Shown in pieces: positions 1 to 46,415 of a stretch of 46,415 nt of DNA (the first letter of the stretch is position 1; each line of letters starts with the position of its first letter). The notes beneath the pieces are model-generated. The model was given only the letters and a program-made list of their open reading frames with translations, searched no databases and had not been told where the DNA came from. The position numbers and the translations under genes are program-made. The DNA comes from Candidatus Vogelbacteria bacterium RIFOXYD1_FULL_46_19 (GTDB taxonomy: Bacteria; Patescibacteriota; Minisyncoccia; Phycocordibacterales; XYD1-FULL-46-19). The DNA lies in assembly GCA_001824825.1 (NCBI GenBank), contig MHTK01000006.1, forward strand, positions 1-46,415, written 5' to 3'.

Positions 1-1
1 A

Positions 2-607
2 GAAAGTCAAATCGCTTCTTCCACCGTCTTATCATCATTAGTGACAGGAGGCTCCATCACTTCCGCCTATTGGACCCTAGACGAAACTACGGGCCGTATC
101 AAACCCTTTGCTCTCCTAGACTTAAATGGTCAGGATATTATTAATATTAAATCCCTCGCCTCGCTGTCTGGTAAATGGAGTTTGAGTGAGGCTGGGGTGC
201 TTGAGGTGGAGGAGGTGGTAACGAAGCGCTTGACTAGCAAAAAGGGTGTGACCACAGAAGATAAAACGACGGGTGAATTTTACTGTATTTATGTTGATGG
301 AGGACAATTAAAAACAGAAGAGGGTCGTTGTGAAGATTTAGTAGATATTGAAAGTGAAAAAGTAGATGAATTTGTACTACCACCTGAAGAAGAATCTCCA
401 GAGCTTGAACCAACAACTTCAACCACTACTCCAATTGAAGAAATTCAATCACCTACAGAAGTTGCAGTAGGGGAGACAGTAGAGGATTTTCCACTTGAAG
501 AAGAAGTTCCAAAACCTGAAGTAGAAGCTCCACCAACTCCTGAACCTGAAGCAGAAATTTTATCAGTTGAAGAACCTACTGTAGATGAACCGTCGCCAAG
601 TATTTAG
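2..607 (+). CDS. C-terminal part of a large surface/secreted protein with a Pro/Glu/Thr-rich tail (5' partial)
   Basis: Frame is open from position 2 upstream of the called GTG at 41. Low-complexity EEPT/PEPE tail, stop at 605-607. Confidence 0.6.
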   Translation, partial: ESQIASSTVLSSLVTGGSITSAYWTLDETTGRIKPFALLDLNGQDIINIKSLASLSGKWSLSEAGVLEVEEVVTKRLTSKKGVTTEDKTTGEFYCIYVDGGQLKTEEGRCEDLVDIESEKVDEFVLPPEEESPELEPTTSTTTPIEEIQSPTEVAVGETVEDFPLEEEVPKPEVEAPPTPEPEAEILSVEEPTVDEPSPSI

Positions 608-687
608 AGATTAAGTTTTATTAAAAGTAAATTAATTAAAAACCTATACTGTTGTAAGTGCCTAGTGGTAGGAAGAAGGGTACGACA

Positions 688-726
688 TAAATAGAAAATA
701 CCCGAATGTCGAAAGACAGACGGGCA
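688..726 (-). terminator. Intrinsic terminator of the 749-1279 gene
   Basis: Minus-strand hairpin TGCCCGTCTGTC-TTTC-GACATTCGGGTA followed by TTTTCTATTT. Confidence 0.7.
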
Positions 727-748
727 TTTACTACACTTGGAAGGGGTA

Positions 749-1279
749 TTATCTTTTGGCCAGCTTTAGATCGTCCAGCGGCTGGCACGAAGCGATGTGG
801 TGCTCATGAATTTTTCCGTAGGCTTCGCCGGTCCGGCGATTAACCGGTGTGGAGACAACCTGGTACACCCATAGGGAATCCCCACCACGGATGCGCTCGC
901 TGTCCTTGATCGCTACTTCAGCCATAACTTCCGCCATGATGGGGGTTGCACTCGGGTTGTTGAGTACAACCTTAACGCTTTGAGGGAACTGCCCAAGGGC
1001 GTCCCGAGCGTTAAGGGCAAGTGGCCCGAACACAACACGACCTTTCCCGATAAACTTGAAACTCGGAGAGCTAATTTCTTGGGCGAAAAATTCTGTTGCC
1101 GGTTTGGTCTTGAGAGCCAAGTCCGTCGCTTCCCACGCCGTCGCTTTTTTGACGGTTTCGGCCCGTACTTGTTGGTCTTCCATGTGCAGTTGGCTCATGG
1201 CCACACCAAAAGTAGCGATGCCAATACCTAAAGCTAGAGTGATATAGGAAAGCTGGGCTTTCCACGTCTTAGTATTCAT
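749..1279 (-). CDS. Hypothetical exported/membrane-anchored protein
   Basis: ORF track 749..1300. The ATG at 1279 is preferred because GGAAAGGGA (SD-like) lies 5 nt upstream. N-terminal hydrophobic helix (ITLALGIGIATFGVA). Confidence 0.65.
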   Translation of the reverse strand: MNTKTWKAQLSYITLALGIGIATFGVAMSQLHMEDQQVRAETVKKATAWEATDLALKTKPATEFFAQEISSPSFKFIGKGRVVFGPLALNARDALGQFPQSVKVVLNNPSATPIMAEVMAEVAIKDSERIRGGDSLWVYQVVSTPVNRRTGEAYGKIHEHHIASCQPLDDLKLAKR

Positions 1280-1346
1280 AAGAATCCCTTTCCAGCGCAT
1301 AAAGCACTTTGTCGAAGATCTAATGACTCGAACAATTACTGATCAA

Positions 1347-1375
1347 ATAATAAGCAACTAAATCAATTTTGTCAA
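1347..1375 (-). promoter_or_regulatory. Sigma70-type promoter TTGACA-N17-TATTAT
   Basis: Reverse complement of 1370-1375 is TTGACA and of 1347-1352 is TATTAT, with a 17-nt spacer. Confidence 0.7.
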
Positions 1376-1429
1376 TTAGGAGATTGGTGTTTTATCCACA
1401 GTATCAGTTTCTTTCGGTTTAAATATTTT

Positions 1430-1471
1430 AAATAAGAAAACGCCGATGCTGGTCAGGGCCAGCATCGGCGT
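1430..1471 (-). terminator. Intrinsic terminator of the 1478-1984 gene
   Basis: Stem ACGCCGATGCTGG/CCAGCATCGGCGT (1440-1471) with a U-rich tail on the minus strand. Confidence 0.8.
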
Positions 1472-1477
1472 CATTTG

Positions 1478-1984
1478 TTAGGGACGGACAAAATATAGCC
1501 AGTCTCCATTCCTTTTGAACCTGCTTACAGGGACCTCTTCGCCTGTCCAAACCTTTTCGATCAGACTGGGCGCGAGAGCAACAATACCGGCGGATTGATC
1601 CGCCGCCCGGCGTGCGAAGACGAAGTGGTTTCGCAAAGGAGCTCCTTCTATGTATAAGGCAAAACTCTTAACTCCTTTAGAAATTATTTTCGCGGTCCCG
1701 GCCGGCTGGGATCTATCGAAATCTTGTTTGAATAAAAGTCGATAGTAATCCTCAGCCGGCATAGTTCCTTCGCGGTCCCATTCCACTCTCTCTTTTTTTT
1801 CACTTTCGGCTTTAGCCGCCAGGTAGCGCTCTCGCTGTGTCAACGACATCATCGCGAGTGCATCGTGTTCACACATTCCCACCACCGTCCGCGCAGATTC
1901 CTTCTGGATACGATATTGGCTCCACTTGGGGTGGAGGACAGCGATGATCAAAATTACCACGGTCAGAATTCCTATTTTCTTCAT
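1478..1984 (-). CDS. Hypothetical protein with N-terminal signal/TM helix
   Basis: 168-aa ORF starting MKKIGILTVVILIIAV, with SD AGAAAGGA upstream and its own promoter and terminator. Confidence 0.7.
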   Translation of the reverse strand: MKKIGILTVVILIIAVLHPKWSQYRIQKESARTVVGMCEHDALAMMSLTQRERYLAAKAESEKKERVEWDREGTMPAEDYYRLLFKQDFDRSQPAGTAKIISKGVKSFALYIEGAPLRNHFVFARRAADQSAGIVALAPSLIEKVWTGEEVPVSRFKRNGDWLYFVRP

Positions 1985-2019
1985 GGCGGAGTCCTTTCTA
2001 TGTTTTTGGCTCTAATATC

Positions 2020-2048
2020 ATTCTACTATAAAAGGAATTAATTGTCAA
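2020..2048 (-). promoter_or_regulatory. Sigma70-type promoter TTGACA-N17-TAGAAT
   Basis: Reverse complement of 2043-2048 is TTGACA and of 2020-2025 is TAGAAT. Confidence 0.75.
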
Positions 2049-2118
2049 GCTAAAGCGAGCTGGGGTTGTCTTTATGATAGTGTCTAAGTTTTAGAATTCT
2101 TATTTTTTCTTTAAATAT

Positions 2119-2153
2119 AAATAGAAAAACCGGTGGCTGTGTACAGCCACCGG
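2119..2153 (-). terminator. Intrinsic terminator of the DUF1559 gene
   Basis: Inverted repeat CCGGTGGCTGT/ACAGCCACCGG (2130-2153) followed by TTTTTCTATTT on the minus strand. Confidence 0.8.
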
Positions 2154-2173
2154 GTGGAGGAGGATTCTCGTGA

Positions 2174-3103
2174 TCACCCAATCGCACGACCAAGAAGAGC
2201 CATTATGGGATTACACGGGAATTCCGCGGGATATTTGATGAACTCAACATGACCATCCATGTACAGCACATTGGCACCGCCGGGCACGTGATGGAAGTCT
2301 TTGACGTTGTCGTTGACCTGATCCCACATCACAGGAATGGTGCTTTGCGCTTGAGCGCTACCGGCAGGATTGTTGATATCTGTGATCAGAAATCGTTCAA
2401 CCCCTTCTTTAAGACGGAAGATGGTGTTTCCGCCGGCATTGCCTTGGACAATAATGTCTCCGGCCGCGTACCCGTTAGCAACCAGGTATGCGTCAGCTTG
2501 TCCCTGAAGAACAGTGGCGGTCAAGGGGGTGTTGAACTCGATGTCACCGTCAGCATATTCATCGTAAGCTTGGGGTGTTCCAATAAGTCCCACCCCGTCG
2601 CTCACGGCCGCGTGGACAATGAAACTTCCGAATTCGTTGGTATTAGAAGCCAACCAACCGTAATACATGTACCCGCGGTCGTCGAATTCTTTTGCATCGA
2701 GCTTCTCAAAATTGGGGCTACTTGCGGTTTGGGTGCACCACGAACCAGACGGGCAAACCAGAAATTCGTCAGGATCGGAGGCGGCATCGGATGGGCAGAA
2801 GTAGACTTTCATGTCTGACAAATATTCCGGATAAATGGCTGGTCCGTTTGGTGTTGCCACCCAACCCTCGCCGGTTGGCGAATCGGCGTTCCATTCTGAC
2901 CCGCAAGGCGGGAACTTGCTACCAGGTGACTCCCCGGCGTACATCTTCAGGACGATACCCCACTGCTTCAGATTGTTCTGACAGCTGGCTCGCCTTGCCG
3001 CCTCCCGCGCCCGCGCTAGGGCGGGCAGGAGAATGGCGGCGAGAATACCGATGATAGCGATGACAACCAACAGTTCGATGAGTGTAAACCCTCTCTTCTT
3101 CAT
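2174..3103 (-). CDS. DUF1559-family prepilin-type N-terminal cleavage/methylation protein with C-terminal H-X9-DG motif
   Basis: [44 protein letters not shown]-terminus, CPSD motif, [15 protein letters not shown] motif. SD AAAGGAGG upstream. Confidence 0.92.
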
Positions 3104-3543
3104 AATGAGACCTCCTTTTAAGGTGCTAGTCTTGCACTCAAGCTAAAAACATTTCAGCTCAAGATAACTGCAAGATAATTAAGCCAAATTTATCCTGTAC
3201 TTATTGAGAGTTTTTGTCAATCAATCAGGACTTTTCAAATTTCGAAATCAACAATTTTCTCTCTATTCCCAACTAGGAGACGACCGTCGTAAAGGTTGGA
3301 ACTTAAAATAAAAATAATATTACATAGGTTGGACCTTGGGGTATGAAATTGTGGGGGGTGGGTAATTAATTTCGGCCTTGTCATAGTTTAGATTTCATTT
3401 TTTAAATTTTAATTTACGGCTTGAGATGTAAGATCGTCTCAACCTTTTTCGTTAGTAGATTAACGTGGTCGAGATTTTAATAGTAGTAGTGATCGACCCT
3501 TGGTCGATAGTAAAAAATTACTAAACATAATCTATTAAGTACT

Positions 3544-3732
3544 ATGGCTCAAAACGATAAAAATGGCGGACGGGGGTTCGCCAGTATGGATGAAGAAAAA
3601 CGCCGACAAATAGCTAGCAAAGGTGGCAAAGCAGCCCATGCTAGCGGCCGGGCTCATGAATTTACCTCGGAAGAAGCTCGCGCCGCTGGTCGCAAGGGTG
3701 GACAAAGCCGTCGCCAGAACAACAATGAATAG
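3544..3732 (+). CDS. KGG-repeat general stress protein (YciG/Con-10/GsiB-like)
   Basis: RGFASMDEEKRRQIASKGG and FTSEEARAAGRKGG repeats. Confidence 0.9.
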   Translation: MAQNDKNGGRGFASMDEEKRRQIASKGGKAAHASGRAHEFTSEEARAAGRKGGQSRRQNNNE

Positions 3733-3790
3733 AGTATTCTCGGCAGCCAATAGAGACGGTCCAAAAAAAGCTTAGGTTTTGTTAGCTTTT

Positions 3791-3812
3791 CCTCCCAAGC
3801 GGGAGGTTTTTT
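3791..3812 (+). terminator. Intrinsic terminator
   Basis: CCTCCC-AAGC-GGGAGG followed by a T-run. Confidence 0.55.
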
Positions 3813-3914
3813 GATGTGAGGGGATACTCGTAGAGTTATCCACCTTATGGTTCTGCTTGCTTTACGTAGCTTAATTTCTATAATAACAAAGATTCCACAC
3901 CCCCTTCTTTCTTA

Positions 3915-4499
3915 ATGAAAACCCTATCTTCAAAAAAACTCCAAATTCACTCTGTTGCCCGCAGTGATTTTTTTGTGGCTAAGCCGGAGCGAATGATGGA
4001 GTGGTTGGGCGGAGTAAACTATGAAAATTTGCAAAAAATTTTGTCCGAGATGAAAGGGATGATGCTAAGCGAGCCCAAAGAAGAAATTCAACTCCTAGTC
4101 AACTCCTTTGGTGGGGCTACCGGGATTGGGATGAGCTTTTACGATGCGGTGACGACGTGGCTTAAACCCGACTTGTGTACGATCGGCTCGGGTGATGTGG
4201 ACTCGTCAGGAATTATTATCTTTCTAGCTGGTAAAAGACGCTTCCTGACTCCCAATACGACCATGCTTTTTCACTTGGCCGGTCGAACTTTGGGTAATGA
4301 TCAGCGTTTCTCAACAGCGGATATGGGGAGTATGTTAAAAGAGGACAAGTTGAAAGATTATCAGTACGCTGGGGTGGTCTCGGAGCGGACCGGCGGCCAG
4401 TATTCTCGGGAAGCCGTGTTGGAACTAATGGCCGGCAATACCATTGTCACAGCCGAGGAAGCGGTGGTGATGGGTTTAGCTGATCAAGTTTTAATCTAG
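3915..4499 (+). CDS. ClpP-like peptidase subunit
   Basis: LLVNSFGG, DSSGIIIFLAG (catalytic Ser region), TMLFH (His), and C-terminal TAEEAVVMGLADQV. Confidence 0.8.
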   Translation: MKTLSSKKLQIHSVARSDFFVAKPERMMEWLGGVNYENLQKILSEMKGMMLSEPKEEIQLLVNSFGGATGIGMSFYDAVTTWLKPDLCTIGSGDVDSSGIIIFLAGKRRFLTPNTTMLFHLAGRTLGNDQRFSTADMGSMLKEDKLKDYQYAGVVSERTGGQYSREAVLELMAGNTIVTAEEAVVMGLADQVLI

Positions 4500-4580
4500 T
4501 TTCTTACTGGTTTATCTCGCCTCAGGGCAAAAAAAAGTTATAATGATAAACAATTATTACTCATTTTAACTAAACTATAT

Positions 4581-4982
4581 ATGAGAGGATATATTTCTAA
4601 TATTGAACAAGATACTATTAATAATGACAGTTTCCGTAAGGTACTGTACACCGCGAAGCATAGTCAGCTGGTTTTAATGAGTCTGCAGCCAGGGGAGGAT
4701 ATTGGGAGCGAGACGCATGACCTCGATCAATTTTTCCGAATTGAAGCGGGGAGTGGCCAAGCTGTTTTAAACGGGGCAGAGGTACCGGTTAGTGACGGCT
4801 CGGCGGTAGTGGTACCCGCCGGCACCGAACATAATATTATCAACACTTCCACGACCGAAGCCTTAAAACTTTATACTATTTACTCGCCACCGGAGCACCG
4901 AGACGGGGTGGAGTATAAGACTAAAGCGGAGGCGGAAGCGGCCGAAGAGCATTTTGACGGTCAGACGTCGGTTGCTGACTAA
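4581..4982 (+). CDS. Cupin-domain protein
   Basis: Cupin motifs GEDIGSETH-DLDQFF and VVVPAGTEHNIIN. Confidence 0.88.
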   Translation: MRGYISNIEQDTINNDSFRKVLYTAKHSQLVLMSLQPGEDIGSETHDLDQFFRIEAGSGQAVLNGAEVPVSDGSAVVVPAGTEHNIINTSTTEALKLYTIYSPPEHRDGVEYKTKAEAEAAEEHFDGQTSVAD

Positions 4983-4996
4983 CTTAATACTTGGTA

Positions 4997-5614
4997 ATGA
5001 AAAAAGATCAAACCAAGAAGCTAACGGGCTTTTTATTTGAGATTGGTAATTTACGGAAAGTTTTGCGGGCGCATCAGCAGATGCTTCTATCTTACGACTT
5101 AACCGACACTATTGCTTCGCACTCTTTCCGCGTGGCTTTTATTGGTTATTTTTTAGCCAAAGAATTGGGGGCCGATGCCGATAAGGTGCTAAAGATGTGC
5201 TTATTGCACGATTTGGAAGAATCCCGCTCGATGGACCACCACTGGGTGAGCAAGAAGTATGTCAAAATTTATTCGGAGGAAATTAAGAAGGATCAGTTTG
5301 ACGGTTTACCGCACGGCTTGGATTTGGTCGCAATATTAAATGAATACGAAGAGCGGAAGACACTGGAGTCTAAGGTGGCGAAAGATGCTGACCTGTTGGA
5401 TCAGAGTTTTCTACTGAGGGAGTATGAGTGGCAAGGTAACAAAGAGGCCGCTAACTGGCTCGCTGGCCGGGCCGGCAAGGGCAAAGGTGGTAAGGGGCTT
5501 AGTAACCAAGAGCGCTTGATGCATACCGACTTGGCTAAAAGCATTGCCAAGGAAATTAAAAGTCAGGCACCAAGCGACTGGTGGGCTAAAGCCTGGACCC
5601 CCGATCGGCGGTAA
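4997..5614 (+). CDS. HD-domain phosphohydrolase (YfbR/HD_3-like)
   Basis: IASHSFRV, LLHDLEE and KDADLLD motifs. ATG at 4997. Confidence 0.85.
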   Translation: MKKDQTKKLTGFLFEIGNLRKVLRAHQQMLLSYDLTDTIASHSFRVAFIGYFLAKELGADADKVLKMCLLHDLEESRSMDHHWVSKKYVKIYSEEIKKDQFDGLPHGLDLVAILNEYEERKTLESKVAKDADLLDQSFLLREYEWQGNKEAANWLAGRAGKGKGGKGLSNQERLMHTDLAKSIAKEIKSQAPSDWWAKAWTPDRR

Positions 5615-5701
5615 TGGATACCATTTTTGACACCAGCTGTATTTCCTGTTAGAAATTAGATCGGGTTGATTTGATCGCAAACAAAACAGGGAGGTAATGG
5701 T

Positions 5702-6109
5702 ATGTCTAACTTGTTGCTGTCGCCAGATACTAAATCAGAAGTAATTAACGTGGATCTGGCGACTGTGCCCAAAAGTTTTTTCCAGAAGACTGAATTGCCC
5801 GACGGATCAGAATATTTAGGTGTAGTGGCCAGTACCACGACGCGTCGCTTGTGGGTGTACCTGCAAAAGGAACAACGCCGGTTGGCGAAACTAGTGAACC
5901 AGCTCACACCCGGAGACCCTGCGGCAATAAAGAGTCCGGAAAAACGAAGTCGGGTCCAAGCCGAGATTGAGGTTATGCAAAGCCGAATGAAGGCTCTGGA
6001 AACAGAATTTGATCGGAGACTCAAAGCTGAACTTCCCCAATTTTCACCCGGCAGAGACGTAGCCTACGTTTTGCCACGGTGGGAAGTTTACACCTGCCGT
6101 ATGAATTAG
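5702..6109 (+). CDS. Hypothetical protein (coiled-coil)
   Basis: 135-aa ORF with GGGAGG SD and a terminator directly downstream. Confidence 0.65.
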   Translation: MSNLLLSPDTKSEVINVDLATVPKSFFQKTELPDGSEYLGVVASTTTRRLWVYLQKEQRRLAKLVNQLTPGDPAAIKSPEKRSRVQAEIEVMQSRMKALETEFDRRLKAELPQFSPGRDVAYVLPRWEVYTCRMN

Positions 6110-6117
6110 TAGTTTTG

Positions 6118-6157
6118 ACCCCGTCGCAACCGAAGGTTGCGACGGGGTTTGTCTTTT
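6118..6157 (+). terminator. Intrinsic terminator
   Basis: ACCCCGTCGCAACC-GAA-GGTTGCGACGGGGT followed by a T-rich tail. Confidence 0.85.
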
Positions 6158-6259
6158 CTGTAACTCGTCCAGGTAAGAATTTTTTTTCACTACCGTCTCT
6201 TATAGTAAGGAAAGACCGCCGAGGGTGATATATCCCTCGGCCCTTTCCCGCCCAAAAAT

Positions 6260-6352
6260 ATGATTATCAACAAACAACAATCAAAACGCCTAGCGGCCAA
6301 AGCCCGAGCTCGCTTGCAGCAACGTCTTATTATCTATGGCATGCTCTGGTAA
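6260..6352 (+). CDS. Candidate 30-aa small protein MIINKQQSKRLAAKARARLQQRLIIYGMLW
   Basis: Read by hand, below the ORF-track cutoff. Preceded by a TATAGT element and a 5' hairpin at 6209-6248. Confidence 0.3.
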   Translation: MIINKQQSKRLAAKARARLQQRLIIYGMLW

Positions 6353-6516
6353 CATTTCTGATGCAAGCATATTTATTGCAACACCATATGGTCACTATGG
6401 CGGATATTTTTTGGTGCGTTTTTTACAAATTTACATGGATACTCAATATTTATAACACACCTGGGTCTGCCCCGAAGTTAAACTTCGGGGAAGGGGTGAG
6501 TGTGGTGTAATGAGGT

Positions 6517-6795
6517 TTAGCTAGAGGAAATTATTTTATAAGAGTGATTGGGTCTACTTTCCGGATCTTGCTCTTGGTATTCGAATGTTAAATTATGCTG
6601 ATCAAAATAAGTGAAAAATTCATCCCAGCTTATAGCTTTCAAGTTTTCATCCTGAACACCAAAGTCGATGCGCAATAAACCACTATTTTTACTAGGATTC
6701 GTGGTGGCTACTTTGGCTGGCTGGCCACCTCTAGCTAGAGTCCAAGCTTTAATAATATGGGGATCAGTTGTTGAGGTGATCAGACGGTGGTTCAT
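6517..6795 (-). CDS. Conserved small hypothetical protein
   Basis: TTDPHIIKAWTLARGGQPA, LRIDF and ISWDEFFTYFD match a widespread small stress-associated family. Confidence 0.7.
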   Translation of the reverse strand: MNHRLITSTTDPHIIKAWTLARGGQPAKVATTNPSKNSGLLRIDFGVQDENLKAISWDEFFTYFDQHNLTFEYQEQDPESRPNHSYKIISSS

Positions 6796-6985
6796 AGGTA
6801 AGAAGGTTAGATAATGTTAAAAAGTATTAAACCTCTGCCCTGCGGTTGGAAATTGATGAAAAATTATTCTTGGATTAATTCTAATACTTCAGTCAGATGG
6901 TAATTGTTAGCTTGGAATTTTCGTGTGGGTTTACTAACGAAACGAGCGGGGTATTCTTGCAGGTAAAAATCACTATAATGTAGCA

Positions 6986-8140
6986 ATGGAACCTCTAGCG
7001 GCGCGGTTGCGACCTAAAAACCTAAAGGAATTTATTGGCCAAAATCACCTAGTGGGGCCGGGCAAACCTTTGCGAGCGGCTATTTTAAAGCGACATGTCT
7101 TCTCCTTTATCTTATGGGGTCCGCCGGGGGTGGGTAAAACTACCTTAGCTCGAATTTATGCTCGCTCAGTTGGTCTGCCTATGTATGAGTTATCGGCCGT
7201 GTCGGCCGGTAAGGAGGATATTCGGCGAGTCTTAAGCGGAGTGTTTGAACAAACGGTTATCTTATTCTTAGATGAAATTCATCGCTTTAATAAGGCTCAG
7301 CAAGATTTTCTCCTACCTTACGTGGAAAAAGGTCAGTTGGTTTTGATTGGGGCGACCACGGAAAATCCTAGCTTCGAAGTGATACCAGCTCTGCTTTCTC
7401 GGTGTCGAGTATTTGTCCTTAATAATTTAAGTGAAACCGAACTAAAGAAGATTATGGTCCGAACGGGATTTAAGCTGGATTCAGAATCATTAAACTGGCT
7501 GGTGGCAGCCGCCGGTGGGGACGCTCGTCAAGCGTTGTCAATTTTGGAAAATACCTCACATTTATATAAAGAAATCAACTTGAAAAATTTGCTAGCGAGC
7601 CTGCAGGATAAAAAGTTGCGCTATGATAAAGGTGGTGAGGAACACTACAATGTTATTAGTGCCTTTATAAAAAGTTTACGGGCCGGTAGTCCTGACGCCG
7701 CTTTATATTATTTGGCTCGGATGGTGGAAGGTGGCGAAGATCCAAAGTTTATTGCTCGCCGGATGGTTATTTTTGCCTCGGAGGATGTGGGTCTCTCTCA
7801 ACCGACGGCCTTGGTGGTCGCTAATGAAGTGTTCCGAGCGGTGGAAACTGTGGGTTTGCCGGAGGCGGGTTTGAACTTGGCTCAAGGAGCGGTGTACTTG
7901 GCCACGGCCGGGAAAGATCGGCGAGTTTATGATGGCTGGCAGCAGGCCCTTGCGGACGTGAAGAAGTATGGCAATTTACCGATTCCCAAAAAAATTTTAA
8001 ATGCTCCGACCGCCTTGTTAAAAAAGTTGGGTTATGGGGCCGGTTATAAGCAGTACGAGACTGAGGGCTTATTGCCGGAAACCTTGACGGACCGACATTA
8101 TTGGTTGAACAATGAAACTAAACCGACCAAGAAAAAATGA
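6986..8140 (+). CDS. rarA: Replication-associated recombination protein A (RarA/MgsA AAA+ ATPase)
   Basis: PLAARLRP, WGPPGVGKTT, LFLDEIHRFNKAQQD, GATTENPSF, ISAFIKS, ASEDVG. Confidence 0.95.
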   Translation: MEPLAARLRPKNLKEFIGQNHLVGPGKPLRAAILKRHVFSFILWGPPGVGKTTLARIYARSVGLPMYELSAVSAGKEDIRRVLSGVFEQTVILFLDEIHRFNKAQQDFLLPYVEKGQLVLIGATTENPSFEVIPALLSRCRVFVLNNLSETELKKIMVRTGFKLDSESLNWLVAAAGGDARQALSILENTSHLYKEINLKNLLASLQDKKLRYDKGGEEHYNVISAFIKSLRAGSPDAALYYLARMVEGGEDPKFIARRMVIFASEDVGLSQPTALVVANEVFRAVETVGLPEAGLNLAQGAVYLATAGKDRRVYDGWQQALADVKKYGNLPIPKKILNAPTALLKKLGYGAGYKQYETEGLLPETLTDRHYWLNNETKPTKKK

Positions 8141-8154
8141 GATATCATTTCTGA

Positions 8155-8195
8155 GATTAAAAAATCACTGTCCTTAAGACAGTGATTTTTTAATC
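8155..8195. terminator. Bidirectional terminator between convergent rarA and the DUF378 gene
   Basis: 18-bp inverted repeat GATTAAAAAATCACTGTC/GACAGTGATTTTTTAATC. Confidence 0.85.
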
Positions 8196-8203
8196 TAAAA
8201 TTA

Positions 8204-8431
8204 TTAGACGCGACAATTTTTACAGCCACAGGTAAAAATAGCCACTAAGCCGGAGATACCAACCACAAGGTAGACTAGGTTCTCGGCCATCGGCCAGCTA
8301 CCCAGAAGCAGGGAAACCAAGTTCCAGTCGCCCCCCATAAGATAACCTAAACCAACTAGGCCCCAGTTGAGAGCGCCCACGATAACCAAAACCCAAGCCA
8401 CCAAAGCGAGAGATTTATTGTTCGATGTCAT
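8204..8431 (-). CDS. DUF378-family small membrane protein
   Basis: LVIVGALNWGLVG and VYLVVGISG signature. Confidence 0.9.
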   Translation of the reverse strand: MTSNNKSLALVAWVLVIVGALNWGLVGLGYLMGGDWNLVSLLLGSWPMAENLVYLVVGISGLVAIFTCGCKNCRV

Positions 8432-8531
8432 TAAATTATTTATTAAATTAATAATGGTCGACCAAGACTTTCTTATAAGTTATTATAGTACGAAGTTTAA
8501 TAGGTCAGCATTTAATTTATACACAACAACT

Positions 8532-9221
8532 ATGTCTAGAACAATACCTATTCTAATATTAGTCTTAATTATTTTGGTTGGATTAATATGGTTTATTTGG
8601 CCAAAGACGAACGAGCCTGTTGAAGAGTCACCGATTACCACTGAAAATTCAGCCCCGGCCGCCGTGCCAGCTGATGGTGAATATAATTTTGTGGCGAGTG
8701 AAAGTAAGGTCGGGTGGCGGGGGAGCAAGACCCTGATTGCTTCCTATGAAGATTTAGGTCAAGTGGAAATAGAACAGGGATCATTTAGGGTTTCAGGCGG
8801 GACAATATCCGAAGGATCGGTAGTTTTTGATATGAACAGCTTAAGTGCCGATAATACCTCTAACACTCGCTTGGGGGTTGACGCTCTGGTTCGCCATTTA
8901 AAATCAGAGGATTTTTTGGAAGTCGAGGCCTATCCGACCGCAAGTTTCACCATGAGTGAGCCGGCGGTAATTGGAGCCGGCGGAGCGACGACCCTAGTGG
9001 GAGATTTGATGATTAAAGGCCAGACCAATTCAGTTACGATTCCCACTCGGGTGACTAAAATGGCGGACGGGACGGTGGCTATCACCGGGGACCTGTCGAT
9101 CGACCGAACCAACTGGAGGATTCGCTATAATTCGTCTCGGTTTTTCCAGGACTTGGGTGATAATGTGATAGATGATGAAGTGCAAATTAAGATTGAAGCC
9201 GTGGCCGAACCAACGAGTTAG
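8532..9221 (+). CDS. YceI-family lipid/polyisoprenoid-binding protein with N-terminal anchor
   Basis: SKVGW, HLKSEDFLEVEAYPTASF, GDLMIKG, IDRTNWRI. ATG at 8532 preferred over the TTG at 8367, which overlaps the DUF378 gene. Confidence 0.88.
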   Translation: MSRTIPILILVLIILVGLIWFIWPKTNEPVEESPITTENSAPAAVPADGEYNFVASESKVGWRGSKTLIASYEDLGQVEIEQGSFRVSGGTISEGSVVFDMNSLSADNTSNTRLGVDALVRHLKSEDFLEVEAYPTASFTMSEPAVIGAGGATTLVGDLMIKGQTNSVTIPTRVTKMADGTVAITGDLSIDRTNWRIRYNSSRFFQDLGDNVIDDEVQIKIEAVAEPTS

Positions 9222-9294
9222 AGCTAACTTGTAGTAAGGTAATACGCGGGGACAACTGGATACATTTTTTATAGCGGTCTGTTATAATAAAATT

Positions 9295-9642
9295 ATGGAA
9301 ACATTTATCTCATCACCTATATTTGTTCTTGTGACTGGATTAGCAGAAATTTTGATCGTTATTTTTGGGGCTATTATTTTGGCTTATGTCGTGGTGATAG
9401 TTCATAATGTGAATCGGATGTCTAAGATTGCGAGGACAGAAGCTGAAAATATTGCAGCTGATATCGAACGAGCTCGCGTGGATCTTAAAGATGGAGTAGA
9501 GGTGGTAAAAAAGCGAGTTAAATTGGCTGTTGGTGCCATGTCGGCCAAAAAGATATTTGATATGCTGTTAGCAGGAGCGGGTCGAGTAACGGCTCGTCAA
9601 AAAAGTAAACGGCGATCAAGCCGGAAGTCGAGTGATGATTAA
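9295..9642 (+). CDS. Hypothetical membrane protein (TM helix plus coiled-coil)
   Basis: N-terminal TM helix. TGTTATAAT lies 6 nt before the ATG. Confidence 0.7.
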   Translation: METFISSPIFVLVTGLAEILIVIFGAIILAYVVVIVHNVNRMSKIARTEAENIAADIERARVDLKDGVEVVKKRVKLAVGAMSAKKIFDMLLAGAGRVTARQKSKRRSSRKSSDD

Positions 9643-9665
9643 TTAATTATTATAGGAATATTGTT

Positions 9666-10082
9666 ATGGCAAATAAAATGAACAAAAACAGTAAGGATGG
9701 TAATTTTGGAGCTGGGTTGGCTCTGGGGGCGTCAGTGGTGGCCGCGATGGCTGGCGGCTATTTCCTTTATGGTCCCCACGGTCGAGAAAACCGTAAGAAG
9801 GTAAGAGCTTGGACTATTAAAGCTAGAGGAGAGATTTTGGCTGAATTGGAAAAAATGAAGGAAGTGACCGCTGAAAAATATGATCAAGCCGTGGAAAAAG
9901 TTACCGCCAAGTACGCGAAAATGAAAGACGTCTCCGCCGATGAGATTGGAGATTTAAAAAAGGATATGAAAAAGTATTGGCGGCAGATTAACGCTGATCT
10001 GAAAGCTAAAACCGGGATGGTCAAAAAAAAGACTAATCAAACCCGGCGCTTGATTGCTAAAAAGGTTGACCCTGATCGTTAA
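9666..10082 (+). CDS. YtxH-like protein
   Basis: GAGLALGASVVAAMAGGYFLYGPHGRENRKKV followed by a charged helical region. Confidence 0.65.
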   Translation: MANKMNKNSKDGNFGAGLALGASVVAAMAGGYFLYGPHGRENRKKVRAWTIKARGEILAELEKMKEVTAEKYDQAVEKVTAKYAKMKDVSADEIGDLKKDMKKYWRQINADLKAKTGMVKKKTNQTRRLIAKKVDPDR

Positions 10083-10092
10083 TTAAAAATTG

Positions 10093-10124
10093 TTTTACCC
10101 GCCTCCACAGGGGCGGGTAAAATT
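10093..10124 (+). terminator. Hairpin/terminator after the YtxH-like gene
   Basis: Inverted repeat TTTTACCCGCC/GGCGGGTAAAA. Confidence 0.6.
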
Positions 10125-10127
10125 GTT

Positions 10128-10676
10128 ATGATTGAAGTTGTAGATTTAAAAGTGATGACATGGATGGAGGCTTGGCGGTCTCCTGTATTAAATGATTTCT
10201 TCTTGCTCTTTACGCGTTTAGGAGATTTTGAGGTAGTGCTATTTCTAACAATCGTACTGCTGGCTTCGATTTGGTTCGGTGGAAAATTCAAACCTTGGTT
10301 ACCCGTCTTTTCACTCCTGACTATAGCTTTAGCTTGGGCAGTGAATTTTTTACTCAAGTTATTTATGGCTCGTAGCCGCCCTCTAGTCCCCGAGGCTTTA
10401 GTATCAGCTGGTGGCTTTGCTTGGCCCAGTGGTCACGCTTTAGTGGGAACAGTGCTCTACGGGCTTATAGTTTGGCTGATTATTAGTAGTCGACCAAGAT
10501 CAGGTAGAGTTAAGAGGGTGATTTTATTGGCTGGTGGTTTGGTTATTTTTTTAGTTGGATTGTCGCGGGTATACCTCGGAGTGCACTGGTTTTCCGATGT
10601 GGTAGCTGGATGGATTTTGGGGGCACTGATTTTAATCTTATTTAATTGGTTAGTTAAAGAGTATCAACAAACATAA
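10128..10676 (+). CDS. PAP2-family membrane phosphatase (undecaprenyl-PP phosphatase-like)
   Basis: K-x6-RP, PSGH and SRVYLGVHWFSDV motifs. Confidence 0.92.
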   Translation: MIEVVDLKVMTWMEAWRSPVLNDFFLLFTRLGDFEVVLFLTIVLLASIWFGGKFKPWLPVFSLLTIALAWAVNFLLKLFMARSRPLVPEALVSAGGFAWPSGHALVGTVLYGLIVWLIISSRPRSGRVKRVILLAGGLVIFLVGLSRVYLGVHWFSDVVAGWILGALILILFNWLVKEYQQT

Positions 10677-10686
10677 TTTAACAACT

Positions 10687-11550
10687 ATGTCTTCACTAAT
10701 TAATTTTGGACAGCAGCTAGCGCGACACCTAAAGGGTGACAGTGTGTCTTTGTATGCGGCGGCCATTGCTTACTATACGGTATTCTCTTTGGTGCCCACG
10801 TTAGTTATAGCGACTGTGATCGCTAGTTTGACTTTAGGTCGTGAGCGAGGATCTGGGGCGCTGTCAGAGTTAGTGGAAACCTATTTTGGTCAGTCTGGTC
10901 TAACTTTTTTTAATAAGGCAGCCGAGTCATTGGCGACAGCTCAGTTAGGGGGGATTTTAACTGTGGTGGGAATTTTAGTGCTTATTTATGGGGCCGTTAA
11001 TTTGTTTAAGCATTTACAACACGCCTTTAGTTTAATTTTTAACTTTACCACGGAAACTGAAGAAGATTTAGTTCAGGCTGTAATAAATCGCCATAGTCGT
11101 TCTGTTATTTATCTAGCTATTTTGTTGCTACTCATTTTAGTATTGGCAATTGTTAATGTGACGGCTAATGTTTTAGTTCACTGGTTTGTTGACTGGTTGT
11201 GGTTTAACCTGCCACCGATCACCTTGTCTATTGTCAACTATCTAATTATGACGTTGGTGGCGATTTTCATTTTGACTTTCATCTATCGTCTGACTTCCTT
11301 AAAGCGCTTGACTTGGAAGAATGCTTGGTGCGGCGGGACTGTGGGGGGTATATTGTTTGCTCTCATAAATAGTATATTGGGTTGGTATATTTCTATCAGT
11401 ATTGTGGTACCGATATATGGCGCAGCTAGTTTTCTGGTAATCTTTCTGTTGTGGTCATACTACATGGCTCTATCTATTCTAATTGGGGCGGAAGTGGGTA
11501 AAATTTTAGAGTGTCGCTACCCTAAGCATCGGCAAAAAGTTTGCCTGTAA
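10687..11550 (+). CDS. YihY/virulence factor BrkB family membrane protein
   Basis: AAAIAYYTVFSLVP and YGAASFLVIFLLWSYYMALSILIGAE. Confidence 0.9.
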   Translation: MSSLINFGQQLARHLKGDSVSLYAAAIAYYTVFSLVPTLVIATVIASLTLGRERGSGALSELVETYFGQSGLTFFNKAAESLATAQLGGILTVVGILVLIYGAVNLFKHLQHAFSLIFNFTTETEEDLVQAVINRHSRSVIYLAILLLLILVLAIVNVTANVLVHWFVDWLWFNLPPITLSIVNYLIMTLVAIFILTFIYRLTSLKRLTWKNAWCGGTVGGILFALINSILGWYISISIVVPIYGAASFLVIFLLWSYYMALSILIGAEVGKILECRYPKHRQKVCL

Positions 11551-11581
11551 TATTACCAAATCAAGTGTTATAATTTTTATT

Positions 11582-12649
11582 ATGGACTATTCAATGATCA
11601 AAAAACAGAATTTGCAACTTTACTTTTTCTTACTGATATTTATCGTGGTGGCGATTTTGTCAATGATGGTGCTTTTTCCTTTTATTAACGCCATTGCCTT
11701 AGCTTTTGTGCTAGCGATAGCTTTTAAGCCTTTATACTACTGGTTTAATCGTCACTTAAAGAGCTGGCCCGCGCTCTCTTCAATTTTAACCATTTTGGTT
11801 ATCTTTCTACTCATTATCATTCCGCTGACTTTAGTTTTTGGACAGATTGTGCGGGAGACCAGAGACATTGCCCTGTCTTTAATGGGGGCGGATTCATCAC
11901 TTTTACTGTCCGGGTGGATGACTAAGATTAATGAATTAGTCGGCTCATTTCTACCCGGAGCTGGTTTTGACTTGGCTAGCTACACCGGGCGGATTGCCGA
12001 AGGTTTGATCCAAGGGGTGTGGGAAAATTTCTCTTTCGTCACCAGTAGTACCTTAAGTTTATTGGGGCTAATCCTCGACGCTTTTATTGTGGCCATTACC
12101 TTATTCTTTTTACTTAAAGATGGACCAGCTTTTAAAAGATCTTTAATTCACTTTAGCCCTTTAGATGACGACTTAGACCGGCAGATTATGGCTAAACTGG
12201 AAAATACCATCAACGCCGTGGTGCGGAGCGCGTTTGTGGTGGCCTTGATTAAGGGTGGTTTGACCGCTTTGGGGTTAGTTATTTTTGATGTGCCCAATGT
12301 AGCCCTGTGGTCTTTGGCGGCTGGGCTAGCCTCGATGATTCCGGGTGTCGGCACGGCCTTAGTATTTGTACCTATTATCATTTACATGTTTTTTACCGGT
12401 GGGATAATACCAGCACTAGGGCTTTTGATTTGGGCGGCCTTGATTGTTGGTTTAGCTGATAATATTTTGGTACCTTACTTTTATTCACGGGGGGTTAAAA
12501 TCCATCCGGTTTTAATCTTACTATCAGTGTTAGGTGGATTGGCGATGTTTGGGGGTTTAGGCTTTGTTTTTGGGCCTTTAATTCTTAGTCTCTTCTTTAC
12601 TTTGTTGGATTTGCAGCGCTTATTCGTTACGAAAGAGGAAGCCAGTTAG
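11582..12649 (+). CDS. AI-2E family transporter
   Basis: FFLLKDG, IPGVGTALV, DNILVP and HPVLILLSVLGG...GFVFGP. Confidence 0.92.
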   Translation: MDYSMIKKQNLQLYFFLLIFIVVAILSMMVLFPFINAIALAFVLAIAFKPLYYWFNRHLKSWPALSSILTILVIFLLIIIPLTLVFGQIVRETRDIALSLMGADSSLLLSGWMTKINELVGSFLPGAGFDLASYTGRIAEGLIQGVWENFSFVTSSTLSLLGLILDAFIVAITLFFLLKDGPAFKRSLIHFSPLDDDLDRQIMAKLENTINAVVRSAFVVALIKGGLTALGLVIFDVPNVALWSLAAGLASMIPGVGTALVFVPIIIYMFFTGGIIPALGLLIWAALIVGLADNILVPYFYSRGVKIHPVLILLSVLGGLAMFGGLGFVFGPLILSLFFTLLDLQRLFVTKEEAS

Positions 12650-12723
12650 AGCTGGTAGAGTTGGTGGTGAAGACGCTTGATCGCGAGAGGATAAAATTAC
12701 GAATTTAATCATTTATATTACCT

Positions 12724-13464
12724 ATGTCTAAAATTTTTCTAGGAATCGTCATTGTTCTGGTGTTGATAGCTGGGGGCTGGTGGTATTACAATAATCAAGC
12801 GGGGGTAGATTCGCCCGCTCGAGGGGAGGGAGAGACCACCCTGGAAACATTTATGGTCAATGAAACAGATCGAGAGTTTGTGGCGACCGGCTCTAATTTA
12901 GCCCGCGTGGAAGTTTGGTCTAAAAGTGAGTTAGAGGCGGAGGGCGAGCGTTTGGGTGAAATGAGCTTAAGATTAGAAGAAGCAGGTGTTCAAACCTGGA
13001 CTTGGCCTATTCCCAAATATCCACTAGCCACCGTGGAGATATATGCTCTCGGTTTTGACGACGCCGGACAAGAAATTGGTCCCGTTAGTTTACCTTTTCA
13101 AGGTTCAGAAGAATTATACAATGCCTTGTGGCTACAGATTCCGTTTGAAGAAGCTGAGCTGTCCTTGGGTGAAACTTATACCTCGGGAGATTTTAGTTTG
13201 AAATTGGTTGATATTGCCGAAGATAGTCGTTGTCCGGAAGGGGTGGAGTGTATTCAAGCGGGGCGAGTGACGGCCGATTTGGAGATTGGATTAGAAGGGC
13301 GAACTGAAACCATTAGTTTGCGTAGTGATGAAGGGGAAAGACAAATTGGAGACTATTATATCAACTTGATAGCCATTGACCCCTTGGCTCGTGAAGGGGT
13401 CACCTTATCAGCGGCCGACTACACGCTAACCTTTTACATTACTAAAGAGTTATCTAAGCTTTAA
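12724..13464 (+). CDS. Exported hypothetical protein with DSRCP-x3-C motif
   Basis: N-terminal TM helix. C-terminal domain contains EDSRCPEGVECIQAG. Confidence 0.75.
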   Translation: MSKIFLGIVIVLVLIAGGWWYYNNQAGVDSPARGEGETTLETFMVNETDREFVATGSNLARVEVWSKSELEAEGERLGEMSLRLEEAGVQTWTWPIPKYPLATVEIYALGFDDAGQEIGPVSLPFQGSEELYNALWLQIPFEEAELSLGETYTSGDFSLKLVDIAEDSRCPEGVECIQAGRVTADLEIGLEGRTETISLRSDEGERQIGDYYINLIAIDPLAREGVTLSAADYTLTFYITKELSKL

Positions 13465-13478
13465 AATTATAAATAATC

Positions 13479-13613
13479 GTGCTTAAAAAGTCGTTTGGCT
13501 GACTGGTGACGGTTGGTTTTATCGGCTTTGTTCTTTATGTTTAGTTCACCAGTGGTAGTGATTTTGACTTCAAAAATTTGTCCCGTTTGGTGAACGAATC
13601 ACACTATACATAA
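13479..13613 (+). pseudogene. Possible decayed small membrane-protein gene
   Basis: Frame reads MLKKSFG*LVTVGFIGFVLYV*FTSG...; both stops (TGA, TAG) are one transition from TGG and flank a TM-like helix. Confidence 0.25.
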
Positions 13614-13736
13614 GCTAAGCCTATGTATTTAGAAGATGTGATGTAATGTGGTGGTTAAGGAGTGGATGGTTTGGGGAATGGGGAAATAGGAAGAGGCCGG
13701 CTACATTTGGGGCGAGGTTTGCTATAATGCGAACTA

Positions 13737-15362
13737 ATGAAACAAACTGAAGCCCTCGACCTCTTAAAAATGGGTCATAATATTTTTCTCACCGGCCCGG
13801 CCGGCAGTGGTAAAACTTATGTGCTGGGAGAATATATAAAATATTTAAAACGGCAAAATATACCAGTGGCTATCACGGCTTCCACGGGCATAGCCGCGAC
13901 TCTTTTAGGCGGAGTGACAGTGCATTCTTGGACGGGACTCGGGGTGCGCGATGGTTTGGATGCCTATGGCGTGGAGCAATTGAAGGAAAAAAAATACCTA
14001 TGGGATCGTTTTAAGAAGTATCAAGTTTTAATCATTGATGAAATATCCATGCTGTCGCGCCGACAGCTGGATGCGATTGATGCTTTGGGGCGCGCCTTTC
14101 GTGATGAGCGTCTACCTTTTGGTGGTCTACAAGTGGTAATGTCTGGCGATTTTTTTCAATTACCACCTATTAGTCAAACTGGTCGCGGGTCCCTGTGGGC
14201 CTATTTAGCCGAGAGTTGGGGCCGGTCGGCTGTGAAAGTTTGTTATCTCGAGGAGCAGTTTCGACAGCGGGAAGATCAGGATTACTTCACGGTTTTGCAA
14301 GCTATCCGTAATAATGAGGTGAGTGAGTCAGTTAAGAAATTAATCACGGAACGTTTTAATCAGCCACCGAAGTTAGATGTCATGCCGACCAGGTTGTACA
14401 CCCATAATGTGGATGTAGATGTTATTAATGGGCGAGAGCTCGCGAATTTAGACGGCACTCAGAAGGAATATCAAATGGCGGTCAAGGGTAATAAAAAAAT
14501 GGCCGAAGGTTTGAAACGGGGACTCTTAGCCCCGGAAATTTTATACTTAAAACCGGGCGCTCGGGTAATGTTTGTACGGAATAATTTTGACGCTGGCTTT
14601 GTTAATGGCACCTTAGGGGTGGTAAAAAAGTTTAGTCGACGAGGCTTACCGGAGGTGCGATTATCAAGCGGGGAAGTGATAGAGGTGGAACCGGAAACCT
14701 GGGTTTTAGAAGAAGATGGAAAAATTAAAGCGGAAGTTAGACAGTTGCCGCTCCGCCTGGCTTGGGCCATTACTGTCCATAAGAGCCAAGGGATGAGTTT
14801 GGATGCCATGGAGGTGGATTTGTCGAAAGCCTTTGTGGCCGGTATGGGTTATGTGGCCTTGTCACGCGTCCGGTCGCTTCGGGGCTTAAATATATTGGGG
14901 ATTAATGAGTTGGCTTTAACTGTTGATCAGGAAATTGCCGAGCAAGATCAGCGTTTTCAAGCTTTATCTCGAAACTTAGGTGCTGGCCTCAACTGCTTAA
15001 CCGCTGGTGATAAAAAACGGCTGATTGATAAATTTTCCAATGAAACCAAAGTGGCCGCTCCCCCACCTAAAGTTTCGACTTATGAGGCGACTAAGCAGCT
15101 GGTCCTGACCGGGCTGATGTTAAGGGAGATGGCCAGTCGCCGGCAGATGACAGAAGAAACGATTATTGCTCACCTGGAAAAGCTTCAAGCGGCCGGCGAA
15201 GATTTAAACCTCGACTACTTGAAGCCGGCACCTAATCGTTTTAAGCGTATCAAAGAAGCTTTTATAAAAACCGGTGATCGGAAACTCTCGCCCGTGAAAA
15301 ATTTGTTACCAGAGAGTTTTACTTTTAGAGAGCTACGCCTGGCCCGCTTGTTTTTGGATTAG
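13737..15362 (+). CDS. PIF1-family SF1B helicase with C-terminal HTH
   Basis: TGPAGSGKT, TASTGIAA, IIDEISM, GDFFQLPP, LAWAITVHKSQG, YVALSR. C-terminal MTEETIIAHL HTH. Confidence 0.92.
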   Translation: MKQTEALDLLKMGHNIFLTGPAGSGKTYVLGEYIKYLKRQNIPVAITASTGIAATLLGGVTVHSWTGLGVRDGLDAYGVEQLKEKKYLWDRFKKYQVLIIDEISMLSRRQLDAIDALGRAFRDERLPFGGLQVVMSGDFFQLPPISQTGRGSLWAYLAESWGRSAVKVCYLEEQFRQREDQDYFTVLQAIRNNEVSESVKKLITERFNQPPKLDVMPTRLYTHNVDVDVINGRELANLDGTQKEYQMAVKGNKKMAEGLKRGLLAPEILYLKPGARVMFVRNNFDAGFVNGTLGVVKKFSRRGLPEVRLSSGEVIEVEPETWVLEEDGKIKAEVRQLPLRLAWAITVHKSQGMSLDAMEVDLSKAFVAGMGYVALSRVRSLRGLNILGINELALTVDQEIAEQDQRFQALSRNLGAGLNCLTAGDKKRLIDKFSNETKVAAPPPKVSTYEATKQLVLTGLMLREMASRRQMTEETIIAHLEKLQAAGEDLNLDYLKPAPNRFKRIKEAFIKTGDRKLSPVKNLLPESFTFRELRLARLFLD

Positions 15363-15429
15363 CAAATCAACCACTTACTAATTTCTTAAGTCATTCTATC
15401 TTGACCGGACCATGATATAATAGTTTTTT

Positions 15430-16398
15430 ATGATCACTAATAGTCAATTTCCACAACTAAAACAAATCCTCAACTGGCCGAACAATCACAACCGGTGGCT
15501 CAAGATATTAATGGTAGTAGTTTTTATTTTTTTAGTTATTCTGGTAGTCATTTTAACTATTATTACCCAAGAGCAATCCTTGGCCCGGGAACGAATTAAT
15601 TTATTGGCTAGCGAACTTGATCTGATTAAGACACAATTTAATCAAAACCAAGAGGTGTTGACGGCTCTGGTGGACGGTAATAGTGAGTTAGCCACCTCTC
15701 TTCAACTTGAGCAGACTACCAGGTTGGCGGCGGAGGTAGAAGCCGAAGCATCTAGAAAACAACTCTTAGCTTTGGAAAAGGAAGTGACGACGCAAAAAGT
15801 GGCATTGGAAGCGTCTGATATTACGAAAGTCATTCGAGAGTGGAGTCCCCGGGTGGTGCGACTTACTTGCGAAACAGAACTTAGTGAGGGCGGATCTAGA
15901 GTGGCTAAAGCTTCGGCGGTGGCCGATCTGACCTCGGGTGAATTGCGTTTTATGACCAATAAGCACGTGGTGGAAGAAAAAGGCGTCATGGCTGATGAGT
16001 GTGAATTAACGCTCTTTGACGGAGACTCGACTGTTAAGGTGGCCAAAAACGACATAGACGCCCGGCCCGATCGCGACCTCGCCTATTTGAAACCCAGCCA
16101 GGGAGTGTCTCTACCGACCAGTGTTGGTCCCTTGCCGATTTGTGCTACTCGCCCCGACATTGGAGATGGGGTGGTGATCTTGGGCTACCCGAGTGTTGGT
16201 TCTAAGGTTGGCATCACCGCTACGGAAGGAATCATTGCTGGTTTTGATGAGGATTATTACATAACCTCAGCGAAGATTGAACGGGGTAACTCTGGTGGGG
16301 CCGCCATTTTAGTGTCAGATAATTGTTTTGTTGGTTTACCCACCCTCACGGTCGCTGGCCGGACGGAATCATTAGCTCGAATTTTACCGATTATTTAA
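15430..16398 (+). CDS. Membrane-anchored trypsin-like serine protease with coiled-coil stalk
   Basis: TNKHVV, DLAYL and GNSGG triad motifs. N-terminal TM helix. Confidence 0.88.
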   Translation: MITNSQFPQLKQILNWPNNHNRWLKILMVVVFIFLVILVVILTIITQEQSLARERINLLASELDLIKTQFNQNQEVLTALVDGNSELATSLQLEQTTRLAAEVEAEASRKQLLALEKEVTTQKVALEASDITKVIREWSPRVVRLTCETELSEGGSRVAKASAVADLTSGELRFMTNKHVVEEKGVMADECELTLFDGDSTVKVAKNDIDARPDRDLAYLKPSQGVSLPTSVGPLPICATRPDIGDGVVILGYPSVGSKVGITATEGIIAGFDEDYYITSAKIERGNSGGAAILVSDNCFVGLPTLTVAGRTESLARILPII

Positions 16399-16455
16399 TG
16401 CAGGGCCGGTGAGAATAAGTGGACAAAAGATCTAATTTTCCTTAAGGTGGGGACT

Positions 16456-17292
16456 ATGACCAAAGATAAATACACGGCGGTGTGGGTATCACACTCGTCT
16501 TTAGGTGACTTCCTAAAGTGTCCCCGAGCTTATTATTTGCATAATGTCTATAAGGATCCAAAGACAGGTCATAAGCTAAACGTGGTGAGTCCGGCCCTGT
16601 CGCTGGGGAGCGCGGTGCATGAAGTGGTGGAAGGCTTGCTCCAGTACCCAGCGGAGGCTAGAGCTAAGCAACCTCTATTTTCCCATTACGAGTTGGCTTG
16701 GCAAAAAGTGTCTGGCCACCGGGGCGGTTTTAAATCGACTGAGGAAGAACGGGCGAGTAAAGAGAGGGGGCGAAAAATGATTGAGCGAGTGATGGCTCAC
16801 CCTGGACCACTTTTAAATAAGGCGGTTAAGTTGCCCGAACATGAAAACAATATGCCGCCCAATTATTTTTTATCGGAAGAAGATAATATTATTTTGTGTG
16901 GCAAAATCGATTGGTTGGAGTATCTTCCAGAGAATGACAGCTTGCACATTATCGATTTTAAAACCGGTCGACATGAAGAAAATGATGACTCACTACAGTT
17001 GCCTATTTATCTACTTCTACTATCCAACTTACAAAAACGGAAAGTTAACCGAGCTAGTTACTGGTATTTAGAAACTGACAACGAACCCAAGTCCAAGTGG
17101 TTGCCCACTATCGATGAGGCTTATGAAAGAGTCATTGAGGTGGCCAGGCGGGTTAAAGAAGCTCGCGAGCTGGGGGAATTTGCCTGCCCGCACGGAGGGT
17201 GTATGGCTTGCCAGCCGTTTGAAAAAATTTTAGCCGGGGAAGCCGAGTTTGTGGGCGTGGGTGGCTATGGCCAGGATTTATATTTAGCCTAA
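16456..17292 (+). CDS. PD-(D/E)XK nuclease family protein (RecB/AddB-like nuclease domain)
   Basis: SHSSL..F..CP, GSAVH, GKID, IIDFKTG, QL..Y and a C-terminal Cys cluster. Confidence 0.88.
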   Translation: MTKDKYTAVWVSHSSLGDFLKCPRAYYLHNVYKDPKTGHKLNVVSPALSLGSAVHEVVEGLLQYPAEARAKQPLFSHYELAWQKVSGHRGGFKSTEEERASKERGRKMIERVMAHPGPLLNKAVKLPEHENNMPPNYFLSEEDNIILCGKIDWLEYLPENDSLHIIDFKTGRHEENDDSLQLPIYLLLLSNLQKRKVNRASYWYLETDNEPKSKWLPTIDEAYERVIEVARRVKEARELGEFACPHGGCMACQPFEKILAGEAEFVGVGGYGQDLYLA

Positions 17293-17384
17293 GGACGTCT
17301 ATTTGTTTTCTAGGCATGGTATAATTAAATAGTAGTAAAACTTAAACTGGTTAAAGGCTAGTTTTTATTTTTGTATGATTTTGT

Positions 17385-17867
17385 ATGAATGAATTTACGG
17401 CTAAAAAATTAGGTGAGGTCTACGCTTTTATTAAAGTTGGCGGCGATCAGTTTAAGAGAAGTCGAGCGGCTTTGGCCTCAGTGATGGCGGAAGTGGAATT
17501 AGAACGAGTCACCCAAACTTACGTCGAACACTTACAAGGTATGGGAGAAGTGCTTCAGACCGCCCCCTTAACAGCTATTATTACGGCTACGGCGGAAGTC
17601 ACTGGCGATAAACTATTGGCGATGGCGCAAGTTTATATGAACAAAGAATCCGATTGGGATGATACTTCAGAAGTACTAGAGTGGTTGGGATTTTTTGAAG
17701 GAGGGGCCATTATTCACCTGGCTCTAGTAGAATCTGCGGCACGGGAGTTGGAGCTGGGAGAGCTGTCAACTTTAGTGGGGGCCGCCGCTGACTTTCATCG
17801 TAGTTTATTGGCCGAAATAGAAATTGCGATCGCGGCGTTGGTTCGATCTAAAGCGTTGACAAGTTAG
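17385..17867 (+). CDS. Hypothetical protein, possibly a ferritin-like four-helix bundle
   Basis: Helical, with EVLEWLGFFEGGAIIH and DFH; fold assignment is tentative. Confidence 0.6.
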   Translation: MNEFTAKKLGEVYAFIKVGGDQFKRSRAALASVMAEVELERVTQTYVEHLQGMGEVLQTAPLTAIITATAEVTGDKLLAMAQVYMNKESDWDDTSEVLEWLGFFEGGAIIHLALVESAARELELGELSTLVGAAADFHRSLLAEIEIAIAALVRSKALTS

Positions 17868-17893
17868 CCAAGTTGATAACAATAATTTATTAA

Positions 17894-18367
17894 ATGACTT
17901 TAAAACCTGCCTACATAGTTTTCCCGGCTTTGGTGATAACAATGGCTATAGCTGGGGCTTGGGCTACGGGCATAGGTTTAGATTCCGGTTGGTATGAGTC
18001 TTTAAATAAACCCGTTTTAGTACCACTCAATTATGTTTTTGGGCCGGTTTGGACTTTTATTTACATTCTGCTCTCGGTGGCCCTCATTTCGACCTGGTCT
18101 AAGCGTGGTGACTTGCGCTGGCCGAAGCTGGTAGCGGTAATTTTTATTTATAATGCCGTGGTCAATGTCTTATGGAGCTGGGCGTTTTTTGGCTGGGGGG
18201 CTTTAGGCTTGGCCTTGTGGCTGGCTACGGAAATATGGGCTTCGGTTTTAGTGTTGATAATATTATTATGGCAAACCAATCGGCGGGCGGCCTACTGCCT
18301 TTGGCCCTATCTACTGTGGGTGACGCTCGCTGTCTATTTAAACTATGCTATTTGGCTTCTCAATTGA
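17894..18367 (+). CDS. tspO: TspO/MBR tryptophan-rich sensory protein
   Basis: WYESLNKP, VFGPVWT, LWSWAFFG, PYLLWV. Confidence 0.92.
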   Translation: MTLKPAYIVFPALVITMAIAGAWATGIGLDSGWYESLNKPVLVPLNYVFGPVWTFIYILLSVALISTWSKRGDLRWPKLVAVIFIYNAVVNVLWSWAFFGWGALGLALWLATEIWASVLVLIILLWQTNRRAAYCLWPYLLWVTLAVYLNYAIWLLN

Positions 18368-18815
18368 TTTAATCGGGCTGTTTATAATGTTGGCCGGTTT
18401 TGTGATTGGGCAGGGAGCGGTCACGGTGATCGACTGGCATGGCTTCTTAGGGCGGAAGTCGGGTTACTGGACCGAGGCTACCACTAGAACGCATAAGGTA
18501 ACTAAACCTTTAATTTGGCTAGGGTTAATATTGGCTGTTAGTGGAGGGATTATTTTATATCGAGAGGAAACTTTAAGGGGTATTCCTTTAATCCATTTAA
18601 TGTTGGCCGGGGGCCTAGTTTTAAACGGCTGTTGGTTGTCTTTTAAAGTTAGTCCTTATTTACTAAAACGAGAAAGTGCCGGTCAGGCGGCCGAGTTGCT
18701 ACCCCAGGCCTGGCAAAGAAAAATTATGCTTAGTTTTTTTGTTTCCGTATTTGGTTGGTGGGGTAGTTTGTTTTTACTTGCTTACTATTTGATAGAAATT
18801 TATCCGGTTGGGTAA
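18345..18815 (+). CDS. Hypothetical membrane protein (about 4 TM helices)
   Basis: Hydrophobic ORF directly after tspO; start codon uncertain. Confidence 0.7.
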   Translation: MLFGFSIDLIGLFIMLAGFVIGQGAVTVIDWHGFLGRKSGYWTEATTRTHKVTKPLIWLGLILAVSGGIILYREETLRGIPLIHLMLAGGLVLNGCWLSFKVSPYLLKRESAGQAAELLPQAWQRKIMLSFFVSVFGWWGSLFLLAYYLIEIYPVG

Positions 18816-18870
18816 CCGCTTGATGTGACCCCTTTTTTCTGTTACAAAGTAACAATCTTTTTATATTTCT

Positions 18871-19395
18871 ATGAAAATTACTATTTATGGTTTACCAGGG
18901 ACCGGCACCAGTACGGTGGGGTGCTTACTGGCGGCTAAACTCGGCTATGAATTTAAGTATAGTGGAGCCATGTTTCGCCAGAAGGCTGAAGCCTTAAGTC
19001 TAACTTTAAACGAATTAGAGAGTTTGGCTCAAACTGACCCGAGCTATGATTTAGAGTTGGACCAAACTGTAACCGCTTACGGCCAAAAGCATACTAACTT
19101 TGTTTTTGATAGCCGGTTGGCTTGGCACTTTATTCCGGATTCCTTCAAAATAAAATTTGACTGCAGTGAACCGGTTAGAATAGCTCGGATCGCTCGGCGG
19201 GAAAATAAATCCTTAGCCCAAGCTCGGGCCGAAACCAACGATCGAATGGAAAAAATATTTGAGCGTTACGCCCGATACTATGGAATAACCAATTGCACCT
19301 GCGAGGCTAACTTTGACTTTTCTATTAATACTACCTCTATTAGTCCCAGTGAAGTTTGTGCTCGTTTGGAGACGGTTATTAAAGACTTAAAATAA
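18871..19395 (+). CDS. cmk: Cytidylate kinase, archaeal-type family
   Basis: ITIYGLPGTGTSTV (P-loop with T in place of the usual K), SGAMFR, DSRLA, RYARYYGI. Confidence 0.8.
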   Translation: MKITIYGLPGTGTSTVGCLLAAKLGYEFKYSGAMFRQKAEALSLTLNELESLAQTDPSYDLELDQTVTAYGQKHTNFVFDSRLAWHFIPDSFKIKFDCSEPVRIARIARRENKSLAQARAETNDRMEKIFERYARYYGITNCTCEANFDFSINTTSISPSEVCARLETVIKDLK

Positions 19396-19397
19396 TA

Positions 19398-20600
19398 ATG
19401 AATCCTATAAATTTTCAAGTTGCTAAGACCACGGGCCGACTAGCTCGAGCGGGGGTACTAGCGACGCCTCATGGTGAGATGTTAACCCCAACTTTAACGG
19501 TGGTGGGTACTAAAGGGACGGTTAAAGCCCTCACTCCGGAGCAACTGAGAGCGGTGGGGGTTCAAGCGGTTTTAGCTAATACTTATCACTTATACTTAGA
19601 GCCCGGTGACGAGCAGGTGGCGGCGGCCGGCGGCTTGCATCAGTTTATGAATTGGGCCGGACCCATTTACACCGACTCGGGTGGCTTTCAAGTTTTTTCT
19701 TTAGGGGCGGCCTATGGCGAGGGTGGAGTGACCAAGTTTGCGGCGACGGGCGAGCAAAATGCTAAAACAATGGCTGCCGAAGGGGTGGTTAAACTAGCTC
19801 GGATCGATGATGACGGGGTGACGTTTAAGTCACATTTAGATGGATCGGAACATCGTTTGACTCCGGAAAAATCAATTGCTATTCAGCATAACTTAAAAGC
19901 CGACGTAATTTTTGCTTTTGATGAGTGTACTTCCCCTCAGGCTGATTACCGGTATCAAGTCGAGGCGTTGGAGCGGACTCACTCTTGGGCTAAGCGTTCT
20001 TTGGCTTACCACCAAGCGTCGTCCCCAGCCGAAGAGCAAGGGCTATTTGGGATTATTCAAGGCGGGCGGTTTGAAGATTTGCGGCGTCGGTCGGCGGAAA
20101 CTCTGAGCGCGATGACCGGGTTGGCCGGGTTTGGAATCGGGGGGTCATTTTCTAAAGCCGATTTAGGGGCATCGATAGAGATAGTTAGTGAAATTTTACC
20201 TCGGGATAAACCGCGCCATTTGTTAGGGATTGGGGAACCGGAAGATTTGCTAGCCGGAGTAGCGGCGGGGATTGATACTTTCGACTGTGTCGCTCCAACC
20301 AGAATGGCGAGAAATGGTACTTTGTATACCAGACAGGGTAAAATTAATATTTTTAACAATCGCTATCGGTCGGCCCTGCGGCCAATTGAGGAAGAGTGTG
20401 ATTGCTATACCTGCCGACATTATACTCAAGCCTACCTGGCTCATCTTTTTAGGAGTAAAGAGATGCTCGCGGCCACTCTCGCCTCCATTCATAACTTACG
20501 TTTTATTGTCCGACTCTTGGAAGAAATCAGACAAGCCATCTTAGATAATAATTTTTCTACTTTTCAGACGGCTTTTTTGACGGATTATTGCCGTCACTAA
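19398..20600 (+). CDS. tgt: tRNA-guanine transglycosylase
   Basis: LANTYHL, TDSGGFQVFSL, FDECT, GIIQGG, PRHLLGIG, DTFDCV and Zn site CDCYTC...H. Confidence 0.96.
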   Translation: MNPINFQVAKTTGRLARAGVLATPHGEMLTPTLTVVGTKGTVKALTPEQLRAVGVQAVLANTYHLYLEPGDEQVAAAGGLHQFMNWAGPIYTDSGGFQVFSLGAAYGEGGVTKFAATGEQNAKTMAAEGVVKLARIDDDGVTFKSHLDGSEHRLTPEKSIAIQHNLKADVIFAFDECTSPQADYRYQVEALERTHSWAKRSLAYHQASSPAEEQGLFGIIQGGRFEDLRRRSAETLSAMTGLAGFGIGGSFSKADLGASIEIVSEILPRDKPRHLLGIGEPEDLLAGVAAGIDTFDCVAPTRMARNGTLYTRQGKINIFNNRYRSALRPIEEECDCYTCRHYTQAYLAHLFRSKEMLAATLASIHNLRFIVRLLEEIRQAILDNNFSTFQTAFLTDYCRH

Positions 20601-20679
20601 TTGGGTGATAAAATAATTTAACTGTGTTATGCTGGCGGCTGATCAATATGATGTGAAAAATAGGAAAGGAGTTTAAGCT

Positions 20680-20955
20680 ATGTCTTCATTGGAAGTGAGT
20701 GAGGAGTCAGAACAAGTTTATCAAGTTCCAGCCTCAACTTTTGAAGCCGCTTTAGGGCGGTTACTCAAAAAGATCGAGGGTTCTAAAGCTTCTTACAACC
20801 CGACTATGGAAGAAATTTCCCATTACGTCATAGCTCGGCGGCATTTTCCTTATTTATGCCAGGCTATCGATGAGGTGGTCTTGCTCTGTCCTGGTGGAGG
20901 TCCGACTTTTATGAAAAAGCCTTATGATCCCACGGAAACCAAGCGGGTCATCTAG
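20680..20955 (+). CDS. Hypothetical protein
   Basis: 91-aa ORF with SD AGGAAAGGAG and a downstream hairpin at 20994-21025. Confidence 0.55.
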   Translation: MSSLEVSEESEQVYQVPASTFEAALGRLLKKIEGSKASYNPTMEEISHYVIARRHFPYLCQAIDEVVLLCPGGGPTFMKKPYDPTETKRVI

Positions 20956-21061
20956 TAGGACACGATTGTTTTATCTTTTTATCGTTTTCATTTAACGCCT
21001 CAGTGAAGAAATTCATTTAGGCGTTTCCTTTTTTCTGTGAGGTCTGTTAAATTAAGCCAAT

Positions 21062-23086
21062 ATGAATGGTTTTAATTTAAGTACCGAATACACCCCCAAG
21101 GGTGACCAACCGAAGGCGATTGAAGCGCTGGTCAAGGGTCTAGAGTCTGGCCTGGCTGATCAAACCCTTTTGGGCGTGACCGGCTCGGGTAAAACTTATA
21201 CCGCAGCTAATGTGATAGCGAGGGTCAACAAGCCAACTTTGGTTATTGCCCACAACAAAACCTTAGCGGCCCAACTGGCTCAAGAGTATCGCGATTTCTT
21301 TCCCAACAATGCGGTGCATTATTTTGTGTCTTATTACGACTATTACCAGCCGGAAGCCTACTTGCCGGTGACTGATACTTATATTGAAAAGGATGCCGCC
21401 ATTAACGAGGAAATTGAGCGTTTGCGTCACGCCTCCACCCAGGCCCTGCTATCACGGTCGGATGTTATTATTGTGGCATCAGTATCTTGTATATACGGCT
21501 TGGGTAGTCCAGCTGAATATGAGCGGGAACACATGCGGATTTTGGTTGATCAAACCATATCGAGAGAGTCTTTTATGAAAGAGTTGATCGCTCGCTTTTT
21601 TGAACGGACGAATGCTGATCTGACACCCGGGACTTTTCGGTCGATTGGTAACTCGATAGAAATAATGCCGGCTTCAGAAAAAGAAATTTACAATATTAAA
21701 ATTTCGGGTGGGGCGATTACAGAAATTCTGCGTCTGGATGCGGTCAGTCGATCGGTGGTCGCAGAATTAAACGATTTTTATTTATTTCCGGCCAAACACT
21801 TTGTGACCACCGAAGCTGAACGACGGCGAGCGATAGGCAGTATTTCGGCCGAACTGGAAGATCAGCTTAAAAAATTAGCCAAACAAGGGAAGGTGTTGGA
21901 GGTGGAGCGTTTGAAAAGGCGGACCCGCTATGACTTGGCTTTGATTGCAGAAATTGGCTATTGTAACGGCATCGAAAATTATTCGAGACATTTATCGGGC
22001 CGGCCCGCCGGCGAAGCACCAGACACGCTTTTGTCCTATTTTCCGAAAACCACCGATGGTCGACCAGACTTTTTAACTATTATCGACGAGTCTCATGTGA
22101 GCGTGTCGCAAATCGGGGGGATGTACGCCGGTGATCGGAGCCGGAAAGAAACTTTGGTCGAGTATGGTTTTCGTTTACCTAGTGCTTTGGATAACCGGCC
22201 CCTTAAATTTTCCGAATTTCGGGAGCGAGTGGGTCCGATAATTTATACCAGTGCCACTCCGGGGTCTTACGAGTTGGAGTATAGCGAGCCGCCGGCGGGG
22301 AAAATAGTAGAGCAAATTATCCGTCCGACCGGCCTCTTAGACCCCCAGCTTGAGATTCGGCCGGTGGTGGGGAGGGCTAGTTATTCGGGCCAAGTTCAAG
22401 ATTTTATTACCGAAGCTAAAAAAGAAATTAAAAAAGGTTACCGTGCCATAGCGACCACCCTGACCAAGAAAATGGCCGAAGACCTGAGTGAGTTCCTAAA
22501 AGCGGCCGGGATTAAGGCTGAGTATTTGCACAGCGAAATTAAAACTTTGGATCGAATTATGATCCTTAGTAATTTTCGTAAAGGGGAGTTTGATGTTTTG
22601 GTGGGGGTGAACCTGTTGCGGGAAGGTTTGGATTTACCCGAGGTGTCGTTTATCGGCATTTTGGATGCGGATAAGGAAGGATTTTTACGCTCGGAAACTT
22701 CACTGGTCCAAACTATTGGTCGGGCGGCTCGTAATGTAGACGGCCGGGTAATTCTCTACGCGGATGTCGTGACTGGCTCCATGAAGCGGGCAATAGACGA
22801 GACCAACCGGCGACGAAGTATTCAGCTTGAGTATAACAAGAAGCATAGCATCACTCCGCAGTCGATCAAAAAAAATATTAAGAATATTACGGACAGTATT
22901 ATGTCGGAACGGGAGAAGACTGTGCGTCGTCTGATCGAACTTGACCAAGCCACCGTGGGTACAGATAAAAAGGCCCTAAAAAAGCTAATCAAAGATAAAG
23001 AAAGGCAAATGTCGGAAGCGGTCAAACTTCTGGACTTCGAAACCGCGGCCATTTTGCGGGATGAGATTAAAGTATTAACTAATTAA
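21062..23086 (+). CDS. uvrB: Excinuclease ABC subunit B
   Basis: GDQPKAI, GVTGSGKT, YYDYYQPEAY, DESH, QTIGRAARN and C-terminal UVR domain. Confidence 0.98.
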   Translation: MNGFNLSTEYTPKGDQPKAIEALVKGLESGLADQTLLGVTGSGKTYTAANVIARVNKPTLVIAHNKTLAAQLAQEYRDFFPNNAVHYFVSYYDYYQPEAYLPVTDTYIEKDAAINEEIERLRHASTQALLSRSDVIIVASVSCIYGLGSPAEYEREHMRILVDQTISRESFMKELIARFFERTNADLTPGTFRSIGNSIEIMPASEKEIYNIKISGGAITEILRLDAVSRSVVAELNDFYLFPAKHFVTTEAERRRAIGSISAELEDQLKKLAKQGKVLEVERLKRRTRYDLALIAEIGYCNGIENYSRHLSGRPAGEAPDTLLSYFPKTTDGRPDFLTIIDESHVSVSQIGGMYAGDRSRKETLVEYGFRLPSALDNRPLKFSEFRERVGPIIYTSATPGSYELEYSEPPAGKIVEQIIRPTGLLDPQLEIRPVVGRASYSGQVQDFITEAKKEIKKGYRAIATTLTKKMAEDLSEFLKAAGIKAEYLHSEIKTLDRIMILSNFRKGEFDVLVGVNLLREGLDLPEVSFIGILDADKEGFLRSETSLVQTIGRAARNVDGRVILYADVVTGSMKRAIDETNRRRSIQLEYNKKHSITPQSIKKNIKNITDSIMSEREKTVRRLIELDQATVGTDKKALKKLIKDKERQMSEAVKLLDFETAAILRDEIKVLTN

Positions 23087-23091
23087 AATAG

Positions 23092-23119
23092 TACTCTCTA
23101 AGGGGAGGCCTTAGAGAGT
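23092..23119 (+). terminator. Hairpin after uvrB
   Basis: ACTCTCTAAGG/CCTTAGAGAGT inverted repeat. Confidence 0.55.
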
Positions 23120-23177
23120 TGGGGATAACTTCGTTCATATCCCTTGACAACATAATTCTATCTGCTAAGCTGTAGGT

Positions 23178-24041
23178 ATGTCCAGAGATACTAAATACTC
23201 AATCAAGAACCTACAGAAAGACTTTCCTACCGACGAAGCCTGTCTCGCCTTTATCTTCGATACTCTACATAGCCACAAGTGCTCTTGTGGGGGCGAATAC
23301 CGACCGGTAAAGGGACGTAAGCAGTTCCAGTGTTCTAAGTGCCGTTTCCAGATCGCTCCAGCCTCTGGTACGATATTTCATAAGTCTGATACCCCTCTTA
23401 CCCTCTGGTTCCACGCTATCTGGATATTCTCTAATGCTAAGTCTGGTATCTCGGCCAAGGAAATGGAGCGACAGCTAGGAGTCACCTACAAGTGCGCTTG
23501 GCGGATTCTTTCTCTGATCCGTAAGGCTCTTAAAGATGAAAACAAGGACAAGTTGGGCGGTGATGTAGAGATAGACACTGGTTTCTTGGGTGGCCGACAC
23601 TATGCGGGTCGCAATAACGAGAAGTTAAGTGAATCTATTGCTAAGAAAGCAGTGGTTAATGTTGCCTACGAACGAGGTGGCCGAATCGTGGCAGAAATTG
23701 CTACTGATAATTCATCAGAATCTATGCGGGGGTTTGTGGAAAAGTATGTCTCACAAAATGCTCGGATGTATACCGACAGTAGTCGTGTCTATCATCAGTT
23801 TAACGAGCGGGATATTGAAAAGGTAAACCACAATAAGCGGGAGTTTTCTCGTGGGACAGTGCATATCAATACTGTAGAGACGTTTTTTGCCCACCTAAAA
23901 CGGAGTATGCGGGGTACCTATAAAGTGCTATCTAAGAAGCACCTACAGTCTTACCTTGACCTTTTTGTCTGGCACTACAACAATCGACACAACGACAGGG
24001 AGAGGTTTGCGGTTTTGCTCGGTACCGTATTGCATGCTTAA
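23178..24041 (+). CDS. IS1595-family DDE transposase
   Basis: Zn ribbon (CSC...CSKC), GTIFHKS..PL..WF, VEIDT, YTD, VNH and HINTVETFFAHLKR. Confidence 0.95.
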   Translation: MSRDTKYSIKNLQKDFPTDEACLAFIFDTLHSHKCSCGGEYRPVKGRKQFQCSKCRFQIAPASGTIFHKSDTPLTLWFHAIWIFSNAKSGISAKEMERQLGVTYKCAWRILSLIRKALKDENKDKLGGDVEIDTGFLGGRHYAGRNNEKLSESIAKKAVVNVAYERGGRIVAEIATDNSSESMRGFVEKYVSQNARMYTDSSRVYHQFNERDIEKVNHNKREFSRGTVHINTVETFFAHLKRSMRGTYKVLSKKHLQSYLDLFVWHYNNRHNDRERFAVLLGTVLHA

Positions 24042-24049
24042 GTACAGAT

Positions 24050-24706
24050 ATGAAAAACTTTTTAGAAACAATCATATTGAAGTTGAATAAAATAAGTAAG
24101 TACGACCATATTACCTTTTTTAAAAAAACTTGGAAACTGGCTACTGGTTTTTACCAAAGGTTAGTGAAACCACATACTTTAATCGTGCTTATAACTATCT
24201 GTAGCATTTTATCAATAGTATTGAGTTCCACTCTATTTTACTTTGACAACAAAAAAGATACATCTTTTTTCTCCTCTCTATACGTTAACGATCTTACTAA
24301 CCGATTTGTAGCCAAAAACGACATCCTACGCCTAAATCATATTATAAGCCAAATCCATTTTTGCTCGACCAGCGGAAACGGTGAAAGTAAGTGCGCATTT
24401 GTACCTCTCGAACCTTCATTCATGCAGCAAGCATATATGGCCCACGAGGCCATGAAGGGTAAGATGTTTGTGAGTACTAGCTTTTTACAAAGTATTGATA
24501 CTCCTAAGGAGTATTATGATGCTATCGATCAGCAAGCTATAAATAACGCAAACGCCCATGTTTTCCAAAACGTCTACGAACTTAATAAAATCGAAATAAC
24601 GGAGAATAAAGTTTTTTGGTTTTTATCGCTTGTTCAAATACTAAACGCTTTCTTTGCAATAACGCTTTTCTATCAAGAGAGAAAAGAGAGAACAGCCAAG
24701 CAATAG
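24050..24706 (+). CDS. IS passenger: hypothetical two-TM membrane protein
   Basis: 218-aa AT-rich ORF inside the TIRs, with TM helices near both ends. Confidence 0.7.
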   Translation: MKNFLETIILKLNKISKYDHITFFKKTWKLATGFYQRLVKPHTLIVLITICSILSIVLSSTLFYFDNKKDTSFFSSLYVNDLTNRFVAKNDILRLNHIISQIHFCSTSGNGESKCAFVPLEPSFMQQAYMAHEAMKGKMFVSTSFLQSIDTPKEYYDAIDQQAINNANAHVFQNVYELNKIEITENKVFWFLSLVQILNAFFAITLFYQERKERTAKQ

Positions 24707-24797
24707 GTATATACCGAAGCTAAGTAAAGTAAGTTTATAGGCCAGTTTTTCATTTTATATAATTATGTTGTTAAGGGACACGAGTGGATAACTTGGC

Positions 24798-24826
24798 TTG
24801 CCGGTGAACGCTCGTTCACCTATAAT
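24798..24826 (+). promoter_or_regulatory. lexA operon promoter with candidate SOS box GGTGAACG-CT-CGTTCACC
   Basis: TTGCCG-N17-TATAAT. A palindrome with 8-bp arms (24803-24820) containing GAAC-N4-GTTC fills the spacer. Confidence 0.8.
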
Positions 24827-24857
24827 AAATTTATTACCACTAAGTCATTTATATCCT

Positions 24858-25052
24858 ATGAACTACCTCCAATACAAAAAATCTATCAGCTTAGAACTCG
24901 CCACTCTAAACGCTCAGATTGATCGAAAGATTTTGCGCGGCCAGTCTTACTACCGCGAAGCTTTGCGTCATAAAATTTTAACGCGACAGCTGAACCGACT
25001 AGCCGGCAAGACTTACTTCTCCCGCTTGATGTCCAACCTGGCCCTGTTCTAG
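24858..25052 (+). CDS. Small basic hypothetical protein upstream of lexA (64 aa)
   Basis: ATG at 24858 lies downstream of the TATAAT. The TTG start at 24798 in the ORF track coincides with the -35 box. Confidence 0.7.
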   Translation: MNYLQYKKSISLELATLNAQIDRKILRGQSYYREALRHKILTRQLNRLAGKTYFSRLMSNLALF

Positions 25053-25065
25053 TAATATTTTTTAT

Positions 25066-25635
25066 ATGATTACACTTCAATATCAAAAGCTCATGGCCTT
25101 CTATAGCCGAGAAGGGCGAATGCCGACTTATACGGAAATGATGAGTTTGTTTAACTTTCGCTCTAAAAATGCTGTTTATAAATTGGTCAACAAACTGGTG
25201 GAGGCCGACTTGGTGCTAAAAGATCGCCTGGGTCGCTTGCAACCCAGTAAAGCGGCGACCGAGGTACCTTTCTTGGGCTTGGTGACGGCTGGCTTACCAG
25301 CGGCGGTGGACGCGCTGGACCATTTTGATACTTTAAACTTAAATGACTTCTTGATTGATAAAAAAGATAAAACTTTTATCTTGGAAGTGGACGGCGACTC
25401 CATGATCGAAGCCCATATTGACGATGGCGACCTGGTGATTGCTGAAAAAACCGACACTGCTCGCGATGGTGACATTGTGATTGCTAAAGTTGATGGTGAA
25501 TTTACGATGAAATATTTTAGGCGGAAGGGGACTAAGGTTTGGCTGGACCCAGCCAACAAGCGCTACGAGCCCATTTACCCGGAAATGGAGTTGGAGGTGG
25601 TGGCTCTCGTCAAAGGGGTGATTAGAAAGTATTAG
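25066..25635 (+). CDS. lexA: LexA repressor
   Basis: N-terminal PTYTEM...FRSKNAV HTH, Ala-Gly cleavage site (VTAGLP), and S24 peptidase dyad GDSM and TMKY. Confidence 0.9.
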   Translation: MITLQYQKLMAFYSREGRMPTYTEMMSLFNFRSKNAVYKLVNKLVEADLVLKDRLGRLQPSKAATEVPFLGLVTAGLPAAVDALDHFDTLNLNDFLIDKKDKTFILEVDGDSMIEAHIDDGDLVIAEKTDTARDGDIVIAKVDGEFTMKYFRRKGTKVWLDPANKRYEPIYPEMELEVVALVKGVIRKY

Positions 25636-25780
25636 GTCCGGGGACCACTAAAGAGTTGCTAGTTTAAAACACTGGTGATCTGTGTTAGAGTGCACTGACC
25701 CCTATAGACCACTGGCCGGGGTTTTTGGCGTCGGGAGACTCACTCTAAAAGGTGAGTCATAACAATCATTGCGACCAACT

Positions 25781-28432
25781 ATGAAAGAATCAGACAAAAA
25801 AATAAAAATTAAAGGGGCCCGCACCCACAATTTAAAAAACATTGACTTAGAGATCCCCCGCGACCAGCTAGTGGTTTTTACCGGTTTGTCGGGTTCGGGT
25901 AAGTCGTCACTGGCTTTTGATACTATCTTTGCTGAGGGTCAGCGACGTTATGTGGAGTCGCTCTCTTCTTACGCGCGGCAGTTTTTGCGGCAAATGCAAA
26001 AGCCGGACGTGGACGAAATTACCGGCTTATCACCGGCTATTTCTATTGACCAAAAATCGCGCTCGCAAAATCCTCGCTCGACTGTAGCCACTATCACCGA
26101 AATTTATGACTACTTACGAGTCTTATTTGCGCGAGTGGGCCGGCCACACTGCCTGGTTTGTGGGGAAGCTATCGTTAAGTTGTCGCACGATGAGATTGTG
26201 GGTTTGGCTTTAAAAAAAGTCAGATCTTTACTGAAAAAATCCGCTGGGGTCGATAGCTTGCAGATTTACGCCCCCTTGATCAGAGGGCGAAAAGGCGAGT
26301 ATTACCAAATGCTATATGACCTGATTGATAAGGGGTATAGCGAAGTTTTGATTGACGATATTCGGTACAACTTGCGCGAGCGGATTGAATTGGGTCGAAT
26401 GAAAAAGCATGATATTGACGTCTTAGTGGATGAAATTGATTTGGTCGACTTTAAACCGCTACCTAAAGGTAAAGAGCTTAAAAACGAAGTGGGGAAGGCT
26501 GTTTATGACAATGCTTATGGTCGGCTAACCGAAGCTGTGGAGCGAGCTCTAAAGGAAGCCGACGGTTTAGTGCGAGTGGTGATCGGTTCACCTAAAACTA
26601 AGAAAAAAGTTTTAGCGGAGGCCAGTGAACAATCGATTTTATCGGCCAAATTTGCCTGCCCCCGCGACGGGTTCTCTTTTCCGGAAATTGAGCCTCGGCT
26701 TTTTTCCTTTAACTCACCCTACGGGGCTTGTCCGGAGTGTCATGGCTTAGGGACCAAGCACTTATATAGTGATAAACCTTGCCCGGTGTGCAAAGGCTCC
26801 CGTCTGCGTCAAGAATCGCTCCACGTTTTATTGGAGTCTGATGTTAAAACTTTGCCTAAGGCTAAAAATATTGTGGAATTAGCAGCCCTGTCCATTCGAG
26901 AAGCGGATGAGTTCTTCAAAAACATTAAGTTAACAGCCAAGGAAAAGCAGATTGCCGAAATGGTGCTAAGAGAGATTGAGTCTCGGCTTAAATTTTTACT
27001 CGACGTGGGTTTGGACTATATTTCTTTGGATCGGCGAGCTAATACTTTATCGGGCGGTGAAGCTCAGCGGATCCGTTTGGCCTCGCAGCTTGGTTCACGG
27101 TTGGTTGGAACTTTATATGTTTTAGACGAACCGACCATAGGACTGCACTCGCGCGATAATGATTTACTGATTAAAACTTTGCTCGATTTGCGTGACCTGG
27201 GCAACACTATCGTAGTGGTAGAACATGATGAAGATACTATTTATGCTTCGGATTTTTTAGTGGATATTGGGCCAGGAGCCGGGGTACATGGGGGTAATAT
27301 TGTGGTGGCCGCTCCGACGGAAAATTTACTAACCGCTAAGACTAATGATTTTAATTCGCTGACAGTGGACTATTTGCGGGGCGAAAAATCGGTGCCGATA
27401 CCACTGAAACGTCGAACTAGTGACAAGGGTCACATCCGCATTCGGGGGGGAGAAGTTTTTAATATTAAACATTTAAACATTGATATTCCACTCGGAAAAT
27501 TAGTTAGCATTACAGGGGTCTCTGGTTCTGGTAAGTCTAGTTTTGTTTACGAGATTTTGCACAAAAATCTAAAGGCGCGCTTTGATCGGAAGTACCGATC
27601 TAACGAGTTATTTAACTGCCGGGAATTTACCGGCAGCGAGTACATTGGCCGGGAAATTATGATTGACCAGTCGCCTATTGGTCGGACCCCACGGTCTAAC
27701 CCGGCCACTTATACCGGAGCTTTTACCTGGATTAGAGATCTCTTTGCTTCGACCGAGTACGCCCGCTTGCGCGGTTGGAAGCCGGGGCGGTTTTCATTCA
27801 ATGTTAAAGGGGGCCGCTGTGAAGCCTGTCAAGGTAATGGTTTACTAGCGGTGGAAATGCATTTTTTGCCGACTGTCTATGTTACTTGTGATATCTGTAG
27901 TGGTACTCGTTACGAACAAGAAACCTTGGAAGCTAAGTATAAGGGTAAGAATATAAATGAGGTGTTGCATATGACCATTGAAGAGGCCTCCAGCTTTTTT
28001 CGTGACTATCCGGCGATAGCCGATCGTTTGCGTACTTTAAACGAAGTGGGTTTGGGCTATTTGGAACTAGGTCAGTCGGCCACCACTTTATCGGGTGGTG
28101 AAGCTCAAAGAGTAAAAATATCATCCGAACTGTATCGGCCGTTTGTCCAAAAGTCCATTTATATTTTAGACGAGCCGACGGTTGGTTTACATTATGAAGA
28201 TGTTAAAAATTTGGTCGATATACTACACAAGTTGGTCGAGCGAGGTAATACTGTGGTAGTCATCGAACATAATTTAGATGTGATTAAAAATGCCGATTAT
28301 GTGATTGACTTAGGGCCGGACGGGGGCTCTGGTGGCGGAGATTTGGTAGCCAAAGGGACACCGGAAGAAGTGGCCGCCACCGATACCCACACTGGACGCT
28401 ACTTGCGTAAGCATTTACGGAAAACCAAATAA
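25781..28432 (+). CDS. uvrA: Excinuclease ABC subunit A
   Basis: [18 protein letters not shown], two LSGGEAQR signatures and Zn fingers. ATG at 25781. Confidence 0.98.
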
Positions 28433-28440
28433 GTCGAAAT

Positions 28441-28572
28441 AAAAAAGACCCCTCAGGTGAAGGAGTGAACAAACACCTAAGGGGTTCCGGAAGGTGACGT
28501 TTCGGTAGCCAGGTCTGCCCAAGGCAAGCCCTAGGCAGTTGGTGAGGCTAAGCGAAACAACAGGACCGGATA
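28441..28572 (-). ncRNA. Candidate ncRNA A (about 130 nt): rod-like hairpin plus terminator
   Basis: Promoter TTGACA(28607-28602)-N17-TAAATT. Four nested helices, with G-U pairs possible only on the minus strand. Terminator hairpin followed by U6. Confidence 0.6.
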
Positions 28573-28616
28573 TTTATGAATTTATATGATGGATTAATAT
28601 TTGTCAACTTTAGCTA

Positions 28617-28848
28617 TAAAAATTTGCCCCCTCACATTGCTGTAGAGGGGGCAGACGGAACGGAGAGGACCTGCTTGGGAAAGACTTGGGTCTAAGTACT
28701 CACTTGCGGTTGTTACCACAAGCTGACTGCGGTCGCGCAGTGAGTACGAAACTAGGAAACCAGCTTGGGTTGGAATACTATTGCAGGCCCCCAAAACTGC
28801 TGGTTTCGACCCCATCCGAATTTGTGTGGATCCTCGGGTTCTCGTCTA
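28617..28848 (-). ncRNA. Candidate ncRNA B (about 230 nt): multibranch structure plus terminator
   Basis: Promoter TTGACT(28883-28878)-N17-TAAACT. 5'/3' closing stem, helices GAAACCAGC/GCTGGTTTC and GTACTCACT/AGTGAGTAC, terminator TGCCCCCTC/GAGGGGGCA. Confidence 0.62.
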
Positions 28849-28907
28849 ATTGTTAGTTTAATCTATCACTAGACAGGAGTCAAGGGATAACATTACACTA
28901 CTAGTCT

Positions 28908-30131
28908 ATGGACTTATCCGATTTTAAAAAAACCAAATTAGCTGATCAGCCGGGTGTCTACTTTTTTAAAAAAGGTCGGCAGATTTTATATATTGGTAAG
29001 GCGACTTCTTTGTACGACCGAGTGCGAAGCTATTTCAGTCAAGATTTAAATGAGACCAGGGGTCCACTCTTGGTGAAAATGCTAAGTGAGGCGACGACTC
29101 TTAATTTTCAACAGACAGATTCAGTTTTAGAAGCTTTAATTTTAGAAGCGGCTTTAATTAGACGACACCGGCCTCTTTATAATACGCGGGCCAAAGACGA
29201 TAAAAGTTATTGGCATATCATTATTACCAAAGAAGTGTGGCCGCGGGTTTTGATGGTGCGGGGAAAAGATTTGATTGAAACTATCGAGCCGGCCAGTGTT
29301 AAGTACACTTTCGGCCCTTTTCCCCAAGCGGCGGAACTTAAAGTAGCCTTAAAAATTATTCGTAAAATTTTTCCTTTTCGTGACAAGTGTCAGCCGGCCG
29401 AAGCTAAAGGTGGGGGGCGACCGTGTTTTTCGGCTCAGCTAGGACTTTGTCCCGGGGTGTGCAGTGGCTCGATTAGCCAGACCGAATATGCTCGCTTGGT
29501 CAATCACTTACGGTTATTTTTTGAAGGTAAGAAAGTTATTCTGTTAAAAAAGTTGGAGCAAGAAATGAAGCAACTGTCACGACAAGAAAAATTTGAAGAG
29601 GCGCTCGTCCGGCGGAATCAAATTTTTGCCCTGCAGCATATAAACGATATTGCCCTCTTAAAAGCCAGTCCGAGCAGTAGCCGCTTGCGAATCGAAGCCT
29701 ATGATATTGCTCACTTGGCTGGGCGGCATACGGTCGGGGTGATGACGGTAATTTTGGGCGGAGTACCGGAAAAAAATGCTTACCGTAAATTTGGACTGAG
29801 GGGTCTGGCCTCGGATAAAGTGAATGACATTGCCAACTTACAAGAAGTTTTGGAGAGACGCTTAAATCATCCCGAATGGCCCTGGCCGGAGCTGGTGGTG
29901 GTAGATGGAGGAAAAGCTCAACTAAAAGTAGCTAAAGCTATTTTGGATAAGTTCGGCCTAACAGTACCAGTGGTGGCAGTGGTGAAAAATGAGAAACATC
30001 AACCACGAGAAATTTTAGGTGATAAAAGACTGGCCCGGGAATATGAAAGCGAAATTCTACTGGCAAATAGTGAAGCTCATCGTTTTGCTATTTCTTATCA
30101 CCGAACCAAGAGTCGCCGTGGATTACGCTAG
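28908..30131 (+). CDS. uvrC: Excinuclease ABC subunit C, short form
   Basis: GIY-YIG domain (PGVYFF, LYIGKA, RVRSYF), Cys cluster, UVR domain, RNase H-like IEAYDI...VDGG and EAHRFA. No C-terminal HhH. Confidence 0.93.
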   Translation: MDLSDFKKTKLADQPGVYFFKKGRQILYIGKATSLYDRVRSYFSQDLNETRGPLLVKMLSEATTLNFQQTDSVLEALILEAALIRRHRPLYNTRAKDDKSYWHIIITKEVWPRVLMVRGKDLIETIEPASVKYTFGPFPQAAELKVALKIIRKIFPFRDKCQPAEAKGGGRPCFSAQLGLCPGVCSGSISQTEYARLVNHLRLFFEGKKVILLKKLEQEMKQLSRQEKFEEALVRRNQIFALQHINDIALLKASPSSSRLRIEAYDIAHLAGRHTVGVMTVILGGVPEKNAYRKFGLRGLASDKVNDIANLQEVLERRLNHPEWPWPELVVVDGGKAQLKVAKAILDKFGLTVPVVAVVKNEKHQPREILGDKRLAREYESEILLANSEAHRFAISYHRTKSRRGLR

Positions 30132-30165
30132 CGACACACCTCTGGCTGAGTGTTATAATTTCTAA

Positions 30166-31662
30166 ATGTTAACCCGTGCGGACAGCTTACGTTTGGAACT
30201 GGCTGGCCGGTTGATTTTTATCCGTTTGGCTTTAATTTTGGCGGCTATCTTTATAGTCGGTTTTTTAGCTTATCAGGCGGACAAAATAGTGCTCGGCAAG
30301 TTAAGTGGAGACGGTTTGATTCTGGCCATTCTTTTTTTGGTCGGCTTGCTTAATATTTTATTCTTTGTAGCTTGGCAGGGAGTCCGTCAGAGCCAGAATC
30401 GTTTTTGGTTGAATGGATTGGTGTTTTGGCAAGTCATGATTGATTTCCTAGCCATTTTAATAGTCATTATTTCATGGCCGGATGGGGACGGAGCACTGTT
30501 TTTGCTTTTTTTGTGGCCCTTATTGGAGGGAGTATTACTTTTTAGTTCAGTTGGATCATTACTCCTCTCGGCCGTGGCTGGGGGAAGTTTGATTACTGTT
30601 TTATATCTCGATGAGCAAAATATTGTTCTCTTAGGTCAATCTATCAACTTTGATTGGATCGACGGTTTTATGACTCAAACTTCTCTCGACGAGCTGTTAG
30701 GTTGGTCGGTGGTTTATCTGGTTTTTACTTTGGTTTTATCATATTGCTTTAGTATATTAACCAGTTTTAGTGGACGAGAATCACTGCAGGATAAACTGAA
30801 TCAGAAGGAAGCTGAGTTGGAGCATGATCAGATGCAGTGGGTGCGCCAATATAGTCAGAAGATGGATGAGAATAACCGCTTATTAAAAACCAAGGAACTG
30901 GAATTATCTCTAGCTAAGCAGCAACTGGAAATGCTGGAGAATGCTAAGTCCGAATTTGTGTCTGTTACTACGCACCAACTGCGAACGCCCCTGTCGGCTA
31001 TTAAGTGGACTTTTAACATGATTTTGTCCGAGCAACTAGGACCTTTAAATCAAGATCAAAAAACTTTTCTCGATAAAGGCTATCAGAGTGCCTTGAGGAT
31101 GATTAACATTGTTAATAGTTTGGTTCACATTGATCACGCGACAGCCAAAAAAGAAGACTACAATTTAGCTCCTACTGATTTAACTAAACTGATTGAGAAT
31201 ATTAAATTTGAATTTGTCAATCAAGCCGAAAGCAAGAAGATTGGTTTGGAATTTAAAATGACCTCAGAGTCTCTACCACTGGTGACTGTGGATGAAAACA
31301 AAATCAGAATGGTGGTGGAAAATTTAATCGACAATGCTATAAAGTATACTCACGAGGGAGGGATGATAACCGTGCTTTTAAGTGATCTGCGACTTAATAC
31401 TGCTCATCCGGCCGTGGAAATTTCGGTTCGGGATACGGGAGTTGGTATACCCCTGGCTGAACAGAAGAAAATCTTTCATAAATTTTTCCGGGCTTCAAAT
31501 GCGAGAAGGGAAGAACCGGATGGCAGTGGCATCGGCCTTTATATTGCTAAAGATATAGTGGAAAGGCATCAGGGGGCAATGTGGTTCGAGACTGAAGAGG
31601 GTAAGGGGACAACCTTCTTCTTTACCCTACCGATTAATCAAAAGTTGAAAAATGAGATATAA
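30166..31662 (+). CDS. Membrane sensor histidine kinase
   Basis: Multi-TM N-terminus, HQLRTPL H-box, NLIDNAIKY, DTGVGI, GSGIGL. Confidence 0.95.
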   Translation: MLTRADSLRLELAGRLIFIRLALILAAIFIVGFLAYQADKIVLGKLSGDGLILAILFLVGLLNILFFVAWQGVRQSQNRFWLNGLVFWQVMIDFLAILIVIISWPDGDGALFLLFLWPLLEGVLLFSSVGSLLLSAVAGGSLITVLYLDEQNIVLLGQSINFDWIDGFMTQTSLDELLGWSVVYLVFTLVLSYCFSILTSFSGRESLQDKLNQKEAELEHDQMQWVRQYSQKMDENNRLLKTKELELSLAKQQLEMLENAKSEFVSVTTHQLRTPLSAIKWTFNMILSEQLGPLNQDQKTFLDKGYQSALRMINIVNSLVHIDHATAKKEDYNLAPTDLTKLIENIKFEFVNQAESKKIGLEFKMTSESLPLVTVDENKIRMVVENLIDNAIKYTHEGGMITVLLSDLRLNTAHPAVEISVRDTGVGIPLAEQKKIFHKFFRASNARREEPDGSGIGLYIAKDIVERHQGAMWFETEEGKGTTFFFTLPINQKLKNEI

Positions 31663-31702
31663 TACTTTTATCTAAATTATTTGTTAATTTGCTTTATTAC
31701 CT

Positions 31703-32071
31703 ATGAGTGATTCTATGATGAAAAAAGTTTTAATAGTTGAGGATGATGAATTCTTAAGATCTTTAACAGTTAAAAGGTTGGAAAAAGAAAACTACCAAAT
31801 TATTATTGCGGCCGATGGTGAGCAGGCCTTGAAAATGATTGACAGCGATACTCCGGATTTGATTTTATTGGATTTATTGTTGCCTGGGGTAGATGGTTTT
31901 GAGGTTTTGGAAAAAATGAAAAAAAGTATACCAGTGGTGGTTTTCTCTAACTTGGGTCAAAGAGAAGATATTGAAAAAGCCAAAAAATTGGGAGCGGACG
32001 ACTTTTTGATCAAAGCTAACTTTACTTTGGACGATGTCGTGGCCAAGGTCAGTGAGCATTTGTCTAAATAA
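31703..32071 (+). CDS. Single-domain response regulator (receiver only)
   Basis: LIVEDD, LLDLLLP, GADDFLIK; no output domain. Confidence 0.93.
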   Translation: MSDSMMKKVLIVEDDEFLRSLTVKRLEKENYQIIIAADGEQALKMIDSDTPDLILLDLLLPGVDGFEVLEKMKKSIPVVVFSNLGQREDIEKAKKLGADDFLIKANFTLDDVVAKVSEHLSK

Positions 32072-32076
32072 ACCCT

Positions 32077-33039
32077 ATGCTTAAGACTCGGGTGGGTGTG
32101 ATACGAGGTGGGCCGGGACACGAATACGAAGTGTCTTTGAAAAGCGGTGCTAGCGTGCTCTCTAATTTGCCGGAAAAATATGAAGCACGAGACATTTTTA
32201 TTTCTCGCGAAGGAGAGTGGCATTTGGCAGGTCTAACAATTAAGCCGGAGGAAATTGTCCGGCATGTAGACGTGGTTTTTAATGCATTACACGGGGAGTT
32301 TGGTGAAGATGGGGGTTTGCAGGCTATCTTGGATAATTTAAATATACCCTATACTGGCAGTGGTCGTTTGGCGTCCGCTGTTGGTATTAATAAAGAATCG
32401 GTTAAAGCCATTTGTCGAGCCCACGGTATAAAAGTGCCTTATGGGCTCACACTAGCAGATAATTTTGATCTTCACCAAGCTAGCCAACAAGTCTTTTTAA
32501 AAATTCCCCCGCCGTGGGTGATTAAGCCCTTGGATAAAGGTTCCTCCGTCGGCTTATTTTTTGCTCGGTCCCACAGTGAGTTGGAGGCGGCTTTAGCTAA
32601 AGCTGCTACAGTTAGCGACAATTTACTGATCGAGGAGTACATTAAAGGCAAAGAGGCCACTTGTGGAGTGATTAATAATTTTAGACAAGAAAGGATATAT
32701 AAACTGTTGCCCATTGAAATTAGGCGACCTAGCACTTGCCCAGTGTGGAATTATGAGGATAAATATTCCGGGGTGACGGAAGAAATTTGTCCTGGCTGCT
32801 TTTCCGCCGAGGAAAGTGCGGAGATTCAAACGATCGCCGCTAAAATGCACGAGATTTTAGGTCTCCGTCACTATTCGCGTAGCGACTTCATTGTTTCGTC
32901 GCGTGGGATTTACGCTTTAGAGGTAAACACTTTACCGGGCCTTACCACCGAGTCGCTCTTGCCGAAGGCTCTCGCCGCCATTGGCTGCTCCTACGCTGAC
33001 TTTTTAGACCACACTATAACTCTTGCTTTAAGCTCATAA
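32077..33039 (+). CDS. ddl: D-alanine--D-alanine ligase
   Basis: GGPGHEYEVSL, LHGEFGEDG, GSSVG, NYEDKY, EVNTLPG. Confidence 0.95.
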   Translation: MLKTRVGVIRGGPGHEYEVSLKSGASVLSNLPEKYEARDIFISREGEWHLAGLTIKPEEIVRHVDVVFNALHGEFGEDGGLQAILDNLNIPYTGSGRLASAVGINKESVKAICRAHGIKVPYGLTLADNFDLHQASQQVFLKIPPPWVIKPLDKGSSVGLFFARSHSELEAALAKAATVSDNLLIEEYIKGKEATCGVINNFRQERIYKLLPIEIRRPSTCPVWNYEDKYSGVTEEICPGCFSAEESAEIQTIAAKMHEILGLRHYSRSDFIVSSRGIYALEVNTLPGLTTESLLPKALAAIGCSYADFLDHTITLALSS

Positions 33040-33091
33040 ATCATTATTATTAGCCAGTAATAATTACTAGGCCTAAACGTCTATAGAGCTT

Positions 33092-33406
33092 ATGAATACA
33101 AATCGTAATTTAATAATTTCCATCGTAATTTTGGCCGTTCTATTTGTAGGTGGGATATTTTGGTGGTGGCAGGTGTCCGGTGAGCCGACCGATATTGTAG
33201 GCCAGATTGAGCAGGATTTAGCCAAATACCAGCAAATAGTTAATGAGTGTCAGGGAGTAACCGATGAGAAAGATCAAGTAGAGTGTACGGAGCAATTGGC
33301 CGAGATTGAAGAAAAGTTAGAAGAGTATGAAAATGATCTGCAAAATATTGAAGTCGAGACAGATACCAGTGAAGAGGCTACGACCACTATTCAAGCTGAA
33401 TCATAA
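33092..33406 (+). CDS. Hypothetical membrane-anchored acidic protein
   Basis: N-terminal TM helix and a helical hairpin with two Cys. Confidence 0.7.
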   Translation: MNTNRNLIISIVILAVLFVGGIFWWWQVSGEPTDIVGQIEQDLAKYQQIVNECQGVTDEKDQVECTEQLAEIEEKLEEYENDLQNIEVETDTSEEATTTIQAES

Positions 33407-33430
33407 AATTTAAAGACTTGAAAGGTAGAG

Positions 33431-33460
33431 TAAAGGCTCCACTTGGGGGAGCTTTTATTG
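33431..33460 (+). terminator. Intrinsic terminator
   Basis: TAAAGGCTCC/GGAGCTTTTA hairpin with T-rich tail. Confidence 0.6.
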
Positions 33461-33642
33461 TTTGAATTAGTCGGGCTGCCGACTCAATTGAATTTTCGTC
33501 ACAGTTTAGATTGAGACCTTGCTCGCTAACGATCCGGTAGCGGGCCAATTTTGTGCCGGTCGATTTATTTGGTGTTACTCTTCGACCGGAATATCGGTCT
33601 CAGAGTCCTACAAAAATATAGTCGCTGCGCTTCTTATTTTTG

Positions 33643-33679
33643 TGGACCTAGCGAGAATCGAACTCGCGTTTCGACAATG
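33643..33679 (-). tRNA. 3' half of tRNA-Ala (positions 36-73); 5' half absent, probable att site
   Basis: Minus strand reads C36 A T-TGTCG-AAAC-GCGAG TTCGATT CTCGC-TAGGTCC-A73: canonical T-arm, U70 (G3:U70 alanine identity), discriminator A. Sequence 5' of C36 is not tRNA-like. Confidence 0.78.
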
Positions 33680-33994
33680 TTCACCCTGTTAAATCCAAAA
33701 TGTTACTAGTGGTGTCATTATATCATTTGCTCGAACTTTTTTTGAGCGAGAATGAATCGTCCCGCCACTGCCTCGTAGAGCCTCGGCAACCCCAAAAGAA
33801 AAACACTCCTTGCATTTCTGATTTGGCGGGAGTGAAATTTCTTTTGAAAAAGGAAAGGGTGTTTTTCTTTCGGGGTTCTGCCCTCCAAGTATTCAGGCAG
33901 GTGGCGGAACAATGCGGACGAAGTTTTGGCAAAACTATTTTTTGGAGAAAGGATTTGGCAAAACTTCGGCTCATTCGTTTTTGAATTCGGATGT

Positions 33995-34166
33995 CGCAAA
34001 TGGAAAAGGAGGGTGAGAAGCGAATGCTTGGAGCTTCGCAAGGCCGGAGCGCGACGGCGCGAGGAGGGGTAGCGGAATTTTCCAGCAGAAAAATATCCGT
34101 GACTTGGGGAGGAATTTTCCATTTGCTCCTCTTTTTGTTTTTGAAAAATTGGGGGCGGACAGAAAA
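33995..34166 (+). repeat. Left copy of long inverted repeat
   Basis: Identical to the reverse complement of 46281-46415 except for an extra 37 bp between GGAATTTTCCA direct repeats (34074-34084 and 34111-34121). Confidence 0.95.
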
Positions 34167-34242
34167 AATTGAGAAAAAGTGTTATTCATGTTAGTATAGT
34201 TGTGAGGGTTAGTTTCAACGCTCATACTTATACTATCATACT

Positions 34243-34455
34243 ATGGAAAGCAAACAAAATAGACAAATTGGGGATAAAATAAAAGTCTTTCGAGCAAAGC
34301 AAGGATTGACACAGGACGCTCTTGCGAGAAAGTGCGATATTCCCTATACAACGCTGACTAAGATTGAATCGAATGTGATAACAAAGCCGTCAATCCAAAC
34401 AGTTACCAAAATTGCCGAAGGGTTGGGAATAACCATTGATGATTTGATTAAATAA
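34243..34455 (+). CDS. XRE-family HTH transcriptional regulator
   Basis: IKVFRAKQGLTQDALA...LTKIE...PSIQTVTKIAEGLGITIDDL. Confidence 0.92.
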   Translation: MESKQNRQIGDKIKVFRAKQGLTQDALARKCDIPYTTLTKIESNVITKPSIQTVTKIAEGLGITIDDLIK

Positions 34456-34461
34456 ATTTAT

Positions 34462-36252
34462 ATGCAATCACGAGAAATACGAAAAAAGTTTTTAGATTTT
34501 TTTAAGGAACGAGGACATATAATAGTACCCTCGTCGCCACTTGTGCCAGAGAATGATCCGTCAGTACTTTTCAATACTGCTGGCATGCAACCACTCGTTC
34601 CATATCTCATGGGTTTGCAACATCCGTCAGGATCAAAGCGTATCGCTAATGTGCAAAAATGTGTACGTACTAGTGATATTGATGAGGTTGGGGACAATAC
34701 CCATCTTACTTTCTTCGAGATGCTTGGTAACTGGTCACTTGGTGATTATTTCAAAAAAGACGCGATACAGTGGAGTTTTGAATTCTTAACATCAAAAAAT
34801 AGTGGCTTGGGGCTAGACCCACGACGTCTTTATGTAACGGTCTTTGAAGGTGACGAAAACGCGCCATGCGATAACGATGCACATAGTGTTTGGAAAGAAG
34901 TATTTGAAAATGAAGGCATGGATCCTCAAAAAAGAATCTTTTTCATGGATGCTGCTTCGAACTGGTGGAGCCCGGGAGATAATGGTCCATGTGGACCAGA
35001 TAGTGAGATGTTTTACGATGTGACGGGTGGATTGACTGAGGGCTTGACTAAAGAAGAATTTATCGCAGCTGACAAAAACCAACATGTGGTTGAAATATGG
35101 AATGACGTGTTCATGGAGTATCAAAAGAGTGATGGCAAAATTAGTGGCAAACTCAAAAACCAAAATGTTGATACTGGTTCAGGACTAGAGCGCGTTACTT
35201 GTGTGGTACAAGGGAAAGAAAATGTTTTTGACACTGATTTATTCAAACCCGTCATTAACAAAATATCGTTACTTGCGCAACAGGGTGATGAGCGGTCCAA
35301 GCGTATAATTGCCGACCATATTCGCGCTTCAGTCTTCCTCATTGCTGATGGTATAACTCCTTCAAATACTGAACAGGGTTATGTTTTGCGTCGATTGCTT
35401 CGTCGCGCGATAAGACATGCAGATAAAATTGATATAAAACAAGATTCACTCGTCTCGCTCGTGCCAATAATTGTTGAGGAATACAAAGAAGCCTACCCGA
35501 ATATCTTGGAAAAGCAGGCATTCATGGAACAAGAAGTTCTGAAGGAGGAAATGAAGTTTAGAAAAACCCTTGCTGTTGGTATCAAAGAGTTCGAAAAAAT
35601 AAACACTCCTATTATTTCTGGACATGATGCGTTTATCCTTTTTTCAACATACGGCTTTCCTTTTGAACTGACTTTGGAGCTTGCCGATGAAAAAGGATTG
35701 AAAGTGAATAAGGACGAGTTTCAGATAGAAATGGAAAAACATCAAAACCTTTCACGGACAAGTACATCAGGAAAATTTAAGGGAGGGTTGGCTAACACTA
35801 ATGAGACAACAACGATGCTCCACACAGCAACACACATTATGCTTGCAGGGTTGCGAAAATATTTAGGTGACAGTGTCCATCAGGCAGGCTCTAATATTAC
35901 TGAAGAACGTACACGATTTGATTTTACGTATGAGGGAAAAGTAGAAAGGGAGACGCTTGATCGGGTGGAAAAATATGTGAATGAAGCTATCAGCAAGAAG
36001 TGTAGCGTGGTAACAGAAATCATGGAGAAAGAAACCGCAATGAATGCGGGAGTGGAGGGAAGTTTTTGGGAGAAATACCCAGATAAAGTTACCGTGTATA
36101 CGGTAAGGTGTAGTGACGGTACAGTATATTCACAAGAGCTTTGCGGAGGCCCACATGTTGCTAATACCGGAGATGTTAAAGGAACATTTAAAATTATAAA
36201 AGAAGAAGCGTCGTCCGCTGGTGTTCGACGCATTAAGGGAGTCTTGGAATAA
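34462..36252 (+). CDS. alaS: Alanine--tRNA ligase (596 aa; aminoacylation and editing domains, no C-Ala)
   Basis: LFNTAGMQP, QKCVR, TFFEMLGNWS.GDYFK, GPCGP, EIWN.VF, VDTG.GLER, ADH.R, GYVLRRLLRR. Editing motifs HTATH and ELCGGPH. Confidence 0.96.
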   Translation: MQSREIRKKFLDFFKERGHIIVPSSPLVPENDPSVLFNTAGMQPLVPYLMGLQHPSGSKRIANVQKCVRTSDIDEVGDNTHLTFFEMLGNWSLGDYFKKDAIQWSFEFLTSKNSGLGLDPRRLYVTVFEGDENAPCDNDAHSVWKEVFENEGMDPQKRIFFMDAASNWWSPGDNGPCGPDSEMFYDVTGGLTEGLTKEEFIAADKNQHVVEIWNDVFMEYQKSDGKISGKLKNQNVDTGSGLERVTCVVQGKENVFDTDLFKPVINKISLLAQQGDERSKRIIADHIRASVFLIADGITPSNTEQGYVLRRLLRRAIRHADKIDIKQDSLVSLVPIIVEEYKEAYPNILEKQAFMEQEVLKEEMKFRKTLAVGIKEFEKINTPIISGHDAFILFSTYGFPFELTLELADEKGLKVNKDEFQIEMEKHQNLSRTSTSGKFKGGLANTNETTTMLHTATHIMLAGLRKYLGDSVHQAGSNITEERTRFDFTYEGKVERETLDRVEKYVNEAISKKCSVVTEIMEKETAMNAGVEGSFWEKYPDKVTVYTVRCSDGTVYSQELCGGPHVANTGDVKGTFKIIKEEASSAGVRRIKGVLE

Positions 36253-36266
36253 AGAATATTAATTTT

Positions 36267-37292
36267 ATGAACAAACAAAAATTAACTTTCATCTGTATAG
36301 GAATAATTGTTTTAGCAAGTCTTTCTTTGGTGTTGTTGAGAGACAAAGATTTGACGAGCTCTGTCGTGCCAGAATTAGCACATGTCCGCATTGGTTGGCA
36401 GACTCCATGGGCTACGCAAGGCCAATTGACTCAGATTTTAAAATATACAGATATATTGAAGAATAACGAAATTGAAGGAGACTTCAAAGGATTTACTTAT
36501 GGTGGTCCGTTAAACGAGGCGGCGCTTGCAGGTGAGGTTGATATTATCTTTACAGCAGACCAACCAGCGGCCACTCTGCTCGCAAAGGATGAAAAGTGGA
36601 CTATCATTGGAAGGCTTATGTATAACAGAGTTTCACTCTATGTGCCACCCATGTCTCCTATAACTACATTAGCTGATCTGAAAGGAAAGACCGTAGCAAT
36701 GCCTTTTGGAGCAGCTGCACAACGTGTGGCCTTGAAAGCCGAGCAAGATGCAGGTCTTGATCCTAAAGTGGATGTAAATAACATTAATCTTGGTATTTAT
36801 GAGCAGAGCGATCTTGTTCGTGATCCCAATGCAAAAAAATGGGGCACCATAGATGCAATGGCGGGGTTTGACCCAACACCAGCGATCTTTGAAGAAAAAG
36901 GATTGGTAAAAAACCTACATGTAGGCAAAGTCGTATCGGTGATTGTAGTTTCAAATGATTTTATTAACCGCAACCCCGATTCAGTCAGTCGTTTCCTTAA
37001 ATCGTTTAACGAAGCATATGATTACTACCGAAACAACATATCGCAAGCCGACACATGGTTTGTTGCAGAGTCAGGACTTGATATTACACCGCGTGCATTA
37101 GAGATAGCGGCAGATGTAGAACCAAATCTTAAAGTAACTTCAAAAAATGAAATTCGTATTGGCTTCAATGACGAAGATTATAAGATAATGCAAGAGGCGG
37201 CTGATTTTATTTTTGATCAAGGGTTAGTAAAGAAACGAGTAATTATGAGAGAGCATGTAGACACTTCGTTTCTAGAAGAGATAGCTAAATAA
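36267..37292 (+). CDS. ABC transporter substrate-binding protein, SsuA/NitT/TauT family
   Basis: N-terminal anchor, FTYGGPLNEAALAGEVDI...DQPA, ITTLADLKGKTVA.PFG. Confidence 0.88.
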   Translation: MNKQKLTFICIGIIVLASLSLVLLRDKDLTSSVVPELAHVRIGWQTPWATQGQLTQILKYTDILKNNEIEGDFKGFTYGGPLNEAALAGEVDIIFTADQPAATLLAKDEKWTIIGRLMYNRVSLYVPPMSPITTLADLKGKTVAMPFGAAAQRVALKAEQDAGLDPKVDVNNINLGIYEQSDLVRDPNAKKWGTIDAMAGFDPTPAIFEEKGLVKNLHVGKVVSVIVVSNDFINRNPDSVSRFLKSFNEAYDYYRNNISQADTWFVAESGLDITPRALEIAADVEPNLKVTSKNEIRIGFNDEDYKIMQEAADFIFDQGLVKKRVIMREHVDTSFLEEIAK

Positions 37293-37299
37293 TCACATT

Positions 37300-38442
37300 A
37301 TGCAAAAGAAAAAGAATCTTATTTTTGTTTCATTGGATACGGTACGGGCAGATGTTGCGTACAGTGGAAAATTCGAAGCGATAGAAAAATTAAGAAATGT
37401 AGGTGTTACATTTTTAAATACTATTTCTTCTTCTCCACTTACACCAGTCAGTCACTCTACTGTTTTTACCGGGCTACAACCGTTTAATCACGGTGTCCGT
37501 CACCTTTTTAAAGAGCAAATTAATAAAAATGTTCCGGTTTTAGCAGAGATACTAAAATCAGAGGGATACAAAACCGGAGCAATTGTGTCTTGTCCAGGGA
37601 TGAATAGGTGGTATGGATTCTCACGCGGATTCGACCACTATGATGATGAGATACCGCTTTTAGCTGACGGGAGTGATCCGCTTCAAACGGTTGATGTAAA
37701 AAAACGAGGTACGGCGCTTAAACGAGCTGAGGTTGTTATTGACAGAGCAATACAGTGGATTTCAAAAAATAAAGATGAACAGCCTTTCTTTGCCTTCCTA
37801 CACTTTTTTGATGCTCACTGGCCATATGAAGCGCCTAAGAAATTTGCAGGCGATAACATATACGAAGAGGAGGTTGCATATTCAGCTCATCATTTCGGTT
37901 TATTTATGAAAGAAATGGAAGAAATGAATCTTCTATCAAACACAACAGTTGTTTGTTTTTCTGATCATGGTGAGGATCTTGATGGTATGTATCCGAATGA
38001 CAAGGGTGGTGAAAAACTTGGACATCCCGAAGAATTAGGACATGGATGTTTGCTTTACGATCAGACGCAGAAGGTTGTTTTGATCATAAAAGATCCCTCG
38101 TTAAAAGAAGGAATAAATATTGAAGAGCAAGTAAGATTGGTTGACATCATGCCGACAACACTTGAATTATTAAACATCAAGAAAAGAGTTTTCTCTTTTG
38201 ACGGCATATCTATATTACCTGCAATTAGCGGTGAAAAGTTAAATCTTCCTGCATACTCTGAGACTTTCTATCCGGAAGAGCAAACAGTTGCTACTGGAGG
38301 GAAGTTTTTAGAAACATGTAACAAGAAGTCAATACGTCTCAAAAACTCCGAAAAGATTATTACCCATCTCAACAGTGATTACATTGAGGTTTATGATCTG
38401 AAGCAAGATCCTAATGAGATGAAAAACCTTTCAAAAAATTAA
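37300..38442 (+). CDS. Sulfatase-like (alkaline phosphatase superfamily) hydrolase/transferase 1
   Basis: LDTVRAD, TPVSHSTVFTG, HFFDAHWPY, SDHGE, GHG, LVDIMPT, YDLKQDPNE. Confidence 0.9.
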   Translation: MQKKKNLIFVSLDTVRADVAYSGKFEAIEKLRNVGVTFLNTISSSPLTPVSHSTVFTGLQPFNHGVRHLFKEQINKNVPVLAEILKSEGYKTGAIVSCPGMNRWYGFSRGFDHYDDEIPLLADGSDPLQTVDVKKRGTALKRAEVVIDRAIQWISKNKDEQPFFAFLHFFDAHWPYEAPKKFAGDNIYEEEVAYSAHHFGLFMKEMEEMNLLSNTTVVCFSDHGEDLDGMYPNDKGGEKLGHPEELGHGCLLYDQTQKVVLIIKDPSLKEGINIEEQVRLVDIMPTTLELLNIKKRVFSFDGISILPAISGEKLNLPAYSETFYPEEQTVATGGKFLETCNKKSIRLKNSEKIITHLNSDYIEVYDLKQDPNEMKNLSKN

Positions 38443-38452
38443 TAATAAAAAT

Positions 38453-39841
38453 ATGGGAAATATAAATAAAGTCATTATGATTTGCGTAGATACTTTGAGA
38501 GCCGACACTCTTTTTAACCGTGAGGATTTTTACTTAAAATATAATATCAAACAAAAACTTAATACACCAAATCTTGACTGGTTGGTAAGAGAATCAACTC
38601 TCTTAAAAAATTGTATTACGACATCACCGTATACTACAGCATCCCATGCTTCTTATTTTACTGGCTACTGGCCAAAACATCACTCCGTAATGGATTTTTT
38701 CAAGAATAAATTATCTAAACCAACTATTTATAATTTATTAAATAAAAAAGGTTATAAAACTTTCTTTTGCAATGACTTTCCTTTTATTCTTGGAGACTAT
38801 CTTGGTTTCAAAGAAGGCGTAGATCGTTACTATATTGAAAGTGAATTGGAATGCCTAAAGGATTTTCATAACACAGATGGTAACAAATTTGCGTTCTTCC
38901 ATTTTGCTGATGTCCATTGGCCATATGGATACCACAAGCTAAAAAGTAATAATGAATTTGACTCATTAGAAAATTTTTTAATGGAACAATCGAAAATAAC
39001 AGGGGTTCCTCTCAGTAAAAAAATAAAACCGGGGCCGATAGAAGCGATAAAGGAAGATAAAGAATTATTGCTTGAGCAAAATTATCGAATGATAATAGAC
39101 TATTACTGCAATAAAAAAGATTACAACACAGTAATGCAGTGGTATGCGGATGGAATTTCTCGTTTTGACAACAGTCGCTTCGATGAATTCATAAGGTCGT
39201 TAAAAGATTATGGACTTTTTGATGATCCAAATACATTAATAGTAATATTTGGTGATCATGGTGAGAATTGGTCGGACGAATCATACGGACATTTTAATTC
39301 ATGTGATTATAGTGTAATCAATGTTCCAGTTTTACTTCATAGCAAAAGCATTCCTCGTAAAATAATTAATGAAATAACGAGAACTATAGATATTGTACCT
39401 TCAATAATTAATTTTTTAAATGTCGATATAAAAAATGATTTTGATGGGGTTGATTTATATAGTAAAGCTCCAGATCATTCAGTCACACAATCATGGGTAT
39501 CAGATTTCAAAGAGCTGGTTGGTTTTTTTCAAGAAACAAAAAATAAAAATGAATTTATAGATGGAAAGATAAAAAGTTTTCTTCTAAAAGAAGCGGTAAT
39601 AAAAGACAACAAAAAGCTTGAGTTTAAGTATACCAATTCAGGCGAGGTTGAATATTCAAAATCTTCAATTATTAAAAATGGGCTGGAAATAAACACTGAT
39701 TTGAATTTTCAAGAGGAATTAGGAGAATACTTACGGCGTTATAATCATGATCTCGTAAATAGGTCAGATCAAAACGTAGCAATTGAGGATAAAATTTTGA
39801 ATGAGTTTAAGAATTTAGGATACTATGGTGGAGAACAATAA
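38453..39841 (+). CDS. Sulfatase-like (alkaline phosphatase superfamily) hydrolase/transferase 2
   Basis: VDTLRAD, TTASHASYFTG, HFADVHWPY, GDHGE, TIDIVPS and C-terminal NLGY. Confidence 0.88.
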   Translation: MGNINKVIMICVDTLRADTLFNREDFYLKYNIKQKLNTPNLDWLVRESTLLKNCITTSPYTTASHASYFTGYWPKHHSVMDFFKNKLSKPTIYNLLNKKGYKTFFCNDFPFILGDYLGFKEGVDRYYIESELECLKDFHNTDGNKFAFFHFADVHWPYGYHKLKSNNEFDSLENFLMEQSKITGVPLSKKIKPGPIEAIKEDKELLLEQNYRMIIDYYCNKKDYNTVMQWYADGISRFDNSRFDEFIRSLKDYGLFDDPNTLIVIFGDHGENWSDESYGHFNSCDYSVINVPVLLHSKSIPRKIINEITRTIDIVPSIINFLNVDIKNDFDGVDLYSKAPDHSVTQSWVSDFKELVGFFQETKNKNEFIDGKIKSFLLKEAVIKDNKKLEFKYTNSGEVEYSKSSIIKNGLEINTDLNFQEELGEYLRRYNHDLVNRSDQNVAIEDKILNEFKNLGYYGGEQ

Positions 39842-40535
39842 AAAAAATGAATTAAAAATGATTTGTCTCGAAGAGATTTTGAGACAAAAGACAATCATCT
39901 TTAACGAGTGTGTTATGTTTGACCAACACACAACCATTAATGGTGCGGGGATAGATTTAAGGCCTATTACCTATATTGATTTGCCTGTTTCCTCTCCTCG
40001 TTACTTAGACGCAGTAGGAGAATATATATATGGATTGCAGAAAGTCGTTAATTATCGTTCTTTATGTGGTATAGCTACGCAGGGTCTTTCTTACACATAT
40101 AGCACATCTATAAAATATAACATCCCCGCAATCTACTTTAGGAAGGAACCACAAAAATATGGCACAAATTCTCATCTTGCCGGAAAATTGACACGGGACC
40201 AAACTCCTACACTAATAATTGACAATTTGATCTACTCGGGTAAAACACTCAATTTAGCAGTATCCAAGTTAAAAGAGTCGGATATCTCGATCGCCGGTCT
40301 ATTCACTGTTGTTAAGTTTGAAACTTCTTTTAGTGAGCTCATTGTTGATAATAAATTATTTTATCTCTTAACAGTCAAAGAGATCTATGATTATTTAATT
40401 CAAAATAACTATTTTCCAAAAAATATTGAAAAATACATTAAGCTTTTTTTAAAGGATCAAACCTTATTTCATTCAAAATCAGAGATTTATCTACAATATT
40501 TATCAGAATTAAAGAAGTCAAAAACTAGCTTTTGA
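39825..40535 (+). CDS. Type I phosphoribosyltransferase, PyrE-like, divergent
   Basis: YIDL, GIATQG, RKEPQKYG loop and PRPP-loop variant IIDNLIYSGKT. Confidence 0.78.
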   Translation: MVENNKKNELKMICLEEILRQKTIIFNECVMFDQHTTINGAGIDLRPITYIDLPVSSPRYLDAVGEYIYGLQKVVNYRSLCGIATQGLSYTYSTSIKYNIPAIYFRKEPQKYGTNSHLAGKLTRDQTPTLIIDNLIYSGKTLNLAVSKLKESDISIAGLFTVVKFETSFSELIVDNKLFYLLTVKEIYDYLIQNNYFPKNIEKYIKLFLKDQTLFHSKSEIYLQYLSELKKSKTSF

Positions 40536-40548
40536 CTATATCGATTAT

Positions 40549-41280
40549 ATGTCACAGTCAAAAATTAGCGTAGTAGCAATTGAAGGTTTACATAATTCAG
40601 GGAAAAGTACCCAGATTGCAGATTTATATTCTAATTTGAAAAAAGAAGGAATTTTTGTTGTGGTTTTAAGAGGCCACGGATTTCGTTCAGGCACAGGCTT
40701 AGATATTAATGATCCTGTTTCTTCGTGGTGGCAAAAACATTACCCCTTATTTATGGAAGCAGGACAAAAGGGAAGAGAATCTTTTATGGAGGCAGAAGCT
40801 AGAGCGACAAATAAATTGTACCAAGAGTTATTTGATATTAAAAATAATCTGCTTGAGAAAATGAAGAAAAATAAGTTCGGTAGAGCTGTGATTCTTTTAG
40901 ATAGATCTATAGTGTCTCGTCTCTTTATCTGGCACGGACATTCAAAGAACCCAAACTTTAAAGATTTACTTTCATTTACATACAAAAATACACATAACAA
41001 AGAAACAAAGATAATGCCTATTCCGGACTTATTAATTGTTCTCAATGTTTCTCAAAAGTTATTGCTAAAAAGAAATAAAAACAAGTCTGAGAGAAAAGAT
41101 AAAATTCTTCTTAATAAGAAAATTATATTGAGTCGTTACCAAGATTATATTAAACTAATTAATAATCTCCCAAAAAATATTAAAGAACGGACTTTTATTA
41201 TTAATGCAGGAAGGTCAAAAACTGCTGTTCAAAAAGAAATCCTGAAATTAATTAACAGCCAGTTATATTTTAAAAAATAA
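40549..41280 (+). CDS. Thymidylate-kinase-like P-loop nucleotide kinase
   Basis: AIEGLHNSGKSTQ, LLDRSIVS, PDLLIVL, IINA. Confidence 0.78.
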   Translation: MSQSKISVVAIEGLHNSGKSTQIADLYSNLKKEGIFVVVLRGHGFRSGTGLDINDPVSSWWQKHYPLFMEAGQKGRESFMEAEARATNKLYQELFDIKNNLLEKMKKNKFGRAVILLDRSIVSRLFIWHGHSKNPNFKDLLSFTYKNTHNKETKIMPIPDLLIVLNVSQKLLLKRNKNKSERKDKILLNKKIILSRYQDYIKLINNLPKNIKERTFIINAGRSKTAVQKEILKLINSQLYFKK

Positions 41281-41283
41281 ATT

Positions 41284-41991
41284 ATGCAACATTTAGAAAT
41301 TCTGCCAAATCTAAAAGGAAAGACCGCCGTTATTTATGAGAGAATTTGGTTATTAGAGGAACTTGAATACTTGAAAGAATCAGAATCTGATCATGTTCTG
41401 GCTATTGATAGAAGGATCTACTTGAAAGACGACCATGTTTTTACTGCGATGCAAGGTTCATCAATGATTGCATCGCTAGCCGAACGACTTATACAAGCTG
41501 GGGTTAAAAGAATTATTAGGATAGGAACAACCGGAAGTCTTCACGACGAACACAAGCTATTTGAAATAATTATTCCGATGGCAGTATATAAAGATGAAGG
41601 GACAAGTAATCAATATATTGATAGCATTTTCCCTTGTTTGTGTGATTTTGAATTATCTTCTAAGATTTGTAATCTTTTGCATGTAGCTGGGCACACTCAT
41701 TATCGAGGAGTCACATGGACTACTGACGGACGATGGGTTGAATCTTTAGACAAGATGCACAAATTAAAGAAATGGGGCGTTCTTTCGGTTGACATGGAAA
41801 CATCTGCACTTTATACCGTTTGCTTATTTAATAAAATACCATGCATCGCTTTAAATTTTGTCTCTGATTTTCCAATGAAATCAGAAAAAAATGGCTTAAG
41901 AGGAATACCAGATGATTACGAAATATATAAAAAGGAACTTTTAATAAATGTGGATAAAGTAACTCAGCTAATAGTTAAAGGGAAAATATAG
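41284..41991 (+). CDS. Nucleoside phosphorylase (PNP/UDP family)
   Basis: IIRIGTTGSL, DEGTS..Y, WTTD, VDMETSALY, VSD. Confidence 0.9.
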   Translation: MQHLEILPNLKGKTAVIYERIWLLEELEYLKESESDHVLAIDRRIYLKDDHVFTAMQGSSMIASLAERLIQAGVKRIIRIGTTGSLHDEHKLFEIIIPMAVYKDEGTSNQYIDSIFPCLCDFELSSKICNLLHVAGHTHYRGVTWTTDGRWVESLDKMHKLKKWGVLSVDMETSALYTVCLFNKIPCIALNFVSDFPMKSEKNGLRGIPDDYEIYKKELLINVDKVTQLIVKGKI

Positions 41992-41994
41992 GCC

Positions 41995-42726
41995 ATGAAA
42001 TTTGATACTTCCTTTGAAAAATTTGCGAATGAGTATGATAATGTCATGGGTGATAATGGGGATTATACTCACTTAAAAACTATCACACCGGCACTTTTTG
42101 ATCTTATTAAAAACCCAAAAGGTCTTAAAATTTATGATGTTGGTTGTGGTAACGGATATATTGCTCGTCGTCTTATGCGAGAAGGAGCAAAAGAAGTTTT
42201 TGCGTCTGATATTTCAGAAACCATGATTCATATTGCAAAATCTCGATATCCTATACATTCTATTATTTATTCTATAAGAGATATGTCGGACTTTTCTGGA
42301 TTTAAGGAGGGCTATTTTGACTTAGTTGTTATGAATATGTCGATTTCTTACTCATCAAATATTAAAAAATTAGCAAAGGAAATTGCACGAATTTTAAAAA
42401 CTGGAGGGCGATTTGTTTTTACACTTGATCATCCATTAAAATATTCAGCATATAAGGTGTTTGGTAGGACTGATTTCGATATTACTTTGAAGGACAGCGA
42501 TTATCTTAACGAGAAAGAAAAAACTACTTATAATCATTGGACAAAGCAACAAAATGCTTTAAGGATATACACTCGACCATTGGGATCTTATATTAACGCT
42601 TTAGGAGAATATGGGCTTTTTGTAAAATTTATTAGAGAACCACAATCAAAAGCTGAGTATAAAGATAAAAAAGTAAAAACTAGTATTCCGTTTAAAATTG
42701 CTGTAGAGGTTGTTAAGGTGGTATAA
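41995..42726 (+). CDS. Class I SAM-dependent methyltransferase
   Basis: YDVGCGNG, DISETMI, FDLVV, RILKTGGRFVF..HP. Confidence 0.92.
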   Translation: MKFDTSFEKFANEYDNVMGDNGDYTHLKTITPALFDLIKNPKGLKIYDVGCGNGYIARRLMREGAKEVFASDISETMIHIAKSRYPIHSIIYSIRDMSDFSGFKEGYFDLVVMNMSISYSSNIKKLAKEIARILKTGGRFVFTLDHPLKYSAYKVFGRTDFDITLKDSDYLNEKEKTTYNHWTKQQNALRIYTRPLGSYINALGEYGLFVKFIREPQSKAEYKDKKVKTSIPFKIAVEVVKVV

Positions 42727-42731
42727 GTAAT

Positions 42732-43763
42732 ATGAGAAAAATATCAAAAATAAAAAAAGGTGCGAAAGTAGCAATTCTCTCTCCGTCCTTTGCGGCACCG
42801 GGTAAATGGCCTGCTGTATATGAATTCGGCCTTAAACGACTTCGGGAAAACTTTGGGTTAATTCCCGTGGAGTTTCCGGCAACTAAAAAAATTGGTGCTT
42901 CAAAGGAAGAAAGATCTAAAGATTTAATTAACGCATTCGAAAACAAAAATATAAGTGCGATTATTACTTCTCTCGGGGGTAATGATCAAGTGACTTATAT
43001 TAAGAATCTTCCCAAAGAACCTTTTATTAAAAACCCTAAAGCATTTTTTGGTTATAGCGACAATACTCACTTTATGAACTTTCTTTGGCTCTGTGGTATA
43101 CCATCGTATTATGGCGGAGCAGTGTTAACACAGTTTGCTATGAATGGAGATATGGATGAATTTACTATGCGTTATTTAAAGTACGCACTTTTTGAATCTG
43201 GAGAAAAGGAACTCAAAGTAAGCGAAGTTTTTAATGATGTTGGATTAGATTGGGGCGATAAAAATCTACTGGACAAAAAGCGCATGTATGAAAAAAATGA
43301 TGGGTGGTTTTGGGATGGAAATAATGACGCTAAAGGAATAAGTTGGGGTGGTTGTGTTGAATCTATTGATGAGATATTACGTCATGGAATAAAGATGCCA
43401 ACACTCGAACAGTTTGAACAATGTATTTTATTCATGGAAACTTCAGAGGAAATTCCGTCATCCGATTATGTATTTCGAGTATACCGTGCACTTGGTGAAC
43501 GGGGCATACTAGAGCGTGTAAAAGGCATATTAATTGGACGGCCAAAAGCTTGGGAGTTTAACAAACAGCAATCATTGGAAGAAAGAAAAGCATACCGCGC
43601 AAAACAAAGAGAAATAACACTTGATGTTATCCGCCGGTACAATAAAACTGCGCCAGTAATTCAAAACATGGATTTCGGACACACTGACCCGCAAATTTGC
43701 TTGCCATATGGAAAGTCTGTGCGAATTAATTCTTCTGCAAAAAAGATTTTTGCAGAATTTTAA
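42732..43763 (+). CDS. S66 peptidase (LD-carboxypeptidase/MccF-like)
   Basis: VAILSPS, GGND, FFGYSDNT (Ser), FMETSEE (Glu), DFGHTDPQ (His). Confidence 0.92.
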   Translation: MRKISKIKKGAKVAILSPSFAAPGKWPAVYEFGLKRLRENFGLIPVEFPATKKIGASKEERSKDLINAFENKNISAIITSLGGNDQVTYIKNLPKEPFIKNPKAFFGYSDNTHFMNFLWLCGIPSYYGGAVLTQFAMNGDMDEFTMRYLKYALFESGEKELKVSEVFNDVGLDWGDKNLLDKKRMYEKNDGWFWDGNNDAKGISWGGCVESIDEILRHGIKMPTLEQFEQCILFMETSEEIPSSDYVFRVYRALGERGILERVKGILIGRPKAWEFNKQQSLEERKAYRAKQREITLDVIRRYNKTAPVIQNMDFGHTDPQICLPYGKSVRINSSAKKIFAEF

Positions 43764-43765
43764 AT

Positions 43766-44239
43766 ATGAACAATGAACATAAAAAACATATGGCAGAAGC
43801 GATTGCTCTTTCAAAAGAATCCATTTCTTCTGGCGGAGGACCATTCGGAACAGTGATAGTAAAGGACGGGAAAGTTGTTGGTCGTGGTATAAATCGCGTC
43901 ACAGCATGGAATGACCCCACGGCGCATGGAGAAGTTGTTGCTATTCGTGAAGCATGTAAAAATCTAAACTCATTTCAGCTTGATGACTGTATTATTTATA
44001 CAAGTTGTGAGCCTTGCCCTATGTGTCTTGGGGCAATTTATTGGTCTCGTCCGAAAGCAATTTATTTTGCAAATACAAGGGAGGACGCCGCCTCTATTGG
44101 TTTTGATGATGCTCTTATTTACGCAGAAATTAATGTTCTTTATTTGAATCGGAAGAGACCATTTCATCAGATAATGCGAGAAGAAGCGATTACCGTATTT
44201 CAATCGTGGGCTGAGAAAGAAGGCAAAATCGAGTATTGA
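43766..44239 (+). CDS. guaD: Zn-dependent nucleobase deaminase, Bacillus GuaD-type guanine deaminase
   Basis: GGPFG, DPTAHGEV, SCEPCPMC, GFDD and C-terminal IEY tail. Confidence 0.85.
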   Translation: MNNEHKKHMAEAIALSKESISSGGGPFGTVIVKDGKVVGRGINRVTAWNDPTAHGEVVAIREACKNLNSFQLDDCIIYTSCEPCPMCLGAIYWSRPKAIYFANTREDAASIGFDDALIYAEINVLYLNRKRPFHQIMREEAITVFQSWAEKEGKIEY

Positions 44240-44250
44240 TTATTATAAAA

Positions 44251-44991
44251 ATGCAAAATATATTAAAAAAATTAATAGTTTTGGTGGTGATACTTTTTTT
44301 GTGGCAATTACTATCGTCCAGTATCCACACGATCATTCCTTCTCCTATTGAGGTTTTTACTGCATTATACAATCTTTCGGTCCAGGGGGATATTTTTATA
44401 CATATTTTTGCTAGCTTAAAGAGGGTTGTTGTTGGTTTTTTGATTGCTACATTTCTTGGGGTAGGACTTGCTTTAATAACTGGGTATTACAAAAAGATTG
44501 ACGTATTTCTTAAGCCACTTGTTGAATTTCTACGTCCAATTCCCCCAATAGCATGGATACCTATTGCAATATTAATTTTTGGTCTTGGTGACATGTCGGC
44601 ATATTTTATTGTTTTTATCGGAGCTTTTTTCCCAATATTTACCAATAGTTTTTTTGGTGTCAGCTCCCTGCCTGTTATTTATGAAAATATTGCACACTCA
44701 TTTGAAATAAAAAATTTTATTTTTGTGAAAGATATACTCTTTAAGTTTTCCTTGCCATATATTTTCACAGGTTTAAAAATAGGTATTGGTATGGCATGGA
44801 TGAGTGTTATAGCGGCGGAACTTATCGGAGCACAATCAGGTTTAGGATATTTTATACAGCTCAACAGACTTTTATTGAGAACTGATAATGTTATCGCGGG
44901 AATGATTTTGATCGGGTTTATTGGATATATGCTAAGTTTGCTTTTACTTACAGTGGAAAAAATAATCATTCCGTGGAGTATTAAGAAATAA
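44251..44991 (+). CDS. ABC transporter permease, SsuC/TauC family
   Basis: IIPSP, SLKRV, RPIPPIAWIP, AAELIGAQSGLGY. ATG at 44251, or TTG at 44236. Confidence 0.93.
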   Translation: MQNILKKLIVLVVILFLWQLLSSSIHTIIPSPIEVFTALYNLSVQGDIFIHIFASLKRVVVGFLIATFLGVGLALITGYYKKIDVFLKPLVEFLRPIPPIAWIPIAILIFGLGDMSAYFIVFIGAFFPIFTNSFFGVSSLPVIYENIAHSFEIKNFIFVKDILFKFSLPYIFTGLKIGIGMAWMSVIAAELIGAQSGLGYFIQLNRLLLRTDNVIAGMILIGFIGYMLSLLLLTVEKIIIPWSIKK

Positions 44992-44994
44992 TTT

Positions 44995-45717
44995 ATGTTG
45001 GAACTAAAGAACATCTCCCATTACTATAGGAATCAATCACGAAATACCGAAATTTCGGTGTTTGAAAACTTTAATCTTTTGATTGGAGAAGGAGAAATTG
45101 TCTCCCTCGTGGGAAAATCTGGTTGCGGAAAAACAACATTGGTAAATATTATCGCTGGATATACAGAACCAACCAGCGGTAGTGTTTTTATGAATGGAGA
45201 GAAAGTCGTTGCTCCTGGCAAGGACAGAATTGTAATCAATCAAATACACGATCTTTTTGATTGGATGACGGTATATCAAAATATGAGACTTGTGAGTAAT
45301 GATGATAATGATATTAATAAGTATCTTTCAATGACAAGGCTCAGTGAGTTTGCTGATGCATATCCATACGAACTTTCGGGTGGCATGAAGAAGAGATTAT
45401 CCCTTGCCAGGGCACTGGTTGTTGACCCAAAATTTATTATAATGGATGAACCCTTTAATTCTCTCGATTATCAATTGAGAGAAAAATTCCAAGAAGAATT
45501 ATTAGATATTGTTAGAAAATCTAAAAAAACTATTTTGTTTGTTACGCATGACATAGAAGAAGCAGTATTTTTATCTGATAAAGTTATCATACTCTCAGGC
45601 AGACCAACACAAATAAAAAAAGAAATTGTGATTTCATTTTCAAAAAACAAAGTTGACTCAATAAGAGACACGGAAGATTTCATATTTCTTAAAAAGAAAA
45701 TAAAAGAAGAAATGTAA
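44995..45717 (+). CDS. ABC transporter ATPase, SsuB/TauB family
   Basis: GKSGCGKTT, YPYELSGGMKKR, MDEPF, VTHDIEEA. Confidence 0.95.
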   Translation: MLELKNISHYYRNQSRNTEISVFENFNLLIGEGEIVSLVGKSGCGKTTLVNIIAGYTEPTSGSVFMNGEKVVAPGKDRIVINQIHDLFDWMTVYQNMRLVSNDDNDINKYLSMTRLSEFADAYPYELSGGMKKRLSLARALVVDPKFIIMDEPFNSLDYQLREKFQEELLDIVRKSKKTILFVTHDIEEAVFLSDKVIILSGRPTQIKKEIVISFSKNKVDSIRDTEDFIFLKKKIKEEM

Positions 45718-45743
45718 TTCAAAAGCTTAAGTTTGCAGGGAGC

Positions 45744-46200
45744 ATCCCCGCCGTCTCCTCTTTTTCCCACGGCGGGGATATTGAGCGCGAACGGGAGGGT
45801 GGGTCAAGCGCATTTGTATTTGAGCCTCGGACATTTCCGCTAGGGCGTCCTGACTCACGGATGAGCGCCGCCGTTATCTTGCAATGCAGAAATCCCAAGC
45901 GAAAGCGATACCACATACAGTCGATATGAAAACGAGAAGGGGGGTTGTGCGAGGGCGGACTCCGAAGGCACGCTAAACGAAGCCAGAAAGCTCTAAATGA
46001 CCGCTAAACTCTCTAAAGTACTGAATACTCTAGCAAACCACTGCGAGGGGAGGAGACCGAAGCTGGGGGAAGGATTCCTTCCTTCCCCCAAATAGCATGG
46101 CGCCCGAGCTCCCGCTCTGCAGAGCGGGAGTGCGAGGAAAAGCGCCAAACCTAGACATCTAGGCGCGAGTAGCCCTAGCGGAAATGTCCGAAGCGAATGC
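45744..46200. other. GC-rich, highly self-complementary non-coding region
   Basis: Perfect 20-bp inverted repeat 45827-45846/46172-46191 enclosing several hairpins, plus an 11-bp hairpin at 45744-45779. Confidence 0.75.
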
Positions 46201-46280
46201 CGAGGATGGACTCCGTAGTCAAGGACGAACACTAGCAGAGAAATGACCGAGACAATACTGAAATTGAATTTGTTTTTCTG

Positions 46281-46415
46281 TTTTCTGTCCGCCCCCAATT
46301 TTTCAAAAACAAAAAGAGGAGCAAATGGAAAATTCCGCTACCCCTCCTCGCGCCGTCGCGCTCCGGCCTTGCGAAGCTCCAAGCATTCGCTTCTCACCCT
46401 CCTTTTCCATTTGCG
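46281..46415 (-). repeat. Right copy of long inverted repeat (runs to the window end)
   Basis: 135 bp matching the reverse complement of 33995-34166 minus the 37-bp insertion. Confidence 0.95.

What the first reader, a model, noticed from the sequence alone, without database searches (positions are those of the whole stretch)
34243..45717. Candidate new system: mobile 13-gene alanyl-nucleoside operon (AlaRS, two sulfatase-fold enzymes, nucleoside enzymes, MccF-like peptidase, ABC importer)
Seen: 13 co-oriented genes with gaps under about 15 nt or overlaps, behind an XRE regulator, inside a tRNA-Ala island. Established: the ascamycin cluster (5'-O-(N-alanyl)sulfamoyl-2-chloroadenosine) encodes AlaRS-like proteins and sulfatase-family proteins. 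The nucleocidin cluster encodes two sulfatase-family proteins, a phosphoribosyltransferase, a nucleoside phosphorylase and a methyltransferase. MccF, an S66 peptidase, cleaves aminoacyl-adenylate analogues. Inference: the operon handles an aminoacyl-nucleoside or nucleotide, probably alanyl. Model 1 is biosynthesis of an aaRS-directed compound with self-protection. Model 2 is uptake, deacylation, ester hydrolysis and salvage of such a compound by a nucleotide auxotroph. Against a straight sulfamate pathway, there is no sulfotransferase, APS kinase or amidinotransferase in the window. I know of no described CPR pathway like this.
Basis: partly seen in the sequence, partly recalled or inferred. 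Interest (0 to 1): 0.9.

Follow-up and report, generated by a model that had tools for sequence, protein, structure and literature searches.

The report
Mobile nucleoside-sulfamate-type operon with extra AlaRS
A tiny groundwater bacterium carries a 14-kb inserted gene island that joins an importer and two unusual sulfatase-like enzymes, one related to an enzyme Streptomyces needs to make sulfamoyl-nucleoside antibiotics, with a spare alanyl-tRNA synthetase and nucleoside-recycling enzymes, so it probably takes up and disarms or reworks such compounds.

Summary
Thirteen co-oriented genes (34243-45717) sit with gaps of 14 nt or less, or overlap. Contigs from another study's groundwater run tile them in the same order. 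[quoted passage not shown]

The conserved core is an SsuA-like ABC importer plus two sulfatase-fold enzymes. Both have Thr, not Cys or Ser, at the nucleophile position. The second enzyme belongs to a rare family. In Sorangium, Azospirillum, Actinomadura and Acidobacteria this family sits beside two sulfotransferases, an amidinotransferase-like gene, a GyrB-methyltransferase fusion and a rubrerythrin. That is the published ascamycin/nucleocidin 'sulfamylation sub-cluster' (AcmG/NucG).

In small CPR-like contigs the core recurs with a full AlaRS (three lineages) or a truncated AcmF-like AlaRS relative (one lineage), and with PRT and PNP. The host genome (99% complete) has no sulfotransferase, PAPS or amidinotransferase genes.

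Best reading (0.45): uptake and processing (detoxification or salvage) of an alanyl-sulfamoyl-type nucleoside. Rivals are biosynthesis from an imported precursor and generic ester or nucleoside salvage. The kinase, methyltransferase, S66 peptidase and deaminase were not seen outside near-identical strains. No function has been tested.

The parts
33634..33690 (-). tRNA 3' fragment (T arm, acceptor 3' strand and trailer). [quoted passage not shown]
   Evidence: BLASTN gives 85.7% over 35 nt. A shared exact 15-mer GGTCCACAAAAATAA is visible. There is a weak tRNA-like Rfam match. ARAGORN finds no whole tRNA.
33948..34166 (.). Left arm of an inverted repeat that flanks the operon. It carries promoter-like hexamers just upstream of the XRE gene and is a high-copy element in groundwater metagenomes.
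   Evidence: Exact arms are 33995-34084 and 34111-34166 against 46326-46415 and 46281-46336. The extended match reaches 46481. Promoter-like sites lie at 34141-34197. Depth is 27-375 here against about 2-12 over the genes, in 4 of 4 runs.
34243..34455 (+). XRE-family HTH regulator, first gene of the operon
   Evidence: PF01381, E 5e-15. Homologues lie upstream of AlaRS in L004 (partial) and L005.
34462..36252 (+). Full-length short-form alanyl-tRNA synthetase ('type A'), the second AlaRS of the genome
   Evidence: NF002436, 703 bits against a cut-off of 529. It is 44% identical to the AlaRS at C6:64003-65881. In the tree it nests among the single AlaRSs of the order. Canonical residues are kept.
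36267..37292 (+). Substrate-binding protein of a NitT/TauT-type ABC importer, SsuA-like, with a hydrophobic N-terminal anchor or signal
   Evidence: TIGR01728 at 109 bits, below its cut-off. Best PDB match is the SsuA structure 2x26. Homologues accompany the core in 8 of 27 loci.
37300..38442 (+). Sulfatase-fold enzyme 1 (Sulf1), with Thr at the nucleophile position (PxTPxSH)
   Evidence: PF00884, E 2e-33. Thr is kept in 11 of 11 homologues, which are 47-94% identical across phyla.
38453..39841 (+). Sulfatase-fold enzyme 2 (Sulf2), AcmG/NucG-type family, with Thr at the nucleophile position (PYT[TS]ASH)
   Evidence: PF00884. Only 30 hits in 5.8 billion clusters. T61, D13, H65, D268, H269 and H280 are invariant. 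The AF2 model has pLDDT 85 and its best fold matches are S1 sulfatases. Homologues lie in sulfamylation-type clusters.
39825..40535 (+). Divergent type I phosphoribosyltransferase, OPRT-like, with a VDNLxYSGxT loop
   Evidence: NCBIfam OPRT models at 36-51 bits, below their cut-offs. PDB OPRT and UMP synthase matches. A rare family of 12 hits. It lies next to Sulf2 in L030 and L031.
40549..41280 (+). P-loop kinase, thymidylate-kinase/dNK-like
   Evidence: PF02223, E 1.6e-9. PDB Tmk 5xbh, E 5e-7. Its first 53 residues are seen after PRT in L030.
41284..41991 (+). NP-I family nucleoside phosphorylase or nucleosidase
   Evidence: PF01048, E 1.4e-29. PDB matches are uridine phosphorylase, AMP nucleosidase and DeoD. 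A 64% homologue follows PRT in L031, and a 31% homologue lies near the core in L006.
41995..42726 (+). Class I SAM-dependent methyltransferase
   Evidence: PF08241, E 5e-20. No recurrence in other loci apart from a partial match to a GyrB-MT fusion.
42732..43763 (+). S66 serine peptidase of the MccF-like branch. The GYSD, ETSE and GHT motifs align with the B. anthracis protein.
   Evidence: PF02016 and PF17676. PDB matches: BA_3275 5f1y E 5e-47, MccF 3gjz and 3tla E 1e-22 to 1e-18, LdcA 6uuk E 5e-14. The LdcA equivalog scores only 41 bits against a cut-off of 378.
43766..44239 (+). CDA-fold guanine deaminase-like protein
   Evidence: PDB 1wkq and 1tiy, B. subtilis guanine deaminase, E 3e-54 over the full length. 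The TadA model scores below its cut-off.
44236..44991 (+). ABC importer permease (NitT/TauT family)
   Evidence: PF00528. Best NCBIfam matches are SaoP, NtrB, TauC and SsuC, all below their cut-offs. 83% identical to the permease in L003.
44995..45717 (+). ABC importer ATPase
   Evidence: PF00005. 82% identical to the ATPase in L003.
45718..46280 (.). GC-rich (0.535), ORF-poor stretch that folds well. Possibly a structured RNA read from the right repeat arm. It is part of the island and its function is unknown.
   Evidence: GC content. Folding z-scores are -4.1 on the - strand and -3.8 on the + strand, with 0 of 100 shuffles as stable. No Rfam family matches. No homologue in other loci.
46281..46415 (.). 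Right arm of the inverted repeat. It continues to C6:46481 beyond the window. Further on lie the island-borne tRNA-Ala(CGC) at 46530-46605, an ICMT-like gene, and tRNA-Ala(UGC) at 47632-47705.

Best explanation
The 13 genes are one horizontally acquired operon that takes up and processes an anionic sulfur-ester nucleoside. The best guess for the substrate is a 5'-O-sulfamoyl or N-alanyl-sulfamoyl nucleoside of the ascamycin/nucleocidin kind, made by other microbes.

Proposed steps:
1. The SsuA-like binding protein, permease and ATPase import the compound.
2. The MccF-like S66 peptidase removes an aminoacyl group.
3. The two Thr-nucleophile sulfatase-fold enzymes (Sulf1, and Sulf2 of the AcmG/NucG family) cleave or transfer the sulfamoyl or sulfuryl group through a covalent Thr intermediate.
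4. The phosphorylase, phosphoribosyltransferase, kinase and guanine deaminase recycle base and ribose.
5. The extra AlaRS, together with an island-borne tRNA-Ala(CGC), keeps alanyl-tRNA supply going while an AlaRS-directed adduct is present.
6. The XRE protein controls the operon.

Shown here: gene families, tight operon structure, insertion at tRNA-Ala, rarity, conservation of the core across phyla, its recurrence with AlaRS-type and nucleoside genes, kinship of Sulf2 with the 'sulfatase' of sulfamylation clusters, and absence of sulfamate-making genes in the host.

Inferred: the substrate, the direction (breakdown rather than synthesis), every enzymatic step, and the protective role of the AlaRS.
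For: 1. Operon and island. Gaps are 14 nt or less, or the genes overlap. A second population has the same order. GC of the ORFs of 250 aa or more is 0.30-0.41, against 0.460 +/- 0.043 for 339 such ORFs elsewhere. Relatives G026 and G022 have Ddl next to tRNA-Ala(UGC) with no such insert.

2. Core conservation. Binding protein, Sulf1, Sulf2, permease and ATPase are collinear in L003, L006 and L007, and clustered in L011 and L012. Sulf1 is 47-94% identical across CPR-like, Bacteroidota, Myxococcota and Alphaproteobacteria records.

3. Sulfamate link.
- Sulf2 homologues in L009, L010, L011, L013 and L019 lie with Sulfotransfer_3 proteins (two kinds), an ADI/amidinotransferase-fold protein, a GyrB+methyltransferase fusion, a rubrerythrin and a B12-radical SAM protein.
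- Genome G661 has the order G, two genes, N-like, O-like, P-like, Q-like.
- This matches AcmG/N/O/P/Q in Table 1 of PMC4257720 (passages read). It also matches the nine nuc genes required for sulfamylation, nucG among them, in PMC10946740 (abstract and passages).

4. Alanine link. A full AlaRS lies upstream of the core in the window, L004/L028 (the same sequence) and L005. L006 has a 377-aa AlaRS-like protein that lacks the editing domain, keeps 35 of 90 invariant catalytic-domain columns, has lost motif 2, and has D239E. AcmF is described as a 370-aa truncated AlaRS-like Ala-tRNA-dependent transferase with a D-to-E change (PMC12945691, passages).

5. Nucleoside link.
- PRT lies next to Sulf2 in L030 and L031, and PNP also in L031 and L006.
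- Four contig lengths (11402, 5768, 5194, 4500) are shared between the Sulf2 and PRT hit lists.
- A concentrative nucleoside transporter lies beside Sulf2 homologues in L008 and L009.
- NucPNP and NucV/AcmV are the counterparts in the published clusters.

6. Direction. The binding-protein-dependent transporter is an importer type. The 99%-complete genome has 0 matches to PF13469, PF01583, PF01747 and PF02274, and none to the sulfotransferase, amidinotransferase, NTase or 2H-phosphoesterase partners.

7. The S66 protein is closest to MccF-type structures.
Against: - No activity has been tested, and the substrate is inferred only from gene neighbourhoods.
- Thr-nucleophile members of PF00884 that I recall (LtaS, EptA) are phosphoryl-group transferases, so the substrate could be a phosphodiester rather than a sulfamate or sulfate ester.
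- In Streptomyces the AcmG/NucG family is needed for making the sulfamoyl group, not for breaking it.
- The S66, methyltransferase and deaminase genes were found in 0 of 29 other loci. The kinase was found only in L030.
- The insert between Sulf1 and the permease differs between loci. L003, L004 and L005 have a 763-aa HAD-like protein, and L003 also has a nucleotidyltransferase.
- The operon AlaRS shows no active-site change. Only D447N is specific to its clade at near-invariant columns, so nothing in its sequence marks it as drug-insensitive.
- I could not align Sulf2 directly with AcmG or NucG. The link rests on synteny of homologues with 27-33% identity.
- L004, L005 and L028 are short contigs in bins whose labels and sizes suggest uncertain binning.
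Confidence: 0.45

Rival explanations
1. Biosynthesis. The operon makes an alanyl-sulfamoyl-type nucleoside that inhibits an aaRS. The importer brings in a sulfur-containing precursor (free sulfamate or a sulfate ester). Sulf1 and Sulf2 transfer the group to a nucleoside that PRT, PNP, the kinase, the methyltransferase and the deaminase build or tailor. AlaRS supplies Ala-tRNA, or itself forms the alanyl adduct. The S66 peptidase and the second AlaRS give self-protection.
For: acmG and nucG are required for production or sulfamylation. PRT, PNP, MT and AlaRS parallel AcmV/NucV, NucPNP, AcmL/NucL and AcmD. L006 has an AcmF-like gene beside the core. Thr-nucleophile enzymes of this fold are often transferases (recalled). 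Azospirillum locus L011 combines the importer and Sulf1 with amidinotransferase-like and GyrB-MT genes.
Against: The 99%-complete genome has no sulfotransferase, amidinotransferase, APS kinase or ATP sulfurylase. The island has no exporter. The window has no AcmF-like transferase. The only transporter is a binding-protein-dependent importer.
Confidence: 0.2
2. Generic nutrient salvage. The importer and the two alkaline-phosphatase-superfamily enzymes take up and hydrolyse ordinary organosulfonates, sulfate esters or phosphoesters. The nucleoside genes are plain purine and pyrimidine salvage for a nucleotide auxotroph. The AlaRS is a passenger gene.
For: The transporter parts match the SsuA/TauA/NtrB class. 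The deaminase looks like ordinary guanine deaminase. PNP, PRT and the kinase are standard salvage families, and the genome has no other copy of them. The importer-plus-Sulf1-plus-Sulf2 form without sulfotransferases also occurs in Chitinophaga (L007) and Alteraurantiacibacter (L012).
Against: It does not explain the repeated linkage with AlaRS or an AcmF-like gene in 4 distinct CPR-like lineages. It does not explain the placement of Sulf2 homologues in sulfamylation-type clusters. It does not explain the rarity: a strong Sulf2 match was found in 1 of 401 genomes sampled from the order.
Confidence: 0.2
3. No joint function. The 13 genes are a mosaic of three unrelated modules (XRE-AlaRS; importer with two hydrolases; a nucleoside and peptidase cassette) brought together by recombination at a tRNA hotspot.
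For: GC steps from about 0.40 (AlaRS, binding protein, Sulf1) to about 0.30-0.35 from Sulf2 onward. L003 shares the binding protein (90%), Sulf1 (94%), permease (83%) and ATPase (82%), but its Sulf2 is only 33% identical and its insert is different. The kinase, MT, S66 and deaminase genes do not recur beyond L030. Relative G011 has a different insert of about 7 kb at the same site.
Against: Spacing is tight, with overlapping stops and starts across the module borders. AlaRS-core and Sulf2-PRT(-PNP) adjacency recurs at 59-84% identity. The inserted cassettes always sit between Sulf1 and the permease, that is, inside the transporter operon.
Confidence: 0.1

Closest known systems
Ascamycin (acm) and nucleocidin (nuc) gene clusters of Streptomyces, in particular their 'sulfamylation sub-cluster' (AcmG/NucG and partners)
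   Same: A sulfatase-fold protein of the same family by synteny of homologues. An AlaRS in the cluster, like AcmD, and in L006 a truncated AcmF-like protein. A phosphoribosyltransferase, a nucleoside phosphorylase and a methyltransferase, as for AcmV/NucV, NucPNP and AcmL/NucL.
   Different: There are no sulfotransferases, amidinotransferase, GyrB-MT, rubrerythrin, radical SAM or PAPS genes anywhere in the genome. The operon has a binding-protein-dependent importer, a second sulfatase-fold enzyme (Sulf1), an S66 peptidase and a guanine deaminase. The host is a 0.7-Mb CPR-type bacterium, not an actinomycete. The PRT is OPRT-like, not APRT-like.
MccF, the S66 serine peptidase that gives immunity to microcin C and cleaves aminoacyl-nucleotide analogues (function recalled, not tested here)
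   Same: Same family and length class. The nearest solved structures are MccF-type proteins, and the Ser, Glu and His motifs align.
   Different: The closest structure is B. anthracis BA_3275, a protein whose substrate I do not know. E. coli MccF matches only at E 1e-18. The island has no microcin genes, and the gene does not recur with the core elsewhere.
Sulfonate and sulfate-ester uptake loci (Ssu, Tau, and the Pseudomonas ats locus with an AtsRBC transporter beside arylsulfatase AtsA; the ats example is recalled from memory)
   Same: A NitT/TauT-type ABC importer with an SsuA-like binding protein is encoded together with sulfatase-fold enzymes.
   Different: The enzymes lack the Cys/Ser-x-Pro-x-Arg formylglycine motif and have Thr instead. 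All transporter parts score below the curated cut-offs of the Ssu and Tau models. The operon also has AlaRS and nucleoside genes.
Second aaRS copies in clusters for aaRS-directed natural products, for example SbzA (an IleRS copy) in the SB-203208 cluster (PMC12945691, passages)
   Same: An additional aaRS gene is encoded in a cluster whose other genes point to an aminoacyl-sulfamoyl or sulfonamide compound.
   Different: Here the extra copy is a canonical housekeeping type (type A) with all invariant residues. No producer genes for the warhead are present.

Membership tests
Nucleoside-sulfamate biosynthetic cluster (acm/nuc type) | AcmG/NucG-type sulfatase-fold protein | tested here: inconclusive
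   Sulf2 is 27-33% identical over its full length to proteins that sit in clusters with the acm/nuc sulfamylation gene set.
Nucleoside-sulfamate biosynthetic cluster (acm/nuc type) | Sulfotransferases (AcmK/NucK, NucO) and amidinotransferase (AcmN/NucN) | tested here: not met
   PF13469 and PF02274 have 0 matches in the 99%-complete genome. tblastn with the L010 proteins gave no hit.
Nucleoside-sulfamate biosynthetic cluster (acm/nuc type) | PAPS supply (APS kinase, ATP sulfurylase) | tested here: not met
   PF01583 and PF01747 have 0 matches in the genome, while the same searches found them in 11 and 5 of 14 control genomes. The operon kinase has only a sub-threshold APS_kinase hit (17 bits).
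Nucleoside-sulfamate biosynthetic cluster (acm/nuc type) | Production of a sulfamoyl nucleoside | not testable with these tools
   This needs expression and LC-MS.
Formylglycine (type I, S1) sulfatase | Cys/Ser-x-Pro-x-Arg motif that is converted to formylglycine | tested here: not met
   Sulf2 has Thr invariant in 22 of 22 sequences (PYT[TS]ASH). Sulf1 has Thr in 11 of 11 (PxTPxSH). The overall fold is still closest to S1 sulfatases (TM about 0.6, 13-16% identity).
MccF-type S66 peptidase | S66 two-domain fold with a Ser-His-Glu triad, and closer to MccF than to LD-carboxypeptidase LdcA | tested here: met
   PF02016 and PF17676. PDB ranking: BA_3275 5e-47, then MccF 1e-22 to 1e-18, then LdcA 5e-14. 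The GYSD, ETSE and GHT motifs align. The LdcA equivalog scores 41 bits against a cut-off of 378.
MccF-type S66 peptidase | Hydrolysis of aminoacyl-nucleotide or aminoacyl-sulfamoyl-adenosine | not testable with these tools
   This needs an enzyme assay.
Canonical alanyl-tRNA synthetase (short form, NF002436) | Full-length match above the curated cut-off, with invariant catalytic-domain and editing-domain residues | tested here: met
   703 bits against a cut-off of 529. There are 2 conservative changes at 123 columns that are invariant in the other 15 sequences. N216, N237 and D239 are kept.
AcmF-like Ala-tRNA-dependent transferase | Truncated AlaRS fold without an editing domain, degenerate ATP and alanine activation motifs, and a D-to-E change at the catalytic Asp | tested here: not met
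   This is not met for the window AlaRS, which is full-length and canonical. The 377-aa protein of L006 does show these features: 35 of 90 invariant columns kept, motif 2 lost, D239E. Equivalence with AcmF D232E is inferred, because no AcmF sequence was to hand.
tRNA-integrated genomic island | Insertion at a tRNA 3' end with a direct repeat of that end, and absence from relatives at the same site | tested here: met
   The repeat is 33634-33668 against 47624-47658. G026 and G022 have Ddl next to tRNA-Ala(UGC), while G011 has a different insert there. GC is atypical.
tRNA-integrated genomic island | Integrase or recombinase gene | tested here: not met
   None is present among the ORFs between 33.4 and 47.7 kb. 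Only L003 has a serine-recombinase fragment beside its core.
Known anti-phage defence systems (PADLOC) | Match of the component proteins to defence-system models | tested here: not met
   9 of 10 proteins have no match. The methyltransferase hits the generic MTase part of mad2.

The most novel reading that the evidence does not exclude
This would be the first dedicated uptake-and-disarm pathway for aminoacyl-sulfamoyl nucleoside antibiotics. Thr-nucleophile sulfatase-fold enzymes (Sulf1, and the AcmG/NucG-family Sulf2) would act as 'sulfamatases' or sulfamoyl-transferases, which would also reveal the long-unknown chemistry of AcmG and NucG. The pathway would be carried on a mobile island that lets an ultra-small CPR bacterium feed on, or survive, the nucleoside antibiotics of its neighbours or host, with an AlaRS and tRNA-Ala pair as a built-in target back-up.
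Probability: 0.3. Interest if true: 0.85.

Novelty: new variant of a known kind. Interest (0 to 1): 0.72.

Why it matters
- How the sulfamoyl group of ascamycin and nucleocidin is made or broken is unresolved. AcmG, NucG and their partners are known only from knockouts.
- A minimal, importer-coupled version with only two sulfatase-fold enzymes gives a small, testable system for that chemistry.
- Nucleoside sulfamates are 'reaction-hijacking' aaRS inhibitors of current drug interest. I saw only the abstracts in the listing. A natural uptake, cleavage or tolerance module would show how microbes cope with them.
- It would be a rare case of specialised-metabolite handling in CPR bacteria.
- The same searches show sulfamylation-type clusters outside actinomycetes (Sorangium, Azospirillum, Acidobacteria). 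The review abstract lists sulfonamide and sulfamate compounds from actinomycetes only.

Tried and rejected
- Rfam found nothing in the window at gathering thresholds. Relaxed searches of both flanks gave only tRNAs and chance-level hits.

- The promoter and terminator scan found no more sites than in shuffles: 48 against 40.8 +/- 6.7, and 12 against 9.2 +/- 3.1.

- PADLOC gave no defence-system assignment.

- Idea rejected: 'the native AlaRS is decaying after gain of the operon copy'.
  - The copy at C6:64003-65881 is split into 62-aa and 575-aa ORFs by a frameshift in a run of seven G. This may be an assembly error.
  - Outside the out-of-frame start it changes only 1 column that is invariant in the others.

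- Idea rejected: 'operon-bearing genomes have a remodelled AlaRS active site'.
  - The five shared substitutions (A103Q, G177E, W215G, T240F, I284V) are the signature of a second ordinary AlaRS subtype. The four catalytic-domain residues (Q103, E177, G215, F240) are in 7 of 7 best-matching single-copy genomes of the order, and V284 is in 5 of the 7.

- My single-linkage ORF clustering wrongly merged proteins of about 285 aa with the sulfatase family. Pfam shows that the one tested (L008:3623-4492) is a nucleotidyltransferase. I therefore make no claim about an AcmI/NucI counterpart.

- The 763-aa protein of L003 has no PDB sequence match and only a HAD-IIB domain.

- The look-up of sequencing runs listed no RNA holder, so nothing can be said on expression.

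- In read laying, run X7 and others have little or no cover over 31998-33491 while they do cover the operon.

- The metagenome scan with the PRT alignment gave only 2 loci from 51 candidates.

- A class-wide sample around Actinomadura gave 2 of 401 genomes with a Sulf2-family match at E <= 1e-40, counting the centre genome itself.

- Five same-family relatives had only weak DNA matches (71-79%) to the island tRNA-Ala(CGC). This does not show that they lack such a tRNA.

- Supplements of the papers were not opened. Gene tables or sequences there (for example nuc gene annotations) could bear on the AcmG/AcmI assignments.

Full report
WHAT IS THERE. The window is the first 46,415 bases of a 326-kb contig (C6) of a 707,755-base genome in 8 contigs. 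The genome is rated 99.09% complete and 0.17% contaminated. From 34243 to 45717 there are 13 ORFs on the + strand. The gaps between them are 6, 14, 7, 10, -17, 13, 3, 3, 5, 2, -4 and 3 nt.

Their families, are:
- an XRE regulator;
- a 596-aa AlaRS that matches the short-form equivalog NF002436 end to end (703 bits, cut-off 529);
- an SsuA/NMT1-like binding protein;
- two PF00884 sulfatase-fold proteins (Sulf1 of 380 aa and Sulf2 of 462 aa, 23% identical to each other);
- a divergent OPRT-like phosphoribosyltransferase (PRT);
- a thymidylate-kinase-like kinase;
- an NP-I nucleoside phosphorylase (PNP);
- a SAM methyltransferase (MT);
- an S66 peptidase;
- a protein very like B. subtilis guanine deaminase (1wkq, E 3e-54);
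- a NitT/TauT-type permease and ATPase.

The gene order is not an assembly accident. In run X7, from another study, four contigs cover 34354-35950, 35941-40646, 40884-42477 and 42484-45798. They differ at 19, 163, 18 and 59 positions.

THE ISLAND. ARAGORN and Rfam find no RNA gene in the window. Three tRNA-Ala genes lie just past its end, all on the - strand: CGC at C6:46530-46605, UGC at 47632-47705 and GGC at 49482-49553.

At 33634-33668 there is a copy of the 3' end and trailer of tRNA-Ala(UGC). It is 85.7% identical over 35 nt and includes an exact 15-mer.

Same-family relatives show the undisturbed site:
- G026 has RR, Ddl, tRNA-Arg, tRNA-Ala(UGC), MscL, then tRNA-Ala(GGC), YchF and LeuRS.
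- G022 has Ddl and tRNA-Ala(UGC) 276 nt apart.
- G011 has a different insert of about 7 kb at the same place.

So G000 carries an insertion of about 14 kb (about 33.65-47.63 kb). It holds the 13 genes, a 560-nt GC-rich stretch, tRNA-Ala(CGC) and an ICMT-like gene. tRNA-Ala(CGC) is the only one of the three tRNA-Ala genes with an encoded CCA.

The island ORFs of 250 aa or more have GC 0.30-0.41 and GC3 0.25-0.35. The 339 such ORFs elsewhere have GC 0.460 +/- 0.043 and GC3 0.458 +/- 0.072.

An inverted repeat brackets the operon: 33948-34166 against 46281-46481, with exact arms of 90 and 56 nt. A piece of this repeat also lies upstream of tRNA-Ala(UGC) in G026 and near tRNA-Asn in G000. It carries promoter-like hexamers.

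No integrase is present. One caveat applies: the repeat is high-copy in all four laid runs, and no laid contig bridges the left junction.

THE CORE AND ITS KIN. Sulf2 belongs to a rare family. It has 30 hits among 5.8 billion clusters. In a sample of the host's order, only G000 of 401 genomes has a strong match: 642 bits, with all others at 57 bits or less. In a sample of an actinobacterial class, 2 of 401 genomes match.

A scan of species-representative genomes with the family alignment gave 27 loci. I laid the 13 window proteins on them by tblastn.
- Binding protein, Sulf1, Sulf2, permease and ATPase are collinear in L003 (a Magasanikbacteria MAG), L006 and L007 (a Chitinophaga MAG). They are clustered in L011 (Azospirillum) and L012 (Alteraurantiacibacter).
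- Sulf1-type proteins (47-94% identity) occur in 10 of 27 loci.
- Binding-protein homologues occur in 8 of 27 loci.

I then clustered all ORFs of the loci and scanned the recurrent families with Pfam and NCBIfam. In L009, L010 (Sorangium), L011, L013 and L019 (Actinomadura) the Sulf2 homologue lies with:
- a Sulfotransfer_3/_1 protein;
- a second protein with a weak Sulfotransfer_3 stretch;
- an ADI/amidinotransferase-fold protein;
- a GyrB-plus-methyltransferase fusion;
- a rubrerythrin;
- a B12-radical SAM protein.

In genome G661 the order is Sulf2 homologue, about two genes, amidinotransferase-like, NucO-like, GyrB-MT, rubrerythrin.

This gene set matches the published clusters. In the ascamycin cluster, AcmG is a 'sulfatase' of 480 aa, AcmK a sulfotransferase, AcmN an amidinotransferase, AcmO a hypothetical protein, AcmP a 'topoisomerase II' and AcmQ a rubrerythrin. 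The closest relatives listed there for G, N, O, P and Q carry locus tags spaced 0, +3, +4, +5 and +6 (PMC4257720, Table 1 passages). [quoted passage not shown]

I therefore place Sulf2 in the AcmG/NucG family. This rests on synteny of its homologues.

Other recurrent neighbours of Sulf2 homologues are:
- a 2H phosphoesterase (6 loci);
- a PaaK-like adenylate-forming ligase (6 loci);
- a nucleotidyltransferase;
- HAD hydrolases;
- DUF455;
- a concentrative nucleoside transporter, in L008 and L009.

ENZYME TYPE. Both sulfatase-fold families have Thr where formylglycine sulfatases have Cys or Ser. Sulf2 has PYT[TS]ASH, with T61 invariant in 22 of 22 sequences along with D13, H65, D268, H269 and H280. 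Sulf1 has PxTPxSH in 11 of 11 sequences.

The AlphaFold model of Sulf2 (pLDDT 85.2, pTM 0.88) is nearest to S1 sulfatases, choline sulfatase and phosphonate monoester hydrolases. TM is about 0.55-0.63 and identity 13-16%.

So the fold is sulfatase-like, but the chemistry must run through a Thr nucleophile. That is the chemistry I recall for the transferases LtaS and EptA of the same Pfam family.

A VARIABLE INSERT. The frame is conserved, but what lies between Sulf1 and the permease varies.
- L003 shares the binding protein (90%), Sulf1 (94%), permease (83%) and ATPase (82%) with the window. Its Sulf2 is only 33% identical, and it is followed by a 763-aa HAD-IIB-containing protein and a nucleotidyltransferase.
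- L004 and L005 have the same kind of Sulf2 and the same 763-aa protein.
- The window type (Sulf2 followed by PRT) recurs in metagenome contigs. L030 has Sulf2 (83%), PRT (77%) and the start of the kinase (64%). L031 has binding protein, Sulf1, a 253-aa ORF, Sulf2 (60%), PRT (59%), PNP (64%) and the permease.
- The hit lists for Sulf2 and PRT share four contig lengths: 11402, 5768, 5194 and 4500. This suggests four more contigs that hold both genes.
- MT, S66 and the deaminase were found in none of the 29 other loci.

THE AlaRS. A full AlaRS, 70-80% identical to the window's, lies directly upstream of the binding protein in L004, L005 and L028. An XRE gene lies before it where the contig reaches that far. 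L004 and L028 carry the same sequence.

In L006 the gene divergent from the core encodes a 377-aa AlaRS-like protein without an editing domain. It keeps 35 of 90 columns that are invariant in 15 AlaRSs, has lost motif 2, and has Glu at the catalytic Asp (D239E). AcmF is described as a 370-aa truncated AlaRS-like enzyme that lacks the activation residues and carries N219Q and D232E. It transfers Ala from Ala-tRNA to dealanylascamycin. AcmD is a full AlaRS (PMC12945691, passages).

G000 has a second AlaRS at C6:64003-65881, 44% identical. It sits in the ancestral MnmA-AlaRS-381aa context, which relatives share. It is split by a frameshift in a run of seven G, which may be an assembly error.

A tree of 18 rows nests the operon AlaRS clade (100/100) among the single AlaRSs of the order, next to those of G063 and G064. 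The native-locus copy groups with the second AlaRS of G002 (100/99).

That second kind ('type B': Q103, E177, G215, F240) is an ordinary subtype. It is the only AlaRS in many other families of the order: 179 of 401 genomes match at E <= 1e-150, and the signature is present in 7 of 7 checked.

The operon AlaRS ('type A') keeps all canonical residues. At near-invariant columns it has just one clade-specific change, D447N.

Among 60 relatives, none has two full AlaRS genes. One, G044, has truncated AlaRS-like paralogues. G002 has one of each type, but its operon contig is short and its binning is uncertain.

WHAT IS MISSING. The genome has no match to Sulfotransfer_3, APS kinase, ATP sulfurylase or the ADI/amidinotransferase fold. 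By tblastn it has none of the sulfotransferase, amidinotransferase, rubrerythrin, nucleotidyltransferase, 2H-phosphoesterase, ligase, HAD, nucleoside-transporter or DUF455 partners. The Streptomyces route to a sulfamoyl group is therefore not available to this organism.

READING. Five observations need one explanation:
- a rare, cross-phylum core made of an importer and two Thr-type sulfatase-fold enzymes;
- one of those enzymes being of the family required for sulfamylation in Streptomyces;
- repeated linkage to AlaRS or an AcmF-like protein;
- repeated linkage to PRT and PNP;
- a host that cannot make PAPS.

The simplest account is that the operon imports and processes a sulfamoyl (or sulfo) nucleoside that bears, or can acquire, an alanyl group. 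Nucleoside sulfamates are turned into tight-binding aminoacyl adducts by aaRSs themselves (abstracts only, listing). That gives a reason for keeping a spare AlaRS, a tRNA-Ala and an MccF-like peptidase together.

I put this at 0.45. The rivals are biosynthesis from an imported precursor at 0.2, generic ester and nucleoside salvage with a passenger AlaRS at 0.2, and a functionless mosaic at 0.1. The general statement, that the operon acts on a sulfamoyl- or sulfo-nucleoside related to acm/nuc chemistry in either direction, I hold at about 0.6.

NOVELTY. Three full-text searches found no paper that describes an importer-coupled AcmG-type module, such genes in Patescibacteria/CPR, or a breakdown route for nucleoside sulfamates. 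The review on these compounds speaks of actinomycete producers only (abstract).

I rate this a new variant of a known kind. It shares one defining family and several accessory families with acm/nuc clusters. It fails their defining sulfamate-forming features and has an architecture of its own.

Noticed in passing
window 45718-46280 (continues to the repeat arm at 46281-46415): A 560-nt stretch with GC 0.535 and few ORFs lies inside a low-GC island. It folds far better than shuffles on both strands (z -4.1 and -3.8) and has a 20-bp long-range closing helix. No Rfam family matches, and there is no homologue in any fetched locus or elsewhere in the genome. The right repeat arm, with promoter-like hexamers, points into it on the - strand. 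It may be an unknown structured RNA.
   Followed up: partly
window 33492-34487 and 45444-46415: These flanks have summed contig depth of 15-375 in four groundwater and sediment runs, against about 2-12 over the genes. They therefore belong to a repeat shared by many organisms there. The common form lacks 34014-34103, a joint seen in 4 of 4 runs. Short copies lie upstream of tRNA-Ala(UGC) in relative G026 and near tRNA-Asn in G000.
   Followed up: partly
G000:C6:64003-65881 (L002:4003-5881), and window 34462-36252: The order holds two ordinary AlaRS subtypes that differ at residues next to catalytic ones: A103/G177/W215/T240 against Q/E/G/F. G000's own family mostly has the first type at the MnmA-AlaRS locus, but G000 has the second type there and the first type in the island. 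The native copy is split by a frameshift in a run of seven G.
   Followed up: partly
L009, L010, L011, L013, L019 and L091 (G661): Sulfamylation-type gene sets (AcmG-like, two sulfotransferase-like, amidinotransferase-like, GyrB-MT, rubrerythrin, B12-radical SAM) occur in Sorangium, Azospirillum, two Acidobacteria MAGs and Actinomadura. This is outside the Streptomyces producers named in the papers I read. They may be unreported producers of sulfamate compounds.
   Followed up: partly
L079 (G011:C4) 1325-8590: A same-family relative has a different insert of about 7 kb (about 9 ORFs of 80 aa or more) between Ddl and tRNA-Ala(UGC). That is the same site as the island in G000, so the site is an insertion hotspot.
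   Followed up: no
G000:C6:46530-46605 (L001:1530-1605): The island carries its own tRNA-Ala(CGC), with G3:U70 and an encoded CCA end. The neighbouring tRNA-Ala(UGC) and tRNA-Ala(GGC) have no encoded CCA. The syntenic regions of three relatives have no tRNA-Ala(CGC).
   Followed up: partly
L007 4743-7007, and 14954-17086: In the Chitinophaga locus an EF-G paralogue, an AAA ATPase and a PP-loop ATPase flank the importer, Sulf1 and Sulf2 cluster.
   Followed up: no
G436 (genome of L019), C35 and C28; G044:C1:125053-129541: The Actinomadura genome that holds a sulfamylation-type cluster has two full-length AlaRS genes (ORFs of 864 and 931 aa), not linked to the cluster. Relative G044, which has no Sulf2 match, has truncated AlaRS-like paralogues with ORFs of 439 and 402 aa.
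   Followed up: no
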